From assembly GCA_964543265.1 (NCBI GenBank), contig CAZIWN010000001.1:168644-232643 (forward strand): a stretch of DNA of 64,000 bases, written 5' to 3'. Under the pieces are notes generated by a model. That model did not search any database, was not told the origin of the DNA, and was given only the letters and a program-made list of their open reading frames with translations. Position numbers and translations under genes: made by a program. This stretch comes from an uncultured Candidatus Saccharibacteria bacterium. Its GTDB lineage: Bacteria; Patescibacteriota; Minisyncoccia; UBA6257; 1-14-0-10-40-38. Shown piece by piece: positions 1 through 64,000 of this stretch. Positions within the stretch are counted from its first letter, which is position 1; each line of letters starts with the position of its first letter.

Positions 1-15
1 TTAAATTCTCTCGCA

Positions 16-219
16 TCACTTCGTCGATGTGCTCTCTCCAACAGCCCCAGTCGCTTTTTTACCAGAAAGAGCATTGCCGTTCCCATTTGTTTTGCGCACT
101 CCCCTGCGTGGATCAGGCTTTTTCTTATTACTGATCCAAATCATCACCCCCACCAACGCTCCACAAACCAAAAGCGTGACCAAGAGCCCCGTCAAAGAGT
201 TTTCGGCCAAGAGATTCAT
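16..219 (-). CDS. GC-rich minicassette A: 67-aa small protein with one predicted TM helix (MNLLAENSLTGLLVTLLVCGALVGVMIW...)
   Basis: On the minus strand, TTGACA (RC of 288-293) then AAGGAGA then ATG at 219; GC-rich coding in an AT-rich background; window edge prevents seeing a terminator. Confidence 0.4.
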   Translation of the reverse strand: MNLLAENSLTGLLVTLLVCGALVGVMIWISNKKKPDPRRGVRKTNGNGNALSGKKATGAVGESTSTK

Positions 220-304
220 TGGTTTCTTTCTCCTTAAAGAACGAAGTTTCGGAACTAAATAAAAAAATACTCTTTCCTATTTAATATGTCAATTTCCATT
301 TTGA

Positions 305-1105
305 TTGTTAATTATTATTACTTATACTTTCTCTTATATGTTTTACGAATCATCTGATGTTTTTAAAAAAGAAGCCGGGCATGAAATTGATGGTGTTTGG
401 TATCCTCGTGTTACTAAAATTTTAGAAATAAAATCAAAACCAGCTTTATATAAATATTATGCAGAAGCTCCTAGCTTTGCGGTTGCGGAAGAAAGAACCA
501 AAAAATCAGCCGAAGAAGGGACATTAATTCACGAAGCTGTAGAAAAAATATTTGTGGGTGAAAAACCGCAAATTACAGACTCGATATCACCCGCCATTTC
601 AGCAGTTGAAGATTTTTTGTCAAAAAATAATTTTCAAGTAGAACGTGATCATGTTGAGAGAAAAGTTTTAAATAAAGAAGAAGCTTATTCTGGAACAATA
701 GACGCCATGGCTATTATAGATGGGAAATTCGGGGTTTTAGATATAAAAACATCTCAGTCTATATATAGAGACTATAATCTCCAAACCGCGGCTTATATGG
801 GTCAATTAACTAAAGAATTTCCACATTTAGAAACCAGATGGATTATGCGCGTTGATCAACAAAAAAACTGCTTAAGGTGCGGTGCCACATTAAGATCAAA
901 AGGAGGGAATGACAAAATTAAGTCTAAAGCTTTTAATTCACAAATTTGTGAAGAAAATAATCACGAATGGTCTCCTCTTAAGGGAATAGTTGAACTCAAG
1001 GAATTTCCATTTTGGAAAAGCGACTATAAGGCATTTTTAGCTGCCAAATATTTATGGCAATGGGAAAATGAATATATGCTTCGTAAAATAGGATATTTGA
1101 AATAA
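305..1105 (+). CDS. PD-(D/E)XK nuclease, RecB/Cas4-like, with C-terminal Cys cluster; true start may be the later Met (MFYESS...)
   Basis: Motifs GTIDAMAIIDGKFGVLDIKTS (D..D/E-x-K) and QTAAY (QxxxY), typical of RecB-family nucleases; a CxxC..C insert near the C-terminus. Confidence 0.55.
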   Translation: MLIIITYTFSYMFYESSDVFKKEAGHEIDGVWYPRVTKILEIKSKPALYKYYAEAPSFAVAEERTKKSAEEGTLIHEAVEKIFVGEKPQITDSISPAISAVEDFLSKNNFQVERDHVERKVLNKEEAYSGTIDAMAIIDGKFGVLDIKTSQSIYRDYNLQTAAYMGQLTKEFPHLETRWIMRVDQQKNCLRCGATLRSKGGNDKIKSKAFNSQICEENNHEWSPLKGIVELKEFPFWKSDYKAFLAAKYLWQWENEYMLRKIGYLK

Positions 1106-1375
1106 AAAAAACCGGGATCAAGAAGTGATGGCGGTAGTCTGTGGAGTTTGCGACGCAAGCTCCGACATCAGACCAAACCACTTCCCGTCCCAGTTGCGGA
1201 TCAAAAAAGAAAACAAAGAGGGGTGAGAGGCGAATCATGGATCCAGCCGGTGCCAATGGCGGATCAAGAGGAATCCATCGCCATGCTTTTTCCCGTGTGC
1301 CCGCGCCAGTCTTATCGATTCGTCCCGCAGAAGAAGCCCAAGCGGTTCACCTCCCACCCCTCTCGAGAACTAAGT
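1105..1375 (-). ncRNA. Candidate structured sRNA B: 14-bp closing helix (plus arms 1217-1230 / 1350-1363) followed by a U-rich tract; no convincing ORF
   Basis: On the minus strand 5' AGAGGGGUGGGAGG pairs with 3' CCUCUCACCCCUCU with one G.U wobble, which would be an A.C mismatch on the plus strand; minus-strand promoter-like TTCTTA-17-TATTAA near 1380-1410; GC-rich island. Confidence 0.3.
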
Positions 1376-1431
1376 TAATAGTAGCACATCATTTTAATAA
1401 GAAAAGTTAATAAACTTAAATTATAAATAAA

Positions 1432-1630
1432 AAAATCAGCCCATCGAGATTTCTCTTTGGGCTGTTGCTGGAAAAAAGCGGAGGCGGGACTCTTGTCCTC
1501 CCAACTTGTTGGGACAGAAGAAGTGCGCGTCGCGAGCGGTTTTCTCTTTCCCGGACATTGCGGCAGGTCGAGGTCGTCGGTTTCTCCCTTGTCGAGGTTT
1601 GAACGGCGAAAAAAGTCCCGCCTCCAGTAA
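1432..1630 (-). ncRNA. Candidate structured sRNA C (6S-like architecture?): perfect 11-bp closing helix 1480-1490 / 1615-1625 plus intrinsic terminator 1432-1470 on the minus strand
   Basis: GGAGGCGGGAC...GUCCCGCCUCC inverted repeat enclosing about 124 nt of GC-rich sequence with internal hairpins; minus-strand TTGAAA-17-TAATAT promoter near 1635-1665; hairpin CAGCCCA..UGGGCUG followed by U7. Confidence 0.35.
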
Positions 1631-1674
1631 GATGATATTACAACTAATTAAAATATTTTTCAACAATCAAAAAA

Positions 1675-1920
1675 CACCCGAAGACCAAAGTCTTTTTCGG
1701 GTGTTGTGAGTTTTGGTAGGGAGGGAGATCTCGTAAGGTCATTTCGCTTCAGTTGATTTCGGCATATGGCTTGCCTTGAGCACGGACCGCAACTTAAGAA
1801 TTGAAGAGTGGCTTGGGGACCACTCGAGCATTTCCGCTATCGCAGCCCTTCTGTCTTGGCGTAGTTTTAGCCTAGTTTCTTTGAAGTTTCCTCTTGCGAC
1901 CTCCCCCTCCCCGTCATGAT
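1675..1920 (-). ncRNA. Candidate structured sRNA D: 11-bp long-range helix GGGGAGGGGGA/UCUCCCUCCCU with a 3' ACCA, then a terminator hairpin
   Basis: Minus-strand promoter TTGCCC-17-TAGAAT (plus coordinates about 1925-1950); G.U wobbles favour the minus strand; terminator ACACCCGAA..UUCGGGUGU + U6 at 1675-1713 (bidirectional). Confidence 0.3.
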
Positions 1921-2019
1921 CTAATTCAATTCTAATACTTGTTTTTATAAAGGGCAACAATATTCTTTTTTTATTGTCATATATCAATCAATGTGTTAAT
2001 TTATTAGGGTATATTTATT

Positions 2020-2092
2020 GGGAGATCGTCTAATGGTAGGACAGCAGCCTTTGAAGCTGTGAATCTTGGTTCGATCCCAAGTCTCCCAGCCA
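2020..2092 (+). tRNA. tRNA-Gln (anticodon UUG), CCA encoded
   Basis: Cloverleaf folded by hand: acceptor UGGGAGA/UCUCCCA, D stem GUCU/GGAC, anticodon stem GCAGC/GCUGU with loop CUUUGAA, T arm CUUGG-UUCGAUC-CCAAG. Confidence 0.9.
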
Positions 2093-2176
2093 AGCTACAA
2101 CTTCTTAACATTTTTCATTTAAATTAAAGATTTTTTACTGTTATAATTAAGACAGCAATTAATTTTTATTTTTTAC

Positions 2177-2983
2177 ATGAAAAATTATAAGAGAATTATT
2201 TCCGCGCTTGCGGTTGTTGGATTATTTATAATGTCGTATCTGACATATATCCACTACGCCAATTCTCAAAGTTTTTGTGATATTTCAGAAACTGTTTCTT
2301 GCGACGTTGTAACCACTAGTCTTTATTCAGAAATATTTGGGCTCCCGGTTGCAATCTTAGGTTTGGGATATTTCGCCTTCGTCCTCTGGCAGATTTTTTC
2401 AAATAAACAAGAACAATCTCTACAGAATATTTTTTTTATAACCATCTTTGTCTTAGTTCCATCCTTATACCTATCATCTCTTGAGCTTTTAGTAATTAAA
2501 GCAATCTGCATACTCTGCGAGTCATCCAAATTAATAATGGTGGCTATTTTAATAACCTCATTCCTTTCTATACATAAAAATAAAAAAATTACAGCAAGGC
2601 TTATTGCTCCATTCATTATTTTCGGTCTAGTTGCTGCAGGAGTCACTTATTTTGCTCAAACCTCAAGAAGAGCAACTCAAGATTACACAGAATTTGTTAA
2701 ATGTTTTAATAGTAAAAACATAATCTACTATAAATCCTTCCGTTGCAGTAATTGTAAAAGACAAGAGCTTTTAATTGGCAGTCCATATAAGCTACTTAAT
2801 TCAATAGAGTGTCATCCTAAAGGTCCAAATGGTAATCCGGAATTATGTTTTAAAATGGGCGTAACAAAAACACCAACATTTATAATGGAAAAGAATGGTA
2901 AGGAAATTAAGAGATTAGAGGGGCTTCAACAGATGGAAGATTTATCAAAATTTTCTGGCTGTAGTTTAGAATTAAAAAAATAA
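2177..2983 (+). CDS. VKOR (vitamin K epoxide reductase) domain fused to a C-terminal thioredoxin-like domain
   Basis: Polytopic membrane N-terminus with loop Cys pair (SFCDISETVSCD) and CILC active site; C-terminal CSNC thioredoxin-like motif. Confidence 0.7.
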   Translation: MKNYKRIISALAVVGLFIMSYLTYIHYANSQSFCDISETVSCDVVTTSLYSEIFGLPVAILGLGYFAFVLWQIFSNKQEQSLQNIFFITIFVLVPSLYLSSLELLVIKAICILCESSKLIMVAILITSFLSIHKNKKITARLIAPFIIFGLVAAGVTYFAQTSRRATQDYTEFVKCFNSKNIIYYKSFRCSNCKRQELLIGSPYKLLNSIECHPKGPNGNPELCFKMGVTKTPTFIMEKNGKEIKRLEGLQQMEDLSKFSGCSLELKK

Positions 2984-2995
2984 TTATATAAAAAT

Positions 2996-3706
2996 ATGGC
3001 AGGACAAGAATTAACCTTAGGAATTATAATCAGCGCAGCATTAGTAGACAGTATTAATCCATGCGTCATCGGTGTTTTGATCTTTTTAATAGCTTTTATG
3101 ACAAAGCTTTTCAAGAGTTCAAATAAAATGCTTTTAGGGGGACTTTTCTACACAGCGGTTGTCTACATAACTTATTTAGTTTTAGGCTTAGGTATTTTAA
3201 AGGTAACCGTTAGCATCGGCATAGCTTCGATTTTTTATTGGATCGCAGCCATTATTGCCATAATTGCCGGATTATTAGAAATAAAAGACTTCTTTTGGTA
3301 CGGAAAGGGTTTCACTCTTCAGATGTTTCCTGGTGGAGCAAAAAGATTAGAGTACTACACAGACTCAATTGCTAAAATGGAGAAAAGGCATCCAGCTCTT
3401 CTATTTTTAATGCTTTCACTTTTAGGAATTTTTGTTGTTTTAGTTGAGCTTCCCTGCACAGGCGCTCCATATTTAGCAATTTTAGGAATGTTAGCTCAAG
3501 GTGCATACGCTAAAGCAGTTCCCCTATTACTTATATATAATTTCATTTTCGTATTACCACTTCTTATAATAATAGGACTTTCCTATTTAGGAGTTTCTTC
3601 AAAAAGATTTGAGAGTTGGAGGCATGAGAATAGGGGTATTATGCGTCTATTCATAGGATTACTTCTTCTTGCTCTGGGCTTCTATATGATTTATTCGATT
3701 CAATAA
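2996..3706 (+). CDS. CcdA/DsbD-family thiol-disulfide transporter (cytochrome c biogenesis-type membrane protein)
   Basis: 6-TM protein with conserved Cys in DSINPCVIG and ELPCTGAP, as in CcdA/DsbD; adjacent to the VKOR-Trx gene. Confidence 0.7.
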   Translation: MAGQELTLGIIISAALVDSINPCVIGVLIFLIAFMTKLFKSSNKMLLGGLFYTAVVYITYLVLGLGILKVTVSIGIASIFYWIAAIIAIIAGLLEIKDFFWYGKGFTLQMFPGGAKRLEYYTDSIAKMEKRHPALLFLMLSLLGIFVVLVELPCTGAPYLAILGMLAQGAYAKAVPLLLIYNFIFVLPLLIIIGLSYLGVSSKRFESWRHENRGIMRLFIGLLLLALGFYMIYSIQ

Positions 3707-3736
3707 AATTTCCAAACTTGACTAAGTTGTGATATA

Positions 3737-4453
3737 GTGTTTTTTATGCAAGAAAAATCACTATATCCGATGCGCATAAATAAATATCTTGCCCTTAAGC
3801 AATACTCAACTCGCCGTGGAGCCGATGAGCTTATTCAAAGTAAAAAAGTTTTTATTAATGGAAAATTAGCCGTCTTAGGCGACAAGGTTAACGAAAATGA
3901 TAAGGTAGAGGTTCGTGGCATGGATACTTCAAAAAAATATCTCTATTTTGCTTACAACAAACCATATGGAGTAATCACCCACTCTTCGCAAGAAGGTGAA
4001 AATGAAATCAAAGACATATTCCCCGTCAAAGGAGTTTTTCCTATTGGAAGATTAGATAAGAACTCTAGCGGCCTAATAATTTTAACAAACGATGGCAGAA
4101 TAACTGATAAATTATTAAATCCAGAATACGAACACGAAAAAGAATATATAGTTAAAACAAGAGATAAAATCCGCTCCAATTTTAAAGAAAAAATGGAAGC
4201 CGGAGTTGATATTGATGGTTATATTACTAAAAAATGTAATGTGGATGTTTTAAACGATAATACTTTTAGAATAACCTTAACCGAAGGTAAAAAACATCAA
4301 ATAAGAAGAATGTGTGTGGCTCTTTTTAATGAAGTTTACGAGCTTAAAAGAACTAGAATTATGAATGTTGTTTTGGGTCGTCTCCAGGCCGGAGAGTATC
4401 GTCCCATAGAAGGAAAAGAGCTTTCGATTTTTTTGAAAAGTCTAGGTTTTTAA
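3737..4453 (+). CDS. Pseudouridine synthase, RsuA/RluB family (S4 domain plus catalytic domain)
   Basis: MRINKYLA S4-type N-terminus; catalytic motif GRLDKNSSGLIILTNDG. Confidence 0.8.
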   Translation: MFFMQEKSLYPMRINKYLALKQYSTRRGADELIQSKKVFINGKLAVLGDKVNENDKVEVRGMDTSKKYLYFAYNKPYGVITHSSQEGENEIKDIFPVKGVFPIGRLDKNSSGLIILTNDGRITDKLLNPEYEHEKEYIVKTRDKIRSNFKEKMEAGVDIDGYITKKCNVDVLNDNTFRITLTEGKKHQIRRMCVALFNEVYELKRTRIMNVVLGRLQAGEYRPIEGKELSIFLKSLGF

Positions 4454-4456
4454 ATT

Positions 4457-5458
4457 ATGAGATATAATATTAATATGCTTAAAAAAATATTTATTTTAAT
4501 TATTGTTACTTCTCTTGGTTTCGGTTCATTTTTTTTATTTAAAAAAATAAATAAAAACCAATCCAAAAATATTAAACAAATTGATAAGGTATCAAAAAAT
4601 ATATCCCCAATAACAGAAAAAGAAAACAAGGAGAATACCGTTAGCGATATTACTCCCCAAAAAGATACCTCATTAATTTTCTATGATGGATTTGAGCTTG
4701 GAGATAGATTGTCTGATGGTTGGAATAGTTTTTTAGTTCATGCCCCAACAAGCGACGAGCTTAAAAATTGTCCCGATTATCCAAATGGCTCAATGCAAAA
4801 ATATATTCTTTGCTCTCACGCCTTCGATCTAGTTACATCTCCGGTTCGCTCTGGCAAATACGCCATTAAATTTACAGTTAATCCCGGAGACACAGCAGTT
4901 CCAGGAGATGCAGAAAAATTAAAAGACAGAGCAGAGTTGCAGCGTAAAGAATTTGGAGATGAGGGTAAAAACGGAACAGAATTTTGGTACGGTTGGAGCG
5001 TTTTAATTCCTAAAGATTATAAATATGATCCAAACGTAGATACTCTTCAAATAATGGGTCAATTACACGTTTATGATCAAGGAGAAGCAACCATTTCCCC
5101 ACCAGCTTCAATAGAATATGGCATGAAAAACGGAGAGCACTTTATTTATGCCGATTATGGTCTTAAAAATATAAATAAAGCTCATATCGCCATTTCCCCT
5201 ATTAATTTGGGAGAGTGGATTGACGTTGCTATCCATATCAAATGGTCAAATGAAAACGATGGTTTTATAGAAGTTTATAAAGACGGCAAAGCCATAACTC
5301 CATTTAACGGAAAAGATTACAGGGTTTATGGACCAAATCTTCCCAATTCATATTCTCAAAGTTTTTTTAAGATCGGTCTTTATCGAGGACACGGAGTTAA
5401 AACAACAAATAGCGTCTACTACGACGAAGTTAAAATAAGTAAATCAAAATTCTTTTAA
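4457..5458 (+). CDS. Secreted concanavalin-fold protein, PL7 alginate-lyase-like
   Basis: N-terminal signal/TM; the three PL7 signature blocks are present: RAELQRKE (RxELR), QLH (QIH) and FFKIGLYRG (YFKAGxY). Confidence 0.45.
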   Translation: MRYNINMLKKIFILIIVTSLGFGSFFLFKKINKNQSKNIKQIDKVSKNISPITEKENKENTVSDITPQKDTSLIFYDGFELGDRLSDGWNSFLVHAPTSDELKNCPDYPNGSMQKYILCSHAFDLVTSPVRSGKYAIKFTVNPGDTAVPGDAEKLKDRAELQRKEFGDEGKNGTEFWYGWSVLIPKDYKYDPNVDTLQIMGQLHVYDQGEATISPPASIEYGMKNGEHFIYADYGLKNINKAHIAISPINLGEWIDVAIHIKWSNENDGFIEVYKDGKAITPFNGKDYRVYGPNLPNSYSQSFFKIGLYRGHGVKTTNSVYYDEVKISKSKFF

Positions 5459-5460
5459 AA

Positions 5461-5500
5461 AAAACACCCTCTCGTCCGCATGAACGAGGGGTGTTTTGTT
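5461..5500. terminator. Bidirectional intrinsic terminator between convergent genes
   Basis: ACACCCUCUCGUCCGCAUGAACGAGGGGUGU hairpin flanked by A-run and U-run. Confidence 0.6.
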
Positions 5501-6250
5501 TCATCGAGATTTTTGAGGCATTGCCTCCACCATTCTTCGAACCAACACTGGGTCAAGCTCTGTGTGAGACTTACTAACTCCCGTAGCAACGAGAAAGATA
5601 TCTGCATTCGGAAGAAATAAGTGTACATTTTCTGGAGTAATACCACTAGCGATAGCTAGTGCATGATCCCTAATTGCCTCTCTCATTACACGGATTTTTT
5701 CTGGATCCGGTGGTGATCCGGTTGCATCTCCGCTAGTAGTGATTACTTCCATAAATGGCATAGCAAGCTTGGCGACGCGAGTCAGATCTCTAACTGGAGC
5801 CTGATGCTTGAAGGCCACGCCTCCAAAAATCAGCGGCAGTCCAGGAACTCCTCCTCCTTTGATTGCCATATTAGCTCTTGCAATTCTGCAAGGATCTTCA
5901 TCATCTTCGCGAACGCCGCCATCATCAATCCAAACAGCAAAGATGTTGTGCGTTACTGCTAATCGAACCGCATCTTCACCCGAAAGATCCAGGAAGTTAA
6001 CTCCAATCTCCAATCCCTGCCCTTGGCCCTTCGATGCCCTAAACTCTTTTCTGACAGCAAAGAAATGTTGCAGAAGAGCTGCGTGCATCATCCCGTGGCC
6101 AATTAGAAAGACGCACTTCACGCCAGCATCAAAGGCAATTCTCACGTTTCTCATCACTTGTTGTCTATTCTCTGCGTGGATCACAATAGCCAATATATGG
6201 TTCGTTTGAGTTCCATTTCTTAAGCAGAAAGTTGCTCTGGGAAAAATCAT
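5501..6250 (-). CDS. BtpA/SgcQ-family TIM-barrel protein; GC-rich (about 55%) foreign-looking gene with its own promoter and RBS
   Basis: IGVNFLDLSG and ASGITPENV blocks resemble the BtpA/SgcQ family; minus-strand TTGATT-17-TATATT promoter, AGGAGG RBS then ATG at 6250; GC-rich codons unlike its neighbours. Confidence 0.55.
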   Translation of the reverse strand: MIFPRATFCLRNGTQTNHILAIVIHAENRQQVMRNVRIAFDAGVKCVFLIGHGMMHAALLQHFFAVRKEFRASKGQGQGLEIGVNFLDLSGEDAVRLAVTHNIFAVWIDDGGVREDDEDPCRIARANMAIKGGGVPGLPLIFGGVAFKHQAPVRDLTRVAKLAMPFMEVITTSGDATGSPPDPEKIRVMREAIRDHALAIASGITPENVHLFLPNADIFLVATGVSKSHTELDPVLVRRMVEAMPQKSR

Positions 6251-6331
6251 ATTTAGCTTACGCCTCCTGTGTTTGTTTTTGTTTGTGCTAATTAAAATAT
6301 ATCAACTCTTAAAACTAAATCAATAGAAAAA

Positions 6332-7504
6332 TTACTTTCTAAGTATTTCGTCAATTATCTTGGCGAGTTTAGTCATATCTTTTTCTTTCGCTCCACGAGT
6401 TGTTTCTGCTGCTGTTCCTAAGCGAATTCCAGAAGGATCCATTGGGCCCCTTGTTTCATTCGGAATTGTGTTTTTATTTACAATAATTCCATTTTTCTCA
6501 AGTTTTTTACTAGCCTCATCTCCAGAAATTCCCATTCCATTAAGCCAAGTATCAACTAATAATAAATGACTATCCGTTCCTCCTGATATAATTTTCCATC
6601 CCAACCTCTGCAATTCATTTCCTAAAACTTGGGCATTTTTAATAACTTGTTTGGCGTATTTTTTAAATGAAGGTTCACTTGCTTCTTTTAAAGCAACCGC
6701 AACCGCGGCAATATTATTCATATGAGGACCTCCTTGAAGTCCAGGGAAAACTGCTTTTTCTATTTTCTTATCTAATTCTCTTTGGTCTTTCTTTGCAAAA
6801 ATCATAGCGCTTCTTGGACCGCGAAGCGTTTTATGCGTTGTTGTGGTTACAACATCGGCATATTCAAACGGAGATGGATATGCACGCCCAGCAACTAATC
6901 CAGCGAAGTGAGACATATCAACCATTAAGATTGCTCCGCAAGCATCGGCAATCTCTCTAAACTTTTTAAAATCAACCCTTCTCGGATATGCAGTATATCC
7001 CGCCACGATAATTGCTGGTTTTTCTTTTTCAGCTAGCAACTTAAGAGCGTCATAATCTAAAATTTCTGTGCTTGGATCAACTCCATAAGGAATTTGTGTC
7101 CAAAACTTTCCAGTCGCAGAAACTTTATGTCCATGAGTTAAATGTCCCCCATTATTTAAAGACATTCCCATAATTTTTCCACCTTGAGGAATTAATGCGG
7201 TATAGACCGCCAAGTTAGCCGGAGATCCAGATAGCGGCTGCACATTTACATACCAATTTTCTTTAGATAATTGAAATAATTTTAATGCTCTTGCAATGCA
7301 AAGTTCTTCCAATTGGTCAGTCACCTTTTGTCCTCCATAATATCTTTTTCCTGGATAACCTTCCGAATATTTATTCGTAAATCTTGATCCAAGCGCCTCT
7401 AAAACATCTTTAGAAACATAATTTTCAGACGCAATAAGCGACACAGTTTCTTTTTGTCGCTTATCTTCTGCTTTAATTAATTTCTCAACCTGTTTATCTT
7501 TCAC
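6332..7504 (-). CDS. glyA: Serine hydroxymethyltransferase
   Basis: Full-length SHMT with the PLP-lysine region (TTTTHKTLRGPR) and conserved N-terminal blocks. Confidence 0.95.
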   Translation of the reverse strand: MKDKQVEKLIKAEDKRQKETVSLIASENYVSKDVLEALGSRFTNKYSEGYPGKRYYGGQKVTDQLEELCIARALKLFQLSKENWYVNVQPLSGSPANLAVYTALIPQGGKIMGMSLNNGGHLTHGHKVSATGKFWTQIPYGVDPSTEILDYDALKLLAEKEKPAIIVAGYTAYPRRVDFKKFREIADACGAILMVDMSHFAGLVAGRAYPSPFEYADVVTTTTHKTLRGPRSAMIFAKKDQRELDKKIEKAVFPGLQGGPHMNNIAAVAVALKEASEPSFKKYAKQVIKNAQVLGNELQRLGWKIISGGTDSHLLLVDTWLNGMGISGDEASKKLEKNGIIVNKNTIPNETRGPMDPSGIRLGTAAETTRGAKEKDMTKLAKIIDEILRK

Positions 7505-7564
7505 GTCTTTATATTATTCTATTCTATATCGCTATTTAAACACAAATTTATTAGAATAATTATA

Positions 7565-8062
7565 ATGATCTCAATAATTGTTGCTATAACTAAAGATAGA
7601 GCTATTGGCTTTAAGGGTGGAATGCCGTGGCGTCTTTCTGCTGATTTAAAAAGATTTGCCTCCCTAACCAAAAAACATACAGTTATAATGGGTCGCAAAA
7701 CTCACGAATCCATTTTAAAAGCCCTAGGTAAAAATTTACCAGATAGAAATTCTGTAATTATCACTAATCAAAAAGATTATTCGGCTCCTGGCTGTACTGT
7801 TCTTCATTCCATAAACGACTTACAAAAAACACTAATTAATAATAATGAAGAAGTTTTTATTATTGGCGGAGGCGAAATGTATAAGCAATTTCTGCCATTA
7901 GCCCAAAAACTATATATCACAGAAGTTGGTAAAGATTATGTAGGCGACACTTTTTTTCCAGAATTTAATAAAAATGATTGGAAAGAAATTTTTAGAGAAC
8001 CTCATGTTGCTGACGAAAAAAACGACTCTCCCTATACCTTTATAGAATTAGTCAGAAAATAA
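7565..8062 (+). CDS. folA: Dihydrofolate reductase
   Basis: MISIIVAITKDRAIGFKGGMPWRL...GRKT...IIGGGE motifs typical of DHFR. Confidence 0.9.
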   Translation: MISIIVAITKDRAIGFKGGMPWRLSADLKRFASLTKKHTVIMGRKTHESILKALGKNLPDRNSVIITNQKDYSAPGCTVLHSINDLQKTLINNNEEVFIIGGGEMYKQFLPLAQKLYITEVGKDYVGDTFFPEFNKNDWKEIFREPHVADEKNDSPYTFIELVRK

Positions 8063-8106
8063 ATATACACACTTATCCACAGATAAAGATAAAAGTGTAT
8101 ATACAC
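8063..8106. promoter_or_regulatory. Candidate LexA operator pair in the lexA promoter: ATATACACAC half-site plus perfect 12-bp palindrome GTGTATATACAC (8095-8106) abutting the -10 TATAAT (8114-8119)
   Basis: Perfect palindrome overlapping the -35 position about 80 nt upstream of the lexA ATG; resembles TGT-N-ACA SOS boxes; the same 11-mer TGTATATACAC recurs just upstream of lepA (30066-30078). Confidence 0.35.
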
Positions 8107-8186
8107 ATCTGCTATAATAATTATACGAGCTACCACTGCTCTATTATAAATATTAAAAAATTATCAAAACTTTAAATTTTAAAAAT

Positions 8187-8858
8187 ATGAAAAATAATTT
8201 AACTCCCAACCAAAAAAAGGTTTTAGAATTTATCTCCGCTTATATTAAAACCAATAGTGAATCCCCCACAATTCAAGAAATTCAAGAAAAGTTAAAACTT
8301 TCCTCTTCCCGATCAGTCACTCAATATTTAGAAAGTTTAATTAAAAAAGGATTAGTTGATAAAGCAAGATATAAAAGCAGAGGGATTTCTCTCATCGGCA
8401 AGAATAAAAAAGAAAAAGACACCATAATGCTTCCAGTTTTTGCTTCTGCTGGCTGCGGTAGTCCATCGATCATCGCTCAAAGGACTTTTGATGACTTTGT
8501 AGAAGTTAGTTCCAGCATCGTCAAAGGAAAAAAGAAAGAAAATTTATATGTCATCAAAGCCGTCGGCAATTCCATGAATATGGCTGGTATTAACGACGGA
8601 GATTATGTTTTAGTAGAAAGAATGCCAGATCAAGCCTTTAGTATGGGAGATTCTGTGGTTGCAATTATTGATGACAACGCAGTCATCAAAAAATACGTCC
8701 AATCAAACGATTTAATTGTCTTGCAACCAGCCTCCTCCGATAGCTCCCATAGACCAATCATCTTAGACAGTAAAGCAACCTATAAAATCTTCGGAAAAGT
8801 CTTAAGAACCATCCGCATGCCAAAAGTTGGAGATCTAAGATATGTTCCGGTAATATAA
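8187..8858 (+). CDS. lexA: LexA repressor (S24 peptidase)
   Basis: N-terminal wHTH; Ala-Gly autocleavage site (ASAGCG); catalytic Ser in GNSMNMAGI and Lys in VIKKY. Confidence 0.9.
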   Translation: MKNNLTPNQKKVLEFISAYIKTNSESPTIQEIQEKLKLSSSRSVTQYLESLIKKGLVDKARYKSRGISLIGKNKKEKDTIMLPVFASAGCGSPSIIAQRTFDDFVEVSSSIVKGKKKENLYVIKAVGNSMNMAGINDGDYVLVERMPDQAFSMGDSVVAIIDDNAVIKKYVQSNDLIVLQPASSDSSHRPIILDSKATYKIFGKVLRTIRMPKVGDLRYVPVI

Positions 8859-8897
8859 AATATATTTGACAAAAACTATATGATTATAATATAATAA

Positions 8898-8951
8898 AAT
8901 GGAGTTGATCGAGGATTTACTAGTTTTTACCACAAGAAACGCTCGTTTCTG
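8898..8951 (+). CDS. 17-aa leader-like uORF (MELIEDLLVFTTRNARFW) in GC-rich minicassette F
   Basis: Starts about 10 nt after TTGACA (8865-8870) / TAATAT promoter; followed by a GGAAU..AUUCC hairpin and then the Cys-rich ORF; speculative. Confidence 0.2.
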
Positions 8952-9006
8952 GTGAAGACAGGAATATCCTCACATTCCGCTAAGCGCGGAAAGAAAGGCT
9001 CGTAAG

Positions 9007-9111
9007 ATGAATCTCTTCGGCAAGTCTCGTTTCGACCTGGTCGCCTCCATCTGCTCCGACTGCGTCAAGGGCGACCACTGCGGCGGTTGCAACTGCTGCA
9101 AGCATCGCTGA
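9007..9111 (+). CDS. 34-aa cysteine-rich peptide (MNLFGKSRFDLVASICSDCVKGDHCGGCNCCKHR), GC-rich minicassette F immediately downstream of lexA
   Basis: Upstream promoter with TTGACA at 8865-8870; a 17-aa leader-like uORF (8898-8951) lies between promoter and this ORF; RBS-like AAAGAAAGG; 7 Cys in 34 residues; terminator hairpin UAGCCAACUU..AAGUUGGCUA at 9118-9150; below the ORF-track length cutoff. Confidence 0.4.
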   Translation: MNLFGKSRFDLVASICSDCVKGDHCGGCNCCKHR

Positions 9112-9164
9112 GATCAAATAGCCAACTTTCATTAGCAGTGGAAGTTGGCTACAATTTTATTAAA

Positions 9165-9608
9165 ATGAAAAACAAAATAGATAAAAAAATAAAACCTACC
9201 GTTTTTATTCTGAATAAGTTAGACATAAAAACTACTGGCTCTTGCGAAGGGCATATTTCTTATGGTTCGCCTTGTCCATGGATAAAAATTTCAGAATCAA
9301 TTGATAATAATTTAAAAAAAGAAACGATTAAATTAATAAAAGAATTTTATAAAAATAAAAAAATAAATAAGAATATAAATCTAAAATTAAAGGATGGAAA
9401 ATCCGGATTTTGGCTTTATACTGGCCCTAAAAAAGATTTTGAAAATTGGCGAAAATTAGTTGATAAAACCGCAAAAACTATTTCCAAAGGTAAAACTCCG
9501 GAAAAATATATGATATCTGAAAAGGAAAAGGGATTTAGAAAAATTAATTTATTAAAATATCAGCAAGAAATAAAAGAATTTACAAAATTTTTAAAGACTA
9601 AAATCTAG
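9165..9608 (+). CDS. Hypothetical Lys-rich protein (track ORF 9087 has an upstream extension; probable start MKNKIDKK)
   Basis: AT-rich host-type codons begin at 9165; the upstream part of the track ORF is GC-rich terminator sequence of cassette F. Confidence 0.4.
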   Translation: MKNKIDKKIKPTVFILNKLDIKTTGSCEGHISYGSPCPWIKISESIDNNLKKETIKLIKEFYKNKKINKNINLKLKDGKSGFWLYTGPKKDFENWRKLVDKTAKTISKGKTPEKYMISEKEKGFRKINLLKYQQEIKEFTKFLKTKI

Positions 9609-9610
9609 TA

Positions 9611-11095
9611 TTATTTCTCTAAGTCTAAGACCTCATCAATTCTTATTTGATGCACGAATTCTTTAACGTGGCTAACTAAAACCATCGCTCCAGTAAATTG
9701 GCTCAATGCTTCGGCTATAACTGGGATATGCCTAAAGTTAATATGATTTGTCGGCTCATCCAAGATTAAAAGCCCAGGTTTTTGCAAAACCAACTGCGCA
9801 AAAGCAACTAATCCTTTTTGTCCTTCAGATAAATGTCCAACTTTTAATTTCATCATATCTCCGGTAATCAAAAATCCTGCCGCCACAGATCTCATCTGGT
9901 GATCATCTTTTATTTCCATCACCGAAATTAAAGTGTTATAAACCGTATCTTCAAAATTAAGCGTAGAAAAATCTTGCCTATAATAACCAACTTTAATTCC
10001 CGGCAATATTGTCGCTCCTTTAGCCGTCCCATTGGCGATAGATTCTAATAAGGTACTCTTTCCAATTCCATTTGGGCCTTGCAAGAGTAAATGCTGGCCT
10101 CTTTTTAGATATATCTCTGCTTTTTTAGTGACCGGCTTGTGGTCGTGAATGATCTTAAAAGAAGTAATCGTTAAAATTTTACCCACAATATCTTCCTGTG
10201 AAGGAATAATAAATTTCCTAATAGTTTTATCTTCTTGTCTGGTATCAACCTTTTCCTCTTCCATTTCTTCCACGGCATCTCTCATTCTTTTAGCCACCAA
10301 TCTCATCTTTCCCCCTTTATGAGCGAAGAAATTTGCCTTATCTTTATTTTCTTGGATTTCTTTTTCTAATTGGGCATTTTTTCTATTTTCTTTTTCAATT
10401 CTAGCAGCAATATCTTTAACCACATTAAAATAGTTTCCAGCATACTGCTCGATTTTCTTAGTAAACACATCTAAATATAAAACTCCATCTGAAAATGCAT
10501 TTAAAAAATCGGCATCGTGCGAAATTACCACGCAAGTCTTTTTATAATCAATCAAAAACTTAGTTAAATGCTCAATTCCCGCCTTATCAAGGTTATTTGT
10601 AGGCTCATCAAGTAATAATAAATCAGGATCTTGGATTAAAGCAGAAGCTAAAAGCAATCTTGCCTGTTGTCCGCCAGAAAAAGATTTAACAATCCTATCG
10701 TGTGGCGCTTTTAAATTAACAACCTCCAAAACCGCATCAATTCTTGGATCAAGGTCATAAATTTTATCTTTACCCCCAGCAATTTTTTTATAAGTGCTTT
10801 TAGAAAAAGATTTTTCAAAAAACTCTCTCACCGTCAAATCCATTTGATCTCTTGGAATAACTTGTCTAGCGGTCGCAATAGTGAGCCCATTATCCATACT
10901 TATTCTTCCCGTCTCTGTTGTAAATTCTCCGGTAATAAGTTTAAAGATTGTGCTCTTTCCGGCTCCATTTTGTCCCATTAAAGTCACCTTCATACCTTTT
11001 CTTAAACTAAAACTCACCTCATTTAAAATGGGTTTATTTGGGCCATATTCAAAACTAACTTCATCAAATCTTAAGATTACTTGGTCGTTTGCCAT
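9611..11095 (-). CDS. ABC-F family ATPase (tandem ABC domains, EttA/Uup-like translation factor)
   Basis: Two Walker A motifs (GQNGAGKST, GPNGIGKST) and two signature motifs (FSGGQQ, LSEGQK); the track N-terminal 28 aa (to 11179) read through a terminator hairpin; probable start MANDQVILRF at 11095. Confidence 0.85.
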   Translation of the reverse strand: MANDQVILRFDEVSFEYGPNKPILNEVSFSLRKGMKVTLMGQNGAGKSTIFKLITGEFTTETGRISMDNGLTIATARQVIPRDQMDLTVREFFEKSFSKSTYKKIAGGKDKIYDLDPRIDAVLEVVNLKAPHDRIVKSFSGGQQARLLLASALIQDPDLLLLDEPTNNLDKAGIEHLTKFLIDYKKTCVVISHDADFLNAFSDGVLYLDVFTKKIEQYAGNYFNVVKDIAARIEKENRKNAQLEKEIQENKDKANFFAHKGGKMRLVAKRMRDAVEEMEEEKVDTRQEDKTIRKFIIPSQEDIVGKILTITSFKIIHDHKPVTKKAEIYLKRGQHLLLQGPNGIGKSTLLESIANGTAKGATILPGIKVGYYRQDFSTLNFEDTVYNTLISVMEIKDDHQMRSVAAGFLITGDMMKLKVGHLSEGQKGLVAFAQLVLQKPGLLILDEPTNHINFRHIPVIAEALSQFTGAMVLVSHVKEFVHQIRIDEVLDLEK

Positions 11096-11119
11096 GTCGG
11101 GATATAATATAACATTTTT

Positions 11120-11175
11120 ATATAAAAGAAAATGGCCCGAGGAGTTGCTACCGTAGTAGCAGCCCCCAGGGCCAT
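11120..11175 (-). terminator. Compound intrinsic terminator of the GC-rich 154-aa gene
   Basis: Minus-strand AUGGCCC...GGGCCAU stem with inner GCUGCUAC..GUAGCAAC, followed by UUUUCUUUU. Confidence 0.5.
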
Positions 11176-11196
11176 TCATTGTTCTGCGGTTGTAGT

Positions 11197-11661
11197 TCAG
11201 GCGACCGCGAGCGCCTTGGCGAGAGCTGCACCGAGCGACCCACGGTGGATGCGATCCACCGAAGCCACGGCGGCCCTCAAATCACCGACCGGCATGTCCG
11301 GCCTGGAGACGATCTGCGCCCTGCGAACCGGCGCGACCACCTTCGGACGTTTGGGCTGCGCGACAGGGGCCGCCTTCAGGATCCGAAGCGGGCTCACCAC
11401 GAGGATGAAAACCCTCTTCATCACGTAGGCACCGATGATGTTGAGGCTCTGCACCTCCCACATCTCGCCCGCCTTCGGCTGGTAGGTGGCACCACGGTCG
11501 ATGACGACCTCGGCGACCCATCCGTCGGAGAGGTCCTCGAGTCGGCCCTTCAGCTGCGGCCCGCCCAGCGTGGTGTTGGTCCCGACGAAGAACGTGACCG
11601 CGAACCGCGGCGGCGTGATGTTCCGAATCGCCCGGTCGAGACGCGCATCGAGAAACGCCAT
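11197..11661 (-). CDS. GC-rich minicassette G: 154-aa hypothetical protein with Ala/Pro/Arg-rich C-terminus
   Basis: Minus-strand TTGACA-18-TATAAT promoter (plus 11736-11765), RBS GAGAGGG, own terminator; antisense ORFs in this island look like low-complexity junk. Confidence 0.4.
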   Translation of the reverse strand: MAFLDARLDRAIRNITPPRFAVTFFVGTNTTLGGPQLKGRLEDLSDGWVAEVVIDRGATYQPKAGEMWEVQSLNIIGAYVMKRVFILVVSPLRILKAAPVAQPKRPKVVAPVRRAQIVSRPDMPVGDLRAAVASVDRIHRGSLGAALAKALAVA

Positions 11662-11871
11662 CGGTATACCCTCTCGAAATCCTTCATTCCCTCAAGCGCC
11701 ATCTTGCGACAGCAGAAACTCAAGGTACTTCCTATATTATATCATAATATATCTATATTTGTCAATAGATATACAAATAACCCTTAATTTTAATGATTTT
11801 ATCAACTATTGACTTATATATTAATTATTGCTATAATTAGGAACAGAACAAGGTCAAAAAAGGAGAACGTC

Positions 11872-12090
11872 ATGATTCACTGGTTCCAGGTCTGCGACGT
11901 CGTGGAGGCACTTCTAGACATCACCACTCCCGGTTTTGGCAACGAAGGCACCACGATTTTCAAGGGAACACGGGGAATCGTGGAAAAAATTCTCCGTTCA
12001 GAAGGCAACCTCAGGGTTTCCTGGGAGTTGGGATCAAGTCAGACCATCAGCTTCGTCGTTGCTGAAGCTGGGGTCAAAGCAATCGGCTAG
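11872..12090 (+). CDS. GC-rich minicassette H: 73-aa hypothetical protein, divergent from G
   Basis: TTGACT (11809-11814)-17-TATAAT (11832-11837), RBS AAAGGAGAA, ATG 11872; compound terminator AGCGCCGC..GCGGCGCU + U-rich at 12094-12160. Confidence 0.45.
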   Translation: MIHWFQVCDVVEALLDITTPGFGNEGTTIFKGTRGIVEKILRSEGNLRVSWELGSSQTISFVVAEAGVKAIG

Positions 12091-12152
12091 TAAGAGACTA
12101 GCCGCCGCCAATAAGCGCCGCAAGTTCGAGCATATCGAACAAGCGGCGCTTT

Positions 12153-15100
12153 CTATTTCAATAAACTCTCTTCAAACGCCTTTATTCCGTTTATATCTTT
12201 CGAAAATTCAGATATATCTGGAAAATCCAGATTTTTTATTCTTTTATATATAACTTCTATCAATTTTCTCATTCTCTCAACCTCTTTATTTTCAATTTTC
12301 AATTCCAAATCAATTATTTTCCCTTTTTCTGGTTCTATAAATTCAATAATCCCTTTATTCATAAAATATTTACCGCCAAAGTCTTGGGAATTTTCAACTA
12401 ATAATTTATAAAATATAAGCTGATTCCTATATTTCCAAGCTTTAATTTTGTCGTATTTATCTTTTGGCTCCCAATCTTCTATATTTTTTCCAGTCTTAAA
12501 ATCAGTCACCACAATCTCAAAATTAATTAATCTCATTTTATCAATCTTCCCAGTTAGATGTGCTTCTCCTAAAACCACTCCCTGATTTTTAAAATTAAAT
12601 TCGATTTTATCTTGCGACAAGAAATCAGATTTTTTATTTTCATAAAACACAGCTAAAGATTTCTTACCCCTGCCAAGCATTAAATTAAAATCTTTCTCGT
12701 TTAATCTTTCATTTATTAATAACCTTTCAAATCTTAATAAAATTTCTTCTATATCTGGTAAAGATTCTTTATTTTTTAAATAATGATAAATAAATTGAAT
12801 TGTTCCATGGATTGCCGAGCCATAAGCCCCAGAAGGAGTTTTCGGTTCCGGAAACATTAATAAATTCTTTTCCAAAAAAGCTAATGGCCCCGCATCTGCC
12901 ACGTTTAAAAAGTTTTGAAAATGAGTCACGCTTAATTGATATTTTTCCAACATTTTATCAAGTAAAGCTTTTTCATTTTCAACTATTGGTTTAGCAAAAT
13001 TAACACTCCAATTATTAATAGCTAATTGCTCCGCGCTTTCTTTAAAATCATTAACGCTTATTTCTTTTTCCTCAATTAAGCTCTTTTCTCCAATTTCTGG
13101 ATGTAAGAATTCCAGTTTCACACTATCTTTTCCTCTGGAATCTTTTTTGTAATAAGTTAAATATAATTTTTTCTTTGTTCTAGTTATTGCTGTATAAAAC
13201 AATCTCAACTTATCATCTTGCGTATCTCCGGCAGGATTAATACTAAGATTCATAGGCATCGGTATATCTCGACTACTCCTTCCACTATTCCAAACATCTT
13301 CTTGGCAATTAATCACAAAAACCGCTTCAAACTCCAATCCTTTTGCTTTGTGTGCCGTTAATAATTGAACCGCTTCATTAGAATTAGAAAAAGCGCTTAT
13401 ATTATTAATTGGAATATTGTTTTTAATATGTAGGTCAAAAAACTCCAGCATATCTTTAACTTTCAATGGTTTTCCACGGTGATACTCTCTTAAACTTCCA
13501 AAAAAAGATTGCAAAGATGATAAGAATTTCAAATAATCAGCTCTTTTCTCTTTAAAAACAGATTCTCCAAAATAATAAGATTTAAAACCGGTATTAAATA
13601 TAGCCCTTGCCTCGCCAGAGCTGTAGGTAGAAGGCGGGTCATCATTATCTTCATCTGGCAAAACCAAATCAGTTGAACCTATAAGCTCATGAAGTATTTC
13701 TTCTGCGGTTTTATAATTTATTTTTCCGCTTAAATCTATAAAGAAGTTAGCTATTTCGCTAAATTTTCCTCCCATTTCCCTCATTATCGCTAACCACGGC
13801 TTATGTTCTGCCCTAGCTTTAATAGAAATATCCCAAATATTAACCCTATCTATTCCCCAAAACGGATAACTTAATATTTCCGGCAACAAATCATCCGCCT
13901 CTTCTTCTTTTCGCATTATAGAATTGGCAAATCTCGCCATAGTTACAAGTTGAACAATATGGGGTTCATTTAAAACATTTTGTTCTCTCTCATAAGAAAC
14001 TGGTATTTTTTTATTATGAAAATGTAAAACTAATTGCTCCAAATCTTTATGTTCGCGGGCAATAATCGCAATTTCATTTTTTGTAGTGCCGGATTTTATC
14101 AATCTTTCAACCTCCTCAGCAATCCAAAAATATTCAGCTTCTCTATTAATAAATTCCAAACCTAAAATCCCAGAATCATCTTTTTTATTATTCTCTGCAA
14201 TTAATTCTTTTTTTAAATCAGTAATTACATTTTCTAATCTATTCTTTCCTTTTTTAATAACTCCTAGCGCCACATTTAAAATTTCTTGCGTTGATCTATA
14301 GTTTTTCTTTAAGGCAATTAAATTTACGTCTTTATACTTCTTTTTAAAATCAAAAATATTAGATATTTCTGCCCCCTGAAATCTATAGATCGCCTGATCA
14401 TCGTCTCCAACAACCATTATATTTGGCCTACCTTCATTTACATCATTATCAGTCAATAAATGAAGTATTTTCATCTGGGCATCATTAGTGTCCTGAAATT
14501 CATCCACTAATATATATTGATATCTTTCCTGCAGATCTAATTTTACGCCGATGTTGTTCTGGAGCATTGTAATCGTGTCCAAAATCATATCGTTGTAGTC
14601 GTAATAATTATTTTTTTTCATACTACCCAAATAATCCTCATATATTTGAGCTAAAGCATTCATTTTTTCCAGATTAACAAAATCTTCCAGATGAGTTTTT
14701 TTGTCATCTCCCTTAACGGTCCAATCTTTTTTCCATTCGGTTATATATGTAGTGGATTTATCTTCTTCTGATTTCTGCAACGCCACTGAAAGCGAGTTAA
14801 CTAAAACATTATTATATTCTCCAGTATTTTTATTCTGAATATTCTTTATTAATTCATAAATACCAGGAAACATTTTTTTTGAAACCCTATCATTAAAAAC
14901 CTCGCCGATTAATTTATCAGAAAACTCTATCTCTTTTTTATTTTTCTCCAGTATTTTTTTAAATTCAGCAGGCGAAATTCCCGCTTTTTTTAGATTCTCA
15001 ATCGCTTTTTTGGTTTTATATAAATAAGTAAATTGCTCCTCGTGCTTTGATGCTAGTGGATTTCTATAATCTAAAGATTTAAAAACATCTTCTAAAATTT

Positions 15101-15464
15101 CTATTTGAGTCACATCATCCGCAGGAGAAAAAACAGCCCCATTATAAAATTTATCAGCATAGCGGCCGATTATTTCTGTGCCAAAACTATGAAATGTATA
15201 AATTCCAACCTTGTATGCTTCATTTCCAATCAGTCCAATTAAACGTTTGCGCATATTAAAAGCACCAGATTCAGTAAAAGTTAAGCAAAGAATATTTCCA
15301 GGCCCCGCATCTGTCTTTGATAAAATATTGGCCACCCTCAAACTTAAAAGCTCGGTCTTGCCCGATCCTGGACCAGCAATCACCATCACCGGCCCCTCAA
15401 TCGCCTCAACCGCTCTTCTTTGCTCCTCATTAAGCTTATTTAATCTTTCTTGGAAATTATTCAT
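12153..15464 (-). CDS. AddA-like ATP-dependent helicase-nuclease (UvrD/PcrA SF1 helicase plus C-terminal RecB-type PD-(D/E)XK nuclease)
   Basis: Walker A AGPGSGKT and UvrD-family motifs; C-terminal GSAIHGTIQ, GKIDKM, VVTDFKTGK and RNQLIFY (QxxxY) nuclease motifs. Confidence 0.8.
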   Translation of the reverse strand: MNNFQERLNKLNEEQRRAVEAIEGPVMVIAGPGSGKTELLSLRVANILSKTDAGPGNILCLTFTESGAFNMRKRLIGLIGNEAYKVGIYTFHSFGTEIIGRYADKFYNGAVFSPADDVTQIEILEDVFKSLDYRNPLASKHEEQFTYLYKTKKAIENLKKAGISPAEFKKILEKNKKEIEFSDKLIGEVFNDRVSKKMFPGIYELIKNIQNKNTGEYNNVLVNSLSVALQKSEEDKSTTYITEWKKDWTVKGDDKKTHLEDFVNLEKMNALAQIYEDYLGSMKKNNYYDYNDMILDTITMLQNNIGVKLDLQERYQYILVDEFQDTNDAQMKILHLLTDNDVNEGRPNIMVVGDDDQAIYRFQGAEISNIFDFKKKYKDVNLIALKKNYRSTQEILNVALGVIKKGKNRLENVITDLKKELIAENNKKDDSGILGLEFINREAEYFWIAEEVERLIKSGTTKNEIAIIAREHKDLEQLVLHFHNKKIPVSYEREQNVLNEPHIVQLVTMARFANSIMRKEEEADDLLPEILSYPFWGIDRVNIWDISIKARAEHKPWLAIMREMGGKFSEIANFFIDLSGKINYKTAEEILHELIGSTDLVLPDEDNDDPPSTYSSGEARAIFNTGFKSYYFGESVFKEKRADYLKFLSSLQSFFGSLREYHRGKPLKVKDMLEFFDLHIKNNIPINNISAFSNSNEAVQLLTAHKAKGLEFEAVFVINCQEDVWNSGRSSRDIPMPMNLSINPAGDTQDDKLRLFYTAITRTKKKLYLTYYKKDSRGKDSVKLEFLHPEIGEKSLIEEKEISVNDFKESAEQLAINNWSVNFAKPIVENEKALLDKMLEKYQLSVTHFQNFLNVADAGPLAFLEKNLLMFPEPKTPSGAYGSAIHGTIQFIYHYLKNKESLPDIEEILLRFERLLINERLNEKDFNLMLGRGKKSLAVFYENKKSDFLSQDKIEFNFKNQGVVLGEAHLTGKIDKMRLINFEIVVTDFKTGKNIEDWEPKDKYDKIKAWKYRNQLIFYKLLVENSQDFGGKYFMNKGIIEFIEPEKGKIIDLELKIENKEVERMRKLIEVIYKRIKNLDFPDISEFSKDINGIKAFEESLLK

Positions 15465-16758
15465 TCTTATTTAAATTTAACGCGGCACTACTCCCCGACA
15501 CAAACCCAGTTGTCCAGCAGAGTTGCAAGCTATATCCTCCCGATGGGCGATCAATATTTAATACATCGCCAACCATATACAAATTATCAATCTTTTTCGA
15601 TTTCATAGTTTTAAAATCAACTTCCTCTAGCGCCACTCCGCCAGAAGAAACAACCGCCTTATCTTCTCCCAATAATCCACCGACCTCCATAGGTATCCCT
15701 TTTAAAAAATCGATCAACCTTATTCTATCTTCTCTTTTTACGCTATTATTTTTAATCTCTCCGTCAATTCCAGTTAATTCTAATACCATTTTAACCATCG
15801 AAGACGGAATGATTTTATCTAAGCTATTTTTTAGTTTTTTATTGCTATCAGTTTTAAAAAGCTCCTGTAATTTATTGTTCAACATCGAATAATCTAATTC
15901 TGGCAGTAAATCTAGCTTAATAATCACCTCTCCATATTTTAATAATTCTCCAATTTCCTTACTCATATTTAAAACTGTAGGCCCACTGACGCCAAAATGA
16001 GTAAAAAGTATTTTCCCTTTTACCGATTCTTGCTTCTGATTATTTTGAAAAGTTGTCAGTTTTATATTAGTTAAAGATATTCCCTGAATCTTCTTAATCC
16101 ATTTATCTTTTATAGATATTGGCACCAACGCCATATTAGTTGGCATAACTTTATGCCCAAGACTAGCCAACCAATGAAATCCATCGCCGGTAGAGCCAGT
16201 TTCCGGTCTAGAAATTCCGCCAGTGGCCAATATAAAAGCTTTTGCTTTAATAATTTCTCCACCCTTAACCTTCACGCCAGATATTCGATTATCTTTTTCG
16301 GTGATAAATTGTAAAACCGGAGAATTGCTTTTTACTACTACCTTATTCTTTTTTAAATATTCAACCAGTACATTCCACACAGATTTTGCACTATCGCTTT
16401 TTGGAAAAACTCTTCCCTCGGCCTCAACTTTTGTATCCATTCCACGATCATTAAAGAATTTTAGAGTATCTTTAACGGAAAACTGGGAAAAAGCAGAAAA
16501 TAAAAACTTATCATTTTCTTTATATTTCTTAAGAAATTTCCGCACATCCAACTCATTATTAGTTAAATTACACCTTCCTCCTCCAGTAATAAGCAATTTC
16601 TCTCCCAATCCTTCATTTTTCTCAATTAAAATAACAGATGCGCCAAGTTCTGCTGCACGTCCCGCCGCCATCATTCCCGATGGTCCGCCTCCAATCACCG
16701 CCACATCCCAAATTTTATTATTTAAACCCTGCTTCATTTGATTTATTAATCTTACCAT
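15457..16758 (-). CDS. HI0933/YhiN-family FAD-dependent flavoprotein
   Basis: DVAVIGGGPSGMMAAG Rossmann motif; RCNLTN and C-terminal blocks of the HI0933 family. Confidence 0.8.
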   Translation of the reverse strand: MVRLINQMKQGLNNKIWDVAVIGGGPSGMMAAGRAAELGASVILIEKNEGLGEKLLITGGGRCNLTNNELDVRKFLKKYKENDKFLFSAFSQFSVKDTLKFFNDRGMDTKVEAEGRVFPKSDSAKSVWNVLVEYLKKNKVVVKSNSPVLQFITEKDNRISGVKVKGGEIIKAKAFILATGGISRPETGSTGDGFHWLASLGHKVMPTNMALVPISIKDKWIKKIQGISLTNIKLTTFQNNQKQESVKGKILFTHFGVSGPTVLNMSKEIGELLKYGEVIIKLDLLPELDYSMLNNKLQELFKTDSNKKLKNSLDKIIPSSMVKMVLELTGIDGEIKNNSVKREDRIRLIDFLKGIPMEVGGLLGEDKAVVSSGGVALEEVDFKTMKSKKIDNLYMVGDVLNIDRPSGGYSLQLCWTTGFVSGSSAALNLNKNE

Positions 16759-16796
16759 TTTAAGATTGTATTTGTCTTAAATAAAACAAAATAAAC

Positions 16797-17462
16797 ATGA
16801 AAAATAAAATCTTTTTAACAATATCTGGTATTTTAGTGATTGGTGTAGGATTTTTCTTTTATCAAACTAGGCCATTAAGCGCACCGACGGCAAATGTAGA
16901 AGATGTCGTTTCCCGCTTAAATGAAAACGGAAAGCTTTTAAATATAGATTCTTCCAAATCACAAGCAGAATTTAGCCTTAATGAGGTTTTAAGGGGTGTT
17001 CCAACGTTGGTCGTGGGAACAACCAGTCAATTAGCTGGAGATATCGTTATAGAAAGCGAAAATCCTTTTAAAATTAAAATTGGAGAAATTAAAATCAACG
17101 CCAAAACATTTAAAACAGATAACACTCAAAGAAATGGAGCTCTCGGCAGAATGATTTTAAAGTCAGAAGATCCCGCCAACGAATTTATAGTTTTTACCCC
17201 TAAAGAAATATTAGAGCTCCCAGAACAGATAGAAAAAAATAAAGAATTTTCATTTAAAATAAACGGAGATCTTTTAATTAAGGGAGTAACTAAACCAGTA
17301 GTTTTTAACGCCAAAGCCACACAAAATGATGATGATTCTTGGACTGCAGTAGCAGATACTAATGTCGCTTATGCAGATTTTGGTATTTCCGTTCCAAATC
17401 TTCCATTTTTAGCCAACGTTGATAAGGTTGTAAACCTTAAAATCTCTCTATCTTTAAGGTAG
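16797..17462 (+). CDS. Secreted YceI-like domain protein
   Basis: Signal/TM N-terminus; YceI-like beta-barrel pattern; assignment from weak motif recall. Confidence 0.45.
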   Translation: MKNKIFLTISGILVIGVGFFFYQTRPLSAPTANVEDVVSRLNENGKLLNIDSSKSQAEFSLNEVLRGVPTLVVGTTSQLAGDIVIESENPFKIKIGEIKINAKTFKTDNTQRNGALGRMILKSEDPANEFIVFTPKEILELPEQIEKNKEFSFKINGDLLIKGVTKPVVFNAKATQNDDDSWTAVADTNVAYADFGISVPNLPFLANVDKVVNLKISLSLR

Positions 17463-17669
17463 TTAGTTGTATTTGACAAATTAATAGTTTTAATATAGTA
17501 TAAAAGAACTAACAAATCTCTTAGTTTTTAATTTTTAAGTGGTAAGTTGCTTATAAATAAAGCTTGATTACAAGCCAGATAAAACTCCAGGAGACCACTT
17601 AGTCGTTTTTATCGAAAAAACGGAAATTAAAAAATAACACTGCTCATTTATTGAAGCAGTAAAAAAGTT

Positions 17670-18944
17670 ATGTATAACAATTATAAAAATAGCTCCGGAC
17701 CAAGAAAATCATTTTTTGGATCAGGTAGCCAAGGAAACAGAAGAAGCGCTTCCCCATTCAAAAGAGGAAATTTTGCGCCTCGTTTTGGTTCAAGACCAAG
17801 ATTTGGAGGGGGTAGAAGAAGCGGTGGTGGAAACACTGGTTTAAGAATAAATCCTGCCAAATTTATTAATAAAGTCACCTTAACTGAAGAAGCTGAGGTT
17901 TTTAAGCCTGAACATAAGTTTTCAGACTTTAAAATCGAAGAGAGTTTAAAAAGAGGAATTGAATTTAAGGGATACAAAGAACCAACACCAATCCAAGACA
18001 GATCAATACCCCATATATTAAACGGATTAGATATCGTTGGAATTGCCAATACTGGAACGGGTAAAACTGCTGCCTTTTTAATCCCCTTAATCAATAAAGT
18101 TCTCTTAAATAGAAGAGAAAAAGTTTTAATCATAGTTCCTACAAGAGAGCTCGCTATTCAAATAGATGAAGAACTCCAAGGATTTACAGGAAATATGAGA
18201 ATTTTTTCTGCCTGTTGCGTCGGGGGTATGAATATTGGTCGTCAAATTAGCTCTTTAAGAAGAGAGTATAATTTCGTCATCGGAACTCCGGGAAGACTAA
18301 AAGATTTAATCGATCGCAGAGTTCTTAATCTAAAAGAGTTTAATAGCTTAGTCTTGGATGAAGCCGACAGAATGTTAGATATGGGTTTCATTAACGATAT
18401 GCGCTTCGTGGTTTCTTTGATGCCGAAAGAAAGACACACTCTTTTCTTTTCAGCCACTCTTTCTCCAGATATAGAAAGATTAATTAAAGATTTCTTAAAA
18501 GATCCAGTCAGGATTTCTGTTAAGACCAGAGATACTTCAAAAAACGTTGAACAAGACGTCATTAAGGTTGAAAGGGGTCAAGATAAATTACAAATCTTGC
18601 ACGATATTTTAAGCCAAAAAGAATTTAATAAAGTTTTAATCTTCGGCAGAACAAAACATGGAGTTGAGCGTCTTTCTAAAATGTTGGCCGCTAAAGGATT
18701 TAAAGCTGAATCAATTCACGGAAATAAAAATCACGCCCAAAGACAGCGCGCTTTAAACAGTTTTAAAGATAATTATATTCAAATTCTGGTTGCCACCGAC
18801 GTTGCAGCTCGCGGATTAGATATTCCAGATGTTTCCCACGTTATCAATTACGAACTTCCAGCTACTTATGAAGACTATGTTCATAGAATTGGAAGAACTG
18901 GTAGAGCTAATAAGAAAGGAAAGGCTTTAACCTTCGTTGAATAA
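17670..18944 (+). CDS. DEAD-box ATP-dependent RNA helicase with N-terminal RGG/Gly-rich tail
   Basis: Q-motif, GTGKT, PTRELA, DEAD, SAT and HRIGRTGR motifs; long structured 5' leader 17465-17669. Confidence 0.9.
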   Translation: MYNNYKNSSGPRKSFFGSGSQGNRRSASPFKRGNFAPRFGSRPRFGGGRRSGGGNTGLRINPAKFINKVTLTEEAEVFKPEHKFSDFKIEESLKRGIEFKGYKEPTPIQDRSIPHILNGLDIVGIANTGTGKTAAFLIPLINKVLLNRREKVLIIVPTRELAIQIDEELQGFTGNMRIFSACCVGGMNIGRQISSLRREYNFVIGTPGRLKDLIDRRVLNLKEFNSLVLDEADRMLDMGFINDMRFVVSLMPKERHTLFFSATLSPDIERLIKDFLKDPVRISVKTRDTSKNVEQDVIKVERGQDKLQILHDILSQKEFNKVLIFGRTKHGVERLSKMLAAKGFKAESIHGNKNHAQRQRALNSFKDNYIQILVATDVAARGLDIPDVSHVINYELPATYEDYVHRIGRTGRANKKGKALTFVE

Positions 18945-18947
18945 AAA

Positions 18948-18980
18948 TAAAAACTCCGATTTAAATCGGAGTTTTTATTT
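18948..18980 (+). terminator. Intrinsic terminator of the helicase gene
   Basis: AAACUCCGAUUUAAAUCGGAGUUUUUAUUUU. Confidence 0.6.
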
Positions 18981-19049
18981 TGACACCATGAAATTCTTAT
19001 TGATAGAATTAATTAAGCACACAACCCAAAAGAGACAAAGGAGAAAGAA

Positions 19050-19232
19050 GTGGACTTGGAAAGACTGTCGATCGGAGAACTGCAAGATGTTCTAGTAAGG
19101 CGCCTCAAGAGAATAGTATGGAGCCTTACAAAAGAAAAACTCATCGAAGAAATCGGTGGACTTGGAAAAGAAGAGTCGGTTCTGAAACAATTTGAATCCA
19201 AAACCGCTCTCGAAGAAGCCCCAGCTGCATAA
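19050..19232 (+). CDS. GC-rich minicassette I: 60-aa helical protein with internal repeat (GTG start)
   Basis: TTGACA (18979-18984)-18-TAGAAT, RBS AAAGGAGA, GTG 19050; terminator GCCCCAGCUGCAUAAGCGGGGC + U-run at 19214-19250; gtggacttggaaa occurs twice. Confidence 0.4.
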   Translation: MDLERLSIGELQDVLVRRLKRIVWSLTKEKLIEEIGGLGKEESVLKQFESKTALEEAPAA

Positions 19233-19267
19233 GCGGGGCTTGTTTTTTATGCTATAATTACAAAAAT

Positions 19268-19627
19268 ATGAATAAACTTCCATTAATATCATTTTTATTT
19301 AGAACCAGCATCGCTTCTGCCTACTTATATGCCGGATTGGGCTCATTATTGGACCCAAATTCTTGGATAGGCTTTCTTCCTAGTTTTATAAATAATTCCA
19401 CTTCGGGAGCAACATTCCTCACTATTTTTTCAATAGCAGAAGTAATATTAGGTATTTGGATTATTTCTGGTAAAAAACCCTATCTATCTTCAGCTTTTTC
19501 TACGGCAATAATGTTTCTTATAATAGCTTTTAATCTCGAGCTGTTAGATATAGTCTTTAGAGACATTCCAATACTTTTTGCGTCAATTGGCTTAATGGTA
19601 TTACATAAAAATAATTCCTTAGTATAA
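19268..19627 (+). CDS. DoxX-like small membrane protein
   Basis: About 3-4 TM helices in a DoxX-like arrangement; weak family recall. Confidence 0.35.
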   Translation: MNKLPLISFLFRTSIASAYLYAGLGSLLDPNSWIGFLPSFINNSTSGATFLTIFSIAEVILGIWIISGKKPYLSSAFSTAIMFLIIAFNLELLDIVFRDIPILFASIGLMVLHKNNSLV

Positions 19628-19631
19628 AAAT

Positions 19632-20045
19632 ATGATATTTTCAAAAACACTTATCCTAATTTCATTATTGGGATTAATCAATGCTCTTTACTTAACCTAC
19701 AAACACTACTTCACAAAAAAGCCACTAGTCTGTTTAGTCGGCGAAAATTGCGAAGCAGTTCTTGATAGTAAATGGAGTCACATGTTCGGAGTTAGGAATG
19801 AAATTCTCGGAGTTTTATTTTATGGTGGAATCTTTACCGGATCTTTAATTTTATTTTTCTATCCACTATTAATACCAAATTTATTATTCTATTTATTTAT
19901 AGGAAGCATTACCGGGGTTTTATTTTCTGGATTTTTAGTAGCGCTTCAAAAATTCGTCATTCATAATTTTTGTTTTTATTGTTTAATCTCCGCCGGATTA
20001 AGCCTATTACTTTTCATTAATTGCGCTTACTTATTTTTATATTAA
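19632..20045 (+). CDS. VKOR-family membrane protein (second copy)
   Basis: Loop cysteines CLVGENC and CFYC active site in a TM helix. Confidence 0.55.
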   Translation: MIFSKTLILISLLGLINALYLTYKHYFTKKPLVCLVGENCEAVLDSKWSHMFGVRNEILGVLFYGGIFTGSLILFFYPLLIPNLLFYLFIGSITGVLFSGFLVALQKFVIHNFCFYCLISAGLSLLLFINCAYLFLY

Positions 20046-20067
20046 AAGAGGGGTCCTGATGGACCCC
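20046..20067. terminator. Bidirectional terminator
   Basis: AGAGGGGUCC UGAU GGACCCCUU hairpin shared by the convergent plus-strand VKOR gene and the minus-strand GC-rich operon. Confidence 0.6.
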
Positions 20068-20259
20068 TTATGAGAACTGAAGACGAAGAACCTGAACGAA
20101 CACACATGGATCAAGATGCTTCTTCCTCCTTGCCTTGAGACAGGCTCTAAACCTAGCCTGTCTTTCGGACACAGCAGTCGACTCAACGGTAACAATTTCT
20201 CCGCTGGGACACCTCACGGAAGCGGAGAAGTTGCGCCACACAGCCGGTGCACGCTTCAT
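20068..20259 (-). CDS. GC-rich minicassette J gene 2: 63-aa basic protein (MKRAPAVWRNF...), translationally coupled to gene 1
   Basis: ATGA stop/start overlap at plus 20256-20259; RBS GGGAGGGGAG inside gene 1; the track ORF has a 7-aa upstream extension. Confidence 0.4.
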   Translation of the reverse strand: MKRAPAVWRNFSASVRCPSGEIVTVESTAVSERQARFRACLKARRKKHLDPCVFVQVLRLQFS

Positions 20260-20471
20260 GGAATGAATCTCCCCTCCCAAAGAGCAAACTCTGGGGACCT
20301 AGAGATGACGTCAATCGCCACCCAGTCAGAGCTTGGAACTTCGTTTTCTGTTTTGAATTTCTCCAAAACAAAGACTCTAGCCCATTTTTCAGACGAAGCA
20401 CAAACCCTCACCTTATAAGTGCATCTCCTCCATGAAACAAGGGCAGACCAAGCGACCGATCTTCTGGCCAT
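20256..20471 (-). CDS. GC-rich minicassette J gene 1: 71-aa protein (MARRSVAWSALVSWRRCTYKV...)
   Basis: Minus-strand TTACAT / CATAAT promoter and RBS AAGGAGATGAGG then ATG at 20471; its stop overlaps the next start as ATGA. Confidence 0.4.
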   Translation of the reverse strand: MARRSVAWSALVSWRRCTYKVRVCASSEKWARVFVLEKFKTENEVPSSDWVAIDVISRSPEFALWEGRFIP

Positions 20472-20596
20472 CTTGGACTCCTCATCTCCTTATTGTACTA
20501 ATATAATTATGGCACATGTAAATATATCTCATCAAGATCTTGTTTCTATATAAACAATAGGTATAATCTTAGTATTAATTTAAAAAATAAAACCAA

Positions 20597-21127
20597 ATGA
20601 AAAATATATTCAGATATATCCTAGTTGGCGTCTTTGCGGTAGTAATGATATTTTATGGAAATAAATTTATAAATAAACAAAGTTCATCAGAAAATATAGA
20701 AAACTCCCAAGCTAATCTAGAAACCATTAAAAATACAGTAAATTTTCAACCAGAAACCATTAAAAAAACAGAAATAAACAATATGCCAAAAAAAGAAGTC
20801 AGAGCTAATGGATTAATTTTAGAAGATTTAACACTGGGAACAGGAGCTATGGCTTCCTGCGGAAAAAATATTGAAGTTAATTACCTCGGAACCTTAACTA
20901 ATGGAACAAAATTCGACAGTTCTTATGACAGAAATAAAACTTTTTCATTTAATCTTTGTGCCGGAGAAGTTATTCGCGGTTGGGACGAAGGAGTGCAGGG
21001 TATGAAAGTCGGCGGTAAAAGACGCTTAGAAATTCCAGCTGCTTTAGGATATGGAGATATTTCAGTTGGAACAATTCCGGCTAACTCAACACTTGTATTT
21101 GAAGTTGAATTGGTTAGTGTTAAATAA
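20597..21127 (+). CDS. FKBP-type peptidyl-prolyl cis-trans isomerase, secreted/anchored
   Basis: N-terminal TM; C-terminal FKBP domain (GTLTNGTKFDSSYDRNKTFSF...GWDEGVQGMKVGGKRRLEIP). Confidence 0.85.
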   Translation: MKNIFRYILVGVFAVVMIFYGNKFINKQSSSENIENSQANLETIKNTVNFQPETIKKTEINNMPKKEVRANGLILEDLTLGTGAMASCGKNIEVNYLGTLTNGTKFDSSYDRNKTFSFNLCAGEVIRGWDEGVQGMKVGGKRRLEIPAALGYGDISVGTIPANSTLVFEVELVSVK

Positions 21128-21130
21128 AAT

Positions 21131-21463
21131 ATGATAAAAATTGACGACTTTCAAAAAATAGATTTAAGAGTTGGAACAATTTTAGAAGCAGAAAAAGTTG
21201 AGAATTCTGAAAAGCTCTTAAAACTTAAAGTTGATTTTGGTAAAGAGGTAGAAAACTCACCTCGAACCATTCTTTCTGGAATTGCAAAATACTATGCCCC
21301 AGAAGATCTAATCGGCAAACAAGTAGTTGCTATAGTTAATTTAGAACCAAGAATGATGATGGGTCTAGAAAGCCAAGGAATGCTATTAGCTTCAAGTAGT
21401 GGAGAAAAACTAGCCCTCCTTAAGTCTTATAAAAAAATGAAGCCAGGATCTAAAATAAGCTAA
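21131..21463 (+). CDS. tRNA-binding protein (CsaA/Trbp111-like OB-fold)
   Basis: DLRVGTILEAEKV...LKLKVDFG...GIAKYY...VNLEPRMMMG, as in the EMAP/Myf domain. Confidence 0.8.
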   Translation: MIKIDDFQKIDLRVGTILEAEKVENSEKLLKLKVDFGKEVENSPRTILSGIAKYYAPEDLIGKQVVAIVNLEPRMMMGLESQGMLLASSSGEKLALLKSYKKMKPGSKIS

Positions 21464-21554
21464 TTAATAAAATCCGTCCCAAACAAGAATAAGGGGCGGA
21501 TTTTATTAATTAATGTTAAAATAACAAAATAGACTTTAAAGCGTTATTAAAACA

Positions 21555-24500
21555 ATGATTAAAAAATATTCAATATTAATATTCTCTGCCGTAATAATTT
21601 TTTTAGGAGCTTCTTGGCAAATAAAAGCTCAAAGCGTTACCTCAGAAGAAATTAGCTTAGAAAATTCATTAACTAAATTCACTTTTTCAAAAGAAGTAAA
21701 TAAACTATATCTTAAAAATTTAACTAATTTCTCCACCAACTATACATATTCTTTTAATAAAGAAAATTTTCTTTCTATTCTTATAAGAAATACTGCTGAT
21801 TATAAAGCTGGTAAAAAAAGTCCCGAAATTGAATATTTTATAAACGATATTTGTTCCGATCTTACATATTCAAACTCGCAAACAAAAACATCTTTTTATT
21901 TTTCAAATTGTTCCATACCAAATATAGGATCAGTTAATAATTTTGATTTAACAATCAGTCTAGACCCATCATCGAAAAAATTTAAGTGGTCAGTTAAAAC
22001 ATCGGTAGACTTAAATGGATATGCTCTTACTCAAGTTGGAATAAAAATTCCGGTAATTAGAGATAATTCTCTCACCTCTTACGTGGTCACTCCTAATTTT
22101 GGATCTGGAGAATTAATTAAAGATCCGGAAATTAATTTAAAAAATATATCAATTTGCGGATCGAAAGCAGGAGAAATGTGTGGAAACCTACCATCCCATA
22201 GGATCTGCGGAGCCGGAGAAACACCTTCATGCATAATAGATAATGAAATAGAAAATAAAAAGAATCCTGGAATACAGATGTTTCCATATTATAGATCAAA
22301 TAATTCGGGAATATATTTTGGTTATGATGACCCAAACTCAACATATACTAAGCACACTATAGTAAACAGCAACTTAAACAATGGCGGAAATGCTGATTTT
22401 CTATTTCAGCACTATTTTTATGTACCAAACGATCTTTTGGAAAGAAATTCATACAATTCTTCTAATGAATATAATTTTTTAACAGGAGTATTTGAGGGAG
22501 ATTGGTATGACGCCAGTCAGGTGTATAAAAATTGGGTTTCTGGCACTCCAATAGTCAGAAAAGGCAAGCTTCCTAGAGCCGATATTCCAGACAATTGGGA
22601 GACTAATGAGTTACATATGATTTCTACCGTATCTAACGCTTATGACTTTAATAAACAAGAAGACATAGATAGATATGTTAATGGATTTATTAGAGCGAAA
22701 AATTACTATGGCATCCCAAACGGTAAAATGAATATTTTTCATTTTCTTTGGTATAGCAACATAGGAGACTACACACCAAGCATCATCACTAATCTGAAAA
22801 CCATTATCAAAAAACTTTCCGATAATGGAATTAATACTCAATTATATTCTTTAAGTCAGGGAGTTTCTTCTGCTTCAAGCTATTGGAATAAATATAATTT
22901 AGATAGCGCGGTACAAAAAGATGCACTAAACGAAAAGCAATTAGTTAATGAAGGTTTTTGGAGCGATGTCTATTCTATGGATCCAAGTCAAAAAAATTGG
23001 CAGGATGCTTTTTCTAAAGAAATCGCAGTTAATCAGATACAAAAAGAAATGGGAGCCACTGGAATCTACCTAGATAACCCATACGGAATGAAAACAGGAG
23101 ATTATGAAGATTTTTACACAGGAAATCATAATCATACATATGGACGAGCCGGAACTTACCTATTTTCTGGATACGCAAAACAGATGGAAGAAGCAAGAAA
23201 CGCTATGAGGATTTTAAATCCTGATTCATATTTAACATATGAACAAGGAACAGAGGCGTATATAGGTTCAGCCGACTCATTTGGAACAGCCGGACTCGGA
23301 ATGAATAGTGGATACTTAGCCGCAAATAACTTTAAATATTTCAAGAGTATCCCCTTTTCACAATCTATCTATCACGAATACGCCATCGTTGGTCCAGCAA
23401 ACGTTGGTCCAGACTATCTTAAGCTCGGAAGTTATGTAAATAATTACGACTATCTTGCTGCGGCAGGAGCAATAGCCGGAGGAGCATTGAACGATCAAGA
23501 AGTTATCTTTGATTTCGGTGACGACTGTATGGCTTTTGAAATGACTAAATGCTATGGAAGTGATGGGATTATTTTAGAAAATCACGCCAAACTAATAAAA
23601 AGTCTAATAGAAACAAGAAGAAACTCATCAAAATTTTTGATTTATGGAAGTCTCCTTAGGAATCCAATAAGTTATTCCCCTATTCAAGTTATTCAACTTC
23701 AAGATTATTCAGGAAGATATTATGAAGTTAGAGATCCAGAAGTACTATCTTCCACTTGGAAAAGCGGAGATGGAAAAAGTAGTGGGCTTTATTTAATAAA
23801 TTATAACGATAAGGATAAAAGTATCTCATTAGATTTAAAATTCGGCGATCTTGGTCTTCAGTCTGGAGTAAAATATGGGCTTTATAAAGTATTATCTAAC
23901 GGGTATCAAAATCTAACACAGGCTTCTTATAATTTTTCATTAACCAAATCAGTTACTCCATCAACTGCAGAATTTTTTGAGTTTATGAAATTGCCAATAT
24001 ATTCAAATTTCAATGGACAAACAACTAATTTTGACAGCTATCCAGATATTCGCTCAGTCCAAAACGCCACAATAGAAAAGGTTGGAAGCGGTAAAATACA
24101 ATTCAACCAAACTCTTAATTTTGAAGGGTTAGATCTTAATAATGGCGTAAGTATCTCTAATAATTACATCTCCATAAACTCTTCTAAACTACCGATATTA
24201 AATACATCAGCCAATCTTTCGCTGTATGGTTTAAATTTTAAAGAACCATTAATTCTTAAAAATGGATCTGCTTGTTCCTCAAGCGAATGCTCTATAAAGG
24301 AATATAAAAATAATACCCTATCTTTTTCAATCACTGGCGCAGGAGATTATTCAGTAAAAGAAATAGGAACAATCAGCGATAATAATAACCAAGAAGAATC
24401 CTCATCAAACAATAATCAAAATAATTCATCGTCGGATTCATCAAATAAAGACAATAAGAATTCCACAACAACATCCAATAATAACGAATCAACAAATAAT

Positions 24501-24674
24501 TCTAAAAACAATAATTTAGATAATTCAAAATCAACAACGTCATCTAGCGAAATAAAAAATAATGATTCTGATAATAAAACAAATCAAGTAAATAACAGCG
24601 AAAAGATTGGTTTTTGGGATTCTTTCGTTAACCTCCTTAAAAAGATCATTCTGTTCTTTATCAATCTATTTTAA
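21555..24674 (+). CDS. Large (1039 aa) secreted surface protein with Asn/Ser-rich low-complexity stalk and C-terminal TM anchor
   Basis: Signal peptide; about 850-aa globular region rich in Tyr/Gly/Asn; C-terminal approximately 130 aa are N/S/D/K low-complexity, ending in a hydrophobic helix (ILFFINLF). Confidence 0.6.
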   Translation: MIKKYSILIFSAVIIFLGASWQIKAQSVTSEEISLENSLTKFTFSKEVNKLYLKNLTNFSTNYTYSFNKENFLSILIRNTADYKAGKKSPEIEYFINDICSDLTYSNSQTKTSFYFSNCSIPNIGSVNNFDLTISLDPSSKKFKWSVKTSVDLNGYALTQVGIKIPVIRDNSLTSYVVTPNFGSGELIKDPEINLKNISICGSKAGEMCGNLPSHRICGAGETPSCIIDNEIENKKNPGIQMFPYYRSNNSGIYFGYDDPNSTYTKHTIVNSNLNNGGNADFLFQHYFYVPNDLLERNSYNSSNEYNFLTGVFEGDWYDASQVYKNWVSGTPIVRKGKLPRADIPDNWETNELHMISTVSNAYDFNKQEDIDRYVNGFIRAKNYYGIPNGKMNIFHFLWYSNIGDYTPSIITNLKTIIKKLSDNGINTQLYSLSQGVSSASSYWNKYNLDSAVQKDALNEKQLVNEGFWSDVYSMDPSQKNWQDAFSKEIAVNQIQKEMGATGIYLDNPYGMKTGDYEDFYTGNHNHTYGRAGTYLFSGYAKQMEEARNAMRILNPDSYLTYEQGTEAYIGSADSFGTAGLGMNSGYLAANNFKYFKSIPFSQSIYHEYAIVGPANVGPDYLKLGSYVNNYDYLAAAGAIAGGALNDQEVIFDFGDDCMAFEMTKCYGSDGIILENHAKLIKSLIETRRNSSKFLIYGSLLRNPISYSPIQVIQLQDYSGRYYEVRDPEVLSSTWKSGDGKSSGLYLINYNDKDKSISLDLKFGDLGLQSGVKYGLYKVLSNGYQNLTQASYNFSLTKSVTPSTAEFFEFMKLPIYSNFNGQTTNFDSYPDIRSVQNATIEKVGSGKIQFNQTLNFEGLDLNNGVSISNNYISINSSKLPILNTSANLSLYGLNFKEPLILKNGSACSSSECSIKEYKNNTLSFSITGAGDYSVKEIGTISDNNNQEESSSNNNQNNSSSDSSNKDNKNSTTTSNNNESTNNSKNNNLDNSKSTTSSSEIKNNDSDNKTNQVNNSEKIGFWDSFVNLLKKIILFFINLF

Positions 24675-24679
24675 AACTA

Positions 24680-24712
24680 AAAACCCTCGAAATTCGAGGG
24701 TTTTTAGTTTAT
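24680..24712 (+). terminator. Intrinsic terminator
   Basis: AAAACCCUCGAAAUUCGAGGGUUUUUAGUUU. Confidence 0.6.
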
Positions 24713-24723
24713 AATCCTACTAT

Positions 24724-25827
24724 ATGAAATTTCTGAAAGATCAAAACAAAGAAGATTTTCAAGGTAAAATATCCATCCTAAGAACAGATTATAATATCGA
24801 AGCAGATGAGGATTCGATTAGAATTGATGCCAGCCTTCCCTCTCTAGAGTGGCTATTAAGAGCAGATTCTAAGATAGTTATACTTACGCATAAAGGCAGG
24901 CCCAATTTAAACGATCTAAGTCTAGAAATAGAAAAATTGGGTTTAATAAAAATTATCGATCTTCTTGAGAGAAAAATAAATCAAAAAATACGCTTTATTT
25001 CTTTTAATGAATTTGAAAAAGCAAAGGATATAATTTCAACAGAAAACTATAAAATCTTCTTACTTGAAAACCTCAGATTCTTTAAGGGTGAAGATGAAAA
25101 TAGTGAATTATTTGGAAAACAATTAGCCTCATTGGGTGATTTCTTTATTAATGATGCCTTTGCCGTATCTCACAGAAATAATGCTTCAATCTGCCAAATT
25201 CCCAAATTTATTAAAAGCTTTGCTGGCTTTCAGATGGAAAAAGAAATTTTAAGCCTCAATCAAGCCACAGAAAACCCACAAAAACCATTAACTCTAATCC
25301 TTGGAGGAGCAAAAGCTTCCGACAAGATACCAATCATTAAAAATCTCTTAGATAAAATAGATTTTTGCCTTTTAGGAGGAGTTCCAGCTAATACATTTTT
25401 AAAAGCTAACGGAGTTGATATTAGAAAATCTGTTTACGAGGAAAGCATGCTTGTTGAAGCAAAAAATCTTTTTAATACCGGAAAAATAATTCTTCCAGAA
25501 GATTTTGTCTGGAAAGATGAAAAAATGTATGACGTTGGAGAAAAAACAATTAAAACATTTGAAGATATTATTAAAAAATCAAAAACTATCATTTGGAATG
25601 GTCCATTGGGATATTTTGAAGAAAAAAAATATATGTTTGCATCCCAAAAGACAGCAGAAGCTATATCTCAAAATAATTGTTTCTCTTTAATTGGCGGTGG
25701 CGAAACCGGAAAAATGATTAAACAAACTGGGATATCTGATAAATTTTCCTTCATATCAACAGGTGGCGGTGCAATGCTTGAATATTTATCAGGAAAGAAG
25801 CTTCCTGGTTTAATAGCATTAGGATAA
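24724..25827 (+). CDS. pgk: Phosphoglycerate kinase (divergent)
   Basis: FFINDAFAVSHRNNAS (PGK NDAFGxAHR motif), GGGASDK-like LILGGAKASDK, C-terminal STGGGAMLEYL. Confidence 0.75.
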   Translation: MKFLKDQNKEDFQGKISILRTDYNIEADEDSIRIDASLPSLEWLLRADSKIVILTHKGRPNLNDLSLEIEKLGLIKIIDLLERKINQKIRFISFNEFEKAKDIISTENYKIFLLENLRFFKGEDENSELFGKQLASLGDFFINDAFAVSHRNNASICQIPKFIKSFAGFQMEKEILSLNQATENPQKPLTLILGGAKASDKIPIIKNLLDKIDFCLLGGVPANTFLKANGVDIRKSVYEESMLVEAKNLFNTGKIILPEDFVWKDEKMYDVGEKTIKTFEDIIKKSKTIIWNGPLGYFEEKKYMFASQKTAEAISQNNCFSLIGGGETGKMIKQTGISDKFSFISTGGGAMLEYLSGKKLPGLIALG

Positions 25828-26229
25828 TTGCTTATCTAAAACAATATTCACTTGCTCATCAGCCTCTTTGTTTTTTTCTCTATAAACGTGAGTAAATTTA
25901 ACCGATTTAAATTCTTTAACTAATTGGCAAACATTATCAAATAATGGTTTTAAATTAGGGGCTTTCACTTTAAATTTTCCATTTAGTTGATTAATTAAAA
26001 GTAGACTATCGGATTTTAAATCAATATCGATTTTTTTAGATTCACCTTCGGAAATTTCTTTTGCTTTTTTTAACGACAAAATTACTGCCATATATTCAGC
26101 AAAATTATTAGTATTAATACCCAAATATTTACCATAGCCAACTCCATCTACGGTAAACCCAGCAGCTGAATGTCCAGGATTTCCCCTCGATCCGCCATCT
26201 GTATAAATTTCAATTTTATTTTTATTCAT
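25819..26229 (-). CDS. rnhA: Ribonuclease HI
   Basis: IYTDGGSRGNPGHSAAG and NNFAEYMAV motifs, including the DEDD catalytic residues. Confidence 0.85.
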   Translation of the reverse strand: MNKNKIEIYTDGGSRGNPGHSAAGFTVDGVGYGKYLGINTNNFAEYMAVILSLKKAKEISEGESKKIDIDLKSDSLLLINQLNGKFKVKAPNLKPLFDNVCQLVKEFKSVKFTHVYREKNKEADEQVNIVLDKQLS

Positions 26230-27055
26230 TTAAATTCTTCCAAGGTAAATTATCAAAATTATCAATCGCAAACCCAGAAGCCGCTCTATGTCCTCCACCA
26301 TTATACTTAGAAGCAAGCAAAGATACATCGGTTTTACCATCAGATCTTAAAGACACCGTAATTTTATTTCCATTATATTTCCAAACTATCCCCACAGGAT
26401 AACCCATTTTAACGATTTCATGGCCCAGTTCGCTATGAAAAACAGGTGAATTAATCGCTCTGCATTTTAATCCTTCAAACTCAACCTCATAAGATTTTTC
26501 TAATAAAATTTTTACATTATTATCTCTGGACTTAACCAATAATTGCCCTTCCTTAATTAAAGATTTTGCAGTTTTTTTATTCTGTAATTTCCTCATAAAA
26601 GAATCCCAAACCTTAAAATCTATCTTTTCAGTCTCTAATCTCTCTCTAATTAAATCCGTTTCTTTAAATTTAAAAGCCCAAAGATCCTTATCTTCTATAA
26701 ATTTAAGTAATTCCGGCACGTCTTTGTCTGGAAAAAAATATTTCCAAGTCAAAACACAACCAGAATTTTTTAAGGCATAAGAATGGTTAGGAGCCCTTTC
26801 AACATCATTTTTAGCCGTAACATGGTGATCTATAACAGTTAAATCAGTATTTTTTAATAAATACTCAAAGTTTTCTCCTTTATAACAAAAATCCAAAGTA
26901 TAAACCTCGTTCCCGGCTAATCCTTCGGGTAAGTTTTCTCCGTGTCTTACGGCGATATATTTAGCTTTATTCTTAAACTTTTTCCAAGCAGCATAGGCCG
27001 CCCCAAAACCATCAAAACAATCAGCGTGATACAAAAAAACTTTTTCTTTTTTCAT
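26222..27055 (-). CDS. DHH-family phosphoesterase (NrnA-like nanoRNase / pAp phosphatase)
   Basis: HADCFDGFGAA, IDHHV (DHH motif) and GGGH (DHHA1) motifs. Confidence 0.8.
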   Translation of the reverse strand: MKKEKVFLYHADCFDGFGAAYAAWKKFKNKAKYIAVRHGENLPEGLAGNEVYTLDFCYKGENFEYLLKNTDLTVIDHHVTAKNDVERAPNHSYALKNSGCVLTWKYFFPDKDVPELLKFIEDKDLWAFKFKETDLIRERLETEKIDFKVWDSFMRKLQNKKTAKSLIKEGQLLVKSRDNNVKILLEKSYEVEFEGLKCRAINSPVFHSELGHEIVKMGYPVGIVWKYNGNKITVSLRSDGKTDVSLLASKYNGGGHRAASGFAIDNFDNLPWKNLNE

Positions 27056-27231
27056 CTATTTAAATCTAACAGAAATAAAAGAAATATTAAAATTTATAAA
27101 TTACAGCAAATTTCCCAAATCTTTATTTTTTAGTAAATACAAGGCATTCCGAAGAAGCGATATTTTAAGCCTAGCGCATATCGCGAGGAGGAATAACGAA
27201 GTAGTTACTAATAAAGATAAAGATTACAAAA

Positions 27232-28140
27232 TTACCACTTGCCGGAGGAACCGCCACCGCCCGATCGCCCCCCTCCAAATCCACCAAAGCCACCCCCGCC
27301 TCCAAACTTTCCACCACCAAAACCTCTCCCCCTCATCCACCAAGGTATTGTTGCTCCCATCTCCTTATAAGCCCTATATCTCTTTGAGACAAAATAATCA
27401 AAAATAAGTCCGGCAAGCGATAATCCAATAATCGACAAAATTCCAACATATAGGAATCCAAAAATAATACCCAAAACAGCTCCAAATCCTCCCCCTAAAA
27501 TACCCCCCAGCCACCAAGATTTTGATCTTCCTAAAATATTTGCTAATAAATTAACAACAAAAATTATTAAAAAAATAAAGAAAAATGGATCTATATTTTT
27601 AAAAAAAGAATATTTACTAAAATCAGTACTTTCCGTAACTATTCCCTCAGTTTCAAATCCGTTTGATATTTTAGAAATCATTCCCAAAATTCCATTTTTT
27701 ATTCCCAAAAAATAACTTCCATTTTTAAATGATGGAATAATTAAATTTTGAATGATCAGATGAGAATCAGCATCGGTTAAATATGCTTCTAATCCATAAC
27801 CCACCTCTATTCTTAATTCTCTTTCCTTTATAGCAACCAGCAAAAGCGCTCCATTATCTTTATTTCTTTGCCCAACTCCCCAATCCTTAAATAATTTTTC
27901 AGAAAAATTTTCTATAGTATCTCCATTAAGAGTATTAATAGTAGCCACCGAAATTTGATTACCAGTTTTATCGCTAAAATTATAAAGAATTGTCTCTAGA
28001 GCATTTTTTTCTTGATCACTTAAAACGCCGGCATAATCATTAATAAATCCGGTGGGCTTTCCCGGAAAATCATAAGCAAAAACCAGTCTTGGTATAACTA
28101 AGGCCAAGCCGAAAATTACAATCTTCAGCTTTAAATTCAT
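27232..28140 (-). CDS. TPM-domain protein (YgcG-like) with TM and Gly-rich C-terminal tail
   Basis: Signal peptide; TPM block GFINDYAGVLS..EKNALE; TM helices; GGGFGGFGGG tail. Confidence 0.7.
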   Translation of the reverse strand: MNLKLKIVIFGLALVIPRLVFAYDFPGKPTGFINDYAGVLSDQEKNALETILYNFSDKTGNQISVATINTLNGDTIENFSEKLFKDWGVGQRNKDNGALLLVAIKERELRIEVGYGLEAYLTDADSHLIIQNLIIPSFKNGSYFLGIKNGILGMISKISNGFETEGIVTESTDFSKYSFFKNIDPFFFIFLIIFVVNLLANILGRSKSWWLGGILGGGFGAVLGIIFGFLYVGILSIIGLSLAGLIFDYFVSKRYRAYKEMGATIPWWMRGRGFGGGKFGGGGGFGGFGGGRSGGGGSSGKW

Positions 28141-28150
28141 ATAAATTTAA

Positions 28151-28714
28151 TTAATACTCTAAGTTTACATTAGGAGCATTTTTTGCCTCCTCACTAGATT
28201 CAAAATAATTTCTTTCTGAAAAATTAGACATATTTGCGATTAAAGAACTTGGAAATTTTTTAACCGAAAGATTATAAGTCCTTACTGCATCATTAAATCT
28301 AGATCTCTCAACAGAAATTCTATTTTCTGCCCCCTCCAACTGAGCCATTAAAACAGAAACATTTTCTGATGATTTTAATTGAGGGTAATTCTCTACTATA
28401 ACCAACAATCTTCCCAAAGCACCTTCCATTTCAGAAGCAGCTTTTACTTTTTCATTAGAATTAGAAGCACCAGAATATCTAGTTCTAGCATCTGCTATTT
28501 CTGTAAAAATTTTATCTTCTTGTTTTAAAACACCCTTAACCGAATTAACTAATTGAGGAACCAAATCAAACCTCCTTTGGTATTGAGTTTCAACTTGAGC
28601 CCACTGGCCATCTATAGCTTCATTTGCCGAAACAAGCCTATTGTAAGTAGAAAAACCATAAATAACAAACAAAACCACTAAAACCAAAACTATCCAAAAT
28701 CTTTTATTTTTCAT
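28151..28714 (-). CDS. lemA: LemA family protein
   Basis: N-terminal TM plus conserved LemA blocks (YNRLV...QYQRR...VENYPQLKSSEN...RFN..V..YN). Confidence 0.85.
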   Translation of the reverse strand: MKNKRFWIVLVLVVLFVIYGFSTYNRLVSANEAIDGQWAQVETQYQRRFDLVPQLVNSVKGVLKQEDKIFTEIADARTRYSGASNSNEKVKAASEMEGALGRLLVIVENYPQLKSSENVSVLMAQLEGAENRISVERSRFNDAVRTYNLSVKKFPSSLIANMSNFSERNYFESSEEAKNAPNVNLEY

Positions 28715-28731
28715 ATTTTTAATGCTTAATT

Positions 28732-29292
28732 CTAAATCCCGCCATCGATATGATTATAATGCTTTTTAATAAACAACTGCAATATAAATACATAAACATA
28801 AATAGTTAATGACATAACCGGTATAGTTATATATCCAAATTCATTTACATACTGTATTAAACAAGAGGTTTCACCAGGATTTATTCCACAAGGAATTCCA
28901 AAAGTATTAAACCCTAAAGATATATAAACATGATAAAGCGCAATAACACCCCCAATAACTGTAAGGGGTATTAAATAATCAACTATTTTTGGATATTTTT
29001 TCTTAAGAGCTACCGCTAATATTATAACTTGAGGGAATAAAAATACTCTCTGCCAAATACATAAAATGCAAGGAGCAAATCCTATAACGCTAGAATAAAC
29101 TAAACTTCCCAAGGTTGCTGATAAAGACAAAAGGAAAAGAATTAATAAGCCATTTTTTTTCAAAAAAACATAAAAAGAATGATTTTCTTCTTTTTTAATA
29201 AAAAAAGCATAAAAAATCACAGGAATTAATAAAATGTGCGCGATTATAATTGAAAAACCTACAAATTGATTAAATAAATTAGAAAATTCCAT
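28732..29292 (-). CDS. Disulfide bond formation protein B (DsbB/BdbC-like)
   Basis: 4-TM protein with CILCIWQR Cys pair in the first periplasmic loop; adjacent to the thioredoxin-like gene. Confidence 0.6.
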   Translation of the reverse strand: MEFSNLFNQFVGFSIIIAHILLIPVIFYAFFIKKEENHSFYVFLKKNGLLILFLLSLSATLGSLVYSSVIGFAPCILCIWQRVFLFPQVIILAVALKKKYPKIVDYLIPLTVIGGVIALYHVYISLGFNTFGIPCGINPGETSCLIQYVNEFGYITIPVMSLTIYVYVFILQLFIKKHYNHIDGGI

Positions 29293-29307
29293 TTTATTTT
29301 TTAATCC

Positions 29308-29688
29308 TTATTTAACGGTTTCTAGTACACATCCAGATTTTTCTGCTAATTTTTCGAGAGGAACCTCTCCGGTTTCCTCAGATCCATCAGCAAATCTCCA
29401 AGTTGGATAGCTCTTAATATTTTCATCCTTACAAATCTGTGTCTGACCCTTTCCATCTGGAGTAGAACATTCTACATAAGGAAGTTTCTTTTCAGAATTT
29501 CCGAAGAGTCTCTTTTGAGCTTGGCAATGAGGACACCAAAAAGCTCCAAAAAAAGTAACTTTTTTATCCTTAAGACACAAAGCAAAATCATCATACTTTC
29601 CAGGAGCATTTTTCTGATAAATAACTGCCCCAACTGTTAATACAACAACCACAATCACTGAAATTAAAATTATTTTTTCTTTATTCAT
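29308..29688 (-). CDS. Membrane-anchored thioredoxin-like thiol-disulfide oxidoreductase
   Basis: N-terminal TM; FWCPHCQ CxxC motif. Confidence 0.65.
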   Translation of the reverse strand: MNKEKIILISVIVVVVLTVGAVIYQKNAPGKYDDFALCLKDKKVTFFGAFWCPHCQAQKRLFGNSEKKLPYVECSTPDGKGQTQICKDENIKSYPTWRFADGSEETGEVPLEKLAEKSGCVLETVK

Positions 29689-29689
29689 A

Positions 29690-29995
29690 TTATTTTTTAT
29701 CTAAATTTTCTATTTTAAGTCCCTTAAATATAAAATACACAATCGCGGATATTATTATAAAATCCAATAAATTAGAAACAAAACTACCCCAACTAATTTT
29801 AATAGATCCTAAAAGAACAACCTGACTTTTTAAATCCCCTATAGAACCGAAGATAAAACCAATTAAAGGATTTATCAAGTCATTAACTAGCGATGAAACC
29901 AATTTAGAGATCGCACCACCTAAAATAAATCCCACCGCCAGACCAACAACGCCCTGTTTTCTTATAAAATCAATAAATCCGCTCATATTTAACAT
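29690..29995 (-). CDS. mscL: Large-conductance mechanosensitive channel
   Basis: FIDFIRKQGVVGLAVGFILGGAISKLVSSLVNDLINP matches the MscL TM1/TM2 signature. Confidence 0.85.
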   Translation of the reverse strand: MLNMSGFIDFIRKQGVVGLAVGFILGGAISKLVSSLVNDLINPLIGFIFGSIGDLKSQVVLLGSIKISWGSFVSNLLDFIIISAIVYFIFKGLKIENLDKK

Positions 29996-30065
29996 TATAA
30001 TCTTTTTAATAAAAATTTCACACCCATAAAAAAATCCTTTGAATAAAAACGTAATTTAATGTATT

Positions 30066-30078
30066 TTGTATATACACG
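30066..30078. promoter_or_regulatory. Second copy of the 11-mer TGTATATACAC (candidate LexA half-operator) directly upstream of lepA
   Basis: Exact 11-nt match to the lexA-promoter palindrome core; in an AT-rich genome this is only suggestive. Confidence 0.2.
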
Positions 30079-30080
30079 CA

Positions 30081-31907
30081 ATGCAAGAAAATATACGAAA
30101 TTTCTTAATAACTGCCCATATAGATCACGGAAAATCTACTCTTTCAGATAGAATCTTGGAAGAGACCGGAACGGTTGAAAAAAGAGTTATGCGAGCTCAA
30201 TATCTTGACCAGATGGATTTGGAGCGCGAAAGAGGTATCACTATCAAAATGGCTCCAGTTAGAATGAAATATAATCATAATGGAAAAGAATATATCTTTA
30301 ACCTAATCGACACCCCGGGACATTCAGACTTTAAATATGAAGTCTCTCGCGCGCTCGCCGCTGTTGAGGGCGCGGTTTTATTAGTGGACGCAACTCAAGG
30401 AGTCCAAGCTCAAACCCTTGCTAATTTAGAAAGTGCCAAAAAAGCGGGACTGACAATTTTGGGAGCTATTAATAAAATTGATATTGCGACCAAAGAGCAA
30501 GCCGAAGACGCCCTGAAAGAAATATCGGAACTTTTAGAAATAGATGAGTCAGAAATTTTAAGAGTTTCCGGCAAAACCGGAGCTGGAGTTAAAGAATTAT
30601 TAGACAAAATCATAGAAAAAGTTCCGCCTCCAAATTCCAAAAAGTTTTTAAATCAAATGACCGGTCGGTCAGCTCGCGCCCTAGTCTTTGATTCAACTTA
30701 TCATGATCATAAAGGAATTATAGCCTTTGTTAGATTTTTTGACGGTAATATTAATTTTAAGGGCCAAGAAAATGCCGTACTTGCTGCCAAGCGAGAAAAG
30801 TTTTTAATCAAAGAAGTTGGTTACTTCTTACCAAAATTAACTAAAGGAGAAGAAATTTTACCAGGAGAAATAGGATATATTGCGACAGGTATAAAAAATC
30901 CGGACAAATTAAAAATTGGAGACACAATAGTTATCGGCGACATGACCGACGATGAAATTAAAAAATCCATAATGCCCGGATACGAAGAACCAACTCCGGT
31001 AGTATTCGTCTCTTTCTACCCAGAAGACGCCAGTGATTTTGAAAATTTTAAACAAGCAATTTCGGAGTTAAAACTTAACGACGCAGCTTTAACATTCGAA
31101 CCAGACACTAGCGAAATTTTAGGTCGTGGATTTAAGGGTGGATTTTTAGGCAGACTTCATTTTGAAATTACCGCTGAAAGATTAAAAAGAGAACATAATT
31201 TGGAAACAGTTCATAGCTTCCCCTCTGTTGCCTATAAAGTTAAAAGACAAAATAAAGAATGGGAAACCATAACCAATCCAAAGGATTTTCCAGACGATTA
31301 TTCCGAAGTTATGGAGCCAATGACAGAAATAGAAATTTTAACTCCGCAGGAATATCTAGGAAACATTTTAAGATTAAATGACTTATATAGATTAAGTTCG
31401 ATAGATTTAAAACCTGGAGTCGCCAAAACTCTTCTGAAAGCTAAGTTGCCCCTAGGAGATTTGATTTCTGATTTTGATGATAAAATAAAATCAGTTTCTC
31501 AAGGATATGCCTCTTTAAACTATAAATTTATTGGTTTTGAAAAAGGTGAAGTAGAAAAAATGGAAATTCTAATTGCCACCCAAGCCGTTCCAGGACTGAC
31601 CAGAATCATTCCAAAAATATATGCAGATCACGAAGCAAGGAAATCAGTTGAAAAACTTAAAGATCTTTTGCCAAAACAACAATTTTCTCAAGCCCTACAA
31701 GCCAAGGTTGGCGGCAGAATTTTAGCCAGAGAAACCATCTCCCCTATGAGAAAAGATGTGACTGGATATTTATATGGAGGCGATAGATCTAGAAAGCTCA
31801 AGCTTTGGAAAAAACAGCAAAGAGGTAAAGCTAACTTAAAAGAAAGAGCAGAAACATCCAGAGTAAATATTTCAGCAGATATCTTTAAGGAATTGCTTAA
31901 AAAATAA
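30081..31907 (+). CDS. lepA: Elongation factor 4
   Basis: MQENIRNFLITAHIDHGKSTL G-domain plus LepA-specific C-terminal domain; track start 30066 is probably a 5-aa extension. Confidence 0.95.
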   Translation: MQENIRNFLITAHIDHGKSTLSDRILEETGTVEKRVMRAQYLDQMDLERERGITIKMAPVRMKYNHNGKEYIFNLIDTPGHSDFKYEVSRALAAVEGAVLLVDATQGVQAQTLANLESAKKAGLTILGAINKIDIATKEQAEDALKEISELLEIDESEILRVSGKTGAGVKELLDKIIEKVPPPNSKKFLNQMTGRSARALVFDSTYHDHKGIIAFVRFFDGNINFKGQENAVLAAKREKFLIKEVGYFLPKLTKGEEILPGEIGYIATGIKNPDKLKIGDTIVIGDMTDDEIKKSIMPGYEEPTPVVFVSFYPEDASDFENFKQAISELKLNDAALTFEPDTSEILGRGFKGGFLGRLHFEITAERLKREHNLETVHSFPSVAYKVKRQNKEWETITNPKDFPDDYSEVMEPMTEIEILTPQEYLGNILRLNDLYRLSSIDLKPGVAKTLLKAKLPLGDLISDFDDKIKSVSQGYASLNYKFIGFEKGEVEKMEILIATQAVPGLTRIIPKIYADHEARKSVEKLKDLLPKQQFSQALQAKVGGRILARETISPMRKDVTGYLYGGDRSRKLKLWKKQQRGKANLKERAETSRVNISADIFKELLKK

Positions 31908-31975
31908 TCCAATTTGACAATATATTACAATACTGCTATACTAATAGCATCGATCCAACAAAAGGAGAATTTCAC

Positions 31976-32089
31976 ATGTCGGTATGGGACGAAACACCGC
32001 TGCCTCCGCTTAACTGGAAAGATAAAGTCCTTATTCTCATTTTTATCGTTCTCGCCCTAGTTGCGGTTGTGGCAATGACTCACATGTGA
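31976..32089 (+). CDS. GC-rich minicassette K: 37-aa single-TM peptide (MSVWDETPLPPLNWKDKVLILIFIVLALVAVVAMTHM)
   Basis: TTGACA (31914-31919)-17-TATACT (31937-31942), RBS AAAAGGAGAA, ATG 31976; terminator AUGGACCAUCA..AGAUGGUCCAUUUUUU at 32096-32150; below the track cutoff. Confidence 0.4.
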   Translation: MSVWDETPLPPLNWKDKVLILIFIVLALVAVVAMTHM

Positions 32090-32365
32090 GCATCTAATGG
32101 ACCATCATCAGATCGTATTTTGATAGATGGTCCATTTTTTATGACACAACAAAAAACCCCGAGATTTAACTCGAGGTACTTTGTAGTCCAGCTTTGTTAT
32201 AAAGTTCCATTACTTTAATAACAAGTGGGCGGGCTCAATCGCGTTTCCACGGAAACGGATGCTATCACCTTGCCCTGATATAATTTTTAATCTGGAACTT
32301 ATCTTAGCTGGACATAATAATTATACTCTTATTTTCAGAATGTATATAGTCTCTGTGTATAAAAA

Positions 32366-33172
32366 CTATTTAATTAAAAAATATAAAACTATTATTAAAC
32401 CTAAAACAATCCTATAATAACCAAAAATCTTGAAGTTATGTTTTTTGGAATAATTAACAAAAAATTTAACCACAGAAAAAGCAGTTATAAACGCAACAAT
32501 AAAACCTATTGATAAAATAGAAAAATCTGCAAAAGTAAGAGCAGATTTATATTTTAATAAGCTCAACAAAGACGCTCCAAATACCGTTGGAATTGCTAAA
32601 TAAAAAGAAAATTCTGTGGCCGCCGTTCTAGAAGCCCCTAAAGCAATCGCCCCCATAATAGTTGAAGCCGATCGAGACATTCCAGGAATTAAAGATAAAC
32701 ATTGTATTAATCCTATAAAAAATGCTGTTTTAAAAGTTAAACTTTCAAGAGATGTCGCCCTAATTGACTTAGGGCTTCTCTCTATTATTAAAATAATTAT
32801 TCCTCCAAACAAAAGAGCTAAAGCCACAATCCATGGATAAAATAATTTTTCCTTAACAACTTCTCCAAATTCAAATCCAAGAAAAACCAATGGCGCCACG
32901 CCGATAATTGTCTTAAACCAAATATTCCAAATTTTCTCATTTTTCTCTTTATTTTTTCCAAATGGCCAGATTTTATCTCTAAAATAAAAAGTAACTGCTA
33001 AAATTGCTCCGAGCTGAATCACGATATCAAATAAAGCCGTGAATTCCTCTCTAAAAGAAATAAATTGATTTAAAAGAATAAGGTGCCCAGTAGAAGAAAT
33101 CGGTAAAAATTCCGTAATTCCCTCAACCGCTCCCAAAATAATCGCTTTAAATCCTTCGAGCAAATTAAGCAT
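32366..33172 (-). CDS. uppP: Undecaprenyl-diphosphate phosphatase
   Basis: BacA/UppP blocks (GITEFLPISSTGHL...; SRSASTI; GAIALGASRTAATEFSF). Confidence 0.9.
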   Translation of the reverse strand: MLNLLEGFKAIILGAVEGITEFLPISSTGHLILLNQFISFREEFTALFDIVIQLGAILAVTFYFRDKIWPFGKNKEKNEKIWNIWFKTIIGVAPLVFLGFEFGEVVKEKLFYPWIVALALLFGGIIILIIERSPKSIRATSLESLTFKTAFFIGLIQCLSLIPGMSRSASTIMGAIALGASRTAATEFSFYLAIPTVFGASLLSLLKYKSALTFADFSILSIGFIVAFITAFSVVKFFVNYSKKHNFKIFGYYRIVLGLIIVLYFLIK

Positions 33173-33190
33173 TATTAATTTTTATTCTAA

Positions 33191-33580
33191 TTAATTTCTA
33201 GAAAATAATGCCCTATATTTATCCCAATAGACATAACCCATATAAATATTTAAAGCCACGACAATAAATCCCATTATTAAACCCTCTGGCGCAACCAACG
33301 AATTAACCACAATAATTCCAATCGCAATAGGTGCAAAAAATATTGCTGCTAAAGCAGGTAAAAATCCCAAAACAAACATCAAACCAGCCAAAATCTCGGT
33401 GGTTTTAATCATTTGAAATATTCCTATATCCCAAAGATTTTGAGTCATAGGAATCATATCTGGTGGCACTCCCTGCATCCCATTACTAGCTGCCATAAAT
33501 CCCCCAACTCCGCTAAAAATAAGAAATAATCCAAAAAGCGTTCTAACAGTAATAACTAATTTGCGATTTCTAAAATTCAT
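33191..33580 (-). CDS. DoxX-family membrane protein
   Basis: 4-TM small protein with DoxX-like pattern. Confidence 0.45.
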   Translation of the reverse strand: MNFRNRKLVITVRTLFGLFLIFSGVGGFMAASNGMQGVPPDMIPMTQNLWDIGIFQMIKTTEILAGLMFVLGFLPALAAIFFAPIAIGIIVVNSLVAPEGLIMGFIVVALNIYMGYVYWDKYRALFSRN

Positions 33581-33618
33581 GATTTTTATTTTAATTTTAT
33601 TTACTATTAATTTTAACT

Positions 33619-34143
33619 TTAAAAATTAAATTTAACTAATTTATTATTTTTAACTGTAAAATATTTTGAAACACCAACAGATGGCGTTGCCGTCATAGGC
33701 TCTCCATATGCCCTATCTGCATAATTTACAATAATTTTTCCATCTTTAAATTCAGTAGTTTGCGGAGCGATTCTATCACCCAACAAAACAGCATTGGCTC
33801 CAATATATCCATTTTTATCACCAAAAGCTAAGGCAACATAAAAAAACGTTCCGCTTCCTCCGCTATTTTTAGTTAATAAAAAAGCAACGTCATTAATCCC
33901 ATCATTATTAAAATCTCCAAAAATTTCATTTCCAAAATATCTAACAACAACTTTAGAGCTAGATCCATCAATCATGGACTCACTCAAACCACTATTAAGA
34001 GATATAATGTTGTCATCTATCTCATACGACGCATCCTTAAAATCCTTAAAAGATAAATTTATATTCTGATTTTTAGAATTATTAAAAAGAGTAATCGCTC
34101 CAAGTCCAGCCAAGATGATAAATAAAAAAACTTTTTTAGTCAT
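33619..34143 (-). CDS. Secreted hypothetical protein (FG-GAP-like repeat)
   Basis: Signal peptide; FGDFNNDGINDVAF resembles an FG-GAP/VCBS repeat. Confidence 0.45.
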   Translation of the reverse strand: MTKKVFLFIILAGLGAITLFNNSKNQNINLSFKDFKDASYEIDDNIISLNSGLSESMIDGSSSKVVVRYFGNEIFGDFNNDGINDVAFLLTKNSGGSGTFFYVALAFGDKNGYIGANAVLLGDRIAPQTTEFKDGKIIVNYADRAYGEPMTATPSVGVSKYFTVKNNKLVKFNF

Positions 34144-34204
34144 ATACTAAATATAATATCACACTCCTTAATCACCTTCACTAATTTGATTTTATTTAAA
34201 ATAT

Positions 34205-34378
34205 GTGTTAATTTATTTAAACCAATAAGTCGTCGCCTAAAATTCTAAGCAGTCGCTAGTCAGGCCGACTTCTAGGAATTTTATGTGACGATAATTGTGC
34301 GAATTTCGTCGGGGGACGAAGGTTCGCAAGCCAGATAGAAGACGCTCCACGGAGGGTCAACCATCTGGCTATTTTTTT
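34205..34378 (+). ncRNA. Candidate structured sRNA L: GC-rich island with nested hairpins and a strong intrinsic terminator; no ORF
   Basis: Hairpins AGUCG..CGACU and GCGAAUUUCGUCGGGGGACGAAGGUUCGC, then GCCAGAUAG..CCAUCUGGC + U7 (34326-34378); weak TTGATT / TAATTT promoter near 34186; strand from terminator orientation. Confidence 0.3.
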
Positions 34379-34673
34379 ATCTTATTTTCAATACTAAATT
34401 AATATAATCCCCAGATTTAATTCCCTCCTTTTTTCTAATTTCAGATTTCAACGGTAATAAATACAAGCCAGATTTTTTATCCGGAAAGATAGACGTCTTC
34501 CAAGATGTTTTCCCCGCAACCACAAAAACGGGCAACGATCCCCAACCTCGCTTTATCTTATTAAATTTATTTTTTATATCTATAGATATATCTTTTGGAA
34601 TACTTATAAAGTGCCATCCCGCCATTCCAGGATAAAGCCAGACTTCCGATTTAATTTTATATTTAGAATTCAC
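34377..34673 (-). CDS. Hypothetical protein (possibly DUF1905-like)
   Basis: Host-type composition; weak recall only. Confidence 0.4.
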   Translation of the reverse strand: MNSKYKIKSEVWLYPGMAGWHFISIPKDISIDIKNKFNKIKRGWGSLPVFVVAGKTSWKTSIFPDKKSGLYLLPLKSEIRKKEGIKSGDYINLVLKIR

Positions 34674-34677
34674 AAAA

Positions 34678-35100
34678 TTAATTCCAGCAAGCGATAATCA
34701 ATCCCATAACAAACATAACAACGAAAGAAGAAGCACATTCAAAAAGCCACAACTTCACACTCCTTCCCATCCAGATAACCTCTATTGAAGTTGTGGTTAC
34801 TAAAAATCCAGCCCAAACCAACAAAGAACAAATAACACCTCCCCAAACTCCAGTCCCAATAAAATAAAAAGAAGAAGAAATTAACGAATAAAATATCACC
34901 AAAACCAAAGCCGTTACAAAATTAATAAACAAATTCCAAAGCATCTGTGGAATCATATCTTTCAATTTTTCATTTCCCGTTGGATGAATATTAGCCAACC
35001 TCATCCAAGTCTTTCCGAATAAAGGTCCGTGAAACAAAAATCCTATAATAAAAGCTGCAATCGCAGAAGCGCCAACAGCAAATAAATTAATCGAAAACAT
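34678..35100 (-). CDS. Hypothetical 4-TM membrane protein
   Basis: Hydrophobic segments throughout. Confidence 0.45.
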   Translation of the reverse strand: MFSINLFAVGASAIAAFIIGFLFHGPLFGKTWMRLANIHPTGNEKLKDMIPQMLWNLFINFVTALVLVIFYSLISSSFYFIGTGVWGGVICSLLVWAGFLVTTTSIEVIWMGRSVKLWLFECASSFVVMFVMGLIIACWN

Positions 35101-35127
35101 ATTATTTTAAATTGTTAATTTTAATTT

Positions 35128-35217
35128 TGGCGGAGAGGGGGAGATTCGAACTCCCGGTACCCTTTCGGATACACAGTCTTTCCAGGACTGCGCACTAGAC
35201 CGCTATGCGACCTCTCC
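35128..35217 (-). tRNA. tRNA-Ser (anticodon GGA), long variable arm, CCA encoded
   Basis: RC reads GGAGAGGUCGCAUAGCGGUCUAGUGCGCAGUCCUGGAAAGACUGUGUAUCCGAAAGGGUACCGGGAGUUCGAAUCUCCCCCUCUCCGCCA; anticodon loop CUGGAAA. Confidence 0.9.
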
Positions 35218-35285
35218 AAAATAACATTTATTATACTAGCAAAATTAATGGAAATATCAAAAAAATAATATATACTTATGAATAT

Positions 35286-35654
35286 ATGAAAAAATACACC
35301 TTATTGATAATTATGGTTTTAGCCGGAATTACTGGTTATTTATACATAAATAAACCAACAGATAAAGAATTTGGCGCTCTTATTAATTTAGCCATCAACC
35401 AATCAGCAAGCTTTAAAGATGGATTAAATATAACGCTTTTAGAAATTAATGATTCTCGCTGCCCGAAGAATGTTGTTTGTATTTGGGAAGGTGAACTTTC
35501 TGCCCTTTTTAAATTAACCGGAGGAAGTATTGGTAACAATTCAAAAGAAATACGCCTAGGAACATCAAGAATAAAATCAGATTCTCAATTTGGTTATACC
35601 ATCACGCTAGAATCAGCAACAGAAAAAACCGCTATCATAAAGATTACTAAATAA
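35286..35654 (+). CDS. Hypothetical secreted/lipoprotein-like protein (start at internal Met MKKYTLLIIMVLAG)
   Basis: The track ORF start (35205) overlaps the tRNA-Ser; the signal-peptide-like Met at 35286 is more plausible. Confidence 0.45.
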   Translation: MKKYTLLIIMVLAGITGYLYINKPTDKEFGALINLAINQSASFKDGLNITLLEINDSRCPKNVVCIWEGELSALFKLTGGSIGNNSKEIRLGTSRIKSDSQFGYTITLESATEKTAIIKITK

Positions 35655-35683
35655 AAGAATTAATATTGATAAAAAAAATCCGC

Positions 35684-35959
35684 TTATTTAGCGGATTTTT
35701 TTGTAGAAGATTTTTCTTTTTTAACCCTAGGCTTTTTCTCTGCCTTAACTGTTTCTGCTGCCTTTTTCTTTCTCAAATTAAATTTCTCAACCTTACCGGC
35801 AGTATCAATTAAGTTTTCTTTTCCAGTGAAGAATGGGTGGCAATTTGCGCAAATTTCAACGTGCATCTCTTTTTTTGTAGATCCAACCTTAATAACGTTG
35901 CCGCAAACGCACTTTATTTCAGCATTCTCTATATATTGTGGGTGTATTTCTGGTTTCAT
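35684..35959 (-). CDS. rpmE: 50S ribosomal protein L31 (Zn-ribbon type) with Lys-rich C-terminal extension
   Basis: MKPEIHPQY...CVCGN...CANCHPFFTG. Confidence 0.9.
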   Translation of the reverse strand: MKPEIHPQYIENAEIKCVCGNVIKVGSTKKEMHVEICANCHPFFTGKENLIDTAGKVEKFNLRKKKAAETVKAEKKPRVKKEKSSTKKSAK

Positions 35960-36039
35960 TTTAGTCTAATGATTATATTATAACATCTTTAAAAAATCAA
36001 CCCCCAATTAATTACAGCATAGCAATGCCTAATTCTATA

Positions 36040-36618
36040 CTATATACCGTATGTAATTATACTTATAATTGCAAAAACTAACGAAGAATAAAGAGATACC
36101 TCACTTGCCACAATCAAATTTTGACTTCCCATTATAATTCCCAAAAAAGCTAAGCCTAAACCAACGGACTGCAAAACCATCTTTGTTTTACCCCAAAAAT
36201 TAGCAGATATTCTCACTTTTTTAGTGTGAATTCTATAATAAGCGCTTCCAATCAATACCATTTCCATAAAAATCAAAGCAAATAAAAGCGGGAATCCAAA
36301 AAATTTTGGCAATATGATTAATGCTGTTGAAGAAATTAAAATTTTATCAGCGACAGGGTCAAAGGTTTCTCCCCACTCTGTAATCATATTTCTTGTTCTA
36401 GCTAAAGCCCCATCCACCGCATCGGAAAAAGCAGAAATACTAAAAAGTAATAATCCCCATCTGAATTCTTCCGTAAAAAGCAGGAATAAAATGAACGGTA
36501 TAGTAAAAAACCTAAAAATAGTCACCTGATTAGGAGTTACGTTTTTAGGAATTAACCTTAAGACAGTGGCTCTTAAAATTTTATCCGTAATAGTTAATTT
36601 AATACCCCCCTGCTCCAT
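36040..36618 (-). CDS. CDP-alcohol phosphatidyltransferase (PgsA-like)
   Basis: DAVDGALAR...G...D...D signature (D-x2-D-G-x2-A-R). Confidence 0.8.
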   Translation of the reverse strand: MEQGGIKLTITDKILRATVLRLIPKNVTPNQVTIFRFFTIPFILFLLFTEEFRWGLLLFSISAFSDAVDGALARTRNMITEWGETFDPVADKILISSTALIILPKFFGFPLLFALIFMEMVLIGSAYYRIHTKKVRISANFWGKTKMVLQSVGLGLAFLGIIMGSQNLIVASEVSLYSSLVFAIISIITYGI

Positions 36619-36662
36619 TTAATTAAATAATAACACAAAGCCAACTACTACCTCAAAATGAA

Positions 36663-38604
<1,942 letters not shown>

Positions 38605-38650
38605 TTTATTTTTTATTTTTAATTAATAATAATTAACTGACCTTTAGTAT

Positions 38651-38677
38651 TTAGCAGTCTATCAAAACGTTTGCTAG
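38651..38677. promoter_or_regulatory. CIRCE-like inverted repeat (HrcA operator) upstream of groES-groEL
   Basis: TTAGCAGTC-N9-GTTTGCTAG versus CIRCE consensus TTAGCACTC-N9-GAGTGCTAA (8/9 and 6/9 matches). Confidence 0.5.
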
Positions 38678-38700
38678 ATATCAAGATATTTTATACAAAT

Positions 38701-38735
38701 AAAAAATCCGCGCCTCACGCGCGGATTCCTTATGA
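38701..38735 (-). terminator. Intrinsic terminator of the DUF378-like gene
   Basis: Minus-strand AAUCCGCGCGUGAGGCGCGGAUUUUUUAUUU. Confidence 0.6.
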
Positions 38736-38759
38736 AATAATTATATCAGATCGTAGATA

Positions 38760-38993
38760 TTATTTCATCATTCCACCACCCATTCCGCTCTGATTGTTTC
38801 CACACATCGTGCAACACTTCTTGTGTGAGAATAATTCCACTAGAGCAGATAACCCAACCAATACATAAATTGTGCTCAATAATCCCGATGGGATGAATCC
38901 CCAAGATGCGAGGTCCCAACCTAAGACCATTAAAAGCCAATTTAAGCCTCCAATTACTAGGAGGAAAAAGGTTACCATATGTAGTCCTTTCAT
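38760..38993 (-). CDS. Small 2-TM membrane protein (DUF378-like) with Cys/Gly/Met-rich tail
   Basis: GGLNWLLMVLGWDL pattern typical of DUF378; C-terminal CCTMCGNNQSGMGGGMMK. Confidence 0.45.
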   Translation of the reverse strand: MKGLHMVTFFLLVIGGLNWLLMVLGWDLASWGFIPSGLLSTIYVLVGLSALVELFSHKKCCTMCGNNQSGMGGGMMK

Positions 38994-39116
38994 AGTGTTT
39001 GCTTTTTAGGTTATACGACCTTTCCCAATAATTATAGCAAAGATTTAGATATTCTTATTCACAGCCGTCATTTTTTAAGTTAAAATTCTCTTACTTTAAA
39101 AATTTAAAACAAAACC

Positions 39117-39323
39117 ATGGGAATATTCGATCAATTTAAACAAGCTTCTGAAATGTTGAAAGGTATGTCTCCTGAACAAATTAAAGATATGATGGCGCAA
39201 GCTAAAGAGCAAAAAGCTATGATGGAAGAAGTAATAAGAAAAGGCGTAGAAGATGAAATCAGAAAAAAGAATCTAATTTCAAAAGACGAACTTTTAAAAA
39301 TCCTCAAAGATAAAGGATTATAG
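39117..39323 (+). CDS. Small Lys/Glu-rich hypothetical protein (68 aa)
   Basis: Host-type composition; no recognisable motif. Confidence 0.35.
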   Translation: MGIFDQFKQASEMLKGMSPEQIKDMMAQAKEQKAMMEEVIRKGVEDEIRKKNLISKDELLKILKDKGL

Positions 39324-39376
39324 TCTGTTAGTAAGCCATAATTGACTTTATATAACATACTTGCTATTATAGACGT

Positions 39377-39860
39377 CAGCACCTGTGACCGTCCTTTGTT
39401 CTGGATTTCCAATTAGGCAGACAGTTCGGGCGATGCTGTCTATGCGGAGATTCGAATGAGTCGGTCTGTTACGCTGTCTGGTCTCGTTCTTTTTCACAGC
39501 GAGGCTTGGAGGAGCCTCTTCTATGCGCGCACCGTGTTGATCCGTTTCCCGAGGGTCGCTCTGAAGTTCCTTCCCACTCCTCGCTTTGCGAGAACTTTCT
39601 GGCAACTGATCGTTCAGGGCTGGAGACTGCTTTGCAGGATCCTTGATTCTGAACCCGTTACCATGATGTTCCTGGCACTCCTGCTGCTCGGGGTCGTCAC
39701 GATGCGTTCGTGCGATCCGACGGCCGAAGAGCTGAGAGCGATGGAGTCTTCTTCCGGCACCCTCCTTCCGTGATCTGATCGGAGTCGACATCTTCTCATG
39801 CGTAGCATCTGGGTAGTGAGCGCCTTCAAACCTGCGGGTTCTGGGGGCGTTTTTTTTAGA
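39377..39860 (+). other. GC-rich minicassette M: promoter TTGACT (39377-39382)-17-TATTAT (39400-39405), about 430-nt GC-rich transcript, U-rich terminator about 39835-39858. Possible 105-aa ORF 39456-39773 (RBS GCGGAGA; single TM-like segment)
   Basis: Coding versus non-coding unresolved; the antisense 174-aa ORF (39348-39872) is low complexity and has no room for a promoter. Confidence 0.3.
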
Positions 39861-39880
39861 AAAATTGACCAATTAATTAA

Positions 39881-40894
39881 ATGAATACAAAAATTATAGC
39901 CACAATCGGACCAGCTTCAGAAAATAAAGAAACGATAGAAAATCTTATCAAAGAAGGAGTCGAAATTTTTAGGATGAATTTTTCTCACTGTACATATGAA
40001 GAATATAAAACTAGGAGAAAAATTATATTAGAAGCAGCTAAAAAATTTAAAAAGAAAGTTAAAATTCTTCAAGATCTGCAGGGTCCAAGAATTAGAGTTG
40101 GCGAACTTCCAAAATCAGGAAAAGAATTAAAAGATGGAGAATTAGTTATTTTTACTACCAGCCAAGATAAATCCAAAAACTTCATCTTTATAGACAATCC
40201 ACATCTTCACACCGATATATCCATCGGAGATCCAATATATTTAGCTAACGGAGAAATGGAATTGGAAACAATAAAAACAGAAAACACAGAAATCCACGCC
40301 AAAGTTATTCGCGGAGGAATTCTTTATTCTAGAAAAGGAGTAAATTTACCAAAAACAAAGCTCACCATTTCTGGACTCACAGATAAAGACATAGAAGATG
40401 TTAAATTCTCAATCAAAGAAGGAGTTGATTATATAGGAATTTCTTTTGTTCAATCTAAAAAAGACGTTGAAAAATTAAGATCTATAGTTAATAAAAAAGT
40501 AAAAATAGTTTCTAAAATAGAAACTGCCCTAGCGGTTAAAAACGCAGATGAAATAATTCAAGAATCGGACGCAATTATGATAGCGAGAGGTGATCTTGGA
40601 ATAGAAATTCCTATGGAAGAAATTCCTTATATTCAGAAAAATCTCATCAGACACGCAACTTGGCACGGAGTTCCATCAATTGTCGCAACTCAAATGATGA
40701 TGTCTATGATAAATCACCCTCACCCAACCAGAGCAGAAATTTCAGATATCGCCAACGCTGTTTTAGACGGAGCCTCCGTCTTAATGCTTTCAGACGAAAC
40801 AGCGCAAGGTAAATATCCAAAAGAAACAATTCAAATAATGGTAAAAACTATTAAGCACACAGAAAAAACGCTCAAAAAAGAGCTTACTATTTAA
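39881..40894 (+). CDS. pyk: Pyruvate kinase, short form (337 aa, barrel plus A domain, no C-terminal regulatory domain)
   Basis: MNTKIIATIGPAS...FRMNFSH... and MIARGDLGIEIP motifs; length about 130 aa shorter than canonical PK. Confidence 0.8.
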   Translation: MNTKIIATIGPASENKETIENLIKEGVEIFRMNFSHCTYEEYKTRRKIILEAAKKFKKKVKILQDLQGPRIRVGELPKSGKELKDGELVIFTTSQDKSKNFIFIDNPHLHTDISIGDPIYLANGEMELETIKTENTEIHAKVIRGGILYSRKGVNLPKTKLTISGLTDKDIEDVKFSIKEGVDYIGISFVQSKKDVEKLRSIVNKKVKIVSKIETALAVKNADEIIQESDAIMIARGDLGIEIPMEEIPYIQKNLIRHATWHGVPSIVATQMMMSMINHPHPTRAEISDIANAVLDGASVLMLSDETAQGKYPKETIQIMVKTIKHTEKTLKKELTI

Positions 40895-41165
40895 TTTCAA
40901 ACCTATCAAAAGCTTGATATGTTCCTTTAGAGGTTTCTACTTGTATTATTTTATAATCCCCGCCATCTCCCGCGCCTTTCTTAATCCAATCTATAAAGTT
41001 TTTTAAAATTTCCTGTTTTCCTTCTATTTCTAAATAAACAGTTCCATCATCTTCGTTTCTAACAAATCCAAAAACACCCAATCTCTTAGCTTCTTTTTCT
41101 AATGTTCTTCGCAGATACACCCCCTGCACATTTCCAAAAATAGTTACATTAAAATGTTCTGTCAT
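40887..41165 (-). CDS. acyP: Acylphosphatase
   Basis: VQGVYLRR and GFVRNEDDGTV signatures. Confidence 0.85.
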   Translation of the reverse strand: MTEHFNVTIFGNVQGVYLRRTLEKEAKRLGVFGFVRNEDDGTVYLEIEGKQEILKNFIDWIKKGAGDGGDYKIIQVETSKGTYQAFDRFEIK

Positions 41166-41169
41166 TTAT

Positions 41170-41550
41170 TTATTTTCTTATTATTTTAAAACTTATAAAT
41201 CCCAACAGTCCCAATTGAATCGCTGGAGTTAACCCAACATATAAAATTGGAATGATCGGCATTAAATTATTATATGCCCATTTATGTAGATTCAAGGCAT
41301 TCCACTCCATTATTACTGCCCAAACAAATCCAACTGGAATTATAAGCCATTCTCTTGTTTTTAAAAAACCAAAATATAAAAACGGTAAAGAAATAACGCT
41401 AATAATTAATCCATCAATCAAAGAAGCTCTCAAAAGAACCCATTCTGTAATCTTTCCTCCCATATAATTATCATAAAGAATGGCGTGAAAATTTTCCCAA
41501 ATAAAATTTAAAAAGAAAGAAATTAAAAATATTTTTAAAACCCTAATCAT
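41170..41550 (-). CDS. Hypothetical 4-TM membrane protein
   Basis: Hydrophobic throughout; host-type composition. Confidence 0.45.
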   Translation of the reverse strand: MIRVLKIFLISFFLNFIWENFHAILYDNYMGGKITEWVLLRASLIDGLIISVISLPFLYFGFLKTREWLIIPVGFVWAVIMEWNALNLHKWAYNNLMPIIPILYVGLTPAIQLGLLGFISFKIIRK

Positions 41551-41574
41551 ATTAATATCATACTAAAAAACAAA

Positions 41575-41625
41575 AAATCGCCAAACCGAAGTTACACGTA
41601 GCAACTTAGGTCTAGCGATTTGTTT
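41575..41625. terminator. Bidirectional terminator of cassette N
   Basis: AAUCGC...GCGAUU stem with inner AAGUU..AACUU hairpin and U-runs on both strands. Confidence 0.5.
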
Positions 41626-41633
41626 TTTGAAAT

Positions 41634-42131
41634 CTATTCGCCCATCACCTCAAGACGATCGAACAGAGACTTGAACCAAGAGAGAGCACCAACTTTTCTT
41701 GCAACCCTATTACCCATACCAGGGCGCATCTGACAAAAAGAGACAGCAAAAGCAATAGTTATTGCAGAGTCTATCTCGGGAGAAATCCCAACAAAGGCCA
41801 CAACGAGTCCACTATGACTCACAGCTCGGGATTCCGCGGGTGGAAGAGCAGCTGAAGATCCAGCGACCCTAACAACCATCTCTCTTGCGACAATACAACT
41901 TCGCGAAGCTGTTGGATTATGAGGAATTGTTCCAATCCTCGCGCAGATAACTTCTTGGCCTGTATCACTATTAGCAAGACAGAAGTATCCGCCACTGACT
42001 TCACCAAGCTTGAATACCCTTCTTGCCTGCTGGAAAATCATGCCAATCCGCGAAACAGCATCTGCAGAATTAGCAACAATAGCGACAGTAGTAGCCCCAT
42101 CTCTCTCAGCGACCATCGTCGGTTGAGACAC
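41634..42131 (-). CDS. GC-rich minicassette N: approximately 166-aa hypothetical protein, possibly Ntn-hydrolase/proteasome(HslV)-like (GATTVAIV after a short propeptide)
   Basis: Minus-strand TTGACC-17-TAATAT promoter abutting the upstream gene stop; RBS AAGGGGAGGA then GTG (42131); the track ORF starts at an upstream TTG; weak similarity to HslV RRV..G..AG..D block. Confidence 0.35.
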   Translation of the reverse strand: MSQPTMVAERDGATTVAIVANSADAVSRIGMIFQQARRVFKLGEVSGGYFCLANSDTGQEVICARIGTIPHNPTASRSCIVAREMVVRVAGSSAALPPAESRAVSHSGLVVAFVGISPEIDSAITIAFAVSFCQMRPGMGNRVARKVGALSWFKSLFDRLEVMGE

Positions 42132-42214
42132 GCCGATCCTCCCCTTTTTGGCAGGTTTTTTGGAAACTTCAAAGAGCTGAAACAATATTAAATTAATAAA
42201 ATAAACTGGTCAAT

Positions 42215-42754
42215 TTATTTTAAAACCACACTCTTTAAAATATCTTCAGCTAATTGATCAATATTTATATTTTCATGCTCCATGGCGCAGTCTGTTTTAT
42301 TTGGCTCTTCATAATTTTCACACCTTGGATACTTTAAAACAAAATTCAAATCTAAAATTTTATTTTCTCCCGCTTCAGTTTTATAACTATATGTTGTATA
42401 AATGCTTCCAGCAGCTCCCTCGCTTTGAGTCTCTATGCAATAAATAGATCCATTAATTTGCTTTTTTACCACTTTTTTAAAAGACGGGTTTTCATCTAAG
42501 TATTCATTACAAGAAAAAGCTTCAGAAATTAAGCTAACCTTCGGTGGCCATTCTTGAGGAATAATAAATTTATTAGAAAGCTCAGGATATTTAAATTGAA
42601 TTCCCTTCCCGGAATCGCTGTATATTCTCCAAAAATTACCCAAAGTCTCAACGGTTGGGGCAGGTGCTTTTGCGCTAAAGAAAAAACCAACACCCAAGAC
42701 TAAAACCGCAATAGATGTAATTAATATATTCTTTTTATTACTAAATTCCGACAT
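42215..42754 (-). CDS. Secreted hypothetical protein
   Basis: Signal/TM N-terminus; no recognisable motif. Confidence 0.45.
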   Translation of the reverse strand: MSEFSNKKNILITSIAVLVLGVGFFFSAKAPAPTVETLGNFWRIYSDSGKGIQFKYPELSNKFIIPQEWPPKVSLISEAFSCNEYLDENPSFKKVVKKQINGSIYCIETQSEGAAGSIYTTYSYKTEAGENKILDLNFVLKYPRCENYEEPNKTDCAMEHENINIDQLAEDILKSVVLK

Positions 42755-42868
42755 ATTATTAGATTATTTAATTATAATCATTATCCCACAAAATAATATA
42801 AAATTCAACAATCCCCACTTTAATTATTGAATTTTTTTCCTTCATAATATATAGTTTATCAATATTAT

Positions 42869-42940
42869 TCCGGAGTAGTTCAGTGGTAGAACGCCTCGCT
42901 GTTAACGAGGATGTCGTAGGTTCGATCCCTACCTCCGGAG
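42869..42940 (+). tRNA. tRNA-Asn (anticodon GUU)
   Basis: Acceptor UCCGGAG/CUCCGGA, anticodon stem CCUCG/CGAGG with loop CUGUUAA, T arm GUAGG-UUCGAUC-CCUAC; the 3' end is the target of a downstream repeat array. Confidence 0.9.
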
Positions 42941-43064
42941 CAAAAATAAAATACCCCTTCTGGGGTTGTTTTATTTTTGTTTTGAAATGGATCGAACCGA
43001 AGGTCAAAATCACGCAGTGATGAGATTTCGACTGAAAGGAGAAGCGATCCCTACCTCCGGAGCC
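42936..43064 (+). repeat. Direct repeat copy 1 (129 bp): tRNA-Asn 3' end + terminator (ACCCCUUCUGGGGU + Us) + 65-bp spacer + 21-bp tRNA-3'-end mimic gcgatccctacctccggagcc
   Basis: Identical by eye to 43503-43631; the mimic recapitulates ttcgatccctacctccggagca of the tRNA (att-like). Confidence 0.75.
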
Positions 43065-43146
43065 GATATTTGACAATAATATAACAGTATGCTATTATCC
43101 AGATAGTTCCGAAAGTTAAAAATCGAGCAGGAAAGCGAGGTTAGAA

Positions 43147-43320
43147 ATGGATACGCAAAAACTCGTGGAACTCGTACGCCAATGCACAAAAATCGTCGTT
43201 AGAGAAGGGCAGAATACCACTGGCGATATGTCCGCTGTGATTCCCTTGCTACAAGCTGCGCTGAGAGATTTGCCCTCCGATCAGGTCCAGAAGGCCATTC
43301 TCGAATACAACAATGATTAA
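43147..43320 (+). CDS. Cassette O: 57-aa hypothetical protein (MDTQKLVELVRQCTKIVVREGQNTTGDMSAVIPLLQAALRDLPSDQVQKAILEYNND)
   Basis: TTGACA (43070-43075)-17-TATTAT (43093-43098), RBS AAAGCGAGG, ATG 43147; dual-hairpin terminator 43362-43435; GC-rich. Confidence 0.45.
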   Translation: MDTQKLVELVRQCTKIVVREGQNTTGDMSAVIPLLQAALRDLPSDQVQKAILEYNND

Positions 43321-43502
43321 GACAAGTAATACTGCCTAGGAACGTCCTGATATTTCGATATGTGTCGCGCAAAGCGACACGCCCCCCCCCGTTGGAGGAA
43401 TTTCGATGATTTCTCCCGGGGGCTTCGTTTTTTTATCTCAAATCGGGAATATAAATATATTCATTTTGTCGTGCTATAATATTTCTAATATCCGATACTG
43501 TT

Positions 43503-43631
43503 CGGAGCAAAAATAAAATACCCCTTCTGGGGTTGTTTTATTTTTGTTTTGAAATGGATCGAACCGAAGGTCAAAATCACGCAGTGATGAGATTTCGACT
43601 GAAAGGAGAAGCGATCCCTACCTCCGGAGCC
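43503..43631 (+). repeat. Direct repeat copy 2 (129 bp), identical to 42936-43064
   Basis: Same sequence, including the terminator and the 21-bp tRNA 3'-end mimic. Confidence 0.75.
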
Positions 43632-43700
43632 ACTTATTTGACAATATTATTTATATATGATATTCTTTTTATAGAACAATTTCCAACAAGGAGAGAAGAG

Positions 43701-43898
43701 GTGCACCGCTATCTCATTACAATTTCGTTCACGCCCGGTCGAGATGGATCTGAGAGAACGACGGAGTGTTACGAAGTGAGTATGGAGCAGCCGATTCGTT
43801 CCATGGATCAACTCAATGCAGAAATCAGGAAGCTCTGCGATGTAAAAAAGATTGCTGGGCACGTGACCCCGATTGCGTTTTCTCGATTCTCCGAATAA
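43701..43898 (+). CDS. Cassette P: 65-aa hypothetical protein (GTG start; VHRYLITISFTPGRDGSERTTECYEV...)
   Basis: TTGACA (43638-43643) promoter homologous to cassette O, RBS AAGGAGAG, GTG 43701; the track ORF 43533-43898 runs spuriously through the repeat. Confidence 0.4.
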   Translation: MHRYLITISFTPGRDGSERTTECYEVSMEQPIRSMDQLNAEIRKLCDVKKIAGHVTPIAFSRFSE

Positions 43899-43920
43899 CT
43901 CAAACCAGAGGAGACGTCCC

Positions 43921-44094
43921 GTGAATCAGTCCAGCGGACAGGAACCGAAAGTTCAACAGGAAAAGCCGCGACAAGAATTCCCTCCCTGCACCAACAAGGA
44001 ATGCGAGTGCTATGAGTCTTCTGCTCGTGTCGGGCCAGCTGCATCGATCCCGCGCGCCTACTACTGCTACGAGTGCTGCAACATCTTCTTCTGA
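43921..44094 (+). CDS. Cassette Q: 57-aa cysteine-rich peptide (..PPCTNKECECYESSARVGPAASIPRAYYCYECCNIFF)
   Basis: RBS GAGGAG 6 nt before GTG 43921; 7 Cys in the C-terminal 36 residues; terminator 44110-44177 homologous (about 78%) to cassette O terminator. Confidence 0.4.
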   Translation: MNQSSGQEPKVQQEKPRQEFPPCTNKECECYESSARVGPAASIPRAYYCYECCNIFF

Positions 44095-44206
44095 TGCGAA
44101 TTCTAATATATCGCGCAAAGCGCGAAACCCCCGGTTAGAGAAATTTAGATGATTTCTCACGGGGGATTCTTTTTTTGTCTCAAATGTAGTGTGATATTAT
44201 TACAAT

Positions 44207-44632
44207 ATGATAACAATCAATCCTTGGATTAACTTCAATGGTAATGCTGAAGAAGCTTTTATATTTTACAAATCAGTCTTTGGCGGAGAATTCACAAAAA
44301 TTATGCGCTTTAAAGACTTAGCAGGGCCAGAATTTCCCGTAGCAGAAAATGAAGCAAATAAAATAATGCACATTGCCCTACCTATTGGTAAAAATTTTTT
44401 AATTGCCAACGATATTCCAGAAAGTATGGGACGGGTGAGTGAAAATGAAAATAGAAGCAAAATCAAAATTAGCACAGAGAGTAAAGAAGAAGCAGATAAA
44501 TTATTTAATGGACTTTCAGTTGGCGGGAAAGTGGAAATGCCTATTGCCGATAGTCCTTGGGGATCATACTTTGCAATGCTTAGAGATAAATATGGTATTG
44601 AGTGGATAATTGAATTTTCAAAAACAAAATAA
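44207..44632 (+). CDS. VOC-family (glyoxalase/PhnB-like) protein
   Basis: ITINPWINFNGNAEEAFIFYKSVFGG N-terminus typical of the PhnB-like/3-demethylubiquinone-9 3-methyltransferase domain. Confidence 0.65.
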   Translation: MITINPWINFNGNAEEAFIFYKSVFGGEFTKIMRFKDLAGPEFPVAENEANKIMHIALPIGKNFLIANDIPESMGRVSENENRSKIKISTESKEEADKLFNGLSVGGKVEMPIADSPWGSYFAMLRDKYGIEWIIEFSKTK

Positions 44633-44651
44633 CTAAATTTTCATAATTTAT

Positions 44652-45095
44652 ATGAAACATCTTAATCTAAAAGGATCTTGGATAATCAAGGCTCCAAAAG
44701 AAGAAATCTATAAGATAGTTTCTGATTTTGAAAATATGCCCAAACATTTTCCAACCGTTGCAGAATCTGTGCGCATAATAGAAAAACAAGGCAATCATCA
44801 AAAAATGAGTGCCAAAGTAAAATCCTTTGGTAAGGTTTTTGATGTAAAAATGCAAACCGAGCTCATTCCTAATATTGGTTTTAAGTCTAGTAATGAATCA
44901 TCTTTTGGAACCTCTGGTTACGAAGAATTTTTAATGGAAGATGTTAAAGGAGGCACTAAAATTACCTATACATATAATATCGAAATTCATCGTCCATTAT
45001 TAAGAATAATAGGAACACCTTTAATAAAGTGGTTTGCTATGTGGTCTTGGAAACGCGCCTTCATTGATGAGTTGCGAAAAATTATAGAAAAATAG
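44652..45095 (+). CDS. SRPBCC (START/Bet v1-like) family protein
   Basis: Length and pattern (W..K.PKEEIYKIVSDFENMPKHFP) of polyketide-cyclase/AHSA1-like proteins. Confidence 0.5.
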   Translation: MKHLNLKGSWIIKAPKEEIYKIVSDFENMPKHFPTVAESVRIIEKQGNHQKMSAKVKSFGKVFDVKMQTELIPNIGFKSSNESSFGTSGYEEFLMEDVKGGTKITYTYNIEIHRPLLRIIGTPLIKWFAMWSWKRAFIDELRKIIEK

Positions 45096-45159
45096 TCTTT
45101 TAATAGAAACTTTAACGTTACTAATCGTCTATTCATTTGATTATACTTAATACGATAAA

Positions 45160-45504
45160 ATGAATATTTCAAGAAAAAAATTCGTTCTTATCTTTATGGT
45201 CTGCGGGTTTATTTTTCTTTTTATTACCACATCTCTTTTAGGAGCAACAGGCCCAAGAGGATTTCCAAAACCACCAGACTCTCTAGTTACAACCGGCATT
45301 GATTCACCTATAATATGGAAAAGCACGTTATCTAAAATAATTTTACCCATTAAAATCGTTTTAATAGGACCATTGGGTTTACCCTCCATTAATTTCCTTA
45401 AAGACGACCCACCGCCACCATTCGTTGGTATATATTTTGTCCTATATTGGTCGGTCCTTGCTTCTTTTATATATTATATAATTAACAAATTAAAACGTTT
45501 TTAA
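45160..45504 (+). CDS. Hypothetical membrane protein
   Basis: N-terminal TM; weak ORF. Confidence 0.3.
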   Translation: MNISRKKFVLIFMVCGFIFLFITTSLLGATGPRGFPKPPDSLVTTGIDSPIIWKSTLSKIILPIKIVLIGPLGLPSINFLKDDPPPPFVGIYFVLYWSVLASFIYYIINKLKRF

Positions 45505-45520
45505 TCTTTATTAAAATAGA

Positions 45521-46114
45521 ATGAGAAAAATAATAGTTTCAGAATTTATTACCCTAGATGGAGTTATGCAGGCTCCGGGTGGACCAAAAGAAGATGTCTC
45601 TAGAGGTTTTAAATATGGAGGTTGGACAGCTCCATATCTTGACGAAGCATCGGGTAAAAATATGACTAAACAAATGGAATCTGCAGATCTTCTATTAGGA
45701 AGAAAAACTTTTGATATTTTTGCAGGATATTGGCCAAAACATGCAGACGGATGGCCTGGTATTAACGACGTAATTAAATATGTCGTTTCTAAAACAACAA
45801 AAAAATCTAATTGGAAAAACTCAGTGTTTCTTAAAAACCTATCTGATATAAAAAAACTGAAAAACTCAAATGGTTCAGATATCCAAGTTTGGGGTAGTGG
45901 AAAATTGGTACAAACATTGCTTAAAAACGATCTAGTTGATGAGTTGTGGCTAAAAATTTTCCCCATCACTCTCGGAAAAGGAAAAAAATTATTCGACAAC
46001 GGAACAATTGCAAAATCATTTATCCTAACGGAAAGCTTCACAACTCCAAGTGGAGTTATTTTTGCTAATTATAAACGAATTGGAGAAGTAAAAACTGGTA
46101 CCGTTGGAGATTAA
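45521..46114 (+). CDS. RibD C-terminal-domain / DHFR-like reductase (YwjB-like)
   Basis: MRKIIVSEFITLDGVMQAPGGPKED...LLLGRKTF...IQVWGSGKLVQTLL. Confidence 0.8.
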   Translation: MRKIIVSEFITLDGVMQAPGGPKEDVSRGFKYGGWTAPYLDEASGKNMTKQMESADLLLGRKTFDIFAGYWPKHADGWPGINDVIKYVVSKTTKKSNWKNSVFLKNLSDIKKLKNSNGSDIQVWGSGKLVQTLLKNDLVDELWLKIFPITLGKGKKLFDNGTIAKSFILTESFTTPSGVIFANYKRIGEVKTGTVGD

Positions 46115-46141
46115 TATTATTTATTAAGACAATAAATCTTT

Positions 46142-46369
46142 ATGCATTCGACACCTAAAGATATAAAAAAAATAATTAATTCTTCCAATACTTTAAAAAA
46201 TATATGGGAAGATATAACTCCCCTAGCAAAAAATGAATGGATTTGCTGGATTACTTCTGGCAAAAAATCCGAAACAAGAAACATTCGCCTAGAAAAAGCT
46301 ATTTCAAAATTAAAAAGTGGAATGCGTCGCCCTTGTTGCTGGGCCGGCTGCCCTCATCGAGACAAATAA
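46142..46369 (+). CDS. Small hypothetical protein with C-terminal RRPCCWAGCPHRDK motif
   Basis: Possibly YdeI/OmdA-like; weak recall. Confidence 0.35.
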   Translation: MHSTPKDIKKIINSSNTLKNIWEDITPLAKNEWICWITSGKKSETRNIRLEKAISKLKSGMRRPCCWAGCPHRDK

Positions 46370-46613
46370 AACATAAGAACTATCCAGCTTGTTTTAATAA
46401 ATATGCAAAAAATAACAACAAAAATATTTATTTATTCATCTATAATTTTTGGTATTATAGGTCTTTTAGTTGTTTTAACAGCTTCAGGACCAGATAAGCC
46501 AGATTCAGCCATCAACGAAATGTTTATTAGACTTTTATTTGCGACAGTTTTTATCATACTCCCATCATTCGCGCTTAGCGTTGCTAGTAAATATTTAAAA
46601 GATTAATTTAAAG

Positions 46614-46856
46614 TTGATGAAAAAGGAAATTAAAAAAACAAATATTATTTACCACAAAGACGGCAGTCTTTGGGCTAAGGGTGAAATGAAAAATGGAAAG
46701 CATGAAGGTTATTGGGAATGGTTTAGAAAACCGACTCAAGGAAAGAAAATCGGAATAAAAATACGCTCCGGTTATTTTAAAAATGGCAAACAAACCGGAA
46801 AGTGGATTACTTATGATTCATCAGGTAAGATTTATAAAATAAATCTAATTAAATAA
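46614..46856 (+). CDS. MORN-repeat (YwqK-like) protein
   Basis: YHKDGSLWAKGEMKNGKHEGYWEWF...KNGKQTGKW repeats. Confidence 0.5.
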   Translation: MMKKEIKKTNIIYHKDGSLWAKGEMKNGKHEGYWEWFRKPTQGKKIGIKIRSGYFKNGKQTGKWITYDSSGKIYKINLIK

Positions 46857-46857
46857 T

Positions 46858-47346
46858 ATGAAACAAAAAATTACCCCATTTCTCTGGTTTAACAACAACG
46901 CCGAAGAAGCTATAAATTTTTATACTTCAATTTTTAAAAAATCTAAAATTAAAAACAAAGCTTACTACGGAAAAGATGGCGCCAAAGCTTCTGGCATGCC
47001 AGAAGGAACTCTAATGACTGCCACCTTTGAATTAAATGGTCAAAGTTTTATGGCCATCAATGGAGGTCCAGTATTTAAATTTACCGAAGCTATATCTTTT
47101 GTAGTGAACTGTAAGACACAAAAAGAAGTAGATTATTATTGGAATAAACTATTAGACGGCGGATCTGAGATTGAATGCGGTTGGTTAAAAGACAAATATG
47201 GTCTTTTTTGGCAAATTGTTCCAGAAATTCTCGGTAAATTATTAAGCAATAAAGATTCTAAAAAATCTGGAAGAGTTATGGCAGCCATGCTTCAAATGAA
47301 AAAAATAAATATAGAAGCTCTTAAGCTGGCCTCTTTAGAAGAATAA
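46858..47346 (+). CDS. VOC-family (PhnB-like) protein, second copy
   Basis: KITPFLWFNNNAEEAINFYTSIFK...; paralogous to 44207. Confidence 0.65.
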   Translation: MKQKITPFLWFNNNAEEAINFYTSIFKKSKIKNKAYYGKDGAKASGMPEGTLMTATFELNGQSFMAINGGPVFKFTEAISFVVNCKTQKEVDYYWNKLLDGGSEIECGWLKDKYGLFWQIVPEILGKLLSNKDSKKSGRVMAAMLQMKKINIEALKLASLEE

Positions 47347-47351
47347 TTAAA

Positions 47352-48326
47352 CTATTTACTAATTTTTTGCTTTTGAACCTCTTCGAATGTTGTTTTAGAA
47401 ATTTCAGCTATAGAAGAAATTAATTTTTCATAATCACTGCCTCTAGTCATAACACACAATAAATATGGAGATTTTGGATAATAAACAATTCCGCAATCAT
47501 GAAATTGTTTTTGATTTAAATATTCTATTTCTCCAAATTTATGAGCAACAATCACATTTTCTGGAACACCAGCCACAATTCCAGCCCTAAATTTTACCTG
47601 ACTTAATAAGCTTAAAGCTGCTTGAGAAAATTTATTAGGCAAATAAGAAGCGTTAAAAAGAATTCTAAAAAAAGAAGCATAATCTTTAACATTAATATTA
47701 TAGCTTTCACTATCAATAGGAACCTCTAAAGAAAAATTAGAAAACATATTCCTAAATTGTTCTTCTCCAAGATATTTATATACAAGAACAGCCGCATTAT
47801 TATCGGACTCAATAATCATTTTCTCCAAAAGCTGCTTAACTGTATATGTTCCATTTGGCCTGATAGGATCTTCCGGTTGAGTGTATTGAATTTCAGTTAA
47901 AGATTTTCCAACATATTCAATTTCCCTATTAAGCAAACCTGGATCTTCAGATGCTCTTTCTAGAGTATATAAAAGAAGTGGCACCTTTAATAAGCTAGCA
48001 GGAAAAAATTTTTCTTTTTCATTAATACCAAAAGTAGATCCATTATTAAGATCTCTAAAATAATAAGACACATAACCAACCATGTCTCTATTTTTTAAAT
48101 CACTTATTTTATTTTCAATTAAATTTTTAAATGGTTTGATTGAATTTTTAGAAATATATTCCTCGCCCAAATCACACTCTAAAAGAGGATTTGTAAGTTG
48201 ATCGGTGCTAGATCCTATTCTTAATTCATTTCTATCTTTGGGACTATCTGAAATACAATAAAATACAAAAAACCCGACTAGCACACCAAATAAAAAGATG
48301 TATAATTTATAAAATTTTTTACTCAT
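47352..48326 (-). CDS. Class A beta-lactamase-like serine hydrolase
   Basis: N-terminal TM; S-x-x-K (ASLLK), SDN (ESDNNAA) and a KTG-like HKFG motif. Confidence 0.55.
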   Translation of the reverse strand: MSKKFYKLYIFLFGVLVGFFVFYCISDSPKDRNELRIGSSTDQLTNPLLECDLGEEYISKNSIKPFKNLIENKISDLKNRDMVGYVSYYFRDLNNGSTFGINEKEKFFPASLLKVPLLLYTLERASEDPGLLNREIEYVGKSLTEIQYTQPEDPIRPNGTYTVKQLLEKMIIESDNNAAVLVYKYLGEEQFRNMFSNFSLEVPIDSESYNINVKDYASFFRILFNASYLPNKFSQAALSLLSQVKFRAGIVAGVPENVIVAHKFGEIEYLNQKQFHDCGIVYYPKSPYLLCVMTRGSDYEKLISSIAEISKTTFEEVQKQKISK

Positions 48327-48346
48327 ACAAATATACTTAGAATCAC

Positions 48347-49339
48347 TTAATTATCATCGAAAAAATAGTGAGGTATAAAATAATTATGCATTTCAAAATC
48401 TCCAATTAATTTATGCTGATGCAATAAATCATATACATAATCCCATTGTACCGGTGTCATAAATCCAATTCTAAAATTATTTTTAGGTACCATTAACGGC
48501 TCCGATTCTTTTAATATAAACATCTGCTTGTCGTGATCCTTATTTTTATCACTCGTACGTATTAATGTAATAGATATAGCTTCTTCTTTATTCTTAAATG
48601 CATATTCCCACCCATCAACGGTAGCTTCCATAAATTTTTTAACAATTTCTGGATGATCTTTATAAAAATTTTTGGAAGTAATTAAAACATCATTATAAAA
48701 ATCTACCCCATATCTTTCCGGTAATATAGAGTTATAAGTAAAATTTTCTTTCTCTAATTTATATTTATCTCCAGTGCGGTACATTGCCACAGCATCAACT
48801 TCTCCGCTTAATAATGCCTTAGGCAAATCCATATCAATTTTTTTAAATTTAACTACATCGATCGGTACATTAGCAGCGGCAAGAACTGTTTCTATAAAAA
48901 ACCTCGAACCCTCATCAACGGTTTTACCAACAAGATCTTCTGGCTTATAAATTTTCTTAGCGCTAGCGCTGATTATTTCAGTAGGAGAATATTGATAAAA
49001 AGCAGCTACGGCTACAATCGGCAATCCCTTGTTGGCCGCTTTAAGAAAATCAAAAGTTGATACGATAGCAAATTGAGATCTACCACTAGCAACTTCATCA
49101 ACTAAAGATAAATTATTATCTTTTTTTTCTAAATCATTAACCTTAATCCCTTCATTTTTATAAAATCCCTTATCTTGAGCCACATATATGCCCGCAAATT
49201 GAGCATTATGAAACCATTTTAACCTTATAGAAACTTCTTCCAGCTTCTTTTTTCCGAAAAAGACCAAAAAGAAAACTGATATAAAAATAGCCACTATAAT
49301 TAAAAAAATCTTAAAACAACGATCGTTTTTAATATCCAT
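48347..49339 (-). CDS. ABC-transporter substrate-binding protein, NMT1/THI5 (SsuA-like) fold
   Basis: N-terminal TM; LKWFHNAQFAGIYVA block. Confidence 0.55.
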   Translation of the reverse strand: MDIKNDRCFKIFLIIVAIFISVFFLVFFGKKKLEEVSIRLKWFHNAQFAGIYVAQDKGFYKNEGIKVNDLEKKDNNLSLVDEVASGRSQFAIVSTFDFLKAANKGLPIVAVAAFYQYSPTEIISASAKKIYKPEDLVGKTVDEGSRFFIETVLAAANVPIDVVKFKKIDMDLPKALLSGEVDAVAMYRTGDKYKLEKENFTYNSILPERYGVDFYNDVLITSKNFYKDHPEIVKKFMEATVDGWEYAFKNKEEAISITLIRTSDKNKDHDKQMFILKESEPLMVPKNNFRIGFMTPVQWDYVYDLLHQHKLIGDFEMHNYFIPHYFFDDN

Positions 49340-49345
49340 ATTAAA

Positions 49346-49885
49346 TCAATAATTTATTCCCAATATTTTTAACACCATACCAGCAACGGGATCGGCAGAC
49401 AATCCATAGACCATAACCCCACCAAGAAGACCAGTTACCGATATGGCTATTAATCCCAAAAAGGCCAATATTCTTGAAAATACTTCATTTGTTAAAATTT
49501 TCTCTTTCCAAATTAAAATTTTTTTAAATTCTGGAGAATTTATTTTTATAAACAAAGATGATGCATTAAATATTGAAAGTATTTCCCCAAACAACAAAAC
49601 TCCATATATCCAAGAAGAAATGGCCGCAAAAGTTGAATGCGCCTCAACCAAATTTCTAGCAGGCTTAAATAAATGCTCAGCTATTTCTCCGGTATAAAGA
49701 GCGGCAAATGCGCCTAGCGTACCAAAAAATAAAAGAATTCTTTCAGCATGCCTCCAAGAAACACCAGGAAACCATTTTTTAAAAGGAATTATTTTTATTA
49801 AAGAATAAACAAACAAAAGAGCGATTGGAAAATGAACAAATATAGGATGAATATTATAAGTCATATTATCAATACAATTATACAC
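49346..49885 (-). CDS. Hypothetical 4-TM membrane protein
   Basis: Hydrophobic; host-type composition. Confidence 0.4.
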   Translation of the reverse strand: MYNCIDNMTYNIHPIFVHFPIALLFVYSLIKIIPFKKWFPGVSWRHAERILLFFGTLGAFAALYTGEIAEHLFKPARNLVEAHSTFAAISSWIYGVLLFGEILSIFNASSLFIKINSPEFKKILIWKEKILTNEVFSRILAFLGLIAISVTGLLGGVMVYGLSADPVAGMVLKILGINY

Positions 49886-49934
49886 CTAATCACAGTAGAT
49901 AATACAAATCTGATATAATTGCTATCAATAAAAC

Positions 49935-50591
49935 ATGAAGTCTTTTCTAAACACTTTTGGCAGAAATATAGTAAAATGCCTTTCTTTAAAAAATTTTATT
50001 TTTCAAATCATAGCAATCATATCTACTATAATTATCGTAAAAAGCGGTTTTGATTGGTATTACTTTTTAAATACAAGAAACCCCATTATATTCTACGGTT
50101 TCTTTCCGGCAGTTATGTTTGGTGGAATACTGCCAATCGTAATTCCATTATTTTTATTAATATCAGGAAAAATTTCTCAAAAAAGAAATATTTTTATTTC
50201 TGGAGTTGCCATGACGCAATCAGCCATAACCGGATCATTTATATCTTCCCTATATAAAGCATTTACAGGAAGAATCCAGCCCACATTTTTTAATACAGCA
50301 GTAGACATTAGTCATCAATTTAATTTTGGCTTTCTTAAACACGGAATTTTTTGGGGATGGCCATCATCTCACACAACCATAGCATTTGCCATGTCGGTCT
50401 GCTTAATTATGCTTTTTCCTAAAAATAAATTTATTAAAATAATTGCAGTTCTATATGCTTTTTATGTTGGATTTGGAGTTTCTATAAGTATTCATTGGTT
50501 TTCAGATTTTATAGCAGGAGCTATATTGGGAAGCATAATCGGTAGAGTTATTGGTAATTACTATATTTTAAAGATTGAAAATAAAGAGTAA
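49935..50591 (+). CDS. PAP2-family membrane phosphatase
   Basis: KAFTGRIQP (Kx6RP-like), PSSH (PSGH), SIHWFSD (SRx5Hx3D) motifs. Confidence 0.55.
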   Translation: MKSFLNTFGRNIVKCLSLKNFIFQIIAIISTIIIVKSGFDWYYFLNTRNPIIFYGFFPAVMFGGILPIVIPLFLLISGKISQKRNIFISGVAMTQSAITGSFISSLYKAFTGRIQPTFFNTAVDISHQFNFGFLKHGIFWGWPSSHTTIAFAMSVCLIMLFPKNKFIKIIAVLYAFYVGFGVSISIHWFSDFIAGAILGSIIGRVIGNYYILKIENKE

Positions 50592-50602
50592 AATATAAGG
50601 GT

Positions 50603-51079
50603 ATGAGAATAAATAATTTCTCAAAATTAGTTATCTCAATAATTATTTCTCAATTAGCTGGAATAATCGGTTCAATTTTTACAACCTCAGAAATTCCAAA
50701 TTGGTATTCAAATCTAATTAAACCAAGCCTCAATCCCCCAAGTTGGCTCTTTGGCCCAGTCTGGATTACTCTATACATATTAATGGGTATATCGGCTTTT
50801 TTAATCTGGAAAAATGGATTGGAGCAAAAAAATATAAAAAAATCTTTATCTCTTTTTATAATTCAACTAATTTTCAATAGCTCCTGGTCTATAGTCTTCT
50901 TTAAATTTCACAACCCTGGCCTTGCTCTAATAAACATAATTATCTTATGGATACTAATTCTTTGCACAATAATTTCATTTCATAAAATATCAAAAACAGC
51001 CAGTCGCTTATTAATCCCATATATTTTATGGGTAAGTTTTGCCACATATTTAAACTATGCAATATATGCGCTTAATTAG
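50603..51079 (+). CDS. TspO/MBR tryptophan-rich sensory protein
   Basis: 5-TM; NPPSWLFGPVWITLY and W-rich loops. Confidence 0.8.
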   Translation: MRINNFSKLVISIIISQLAGIIGSIFTTSEIPNWYSNLIKPSLNPPSWLFGPVWITLYILMGISAFLIWKNGLEQKNIKKSLSLFIIQLIFNSSWSIVFFKFHNPGLALINIIILWILILCTIISFHKISKTASRLLIPYILWVSFATYLNYAIYALN

Positions 51080-51238
51080 AGTCATTGATCAAAAACAAAA
51101 AACACCGAATTCTAAAAATATCGGACCATCCCAATTCATTCCCTTCATCATATATTTATTTAAAAACATAAATATATGAAAATAAGAAATATTAAATATT
51201 TAAGGTCGATTTATTTATAAATTAATTAATTTAAAATT

Positions 51239-51700
51239 ATGACACAATCTCAAAAATTATCTTCATTTTTTCTTAGATTGACTCTAGGTTGGATGTTTTT
51301 CTATGCAGGTATCACTAAAGTTATGGATTCTAATTGGTCTTCTGTTGGATATTTGAAGGGAGCAAAAAACTTTCAATGGTTTTATGGATGGCTTTCCTCT
51401 CCATCAATTATTCCCGTAGTAGATTTTATCAATGAATGGGGTTTAACACTTTTAGGAATTTCTTTAATACTTGGAGTTTCTATTAAGTTAAGTTCGAGAC
51501 TCGGAGCTCTACTTATGCTTCTATACTATTTACCAATATTAGATTTTCCATATCCTAACGCACACGCATTTATAGTAGATGAACATATAATTTATATTGC
51601 CGCATTATTTTTATTGAGCAGTATTAATGCCGGAGAATCTTTAAGCTTACAAAACTGGCTTTCTAATAAAATCCCGTCCTTAAGAAAATTCTTCAGTTAA
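51239..51700 (+). CDS. DoxX-like membrane protein
   Basis: LRLTLGWMFFYAG pattern. Confidence 0.45.
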   Translation: MTQSQKLSSFFLRLTLGWMFFYAGITKVMDSNWSSVGYLKGAKNFQWFYGWLSSPSIIPVVDFINEWGLTLLGISLILGVSIKLSSRLGALLMLLYYLPILDFPYPNAHAFIVDEHIIYIAALFLLSSINAGESLSLQNWLSNKIPSLRKFFS

Positions 51701-51755
51701 AATTTATCCACAATAAATTTTTACAAATATACCCCCCAGGGGGTATATTTTATAT

Positions 51756-52025
51756 ATGAATAATTTAAAGAATAAAAGCCAGCTTATTCGTAGATTAAAA
51801 ATAATAGAAGGACAAACAAGAGGTCTTCAAAGCATGATAGAAGATGGAACTTATTGTATTGATATAATCTCTCAAACATCAGCAGTAAAGCAAGGACTAT
51901 CAAACATTGAAGATTTGTTATTAGAAAATCATCTTGGAGGATGTATCGTTGAGCAAATTAAATCTGGTAAAACAGACCAAGCCAAAAAAGAAATTTTAAA
52001 AGTCTACAAACTTAAAAGAAAATAA
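51756..52025 (+). CDS. csoR: CsoR/RcnR-family metal-sensing repressor
   Basis: RLKIIEGQTRGLQSMIEDGTYCIDIISQ...HLGGC (C-H-C metal site). Confidence 0.8.
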   Translation: MNNLKNKSQLIRRLKIIEGQTRGLQSMIEDGTYCIDIISQTSAVKQGLSNIEDLLLENHLGGCIVEQIKSGKTDQAKKEILKVYKLKRK

Positions 52026-52029
52026 AAAT

Positions 52030-54324
52030 ATGCTTAGTAAAATTTACAAAGTAAAAGGCATGCATTGCGCCTCTTGCGCCTCAGTTATAGAAAAAACAAT
52101 TAAAAAAACAGATGGCGTTGAGTCTATAGAAGTAAATTACGGCACAGAAAAGGCTAAGATTTTATTTGATCCATTAAAAACAAATCTCAATAACCTATCT
52201 AAACATATTAAACCGCTTGGCTATTCCCTAGTGGATTCAATGACGGCCGAAGAAATGGGAATGTCAGAAAACGAACACGCGGCTCATTTAGGATTAAATC
52301 AATCCAAAAAAGAAAAACTCACAGAAATAGCGGAAATGAAAAATAAAGTAAAAATAGCTATTTCCCTAGCCATATTTAGTATTTTTATCATGGGTTGGGA
52401 TATTTTATCCAAATTCAACATCATTCCTAAAATGCCTTTTATTTGGGAAGATTTTTTCCATCACCTTCTTCCAATATTTGCCACTTATACCCTATTTGTC
52501 ATAGGTAAACCATATCTCTTAGGATTTTATCGATTTTTAAGATACGACGTCGCAAATATGGATACCCTAATAGGCATCGGAACATCTGCCGCATATCTTT
52601 ATAGTTTCATCGTTACAGCTTTCGAAGAAAAATTAAAACCCTTTTTGGATGTAAATAATACTTATTATGATGTAACTATAGTTGTAATCGCCTTTATTAC
52701 TCTTGGAAAATATTTAGAAGCTAGAGCAAAAATAAAAACGGGAGACGCCATAGAAAAATTACTCAACCTCCAAGCAAAAACCGCCTTAATTTTAAAAAAT
52801 GGAAAAGAAGAAGAAATGCCAATTAACGAGGTCGTCCATGGAGATATTTTAATTATAAAACCTGGGGCCAGAATTCCAGTAGATGGAATTTTAATAGAGG
52901 GATCATCTTTCGTGGATGAAGCTATGATAACCGGAGAATCAATGCCGATCGAGAAAAAAGCAGGAGACACAGTAATCGCTGGCACAATTAATACCACCGG
53001 CTCTTTTAACTTCAAAGCAACTAAAATAGGCAAAGAAACTCTTCTTTCTCAGATAATAAAAATGGTTGAAGATGCGCAAGGAAGCCGTGCGCCTATTCAA
53101 GCATTAGTAGATAAAATATCAAGCATATTTGTGCCGATAGTTTTAGTCTTAAGTTTTATAACTTTAGGATTATGGTTGTTTTTCGGCTGGAAAACTCTGG
53201 GCTTATCACAATCAATATCTTATGGATTAACTTCATTTGTAGGTATTTTAGTTATCGCCTGCCCTTGTGCCCTAGGACTTGCAACCCCAACAGCCATTAT
53301 TGTTGGAGTTGGTAAGGGCGCCAGAGAAGGTATTTTAATTAAAGATGCCTCAACTTTAGAAAAACTTCATGAAGTAAATATGGTAGTTATAGATAAAACT
53401 GGAACCATAACTAAAGGCAAGCCAGAAATAACCGACATTAAAAACCTATCTAATTTATCAGAAGAAAAAATAATCTCAATTTTAGCCACCTTAGAAAAAA
53501 AATCAGAACATCCAATTGCGCACGCAATCTCTCAATATGCCAAATTAAAAAACATTCAAACATTAGATATTTCTGATTTTGAAATTATTAAAGGAAAAGG
53601 AGTTAGGGGTAAGGTAGACAATAAAGAATATTTTTCTGGAAATATAAAACTCATATCTGATTTAAAAATATCTTTAGATTTAACAAAAATAGAAAAAGAA
53701 ACCTCGCAAGGCAAAACTCCGGTCATTCTCTCAACTAAAAATGAATTACTTGGAATTTTTATGGTTTCCGACGCTATAAAACCAGAAGCCGTTGAAGCCA
53801 TAAAAAACCTACACCGACTTGGAATCAAAACCGCAATGTTAACGGGAGATAATAAAAATACTGCAAACGCCATAGCTCAAATCGCAGGCATTGATAATGT
53901 TTTTTCAGAAGTGCTTCCTGATGAAAAATTAAATAAAATAAAAGAGCTCCAATCTCAAGGACGCATCGTGGCTATGGCCGGCGATGGAATAAACGATGCT
54001 CCAGCACTTGCCCAAGCAGACGTTGGTATCGCTATGGGAACGGGCACAGACGTTGCCATAGAAACCGCCGGCATTACCCTACTACATGGCGATATCTCGA
54101 AATTAGTAAAAGCCATACGTTTATCCAAGATAACTATGCGCGGAATTAAACAAAATCTTTTCTGGGCATTTATTTACAACATAATAGGAATTCCCGTAGC
54201 AGCTGGGTTGTTATATCCGTTTTTTGGATGGCTATTAAGTCCAATTTTCGCAGGACTCGCTATGGCGCTTTCAAGCGTATCAGTCGTCGGCAATTCACTA
54301 CGCCTTAAAACTAAAAAATTATAA
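52030..54324 (+). CDS. copA: Copper-translocating P1B-type ATPase
   Basis: HMA GMHCASCA, CPC in TM6, DKTGT, TGDN, GDGINDAP. Confidence 0.9.
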   Translation: MLSKIYKVKGMHCASCASVIEKTIKKTDGVESIEVNYGTEKAKILFDPLKTNLNNLSKHIKPLGYSLVDSMTAEEMGMSENEHAAHLGLNQSKKEKLTEIAEMKNKVKIAISLAIFSIFIMGWDILSKFNIIPKMPFIWEDFFHHLLPIFATYTLFVIGKPYLLGFYRFLRYDVANMDTLIGIGTSAAYLYSFIVTAFEEKLKPFLDVNNTYYDVTIVVIAFITLGKYLEARAKIKTGDAIEKLLNLQAKTALILKNGKEEEMPINEVVHGDILIIKPGARIPVDGILIEGSSFVDEAMITGESMPIEKKAGDTVIAGTINTTGSFNFKATKIGKETLLSQIIKMVEDAQGSRAPIQALVDKISSIFVPIVLVLSFITLGLWLFFGWKTLGLSQSISYGLTSFVGILVIACPCALGLATPTAIIVGVGKGAREGILIKDASTLEKLHEVNMVVIDKTGTITKGKPEITDIKNLSNLSEEKIISILATLEKKSEHPIAHAISQYAKLKNIQTLDISDFEIIKGKGVRGKVDNKEYFSGNIKLISDLKISLDLTKIEKETSQGKTPVILSTKNELLGIFMVSDAIKPEAVEAIKNLHRLGIKTAMLTGDNKNTANAIAQIAGIDNVFSEVLPDEKLNKIKELQSQGRIVAMAGDGINDAPALAQADVGIAMGTGTDVAIETAGITLLHGDISKLVKAIRLSKITMRGIKQNLFWAFIYNIIGIPVAAGLLYPFFGWLLSPIFAGLAMALSSVSVVGNSLRLKTKKL

Positions 54325-54325
54325 A

Positions 54326-55345
54326 ATGAAAACTTATATATTTCACGTCAAAGGAATGCATTGCAATTCTTGCGTTATCTTAACTGAAAGTGAACTTGGC
54401 TCTATTCCAGAAATATCTAAGGTAAAAGCTTCTCTTGAAAATCTAAGTGTTGAAATTACTGGTGAATTTGGAGATAAGTCTCCAGAAAAAATTGCCGAAG
54501 ATTTAAGCAAAATATTAAAACCTCATGGCTACACCCTATCGATAGAAAAACAAAAAATCCAGATCAAGTGGTCAGATTTCAAAATCGCTTTGCCGATTGC
54601 TATAGGATTTATAGCTCTCTTTATTGTCCTCCAAAAATTAAACATAGTTAATTTAATAACAACTTCAGAAGTTAGTTACGGAACCGCGTTTTTAATAGGG
54701 CTCATCGCCTCAGTTTCAACCTGTATGGCGGTTGTTGGCGGCCTAGTTCTTTCTATATCGGCAAATTTTGCCAAGGAAGGAGATAAAATTCGTCCACAGA
54801 TTTTGTTTCATATTGGAAGATTAATTTCTTTTTTTATTCTTGGGGGAGCAATTGGCATCTTAGGATCTGTTTTTCAGTTTGGTCAAACTGGAACTTTTAT
54901 TCTGAATCTAATAATAGCTTTAGTACTTTTAATTTTAGGTATAAATCTTTTGGAAATTTTCCCTTGGATTAAAAAAATCCAGCCTACAATTCCAAATTTT
55001 ATAGGCAAACGCGCCCATAATATTAAAAACCTAAACCACACCCTTACCCCATTTCTAGTTGGAGTCGCCACATTCTTTCTGCCCTGCGGCTTTACTCAAT
55101 CTATGCAGATATACACTCTCACAACTGGCAGTTTTTGGACTGGAGCCATGACTATGCTTGTGTTTTCTCTGGGAACATTACCAGTTCTCTCTTTATTAAG
55201 TTTCGGATTTGCTGGAATTAATAATAAAACTAAATCTGGAATATTTTTTAAAACTGCTGGAATTGTGATTATATTTTTCGGACTTTTTAATTTAATAAAT
55301 GGCTTAGTCGGACAAGGCATAATACCTCCAATTTTCAGCTTTTAA
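54326..55345 (+). CDS. HMA-domain fused to a polytopic membrane protein (metal-binding permease, DsbD/CcdA-like TM core?)
   Basis: N-terminal GMHCNSCV HMA domain, then about 8 TM helices; possibly translationally coupled (ATAAAATG) to copA. Confidence 0.55.
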   Translation: MKTYIFHVKGMHCNSCVILTESELGSIPEISKVKASLENLSVEITGEFGDKSPEKIAEDLSKILKPHGYTLSIEKQKIQIKWSDFKIALPIAIGFIALFIVLQKLNIVNLITTSEVSYGTAFLIGLIASVSTCMAVVGGLVLSISANFAKEGDKIRPQILFHIGRLISFFILGGAIGILGSVFQFGQTGTFILNLIIALVLLILGINLLEIFPWIKKIQPTIPNFIGKRAHNIKNLNHTLTPFLVGVATFFLPCGFTQSMQIYTLTTGSFWTGAMTMLVFSLGTLPVLSLLSFGFAGINNKTKSGIFFKTAGIVIIFFGLFNLINGLVGQGIIPPIFSF

Positions 55346-55367
55346 CAAAACTGATAGAATAAAATCA

Positions 55368-55757
55368 ATGAAAGCAATAACGTCATCCATCATAATAGGC
55401 ATAATAATCATAGGAGCTTCAATTTTTATCGCTGGTGGGAACAATGACAATTCTACGTCCGAAAAAATAAATAACGTTAGTTTGGTTGACGGAAAACAAA
55501 CCATTACAATAAACGCTAAAGGCGGATACTTCCCCAAAAAAACAATAGCCAAGGCAGAAACCCAAACCACGTTAAAAATAATTACTAAGGGGACATTCGA
55601 TTGTTCTTCCGCAATCAACATTCCAGCTTTAGAATATCGAAATAATCTTCCATCTTCTGGAGAAACAGAGATTAACATCCCTCCGCAAAAATCAGGAACA
55701 ACCATAAGAGGCCTGTGTGCCATGGGAATGTATAATTTTTCTATAAGCTTCAATTAA
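55368..55757 (+). CDS. Small secreted cupredoxin-like protein (putative)
   Basis: N-terminal TM; C..H-less but GLCAMGMY Cys/Met cluster; in the copper operon. Confidence 0.3.
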   Translation: MKAITSSIIIGIIIIGASIFIAGGNNDNSTSEKINNVSLVDGKQTITINAKGGYFPKKTIAKAETQTTLKIITKGTFDCSSAINIPALEYRNNLPSSGETEINIPPQKSGTTIRGLCAMGMYNFSISFN

Positions 55758-55762
55758 AAAAT

Positions 55763-56581
55763 ATGAAAAAAATATCTATCGCCATTATATTAATATTTAT
55801 TTCTATATATATATTTTTGGTTTTAAATAAAAATGAAAATATAGATAATGAAAAAGAAAAATCAGATCTTATAGTTTTAGAAGCTCCTAAGTCCGGTAGT
55901 GAAATATCTAGTCCACTTATTGTAACCGGAAAAGCCAGAGGCCCTTGGTATTTTGAAGCATCTTTTCCGATAAAACTTATCGACGGAAATGGAAAAGAAA
56001 TTGCCTTAATTCCAGCTCAAGCCCAAAGCGATTGGATGACAACAGAGTTTGTTCCATTTAAAACAATTTTAACTTTTTCCACTCCAACCACAAAAAATGG
56101 AAAACTCATTCTTAAAAAAGATAATCCCTCCGGACTTCCAGAAAATGACGATTCACTCACAATACCGATAATTTTCAAAAAATATACACAAGACAAATCA
56201 ACAAAAGAACTAAAAGTATTTTTTAATAATCAAAATGCCGGAGACGAATGCGAAAAAGTATCTTACGTCTTCAGAGATGTTCCCTCGACCGTTGCTGTTG
56301 GTAGAGCTGCTATAGAAGAACTCTTAAAGGGACCATCTGCGGAAGAAATAAAATCTGGATTTTCAACTTCAATCAATTCCGGAGTTAAAATTAACAGCTT
56401 AACCATAGAAAACGAAATTGCTAAGATAGATTTTTCTCAAGAATTAGATAAAAACGTTGCCGGCTCGTGCAGGGTTGGAGCGATCAGATCTCAAATAACA
56501 GAAACTCTATCTCAATTTCCAACCGTAAAAAGTGTAATAATTTCTGTTAACGGAAGAATAGCTGATGTTCTACAGCCGTAA
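55763..56581 (+). CDS. GerMN / Gmad2 domain protein
   Basis: N-terminal TM; Ig-like Gmad2 region then GerMN block AIEELLKGPSAEE..GFSTSI. Confidence 0.55.
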   Translation: MKKISIAIILIFISIYIFLVLNKNENIDNEKEKSDLIVLEAPKSGSEISSPLIVTGKARGPWYFEASFPIKLIDGNGKEIALIPAQAQSDWMTTEFVPFKTILTFSTPTTKNGKLILKKDNPSGLPENDDSLTIPIIFKKYTQDKSTKELKVFFNNQNAGDECEKVSYVFRDVPSTVAVGRAAIEELLKGPSAEEIKSGFSTSINSGVKINSLTIENEIAKIDFSQELDKNVAGSCRVGAIRSQITETLSQFPTVKSVIISVNGRIADVLQP

Positions 56582-56599
56582 ATATTGTATAATTACGGT

Positions 56600-56749
56600 A
56601 TGAGTAAAAAAATATTTTCTTGGGAAGCCTTAGTTTTAATGGGTATAATTCTTTGGTTTTTAAATGGAATAATAAAATTTATTGGCTTGGTTTTAGTAGT
56701 TATTGGAATAATCGAATACTTTAAAAATAGAAAAAATATTATCAAATAA
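56600..56749 (+). CDS. 49-aa 2-TM peptide
   Basis: ATG at 56600; host-type composition; not in the track. Confidence 0.3.
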   Translation: MSKKIFSWEALVLMGIILWFLNGIIKFIGLVLVVIGIIEYFKNRKNIIK

Positions 56750-56750
56750 T

Positions 56751-57125
56751 ATGAATATATTTAAAATTTTATTATTTGGACTAATAAATTACGCTATAAG
56801 ATTTGCCATTGGAGGATTTCTCTATATGGGCATAGCCATGAATCCAGTTGGCTTTTGGTATGGTTTTTCTATGACTTTAACCTCTTTAATTTTAACCATT
56901 ATATTTCTTAAATTTGTTATCAAGCCAGAAACGCGCAAAAACGCTGCTTCAACCATAACTATTTGGATACTTATAGCCTTAATTTTAGATATTGTTACAG
57001 CTAGACCAATAATCCACATCGATATAAGCTATCTTTTATCAGAAATTCAGACTTGGACACGCCTATTTGTGATGTTTTTAGCCGTTCTATTTATTAAGAA
57101 TAAATCACTTAATTCTCAGCTTTAA
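56751..57125 (+). CDS. Hypothetical 3-TM membrane protein
   Basis: Hydrophobic profile. Confidence 0.4.
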   Translation: MNIFKILLFGLINYAIRFAIGGFLYMGIAMNPVGFWYGFSMTLTSLILTIIFLKFVIKPETRKNAASTITIWILIALILDIVTARPIIHIDISYLLSEIQTWTRLFVMFLAVLFIKNKSLNSQL

Positions 57126-57315
57126 AAGGATAATTTTGCTTAATTGACATAAATTACCCATTCCTCTATACTTATGACCGAGTATGAGAACGTTCATTTC
57201 CTTCTTATTTCAGTAAATATTTAAGGGAGTGCGTGGATAGGTTTGTCCAATACAAAACTGGCCCAAATCTAATGGTTCGGCTCATGCGATTTATAAATAT
57301 TTTACGAAATAAAGA

Positions 57316-57648
57316 ATGGCAAAAAGATTATATTTCGGAAACCTTTCATGGGACACAACTGATAAGAGTCTCATGGCTGCGTGTTCTGAATTCGGCACCG
57401 TTACTTCAGCGACTGTCATCACTGATAAAATGACTGGCAGATCAAAAGGTTTCGGATTCGTCGAAATGTCATCCGACGCAGAAGCTGATAAAATTATCGC
57501 TTCTATGAACGGAAAAAACTTCGAAGGAAGAGACATCACCGTTAATGAAGCCAGACCAAAAGAAGAGAGACCAGAAGGCGGCTTCGGAGGTGGAAGAGGC
57601 AGAATGGGCGGTGGAATGGGTGGAGGAATGGGAAGAGGAAGATATTAA
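57316..57648 (+). CDS. RRM-type RNA-binding protein with Gly-rich tail
   Basis: RNP2 LYFGNL and RNP1 KGFGFVEM; about 165-nt structured leader. Confidence 0.85.
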   Translation: MAKRLYFGNLSWDTTDKSLMAACSEFGTVTSATVITDKMTGRSKGFGFVEMSSDAEADKIIASMNGKNFEGRDITVNEARPKEERPEGGFGGGRGRMGGGMGGGMGRGRY

Positions 57649-57687
57649 TCTCCGCTTCACAGACCAAAATCTGTTTAAAAAAACAAC

Positions 57688-57712
57688 CCCGATTAATCGG
57701 GGTTGTTTTTTT
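57688..57712 (+). terminator. Intrinsic terminator
   Basis: AACAACCCCGAUUAAUCGGGGUUGUUUUUUU. Confidence 0.6.
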
Positions 57713-57716
57713 ATAT

Positions 57717-58190
57717 TTAATTATTTTTTATCAATCTATCCAAATCCAATAAAACCTCCTCGGCATGTATTTCAGGTTTTACTTTACCATATACTTTTAC
57801 AATCTTCTGATCCGGATTAATTAGATAAGAAACCCTGCTAGTTCCTTGATAAACCTTTCCCATAAACTTCTTTTCTCCCCAAACCCCGTATTCATTTACC
57901 ACCTTCTTATCTTCATCCGCTAATATTATAAACGGCAATTTATATTTCTTATGAAATTTATCGTGGCTTTTTACCGAATCAACACTCACACCTAAAACAA
58001 CAGCATTCTTCTTTTTAAATTCCGCCCATGAGTCGCGAATCGCGCAAGCTTCTTTAGTGCATCCAGGAGTATCATCCTTTGGATAAAAATAAAGCAAAAC
58101 CCATTTTCCCTCATAATTAGAAAGCTTATGCGCCTTCGCCTCTTGATCCATTAACTCAAAATCCGGTGCCTTTATATTTTCTTTTAACAT
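57717..58190 (-). CDS. bcp: Peroxiredoxin Bcp
   Basis: FYPKDDTPGCTKEAC. Confidence 0.85.
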   Translation of the reverse strand: MLKENIKAPDFELMDQEAKAHKLSNYEGKWVLLYFYPKDDTPGCTKEACAIRDSWAEFKKKNAVVLGVSVDSVKSHDKFHKKYKLPFIILADEDKKVVNEYGVWGEKKFMGKVYQGTSRVSYLINPDQKIVKVYGKVKPEIHAEEVLLDLDRLIKNN

Positions 58191-58200
58191 TTTTATTATT

Positions 58201-59400
58201 TTATTTTTTAAAAATTAATTTAGCCACGCCGAGAGCTGTTCCATCGAATATTTTCTGATAAATTACTGGAATTCCCGTTTTATCACTTATCATCGGACCC
58301 AATTCTTCTCTTCTCGTAACTCCCCCGTCAATAACAATAGACCTTGGTTTTATTGGTAATAATTTAACAGACTCATCAACCATTTTTACCAACTTCTCCA
58401 ATGCCTCTCTTAAAAGACTAGAATCATTTAGTGAATCTTGTATCGTTTTTCCATAAAATTCAATTTTTCCTTCAATGGCATATTCTGGTTGTTTATCACT
58501 TGCAGTAAGGGTGGTAAAAAAACCATCATATATAGAAAATTCTTCGCCAATTTCCTGCATTATAAATGTTCCGGTTCCAAAAGTAATTTTAGTAATTCCC
58601 TGTCCCTTTCCAGCAGCATAAAGACTCGCCTGCTGGTCTCCACACACAGCAACAAAAGGTAGAGAAAACCCAAGGATATCTTTCTTTAAATTTCCAAAAT
58701 TATCTTGTGATTTTTTTATATGTGGGAGAATTAATTTTGGAACTTTAAATATTTCTAAGATATTTTTATCCCAATCTAAAGTTTTAATATTAAAAAGCAA
58801 AGTTCTTGAAGCATTTGTATGGTCTGTTAAATTAGGATTGCCTTCTATTAAATTCCACATAATCCAAGTATCAACTGTTCCAAAAAATAAATTATTTTTA
58901 TCCAAAATTTCTTTAGATTCTTTTATATTCTCCAAAATCCACCAAATTTTAGTGGCAGAAAAATATGGATCTATAGACAGTCCCGTTTTTTCTCTAATTT
59001 CATCCCCAAAAACATCTTTTAGGTCATTACAAAAATCATCCGTCCTTTTATCTTCCCAAACTATTGCCGGATAAACAGGTTTACCAGTGGTTTTGTCCCA
59101 TAATATGGTCGTCTCTCTTTGATTAGTTAATCCAACTCCGACAAAAGATTCTTCTGATAAATTAGATTCTTTAACAGCCTGTTTTAAAACTTCTTTAGAC
59201 GCTTCTAGTAATTCAAAAGGATCCTGCTCAACCCAACCATTTTTTGGAAATTTTTTATCAAGTGGCCTATAAGCCTTAGATAAAACATTAAAATCATCGT
59301 CAAAAACAAACGCTTTTATTCCCGTTGTTCCAATATCTAAAACTAAGCTATGTTTTTTATTAATTGGCATAAAAAAGCTTTTCAAATACCTCTCGAGCAT
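58201..59400 (-). CDS. FGGY-family carbohydrate kinase (short glycerol kinase-like)
   Basis: LVLDIGTTGIKAF N-terminal and GGG/T C-terminal FGGY blocks; adjacent to gpsA. Confidence 0.65.
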   Translation of the reverse strand: MLERYLKSFFMPINKKHSLVLDIGTTGIKAFVFDDDFNVLSKAYRPLDKKFPKNGWVEQDPFELLEASKEVLKQAVKESNLSEESFVGVGLTNQRETTILWDKTTGKPVYPAIVWEDKRTDDFCNDLKDVFGDEIREKTGLSIDPYFSATKIWWILENIKESKEILDKNNLFFGTVDTWIMWNLIEGNPNLTDHTNASRTLLFNIKTLDWDKNILEIFKVPKLILPHIKKSQDNFGNLKKDILGFSLPFVAVCGDQQASLYAAGKGQGITKITFGTGTFIMQEIGEEFSIYDGFFTTLTASDKQPEYAIEGKIEFYGKTIQDSLNDSSLLREALEKLVKMVDESVKLLPIKPRSIVIDGGVTRREELGPMISDKTGIPVIYQKIFDGTALGVAKLIFKK

Positions 59401-60256
59401 TATTATTTTTCACAACCACCTCCTCTAATGCCAAAAGCAAACGGAATTTATGCCTTTTTTCTCCAAGCAACTCAAGAACATAAGGTAAAGACACAATTCC
59501 CTCACTTTTAATAATTTTATTAGTTTTGGCCAATTCCTCTCCCGCTTGATGATTCAAAGAGTAAGCGCTATATCCAGTAGCTATCAAATCTCCTATTCCC
59601 GCCATACTAAAAACAGTTTCTTCGTTGCCACCAAGTTCCTTAATAGCATTTCTCATCTCTCTAATCGCCCTTGCCACAATCCAACCCTTTCCATTTGCAG
59701 ACCACTTAAATCCATCTGCCATGCCAAGCATAACCGCATAAGCATTTTTAAGAACACCAGACAAAGCAACTCCTCTAATATCAGAAGAATGATCTAAAAA
59801 TAAATTCGTTCCCGCAAATAAATCCCTAACACACCTAGAAGCTTCTTCATTTTTTGAAGCAGCAACTCCAGAGCCCATAAGTCCTGCAGAAATTTCTTCT
59901 GCCAACATCGCTCCACCCAACACAACAAATTTATGACCCTTAGGCAAAAACTGCTCCAACATCTGATCAGAAGTTAATTTTAATTCCTGATTTATTCCTT
60001 TAGATAAAGAAATTACCACAGAATCACTGGCTAAATGAGGCTTTATAGTCATTAAAACTTCCTTAAGAGCCCATGACGGAGTACATAGAAAAACTAAATG
60101 AGAAATTGGTATCATCTCCTCTAAGGGTTTTAAAATCTTCACCTTGCCAGGATTCTTATCCCAAACAGAAACATTTAATCCCTTTTTTTCTAAAATATTT
60201 GCAATAGCTGAACCGATTTCTCCTGCGCCTATAACCAAAACAGATTTTTTGCTCAT
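59360..60256 (-). CDS. gpsA: NAD(P)H-dependent glycerol-3-phosphate dehydrogenase
   Basis: VIGAGEIGSAIA Rossmann motif and GpsA C-terminal blocks. Confidence 0.8.
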   Translation of the reverse strand: MSKKSVLVIGAGEIGSAIANILEKKGLNVSVWDKNPGKVKILKPLEEMIPISHLVFLCTPSWALKEVLMTIKPHLASDSVVISLSKGINQELKLTSDQMLEQFLPKGHKFVVLGGAMLAEEISAGLMGSGVAASKNEEASRCVRDLFAGTNLFLDHSSDIRGVALSGVLKNAYAVMLGMADGFKWSANGKGWIVARAIREMRNAIKELGGNEETVFSMAGIGDLIATGYSAYSLNHQAGEELAKTNKIIKSEGIVSLPYVLELLGEKRHKFRLLLALEEVVVKNNNAREVFEKLFYAN

Positions 60257-60371
60257 TTTCTTTTTTGGGTGTAAATTTCAATAATATATTTATATTATAC
60301 ATTTTTCTCTCCACATTTCTATTAACTTTCAAGAAATAATAAATATATTCTTATGTTAAAATAAATAAAAT

Positions 60372-61103
60372 ATGAGCATATTTAAAGGACATCATCACGT
60401 AGAAAAACACTTAAAAGGTAATATAAAATACTTGGGAGATTTAGTTTTTGGAGCCAATGATGGAATCATAACAACTTTTGCAATCATCTCTGGTTCAGCC
60501 GGAGCATCTCTTTCATCAACAATTATTATTATTTTAGGGCTTTCAAATATATTAGCCGATGGAATTTCTATGGGTTTTTCAAATTATTTAGCTCTTAGAT
60601 CTCAGAAAGATTATGAAATTCAAGAAAGAGGTAGAGAAATTTATGAAGTAGAAAATTTTCCAGAAGAAGAAAAAAAAGAAGTTAAGGCAATTTTTAAACG
60701 CTGGGGAATAACAGACGAGTCTGATCTAGAAAGACTAACAACATCTGCCACTAAAGATCATAAAAAATGGGTTGACTTAATGATGATCGAAGAATTAGGA
60801 ATTATCGAAAGCGATATACAGTTCCCATGGAAACACGGCTTTGTGACATTTTTAGCCTTCATAGCGGCGGGTTCAATGCCACTTATTCCATACTTCTTTT
60901 CAATCTCGCAATCTAATCAATTCTCAACATCTATCCTATCAACGGCGGCATCTCTATTTATTGTAGGATCTATGAGATCTTTAGTAACTAAAATTCATTG
61001 GCTGAAATCTGGCTTACAAATGTTGTTTGTGGGAAGTTTAGCTGCAGGTTCAGCCTATCTTGTTGGTTTCTTGATAAAAACAGTTTTCAATATATCTATT
61101 TAG
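60372..61103 (+). CDS. VIT1/CCC1-family iron/manganese transporter
   Basis: LGDLVFGANDGIITTFAIISGSAGA and C-terminal TM bundle. Confidence 0.7.
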   Translation: MSIFKGHHHVEKHLKGNIKYLGDLVFGANDGIITTFAIISGSAGASLSSTIIIILGLSNILADGISMGFSNYLALRSQKDYEIQERGREIYEVENFPEEEKKEVKAIFKRWGITDESDLERLTTSATKDHKKWVDLMMIEELGIIESDIQFPWKHGFVTFLAFIAAGSMPLIPYFFSISQSNQFSTSILSTAASLFIVGSMRSLVTKIHWLKSGLQMLFVGSLAAGSAYLVGFLIKTVFNISI

Positions 61104-61147
61104 TTTAATATTGAAAAATATTTTTAAAAAAGCTATAAATATAAATA

Positions 61148-61335
61148 GTCCTTCAAACCAGTTCAGGGAGAATAAGCTTGGGGAAAAGACGGGTTCGCCG
61201 CGAAGCACGAATGTCTGGCATCTGGAAGCGATTCACTTGCAGGCTGATACGGACAATCGCGTGGGCTAGGGTTCGCCCCTAACCAAGCTTCGCAAACCCC
61301 TCTCGCAGCCGAAAGACCTTCGGCTGCTTTTTTTT
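61148..61335 (+). ncRNA. Candidate structured sRNA R: closing helix AAGCUUGGGG...CCCCUAACCAAGCUU, then terminator module
   Basis: TTGAAA-17-TATAAA promoter (61112-61140); no ORF; terminator GCAGCCGAAAGACCUUCGGCUGC + U8 (61292-61335). Confidence 0.3.
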
Positions 61336-61410
61336 ACTTGAAAAATAACTAATATAATGCTAAAAAACATATAGCCCTTCAATTTCATCGCCAACCAGGA
61401 GGAATTCAAA

Positions 61411-61755
61411 TTGACCCAAAAGAAGAAAGGCGGCGAAATTAAAACAATTAAGCCGCTGATGGATCCTCTTACTGATCCCGCAACTGCAGGAATCAGAAGA
61501 CAGATTCAGGTACAGATCCGAAGGCTTCAACAAGGAGACGGCGTCGAGAAAACTGGTCCGAAACAGACCAAGCATAAGTGCGCGACACCTCGTTGCAAGG
61601 GACGCCTCGTCGAAGACATCTGCCATGAGTTCGACCCCACTTCGGGACCACCTATTATCGGTCCCGGCTCCAGATCACAGTTCAACAGAGTTTCTCGTGG
61701 CTTCTACTGCAACACCTGCGGCGTAAAATATCAGTTCCCTCCAAAGAAGAAATGA
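61411..61755 (+). CDS. GC-rich minicassette S: 114-aa basic zinc-ribbon protein (TTG start)
   Basis: RBS CAGGAGGA 7 nt before TTG 61411; C..C(x3)C and C..C pairs; flanked by duplicated terminator module. Confidence 0.4.
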   Translation: MTQKKKGGEIKTIKPLMDPLTDPATAGIRRQIQVQIRRLQQGDGVEKTGPKQTKHKCATPRCKGRLVEDICHEFDPTSGPPIIGPGSRSQFNRVSRGFYCNTCGVKYQFPPKKK

Positions 61756-61769
61756 GCTCTTGCTCATTT

Positions 61770-61812
61770 CGCAAACCCCTCTCGCAGCCGAAAGACCTTC
61801 GGCTGCTTTTTA
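61770..61812 (+). terminator. Second copy of the 45-nt terminator module CGCAAACCCCUCUCGCAGCCGAAAGACCUUCGGCUGCUUUUU
   Basis: Near-identical to 61292-61335. Confidence 0.6.
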
Positions 61813-62496
61813 ATTAATTTTTGGAATTCTTCTCGTGTCTGGATGAAATTCAAGCTCAATATCAGAATAAATTATTCTCGGATCGTGTTTCTCCTCAATT
61901 TTCAGGCCTCTTTCAATTTTTTTAATCTGTAAATTCCTTAATATTTTTTCCAAAAAGTCTCCAGTAAATCCTTTCAATGCAAATTCTAAAAATGATTTTA
62001 TTCTTGAATCTTTTTTATGAATATATCTTAAGTCGGTTTCGTAATTAACTTTATTTATTTCACCCATCCAATCCCTATTTGCTTCAAAAAAATCGGAAAT
62101 TCTTTCTTCGCTTCCAAAAACAGGGACTAAATTTCTATAAAGATTTTTCCAATACTCAAAATATGGAGGCGACAATTTATAAGATTTTTCGGTAACAAAA
62201 TGATTCAAACAAATCTTATCTTTAGCTTCCTCTTTGTGATCCATTTTTCTTCTCCTATAACCAAACACTCCAAAAACTAGAACAGCAAAAAATCTAGCTG
62301 TAAAAATCCTCCCCAACTTCACCCCCACAATACAATCAAAATCAGACGAATCTTTTACCTCCCCATAAGCCATAGATCCAGCCCCTAAAACAAAATCCAC
62401 AAACGGCACAAATCTAAATAATCTGGCCCTATAAATAAATTTATGCCATTTAGTATCATATAAAACCTCATAAAACTGTTTATCCATAAAATTCAA
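61810..62496 (-). CDS. Nucleotidyltransferase-fold (Pol-beta superfamily) protein
   Basis: GSMAYGEVKDSSDFDCIV (GS..D.D) motif. Confidence 0.45.
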   Translation of the reverse strand: MNFMDKQFYEVLYDTKWHKFIYRARLFRFVPFVDFVLGAGSMAYGEVKDSSDFDCIVGVKLGRIFTARFFAVLVFGVFGYRRRKMDHKEEAKDKICLNHFVTEKSYKLSPPYFEYWKNLYRNLVPVFGSEERISDFFEANRDWMGEINKVNYETDLRYIHKKDSRIKSFLEFALKGFTGDFLEKILRNLQIKKIERGLKIEEKHDPRIIYSDIELEFHPDTRRIPKIN

Positions 62497-62638
62497 TCAC
62501 TTTATATAAATAATTTACCAATGAAGCCCCCGCAGGCGATTTTGCTAGGTTTCCGATTTATCGGAAAAAATCGCCGAGGACTAAGTAAAATTTTTCGCGG
62601 GAAAAAATTTTACAGGCTGAAGAGATAAATTATTTTAT

Positions 62639-63694
62639 TTAACCCTCATGTTCCTCAGGTTGGCTTAATAACTCTTGCTCGATTCCCATAGCCGTACCCG
62701 TCACCCTCATAATATCTTTATCAACTTTTCCAAATTCCTTATAAGCAAAATTATATGAATTAACTGCGGTTCCCAAGTGCCCGCCCAATTTTTTCATATA
62801 GGTTTCGTAAGAAATCAGATGACGAGAAAGTTCTTCTATCCTTTTAATGATTAACTTTGCCGATTCTTCAACTTGAAGCGCCTTTAATCCCTGCAAAACT
62901 GTCTGCAAATATGCCAAAAACGTTGTTGGCGACACAATTAATACCTTTTTTTCTCCGGCATACTGGATCATATCCCTTCCGCTTTCTTTATTAGTTCCAA
63001 CCTTATTAATCAACAAATCATAATAAACCGCCTCCGCAGGAATAAACATAAAAGCAAACTCCATTGTTCCCTCTCCTGGTTTTATATATTTAGAAGTTTC
63101 ATCAATTCTGATTTTTAAATCATCTCTAAAAGCAGACTCATATTTATCCTTTTCAACTTGAGATTTTGCCTCTAATAAACGATTATAATTTTCTAAACTA
63201 AATTTAGAATCTATTGGGATTATTTTTTCTTTTACAAAAACAACTGCATCCACAATCACCCCATCTTTAAATTCATACTGCATTTTATAGCTCTGCGGCG
63301 GTAAAACGTTTTTTAAGACAGTTTCCAAATAATATTCACCCAAGATTCCCCTCTGTTTAGGATTTTTTAGAATATCTTGTAAATTTTTCAACTGGTCTGC
63401 AAAATTAACTACTTGTTTTTGTCCTTCATTAACTCGAGTTAATTCTTGGGTAATCTCCTTTATCATTCTCGAGCTTTCTCCAAATTGATTTTGAACCATT
63501 CTAGAATTTTCAGTAAGTTTTGAATCAAGTTTAGAATCTAATCTATTTGCTAATTCACTAATTTGCGATTGAAGCATTAATAATCCCTGATCGTCTTTTT
63601 GATCAGAATTATCGTTTTTTTTCAAATACAAAACAATCATCAAAACCAACCCCGCCAAAAGCAAAACAGACAGAATAATCAAAAATATCTCCAT
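62639..63694 (-). CDS. rmuC: DNA recombination protein RmuC
   Basis: N-terminal TM plus coiled coil and RmuC C-terminal nuclease-like domain. Confidence 0.8.
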   Translation of the reverse strand: MEIFLIILSVLLLAGLVLMIVLYLKKNDNSDQKDDQGLLMLQSQISELANRLDSKLDSKLTENSRMVQNQFGESSRMIKEITQELTRVNEGQKQVVNFADQLKNLQDILKNPKQRGILGEYYLETVLKNVLPPQSYKMQYEFKDGVIVDAVVFVKEKIIPIDSKFSLENYNRLLEAKSQVEKDKYESAFRDDLKIRIDETSKYIKPGEGTMEFAFMFIPAEAVYYDLLINKVGTNKESGRDMIQYAGEKKVLIVSPTTFLAYLQTVLQGLKALQVEESAKLIIKRIEELSRHLISYETYMKKLGGHLGTAVNSYNFAYKEFGKVDKDIMRVTGTAMGIEQELLSQPEEHEG

Positions 63695-63779
63695 ACATAC
63701 ATATTACTTTAAAACCCTTAAAAACAAAAAAGCGCCGTATCCGAATTGGATCGTGCGCCTTTGAAATCATTTGATGCCG

Positions 63780-64000
63780 TAACAACACAAGCAGGTGCCA
63801 CAATGGCCATGCCCCTCAAAACAAAGCCTGCATGGACGAGAACGAATGTGAAACAAGACAAGCAAATGCGCCAAGAGTTTCATTTTTCATTCCCCCTGAA
63901 AAGAATCGAAACGATTCAGATCAGCTCCTCACAGCAAGGACATCCTCCGCAATGCCTGCCCCTCTTCGGGTCACAGTCCGAACAGAAACCGAAGCCAAAA
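63780..64000 (+). other. GC-rich island at the window edge; open reading frame from ATG about 63804 (MAMPLKTKPAWTRTNV...) continues beyond the window
   Basis: Composition switch like the other minicassettes; truncated, so cannot be assessed. Confidence 0.15.

Follow-up and report, generated by a model that had tools for sequence, protein, structure and literature searches.

Introduction

The closest described counterparts of the locus reported here, by gene arrangement, are the type II toxin-antitoxin (TA) systems. Their toxins come from recognized superfamilies or folds (RelE/ParE, MazF/CcdB, PIN, HicA, Doc/Fic, HipA, GNAT, Zeta and others), their antitoxins combine a DNA-binding domain (RHH, HTH, AbrB/SpoVT or Phd/YefM) with a tail that binds the toxin, and palindromic operators in the promoter serve autoregulation. 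In one of them, HicAB, a HicA toxin of ~60 aa (PF07927, dsRBD-like) with an alpha-beta-beta-beta-alpha fold is paired with HicB (PF15919 or UPF0150). In TA systems, the antitoxin is usually the faster-evolving partner. By predicted shape, one of the two proteins encoded here can be set beside a second group, namely the archaeal ribosomal protein LX/eL20, T7 Gp2 and YkzG, the epsilon protein of Firmicute RNA polymerase (RNAP), all small proteins that bind RNA or RNAP. Gp2 is acidic, as is phi29 p56; a basic character is typical of ribosomal proteins. A third comparison is with lineage-restricted orphan small-protein genes that automated annotation has missed. The genomes of CPR/Patescibacteria, to which the DNA studied here belongs, are tiny and rich in genes of unknown function.

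We analyzed a 64,000-nt stretch of one such genome (hereafter, the window), in which an earlier note had picked out two short minus-strand open reading frames and read them as a type II TA or other two-component selfish module. Codon-level comparison with two other lineages shows them to be real, coupled protein genes. Neither occurs among the 15 billion predicted proteins of the collection searched, and their products may form a nucleic-acid-binding complex.

Results

The cassette is a self-contained bicistronic operon

The minus strand carries both reading frames, ORF1 of 71 aa at 20471-20256 and ORF2 of 63 aa at 20259-20068, and they share the ATGA overlap that was first reported for them. 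The downstream neighbor is a convergent VKOR gene (PF07884) and the upstream neighbor a divergent FKBP gene (PF00254). In order of transcription, the features of the cassette are:

20506..20535, minus strand: promoter-like site from a consensus scan, with -35 TTGATG at 20535-20530, an 18-nt spacer and -10 CATAAT at 20511-20506
20478..20491, minus strand: ORF1 Shine-Dalgarno (SD) region read from the sequence, with AAGGAG at 20491-20486 and GAGGAG at 20483-20478
20256..20471, minus strand: ORF1, 71 aa, ATG start, stop TGA (20258-20256) included
20269..20278, minus strand: internal SD for ORF2, GGGAGGGGAG, within the 3' end of ORF1 and 9 nt before the ORF2 ATG
20256..20259, minus strand: ATGA stop/start overlap, ORF1 TGA (20258-20256) over ORF2 ATG (20259-20257)
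20068..20259, minus strand: ORF2, 63 aa, ATG start, stop TAA (20070-20068) included
20039..20068, minus strand: intrinsic terminator, with hairpin AGGGGTCC-ATCA-GGACCCCT at 20068-20049, then CTTTTAATAT

Relatives were found through homologues of the adjacent VKOR gene, which led to contigs of two further lineages: L083, L084 and L085, with 79% VKOR identity to the window, and L086 and L087, with 82%. L083 and L084 have the same ~550-nt gap between VKOR and FKBP. The L087 contig covers VKOR and part of the cassette, breaking off within ORF1.

These relatives allowed each expression signal to be judged by its conservation. The promoter had been called strong, and here the evidence divides. Matches to the promoter consensus number 5 where 5.4 are expected from shuffles, with no enrichment at the cassette locus. 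Because consensus matches are no commoner than in shuffles, support for the promoter comes from its -10 region, where a TG precedes CATAAT to give the extended -10 element TGcCATAAT; the TGnCATAAT element is kept in L083 (alignment A1). The leader 5' of ORF1 is purine-rich. Within it, GAGGAG, 6 nt 5' of the ORF1 ATG, is likelier to be the SD of ORF1 than AAGGAG, and the corresponding SD in L083 is CAGGAG at unchanged spacing to the ATG. The internal SD of ORF2 is likewise conserved (GAGAGGA in L083, GAGAGGAG in L087), so that both ribosome binding sites proposed earlier are present in the sequence and preserved, and the junction CCATGAA is unchanged in all three lineages.

At the other end of the cassette, the terminator hairpin has 8 pairs, 6 of them G-C; it directly adjoins the stop codon of ORF2 and is 4 nt away from where the convergent VKOR gene ends (20045). 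Its stem is kept through compensatory changes, with GGGCCCC/GGGGCCC in L083 and GGGCCTC/GAGGCCC in L087. A bidirectional terminator shared with the convergent VKOR gene had been proposed. The T-run of the hairpin is on the minus-strand side only, the VKOR side being followed by TTATGAG, and the term bidirectional is therefore only partly supported. With promoter, SD, ORF1, internal SD, ATGA, ORF2 and terminator in succession, the cassette is a genuine self-contained bicistronic operon.

ORF1 and ORF2 evolve as coupled protein genes

Both frames are open in the window, in L083/L084 and in L087 (alignment A1), and the sole indel in ~400 nt of ORF sequence is one of 3 nt, in frame, in ORF2. Counted by codon position, substitutions number 15/10/32 in ORF1 (best pair, p = 0.0009) and 11/13/41 in ORF2 (best pair, p = 2e-6). 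At the ATGA junction the wobble phase of these substitutions moves by one base, significantly so in each of the three pairs (p = 7e-4, 7e-4 and 3e-3). Two of the six within-ORF periodicity tests were not significant, so the coding signal is uneven, but ORF2 too carries such a signal. Pairwise dN/dS is 0.14-0.48 for ORF1. For ORF2, pN is 0.20-0.38 against a pS of 0.79-0.87 in the window's two comparisons, and the contrast is weaker for the L083-L087 pair (pN 0.35, pS 0.50, dN/dS 0.59). Neighboring host genes have dN/dS values of 0.03-0.15. The pair evolves 2-5 times faster than these neighbors, and ORF2 faster than ORF1.

Open frames, a preserved overlap with its SDs, an in-frame indel, the phase shift at the junction and dN/dS below 1 together demonstrate, at the level of aligned DNA, that ORF1 and ORF2 are two real, translationally coupled protein genes under purifying selection. 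The coupling suggested earlier is thus borne out by the retention of the overlap and of both SDs across lineages and by the displacement of the substitution phase where one frame gives way to the other. By the same alignments, the arrangement of ORF1 and ORF2 is beyond chance, because it is kept as coding sequence in two other lineages.

The codon-level pattern also bears on the hypothesis with which we began. GC-rich islands in AT-rich genomes are usually structured RNA, and the ~450-nt GC-rich island could have been a structured non-coding RNA gene in which the ORFs are incidental. Codon-phase periodicity that shifts at ATGA is a pattern that RNA constraints are unable to yield, as is a single long ORF, and the indel is in frame. 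The island does have a promoter and a terminator, and the predicted fold of its minus strand reaches -168 kcal/mol (z = -4.1 relative to dinucleotide shuffles), but this minimum free energy (MFE) is not below that of synonymous-codon permutations (z from -0.2 to -1.0), and the RNAalifold covariation term of +0.49 gives no net support for a conserved RNA fold. No gene caller calls an ORF at the island, as would suit an RNA gene; Rfam 15, however, gives zero matches at E <= 1 and ARAGORN no tmRNA. Between the Rfam and ARAGORN searches, the codon periodicity, the synonymous-permutation MFE and RNAalifold, a structured RNA was rejected, and we consider it extremely improbable.

The true gene could alternatively lie on the opposite strand, where a plus-strand frame of 100-114 aa (20116-20418 in the window) spans the two ORFs and is open in the window as well as in L083 and L087. 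When the sense genes are resampled synonymously, 13-43% of the resamples retain an antisense frame of equal or greater length. In the ORF1 half, the antisense wobble position falls on the ORF1 wobble position, which speaks for the antisense frame; in the ORF2 half, variation is highest at antisense codon position 1, and the phase shift contradicts a single frame. The antisense start codon is not conserved in L083, and the frame directly follows the VKOR hairpin with no promoter or SD of its own. On the strength of the resampling and the phase shift we rejected the antisense ORF as a real gene, whose probability is close to negligible; its open frame is a by-product.

Finally, the cassette might be decaying foreign DNA in which remnant ORFs drift neutrally. 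Against this, the frames, SDs, overlap, -10 and terminator have all survived although the lineages have diverged so far that 35-74% of their four-fold sites differ. ORF1 has a dN/dS clearly below 1, as does ORF2 in most comparisons, and the cassette has been kept in genomes that are streamlined. What speaks for decay is that the proteins are orphan, fast-evolving and missed by gene finders, and that ORF2 shows a dN/dS of 0.59 and weak periodicity between L083 and L087. We regard neutral drift as highly improbable, and the structured-RNA, antisense and decay explanations as very unlikely even when taken jointly.

Composition and distribution suggest a probable single acquisition

The island (20039-20501) has a GC content of 48.8%, compared with 34.4% for the window, and across the three lineages GC3 is 0.48-0.54 for either ORF, compared with 0.20-0.32 in host genes. 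This agrees with the GC-rich, foreign composition that had first drawn attention to the locus, where GC3 is 0.48-0.52 against 0.21-0.28 in the flanking genes. When only strict four-fold sites that code for a conserved amino acid are counted, the excess is smaller, though still clear (GC4 0.39 in the cassette against 0.24 in host genes, p = 5e-6), and four-fold divergence is similar in the two (0.49 in the cassette, 0.44 in host genes).

In all three lineages in which the cassette was found (VKOR identity of at least 79%), it occupies the VKOR-FKBP intergenic site. Nine further lineages were sampled in which VKOR is 57-61% identical; at that site they lack the cassette and carry other genes next to VKOR. 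The presence/absence check proposed in the earlier note thus gives three lineages with the cassette and nine sampled relatives lacking it at that site. Contigs of the cassette-less relatives are 44-50% GC, compared with 34-37% in the cassette-bearing clade. HMM searches in six frames, covering the window and every locus retrieved, gave no further homologue, a scan of GTDB contigs with the FKBP neighbor returned only unrelated phyla, and a VKOR scan of JGI metagenomes found nothing. We found no flanking repeats at the cassette, no phage or mobile-element genes beside it and, by blastn and HMM, no further copies in the 64-kb window, including its other GC islands.

Counts of informative sites describe a near-star phylogeny of the three lineages with no breakpoint along VKOR, ORF2 and ORF1. 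Recombination between lineages within the cassette was considered and is unsupported, as the informative sites show no such breakpoint.

The most economical history would be that the ancestor of this AT-rich, Paceibacteria-type clade acquired the cassette once, from a donor richer in GC, and passed it on by vertical descent, with only partial amelioration toward host composition. We infer the single acquisition from synteny rather than from a dated tree. A special force maintaining GC3 at saturated sites was also entertained, but this overstated the data: the four-fold excess is 0.39 against 0.24 and the host sites are unsaturated. With these values, incomplete amelioration is enough to account for the GC excess, which is not to say that it is proven.

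The pair is absent from protein databases

We found no homologue of ORF1 in a word search of 5.8 billion clustered proteins or in an exhaustive phmmer search of 1.84 billion representatives, and none of ORF2 in a profile search of the 5.8 billion proteins. A 15-billion-sequence protein collection contains no prediction of ORF1, ORF2, the antisense ORF or the orthologs in L083. Contigs identical to the window (L001 and L002) are without a gene call between VKOR and FKBP, and gene callers likewise left the island blank in the contigs of the L083-L087 lineages. Back-translated patterns gave no match in JGI metagenomes or IMG/VR, and nor did tblastn against 50,697 phage records or blastn against 72,556 plasmids.

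The pair is missing from the protein collection because its composition differs from that of the host genome. Many similar GC-rich islands occur in the window and in a relative, and for this reason the gene-calling blind spot may be systematic in the clade.

Properties of the predicted proteins

ORF1 has a pI of 9.6 in the window (9.6-10.4 across lineages) and is Trp-rich, with five conserved Trp, although with three lineages only, inference at the level of residues is weak. Its N-terminal half is basic; its C-terminal half is acidic, Trp-rich and highly conserved, and ENEVPSSDWVAIDVI is the best-conserved stretch of the entire cassette. ORF2, described earlier as basic, has a pI of 11.2 in the window (10-12 across lineages) and a net charge of +6 to +9.5; ORF1 can be called basic as well. 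To the eye the two proteins gave the impression of paralogues, which hhalign did not support (probability 0.2%, P = 0.37).

The earlier note recognized neither family, and our searches agree with it. Neither protein has a match to a toxin, antitoxin or defense family in Pfam, NCBIfam, PADLOC or PHROGs. Pfam returned nothing at E <= 1 for the window proteins or at E <= 10 for the orthologs, and the best PADLOC match (E = 0.02) involved one ortholog only. Against PDB sequence profiles, the best match of ORF2 was a 19-residue stretch of DNMT3B (E = 0.005), which is not credible, as no stretch passes alone; ORF1 matched nothing below E = 0.8. LX/eL20, Gp2 and YkzG were all absent from the matches of this profile search.

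Structure prediction, another check that had been suggested, yielded a usable model for one of the two proteins and a significant fold match for neither. The single-sequence AF2 model of ORF2 (pLDDT 74.8) has a beta-beta-alpha-beta arrangement, with strands at residues 10-16 and 22-28, a helix at 32-46 and a strand at 53-60. The equivalent model of ORF1 is unreliable (pLDDT 61), and Foldseek found no match to it. For ORF2, Foldseek gave nothing at E <= 1e-3 in the PDB or BFVD, the best E-value being 0.05. The nearest shape was archaeal ribosomal LX/eL20 (TM 0.71, rmsd 1.6 A over 55 columns, E = 0.05, 11% identity); T7 Gp2 has a TM of 0.56 to the model, and YkzG, phi29 p56 and many uncharacterized small phage proteins are also near. 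Beta-beta-alpha-beta is a very common small topology.

Toxin-antitoxin and other conflict modules

The reading favored at the outset was a type II TA. In a novel module of this type, ORF1 would serve as antitoxin, its basic N-terminal part binding DNA and its acidic C-terminal tail neutralizing the toxin, ORF2 would be a small basic toxin, and addiction would retain the pair. The coupled two-gene architecture behind this proposal stands: a pair of small genes joined by a conserved ATGA overlap, with a promoter and a terminator to itself, fits a TA, and the basic N-terminus and acidic, conserved C-terminus of ORF1, next to a very basic ORF2, are compatible with an antitoxin. What failed to appear are the families, the folds and the operator. 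Neither ORF2 nor its orthologs belong to a toxin family in Pfam, NCBIfam, PADLOC or PHROGs, Foldseek found no TA fold, and at 63 aa ORF2 is below most type II toxins in size. ORF1 is net basic and has no antitoxin DNA-binding domain match in the profile libraries, its model (pLDDT 61) being too poor to judge. At the promoter we found only AT-rich palindromes, which differ between the window and L083, and no conserved inverted repeat, so the promoter is without a conserved operator palindrome.

The evolutionary record is similarly divided. Foreign composition, evolution faster than that of the neighbors, and presence in one clade with absence at the same site in relatives would all suit a TA. 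Against this, the cassette is a single-copy, fixed locus with no mobility signature among the three lineages sampled, and it is the downstream ORF2, the presumptive toxin, that evolves faster than the upstream ORF1. TA function gains nothing beyond the gene architecture, and we consider it unlikely.

Another kind of conflict module, brought in by a phage or mobile element, is a related proposal: an inhibitor of the machinery of the host or a competitor, such as a Gp2-like RNAP binder or a p56-like DNA mimic, or else a defense/anti-defense pair. Shapes like that of ORF2 include T7 Gp2, YkzG, phi29 p56 and small phage proteins, but none of the matches to phage proteins is significant, and ORF2 is strongly basic, unlike the acidic Gp2 and p56. 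Foreign composition and fast evolution fit this proposal too; nevertheless, there was no sequence match among 50,697 phage records, 72,556 plasmids and IMG/VR, no PADLOC match of note and no phage or mobile-element neighbor. We judge such a module quite unlikely.

Discussion

The explanation that we find best, of a horizontally acquired operon whose two co-made small proteins act as a putative nucleic-acid-binding complex, is one to which we give an even chance. The conserved ATGA coupling would yield both proteins in fixed proportion, and synthesis in fixed proportion suggests that ORF1 and ORF2 work together as a heteromer. This small complex would bind nucleic acid or another polyanion, and the acidic tail of ORF1 would contact or mask the basic ORF2. 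Small domains associated with RNA or RNAP come closest to ORF2 in shape, and we cite them for nucleic-acid binding although the matches are not significant; basic charge on its own is no proof of it. Evolution 2-5 times faster than that of the neighbors argues against a core housekeeping role, and such fast evolution, of ORF2 above all, would fit an accessory, conflict-related or lineage-specific regulatory role. For the narrower reading, in which the heteromeric binder is non-toxic, our confidence is somewhere between a tentative lean and an even call.

A broader proposal is that the pair represents a new two-component family, either a TA or conflict system or a heterodimeric nucleic-acid-binding factor, that is specific to AT-rich Paceibacteria and is one of a wider set of GC-rich small-gene islands, some of them missed by gene callers. 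In this full form the proposal is doubtful. If there is such a family, parts of this clade's gene content are absent from protein databases.

The codon-level evidence already identifies two selected genes that are missing from 15 billion predicted proteins, and missing genes of this kind bias conclusions that a protein has no homologue. Conserved accessory modules in CPR/Patescibacteria are also candidates for a part in the poorly understood symbiotic lifestyle of these bacteria.

Comparison with known systems

With RelBE, MazEF, HicAB and ParDE the cassette shares a small co-transcribed pair, a 4-nt overlap and a promoter and terminator of its own. It differs from type II TA systems in having no relation to any toxin or antitoxin superfamily by sequence or fold. 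TA systems have a patchy, mobile and often multi-copy distribution; in the lineages sampled here, the cassette was seen in one copy, always at the same locus and within a narrow clade. HicAB in particular does not describe it: there is no Pfam match, and ORF2 is predicted to be beta-beta-alpha-beta, in contrast to the alpha-beta-beta-beta-alpha of HicA.

ORF2 shares its predicted topology and its size with LX/eL20, Gp2 and the Firmicute RNAP epsilon protein YkzG, but E-values of 0.05-0.5 are not significant, identity is 11-20% and the fold is generic. ORF2 is basic, as ribosomal proteins are, but it evolves far too fast for one, and the genes for LX/eL20, Gp2 and YkzG do not overlap with one for a partner resembling ORF1.

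The pair makes up a new orphan family whose gene arrangement is of an ordinary type. Like lineage-restricted orphan small-protein genes, its members are short (63 and 71 aa), atypical in composition and uncatalogued, and, like them, they are detectable only through comparative codon-level analysis. Unlike single orphan small ORFs, the cassette is a conserved coupled pair with complete expression signals.

GC-rich islands dispersed across the window

About 13 further GC-rich islands (44-52% GC) are dispersed over the 34% GC window. We sought kinship to the cassette, the ATGA-coupled pair of ORFs between the VKOR and FKBP genes, in the window's other islands and found none. Several of the islands carry candidate ORFs without a Pfam match, one of which is Cys-rich and zinc-ribbon-like.

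1-256, 5459-6200, 8920-9173, 11825-12192: GC-rich islands, left part of the window
27153-27403, 39353-39880, 41628-42192, 43118-43475, 43669-44172: GC-rich islands, middle of the window
57336-57706, 61131-61818, 63712-64000: GC-rich islands, right part of the window
39348-39872, minus strand: candidate ORF without a Pfam match
41634-42185, minus strand: candidate ORF without a Pfam match
43533-43898, plus strand: candidate ORF without a Pfam match
43147-43320, plus strand: candidate ORF without a Pfam match
61411-61755, plus strand: candidate ORF without a Pfam match, Cys-rich and zinc-ribbon-like

Two neighboring islands, 43118-43475 and 43669-44172, have a 65-nt direct repeat in common, with 80% identity between the copies. 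A GC-elevated island also houses a 110-aa protein (57316-57648) that clearly matches RRM_1, an RNA recognition motif of eukaryotic type (E = 7.5e-20).

The compositional extreme of the window is reached in island 11089-11751, at 59-67% GC against 34% for the genome.

11197-11661, minus strand: 154-aa ORF inside island 11089-11751, GC3 0.85

This ORF has no Pfam match, and in the public collection it is present as a singleton cluster whose source is the same 307-kb NCBI contig. The island has the appearance of foreign DNA that arrived recently from a donor with high GC.

Composition, islands and ORF2 in relatives

Related Paceibacteria-type lineages show a large compositional split. Contigs on which VKOR shares 57-61% identity with the window's copy have 44-50% GC, whereas the clade of the window (VKOR identity of at least 79%) has 34-37% GC. 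Within this clade, L083, a relative's contig with cassette orthologs, has GC-rich small-ORF islands too, at 752-1290 and 4234-4509.

L083 1010-1276, minus strand: 88-aa ORF, GC3 0.51
L083 4271-4513: 80-aa ORF, GC3 0.41
L083 5449-5685: ortholog of ORF2, the second gene of the cassette

Both the 88-aa and the 80-aa ORF had already been gene-called, and neither belongs to a Pfam family. Because such islands occur in L083 as well, GC-rich small genes look like a recurring trait of the clade of the window and L083.

The ORF2 protein of L083 stands out for its divergence: it shares 50-55% identity with each of the other two copies. Its dN/dS against the copy in L087, a second relative's contig, is 0.59, and its codon periodicity is weak (19/25/28). 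Together, these features suggest relaxed or diversifying selection on ORF2 in the L083 lineage.

tRNA genes and candidate small RNAs

ARAGORN called a tRNA-Ser (GGA) at 35128-35217 on the minus strand; when the full window is scanned with Rfam at the gathering threshold, the other two tRNAs alone are listed. Directly upstream of tRNA-Gln lies a GC-rich (47%) stretch of 865 nt, 1078-1942, without a long ORF and with no Rfam match at E <= 1. Folding predicts long closed rods for two of its sub-segments.

1925->1695, minus strand: rod 1, closing stem GGGGAGGGGGAG/CUCCCUCCCU, z = -2.8, followed by a hairpin and a U-run
around 1480-1625, plus strand: rod 2, closing stem GGAGGCGGGACU/AGUCCCGCCUCC, z = -4.5

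On these predicted folds, the two rods could be small RNAs that annotation has missed, perhaps 6S-like ones.

Follow-up and report, generated by a model that had tools for sequence, protein, structure and literature searches.

The window (the whole 64-kb stretch of DNA analyzed here) contains a tRNA-Asn gene (anticodon GTT) on the + strand at positions 42869 to 42941, which was detected by ARAGORN, scores 72 bits with the Rfam tRNA model, and anchors a small array. The gene does not encode CCA, its final GGAGC being followed by AAA. Its last 19 nt, CGATCCCTACCTCCGGAGC, comprise the 3′ half of the T-loop and the 3′ strands of the T-stem and the acceptor stem (42923 to 42941, + strand) and are referred to as O1. 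According to a repeat finder, this sequence occurs in three exact copies, starting at 42923, 43045, and 43612, and the segment at 42936 to 43064 is identical to that at 43503 to 43631 over 129 nt (100% identity). A perfect repeat of this length cannot have originated by chance. The left edge of the repeat lies 6 nt inside the tRNA gene (CGGAGC), and its right part is the 19-nt copy of the tRNA 3′ end. An earlier, sequence-only reading of this DNA had described the perfect 129-bp repeat at the same coordinates, a terminator inside it, and a 21-bp copy of the tRNA 3′ end closing it. The repeat and the terminator stand as described, and so does the presence of the tRNA copy; its length, however, is 19 exact bases with one mismatch on each side.

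Inside the repeat, a terminator hairpin precedes a copy of the T-loop region in inverse orientation, a structured core, and, in direct orientation, the copied tRNA 3′ end. In the first copy (42936 to 43064, + strand: CGGAGC, terminator, module, O2, and a final C), the bidirectional tRNA terminator hairpin occupies 42942 to 42980 (+ strand), with the stem at 42953 to 42966 and T-runs on both sides. The inverted copy, GGATCGAACC (42989 to 42998, + strand; the L arm), corresponds exactly to the reverse complement of GGTTCGATCC, the T-loop region of the tRNA at 42919 to 42928. Next come the conserved structured core GAAGGTCAAAATCACGCAGTGATGAGATTTCGACTGAAAGGAGAAG (42999 to 43044, + strand), which is 85 to 93% identical to the cores of the related contigs L046, L049, and L050, and the direct tRNA copy O2 (43045 to 43063, + strand; the R arm), after which the sequence reads CCG. 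In the second copy (43503 to 43631, + strand), the terminator stem is at 43520 to 43533, the L arm at 43556 to 43565, the core at 43566 to 43611, and O3 at 43612 to 43630. The inverted T-loop copy and the structured core had gone unnoticed in the earlier reading, and they speak against taking the repeat for a simple att scar. With the CA that comes directly after it, O3 ends in an encoded CCA. CCA is encoded in tRNA-Gln and tRNA-Ser and is absent from tRNA-Asn; that O3 reads GGAGC-CA is therefore as expected if O3 were the displaced original 3′ end of the gene. The order of the two repeat copies in tandem on one molecule is given by a metagenome-type assembly and is thus provisional.

The array ends before a glyoxalase/PhnB-like host gene that starts at 44207, downstream of the second cassette. 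The neighbors in the window are host genes (GroEL, pyruvate kinase, glyoxalase-like, and SRPBCC), none of which has a PHROG match. Pfam scans of about 50 ORFs in the 64-kb window detected no integrase, recombinase, or transposase domain, in agreement with the earlier statement that no mobility gene is nearby, and the window showed no genes of phage or plasmid type and no Xer gene.

Cassettes and their cargo

Each of the two repeat copies is followed by a cassette. The promoters, TTGACA-17-TATTAT with TG in cassette 1 (43070 to 43098, + strand) and TTGACA-17-TATTCT with TG in cassette 2 (43638 to 43666, + strand), have 12 bases, TATTTGACAATA, in common. At the distal ends lie dual-hairpin terminator modules (43360 to 43443 and 44106 to 44185, both on the + strand) that both end in TCTCAAAT. 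Compared over 43365 to 43443 and 44111 to 44185, these modules are 82% identical with both hairpins kept, and they are far more stable than shuffled sequences (z of −4.3 and −4.0). Cassette 1 carries ORF1 (57 amino acids [aa]; 43147 to 43320, + strand), preceded by the Shine-Dalgarno sequence GAGG at 43136 to 43139 with a spacing of 6 to 7 nt. Cassette 2 carries ORF2 (65 aa, GTG start; 43701 to 43898, + strand; Shine-Dalgarno AAGGAG) and ORF3 (57 aa, GTG start; 43921 to 44094, + strand; Shine-Dalgarno GGAG). The NCBI gene call over ORF2, P0001 (114 aa), starts inside the upstream module and is probably too long. The cassette interiors do not align with each other, and the GC content of the cassettes is 46 to 55% (about 50%) compared to 34% for the window. 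Judging from these features, the cassettes would be self-expressing units with related promoter/terminator shells. Cassette 1 also has an AT-rich tail (43444 to 43508, + strand) that includes TGCTATAAT at 43473 to 43481 and a right-end motif, TTTCTAATATCCGATACTGTTCGGAGC, at 43482 to 43508. This motif resembles the right ends of the cargo in contigs L041, L042, and L043; when they are compared by eye with the lengths equal, 15 of 27 positions match.

All three ORFs are orphans. A search of 5.8 billion proteins with the concatenated ORFs returned no homologue except the genome's own gene call, and when 1.84 billion representatives were scanned in full with HMMER, the only other match to ORF2 was a eukaryotic low-complexity repeat. 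ORF1 to ORF3 had no match in Pfam, PHROG, NCBIfam, or PADLOC, and exact look-ups of the window proteins yielded no record. The sequence-only reading had recognized the homologous promoters and dual-hairpin terminators as well as three unrelated ORFs of 57, 65, and 57 aa, all of which is borne out here. It erred in giving the last peptide seven cysteines; ORF3 has six, in the pattern CX4CXC...CX2CC. The accompanying idea of a RiPP precursor or toxin found no backing, there being no family match and no maturase gene, and the AlphaFold2 model of ORF3 alone was unusable (pLDDT of 55.6). Structured noncoding RNAs were also considered as the content of the cassettes and were rejected, as the bodies fold worse than shuffled sequences (z of +1.8 for the ORF1 mRNA and +2.0).

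About ten further GC-rich units consisting of promoter, ORF, and terminator are present at at least seven other sites in the window, where they are not accompanied by the module. This means that the type of payload is not specific to the tRNA-Asn locus, a point against the interpretation favored below.

The module beside other tRNA genes

In other Patescibacteria, the module was found in seven contigs, six from metagenomes and one from a metagenome-assembled genome (MAG), where it lies beside tRNA-Asn, tRNA-Trp, and tRNA-Asp and, as a partial copy, next to tRNA-Met. It adjoins a variant tRNA-Asn in L049 and tRNA-Trp in L050, occurs as two modules in tandem in L046, and is also present in L041/L047 and L042/L043; in L040, it lies beside tRNA-Asp, and an additional copy of the L arm only lies beside tRNA-Met. 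The related modules score 74 to 104 bits with covariance model R1, and the two window copies score 102.9 bits each (42982 to 43063 and 43549 to 43630). Three further candidates from the metagenome scan (L044, L045, and L048) proved to be chance matches in unrelated higher-GC DNA. Free of cargo, the module was seen beside other tRNAs in L049, L046, and L040.

The arms match whichever tRNA gene adjoins. The L and R arms are GGATCGAACC and CGATCC...GGAGC in the window, TAGGATTCGAACC and CGAATCCTACCGCCGGAGC in L049, and GGCACTAGGAATCGAACC and CGATTCCTAGTGCCCCCGC in L050. Beside tRNA-Asp in L040, they are GGGATTCGAAC, with one mismatch to the tRNA, and GTCCCGTCCGCTGCGC, while the single L arm beside tRNA-Met, GGCAGGAATCGGAC, copies the unusual T-loop of that tRNA. 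L arms of like kind are thus present in L049, L050, and L040, and also in L041. The cores are 47, about 80, about 110, about 130, and about 210 nt long, and between contigs, the tip of the core is replaced with the hairpin kept.

An alignment of six sequences, from which the structure itself was derived, was used to examine the fold. With the proposed partners, 98% of the cells pair, compared to 33 to 54% with slid partners. Six pairs are altered on both sides, including a change from C-G to U-A in helix 2, and in the arms, such covariation could be due to copying from the tRNA rather than to selection for pairing. Two G.U pairs are invariant or nearly so, which makes the fold specific for the + strand, i.e., the strand of the tRNA, and the unpaired purine-rich stretches are conserved. 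The arms of L050 pair over 14 bp into a mimic of an acceptor/T minihelix whose terminus is the true 3′ end of the tRNA, whereas the L/R stem in the window is only 6 bp long. The window module is not more stable than shuffled sequence (z of −0.25 and −0.63 for the two copies), which counts against the main interpretation given below.

Searches beyond these contigs returned little. The covariance models of Rfam 15 recognized the tRNAs only, with no family over the modules at an E value of ≤1, and the module had no match among annotated phages and plasmids. Among viral contigs, the displaced-end pattern matched once, by chance, in a coding region, the terminator and core patterns had no match, and all 24 matches to a short core pattern were chance matches in coding DNA. 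The minus-strand translation of the module, searched as a spurious ORF, had no match either. Several known structures were compared with the module and rejected. The core has GUGAUGAG..GAAA, but C3 of the hammerhead is replaced and no Rfam match supports this or another small ribozyme. A minus-strand tRNA or tRNA-like gene was found neither by ARAGORN nor by the tRNA model. Guides like those of the IS110 bridge RNA do not fit, as no transposase is present and the overlapping arms pair with one another. Hairpin ends of the IS200/IS605 type do not make such long target copies, and the L arm stops short of the tRNA 3′ terminus, which speaks against a primer-binding site of the retroviral type.

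Whether payloads vary in relatives had been raised earlier, and they do. L041 and L043 have a common left module and right host flanks that are 94% identical, with unrelated cargo in between. Cargo in L042/L043 is on the minus strand, and L042 has three copies of O. In L050, a 1.33-kb cargo with two ORFs lies between O2 and O3, and the DNA to the right of O2 is homologous to that to the right of O3. L040 contains a repeat of 79 nt with differing borders, which extends from O over the first 19 nt of the core. Multicopy arrays were thus seen independently in L042, L046, L040, and L050. Among the relatives found with pyruvate kinase, synteny around the tRNA was not kept.

Origin of the array

Taken together, the locus looks like a recombination hot spot with an undescribed attachment module. 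The account that we regard as probable, if only slightly so, is that of a tRNA-anchored accretion array in a Patescibacteria genome of the Paceibacterota/Parcubacteria type, in which a trans-acting recombinase would use X-O as its attachment site. Here, O denotes the 19 nt at the tRNA 3′ end, X denotes the terminator hairpin plus the L arm and core, and O always comes after X as the R arm. The layout then reads tRNA(O1) - X - O2 - cassette 1 - decayed O - X - O3 - cassette 2 - host gene, and of the decayed O between cassette 1 and the second X, only CGGAGC remains. The cassettes are cargo only, each with a near-consensus sigma-70 promoter, Shine-Dalgarno sequences, one or more orphan small ORFs, and a double-hairpin terminator. 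A recombinase encoded elsewhere would act at the segment from the T-loop to the 3′ end. X-O would be the site on the side of the element, plausibly read as a folded strand in which L-R pairing restores the tRNA site in duplex form, and any intact O could gain, lose, or exchange a unit of cargo, X, and O. Since no recombinase was found among about 50 ORFs of the window or near the module on the short related contigs (0.8 to 13 kb), this enzyme is entirely hypothetical. Of the integration footprint that the sequence-only reading saw in the tRNA gene, the displaced tRNA 3′ copies and the foreign GC content are retained, but the repeat is not simply the attL and attR of two integrations. Cassette 2 (43632 to 44185) is located past O3, with which the displaced tRNA fragments end, and the DNA downstream of the cassette revealed no remnant of another O or of a tail. 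The perfect identity over 129 nt beside shells that are 77 to 82% identical suggests that the last step was very recent or that homologous exchange or gene conversion took place between the X-O copies.

Homologous exchange might in fact be all that is needed. Unequal crossing-over, replication slippage, or Campbell-type homologous recombination between X-O copies could have multiplied an ancestral unit of tRNA, X-O, and cassette, with DNA coming from relatives and X-O being conserved tRNA-flanking DNA rather than part of a site-specific system. The identity between the window copies is sharp edged and far longer than the tRNA copy of 19 nt, and on its left side, the second repeat copy adjoins only 6 nt of tRNA-like sequence; homologous or unequal recombination predicts this, and a clean site-specific event between two O copies does not. 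The 79-nt repeat of L040, with its different borders, fits a tandem duplication of O-X, the homologous DNA to the right of O2 and O3 in L050 points the same way, and so does a window in which no recombinase was found. We nevertheless consider this explanation unlikely, for it does not say why the same core stands beside tRNA-Asn, tRNA-Trp, and tRNA-Asp in distant genomes with its arms rematched, why the arms hold an inverted T-loop copy, or why unrelated foreign cargo is found exactly at O in relatives. The conserved hairpin with compensatory changes, its + strand specificity shared with the tRNA, the conserved purine-rich stretches, and the minihelix mimic of L050 would also suit X-O as primarily a functional RNA, such as a tRNA trailer or a tRNA mimic whose transcription accompanies or follows that of the tRNA. 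The cassettes would then have landed in a permissive intergenic spot, and the repeat would be an RNA gene duplication. Such an RNA would, however, be separated from the tRNA by a strong terminator and has no conserved promoter before X, its pairing into a minihelix is not kept throughout, amounting to 6 bp in the window, its window copy is no more stable than shuffled sequences, and it matches no Rfam family. Nor would it account for cargo turnover at O, and we hold it to be quite improbable.

The tandem could instead be an artefact of assembly, in which strain variants, or a chromosome and an excised or plasmid-like circle, that share the 129 nt were joined serially. The source is metagenome assembled, the nearest GTDB relatives are all MAGs, and the sole twin in the databases is one NCBI contig; moreover, the repeat exceeds typical k-mers, and cargo at such loci is polymorphic between related genomes. 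Yet even an artefact would require five types of junction in the sample, including that from the tail of cassette 1 to CGGAGC-X, so that either X - cassette 1 - X or a circle of cassette 1 and X would, at a minimum, have to be real. The independent multicopy arrays in L042, L046, L040, and L050 also argue against it, and of the explanations considered here, we rate it as the least probable.

A bolder version of the accretion array, possible but in our judgment doubtful, is that Patescibacteria have an undescribed integron-like cassette system. It would dock at the T-loop-to-3′-end segment of tRNA genes through a strand-specific, folded hairpin that can be retargeted (Asn, Trp, Asp, and Met) and would move tiny orphan genes between ultrasmall genomes with a recombinase acting in trans. 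Patescibacteria have minimal genomes in which few classical mobile elements are thought to be present, yet their gene content varies widely. If the accretion array is real, a compact module that matches a tRNA and borders interchangeable mini-genes would be a concrete mechanism for the gain and shuffling of accessory genes, and the covariance model would be a searchable marker for such hot spots. If the module is a folded site that mimics its target, it would join integron attC and CTX-phi attP as a third independent example of site-specific recombination based on hairpins, and its target specificity could be read from sequence, which would be of interest for engineering. If only an inherited scar and homologous exchange are involved, the locus would be an ordinary small genomic island.

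Comparison with known systems

The cassettes resemble phage morons in that each combines a promoter, ORF, and intrinsic terminator with deviating composition. Unlike morons, they do not lie between conserved prophage genes but in the chromosome beside a tRNA, among host genes, and kindred units occupy at least seven other intergenic sites in the window.

Integron arrays with attC sites of the VCR type carry small cargo between repeated sites of ∼120 to 130 nt, which are imperfect palindromes with conserved ends, a variable central hairpin, and a strand-specific fold, and CALINs are cassette arrays without a nearby integrase. The array described here is like both in its small cargo, repeated palindromic site with a central hairpin (47 to about 210 nt), strand-specific fold, and lack of a nearby integrase. 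However, the integron-like character proposed by the sequence-only reading survives as a functional analogy only. There is no intI with attI and Pc, and the array starts at a tRNA gene. With respect to the RYYYAAC ... GTTRRRY boxes, the L arm (ATCGAAC) agrees at 6 of 7 positions, and the R side reads GCGATCC with no GTTRRRY. Instead of being mostly promoterless and in the same orientation, the cassettes have their own promoters and terminators, and the cargo of L042/L043 is on the opposite strand. The primary site here is the tRNA 3′ end rather than attI, and the arms of the site are copies of the target gene.

In the attP of CTX-phi, an IMEX that uses Xer, inverted target-like copies lie tens of bases apart, and folding rebuilds a duplex site with an unpaired center; elements of this type form tandem arrays and rely on a host-encoded recombinase in trans. 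By analogy, the module may be compared to this attP in its inverted target-like copies, which could fold to a target duplex, and in its tandem arrays. A dif-like target, XerC/D, and phage or plasmid replication genes were not found; the target here is the T-loop/acceptor region of a tRNA, and a single-stranded stage is conjectural.

In layout, the locus is akin to tRNA genomic islands, for which the displaced-fragment criterion is set out in the Islander paper (PMC4383910), and to tycheposons, which accrete in tandem at tRNA genes, newer elements pushing older ones outward (bioRxiv 10.1101/2020.12.28.424599). An intact tRNA with displaced 3′ copies is present, with O2 and O3 each identical at 19 of 19 positions, but an integrase inside the island beside att is absent (64-kb window, about 50 ORFs), and not all of the foreign DNA precedes the last displaced fragment, which places cassette 2 outside the island by the classical criterion. 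As in CIME or satellite elements, att-flanked units devoid of recombination genes stand in tandem in the window, L042, L046, L040, and L050. What the locus shares with tRNA islands, CIMEs, and tycheposon arrays is therefore an intact tRNA with displaced 3′ parts, integrase-free units stacked at one tRNA, foreign composition, and cargo that varies between relatives. It departs from them in that its units are 0.12 to 0.7 kb instead of kilobases long, no integrase-bearing parent element was found, and at one cargo junction, no more than 6 nt of the tRNA are left. Unlike the att sites described for such elements, the junction here is a conserved structured module that contains an inverted copy of its target.

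The tRNA-Asn locus and its cassettes

The tRNA-Asn(GTT) gene was located at 42869-42941 by both ARAGORN and Rfam. A repeat finder and self-BLAST showed that 43503-43631 is a second copy of 42936-43064 with 129/129 identity; together with pairwise alignment, they confirmed the 129-bp direct repeat, the promoter and terminator homology, and the unrelated ORFs described in the sequence-only reading. Three copies of O, the terminal 19 nt of tRNA-Asn (CGATCCCTACCTCCGGAGC), lie at 42923, 43045, and 43612. Beyond the perfect repeat, both units have three variable bases and then 12 identical bases, TATTTGACAATA, that contain the -35 box. The cassette interiors are unrelated, and the double-hairpin terminators, ending in TCTCAAAT, are 82% identical and fold much better than shuffled sequences (z scores of -4.3 and -4.0). 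Both promoters are near-consensus, and a Shine-Dalgarno motif is present for each of the three ORFs (57 aa in cassette 1; 65 and 57 aa in cassette 2). The GC content of the cassette bodies is 46 to 55% compared to 34% for the window, and these bodies fold worse than shuffled sequence (z scores of +1.8 and +2.0), a pattern that fits mRNAs rather than structured RNAs. The tail of cassette 1 (43473-43508) contains an extended -10-like sequence, TGCTATAAT. It also contains a small hairpin, TCCGA-tactgt-TCGGA, which precedes GC and mimics the acceptor stem, itself palindromic, of tRNA-Asn (TCCGGAG/CTCCGGA).

The three ORFs are all orphans. The Cys-rich peptide, ORF3, has 6 Cys residues and not the 7 first counted, and the idea that it is a RiPP precursor or toxin found no support. 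Its CX4C...YCX2C arrangement weakly recalls the 114-aa product of a GC-rich unit at 61411-61755 (pairwise E of 0.029), a likeness in sequence that suggests, as a lead only, a small zinc-ribbon-like protein. As publicly annotated, ORF2 (P0001; 114 aa; 43554-43898) begins at an ATG within the repeat module and runs across the promoter; a GTG start with an AAGGAG Shine-Dalgarno, giving 65 aa, is more likely.

The surrounding genes are of ordinary host type (GroEL, pyruvate kinase, glyoxalase-like, SRPBCC, and RibD-C-like). In a scan of species-representative genomes, the close matches of the pyruvate kinase were solely Patescibacteria MAGs (Paceibacterota, Harrisonbacteria, and Parcubacteria; 57 to 64% identity). 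The reported absence of a nearby mobility gene was borne out by Pfam scans of ~50 ORFs across the 64-kb window, which found no integrase, recombinase, or transposase.

Other GC-rich units in the window

About ten further small units, at no fewer than seven sites, have a GC content of 46 to 64% in the 34% GC window (1-292, 1106-1950, 8866-9190, 11197-12150, 20023-20492, 39342-39860, 41634-42185, and 61100-61810). Each has a near-consensus sigma-70 promoter and a strong terminator, and most contain a small orphan ORF; the tRNA module bounds none of them, and none matched Pfam, NCBIfam, or PADLOC. The promoter at 39342, TTGACTTTATATAACATACTTGCTATTAT, is similar to that of cassette 1. Two adjacent units with an identical 37-nt terminator, CGCAAACCCCTCTCGCAGCCGAAAGACCTTCGGCTGC (61293-61330 and 61772-61808), are a second tandem pair with a common terminator shell, one without an obvious ORF and the other encoding the 114-aa CX4C...CX2C protein. 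On the minus strand directly upstream of tRNA-Gln (2019-2092), three consecutive units at 1106-1950 each have a terminator and are closed by long-range stems, such as GGAGGCGGGAC (~1481) pairing with GTCCCGCCTCC (~1618). Their appearance is that of structured small RNAs; Rfam gave no match to them at the gathering threshold. At 41634-42185, also on the minus strand and 0.7 kb upstream of tRNA-Asn, a 183-aa ORF (48% GC) with no family match in any library is possibly a further foreign unit, on the opposite side of the tRNA.

The X-O module and its cargo in other genomes

X consists of a terminator hairpin, an L arm, and a core; X-O is the candidate attachment module, with O as its R arm. A metagenome search with the putatively displaced tRNA end, GCGATCCCTACCTCCGGAGC, found five relevant contigs in which this sequence is preceded by the same architecture. 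Two further contigs, L049 and L050, were found by searching the translated module against spurious ORF calls, and their modules adjoin a variant tRNA-Asn and a tRNA-Trp, respectively. A check for tRNA 3' copies added L040, a Colwellbacteria MAG contig with a full module at tRNA-Asp and a left-half module at tRNA-Met. The common order is tRNA, terminator hairpin, L arm, core, and R arm. The L arm is the reverse complement of the neighboring tRNA from its T-loop region onward (10 to 18 nt), the core starts with G(A/T)AGG or GAAAGG and has a purine-rich end, and the R arm is a direct copy of the final 16 to 22 nt of the tRNA. Arm sequences vary with the tRNA (e.g., GGATCGAACC, TAGGATTCGAACC, GGCACTAGGAATCGAACC, and GGCAGGAATCGGAC, the last copying the unusual T-loop of the L040 tRNA-Met). 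The 47-nt core is 85 to 93% identical among the window, L046, L049, and L050 despite different genomes and tRNAs; in other copies, the inner hairpin is retained with its tip replaced or enlarged, giving cores of ~80, 110, 130, and 210 nt. No module copy matched an Rfam family, and nothing resembling the module was found among viral contigs, annotated phages, and plasmids.

The L040 half-module (5680-5745, after the minus-strand tRNA-Met at 5743-5815) comprises only the terminator, the inverted T-loop copy GGCAGGAATCGGAC, and TGAAAAGGG, without a direct copy of the tRNA 3' end. The second unit after tRNA-Asp in L040 (6223-6285) is truncated at a similar break point, which may be the left end of cargo-bearing elements. 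L044, a 31-kb contig unlike Patescibacteria (47% GC), has the same 20-nt tRNA-Asn end at 7700-7880, between genes in AT-rich DNA where CAGTAAAA motifs recur; no integrase is near this match, which is probably chance or an unrelated att remnant.

Payload variation between conserved modules, which the sequence-only reading had proposed to look for elsewhere, was found. L041 and L042/L043, from one sample series, have in common a left side (cargo right-end motif, module, O, and 12 nt more) and a right-hand host flank (94% identical), with unrelated DNA in between: an AT-rich 276-aa gene in L041 compared to GC-rich minus-strand orphan genes in L042/L043. L042 has three O copies with differing cargo and a long-core module in between, the second and third O copies of L050 enclose 1.33 kb with two ORFs, and L046 has a tandem pair of modules without cargo. 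Cargo right ends are alike across genomes, TTTCTAATATCCGATACTGTTCGGAGC in the window and GTTCTAACATCGTCCAGTAGGGGGAGC in L041-L043 being equal by eye at 15/27 positions at the same length. The window's own three ORFs were on no other contig examined.

Formation of the array and known systems

With O as separator, the array reads tRNA(O1)-X-O2-cassette 1-O*-X-O3-cassette 2-host gene, with the remnant O* reduced to CGGAGC. CCA is encoded by tRNA-Gln (2019-2092) and tRNA-Ser (35128-35217), whereas in tRNA-Asn GGAGC is followed by AAA (42939-42944); after O3 the next two bases are CA, which makes up a full CCA (43628-43633, GCCA). Such a signature is expected if insertion pushed the original end outward to become O3, and it seems that the CCA-bearing 3' end of tRNA-Asn was displaced and that the present end arrived with foreign DNA. 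The pattern fits the displaced-fragment criterion for tRNA islands (PMC4383910), and the array is consistent with the tandem stacking known for tycheposons (10.1101/2020.12.28.424599). Three features do not fit a simple double integration: identity spans 129 nt rather than 19, copy 2 meets just 6 tRNA-like bases at its left border, and cassette 2 lies past the last O, with no O remnant downstream of it. The simplest account is an exchangeable unit of cargo, O*, and X flanked by intact O sites. The last step would be very recent or would have used X-O homology, through Campbell-type or unequal recombination or gene conversion. Homology-driven duplication of such arrays is also indicated by L040, where a 79-nt repeat has different borders, running from O through the initial 19 nt of the core. 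Weighed with the arm-tRNA matching and the exchanged cargo, expansion by homology only is an unlikely origin. A tandem order produced by assembly collapse, judged beside the three O copies of L042, is the least probable of the explanations and is compatible with the others.

In a limited set of six sequences, from whose alignment the structure itself was drawn, the consensus fold of the module pairs 98% of cells compared to 33 to 54% with slid partners, has both-sided changes at six pairs, and is made + strand specific by two G.U pairs. The window module has an outer stem of just 6 bp and a stability not above shuffles. The L/R pairing spans 14 bp in L050 and 10 bp in L041 and L047, but only 6 bp in the window and in L042, a sister contig of L041/L047. 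With this fold on one side and the window's stability and the Rfam result on the other, an RNA function of X-O appears improbable. We lean, somewhat beyond even chances, toward X-O being the attachment module of a site-specific cassette array. A recombinase encoded elsewhere would act at the T-loop-to-3'-end segment, X-O being the element-side site. In a folded strand, L-R pairing would restore the tRNA site as a duplex beside an unpaired AACC/GA(A/G)G bubble; integron attC and CTX-phi attP follow this logic of a folded strand that rebuilds a duplex site. This folded, integron-like version of the array is doubtful. In duplex DNA, L would be a second, inverted recombinase-binding site in an arm of attP; the T-loop box GG(T/A)TCGA(T/A)CC is nearly palindromic. 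The two readings are non-exclusive.

No such module is described in the searched full texts on Patescibacteria integrons/attC and CPR tRNA islands, an incomplete coverage. The label "integron-like" suits the site architecture, which recalls integron/CALIN arrays, but not family membership, because the locus has no intI, its module does not match attC boxes, and its cassettes have their own promoters. Having neither dif nor Xer, it is not an IMEX element. It departs from a classical island in that an integrase is absent and one cassette lies outside the displaced fragment. Its cargo units recall phage morons, and in its working the locus is akin to tRNA-anchored accretion arrays (CIMEs and tycheposon satellites).
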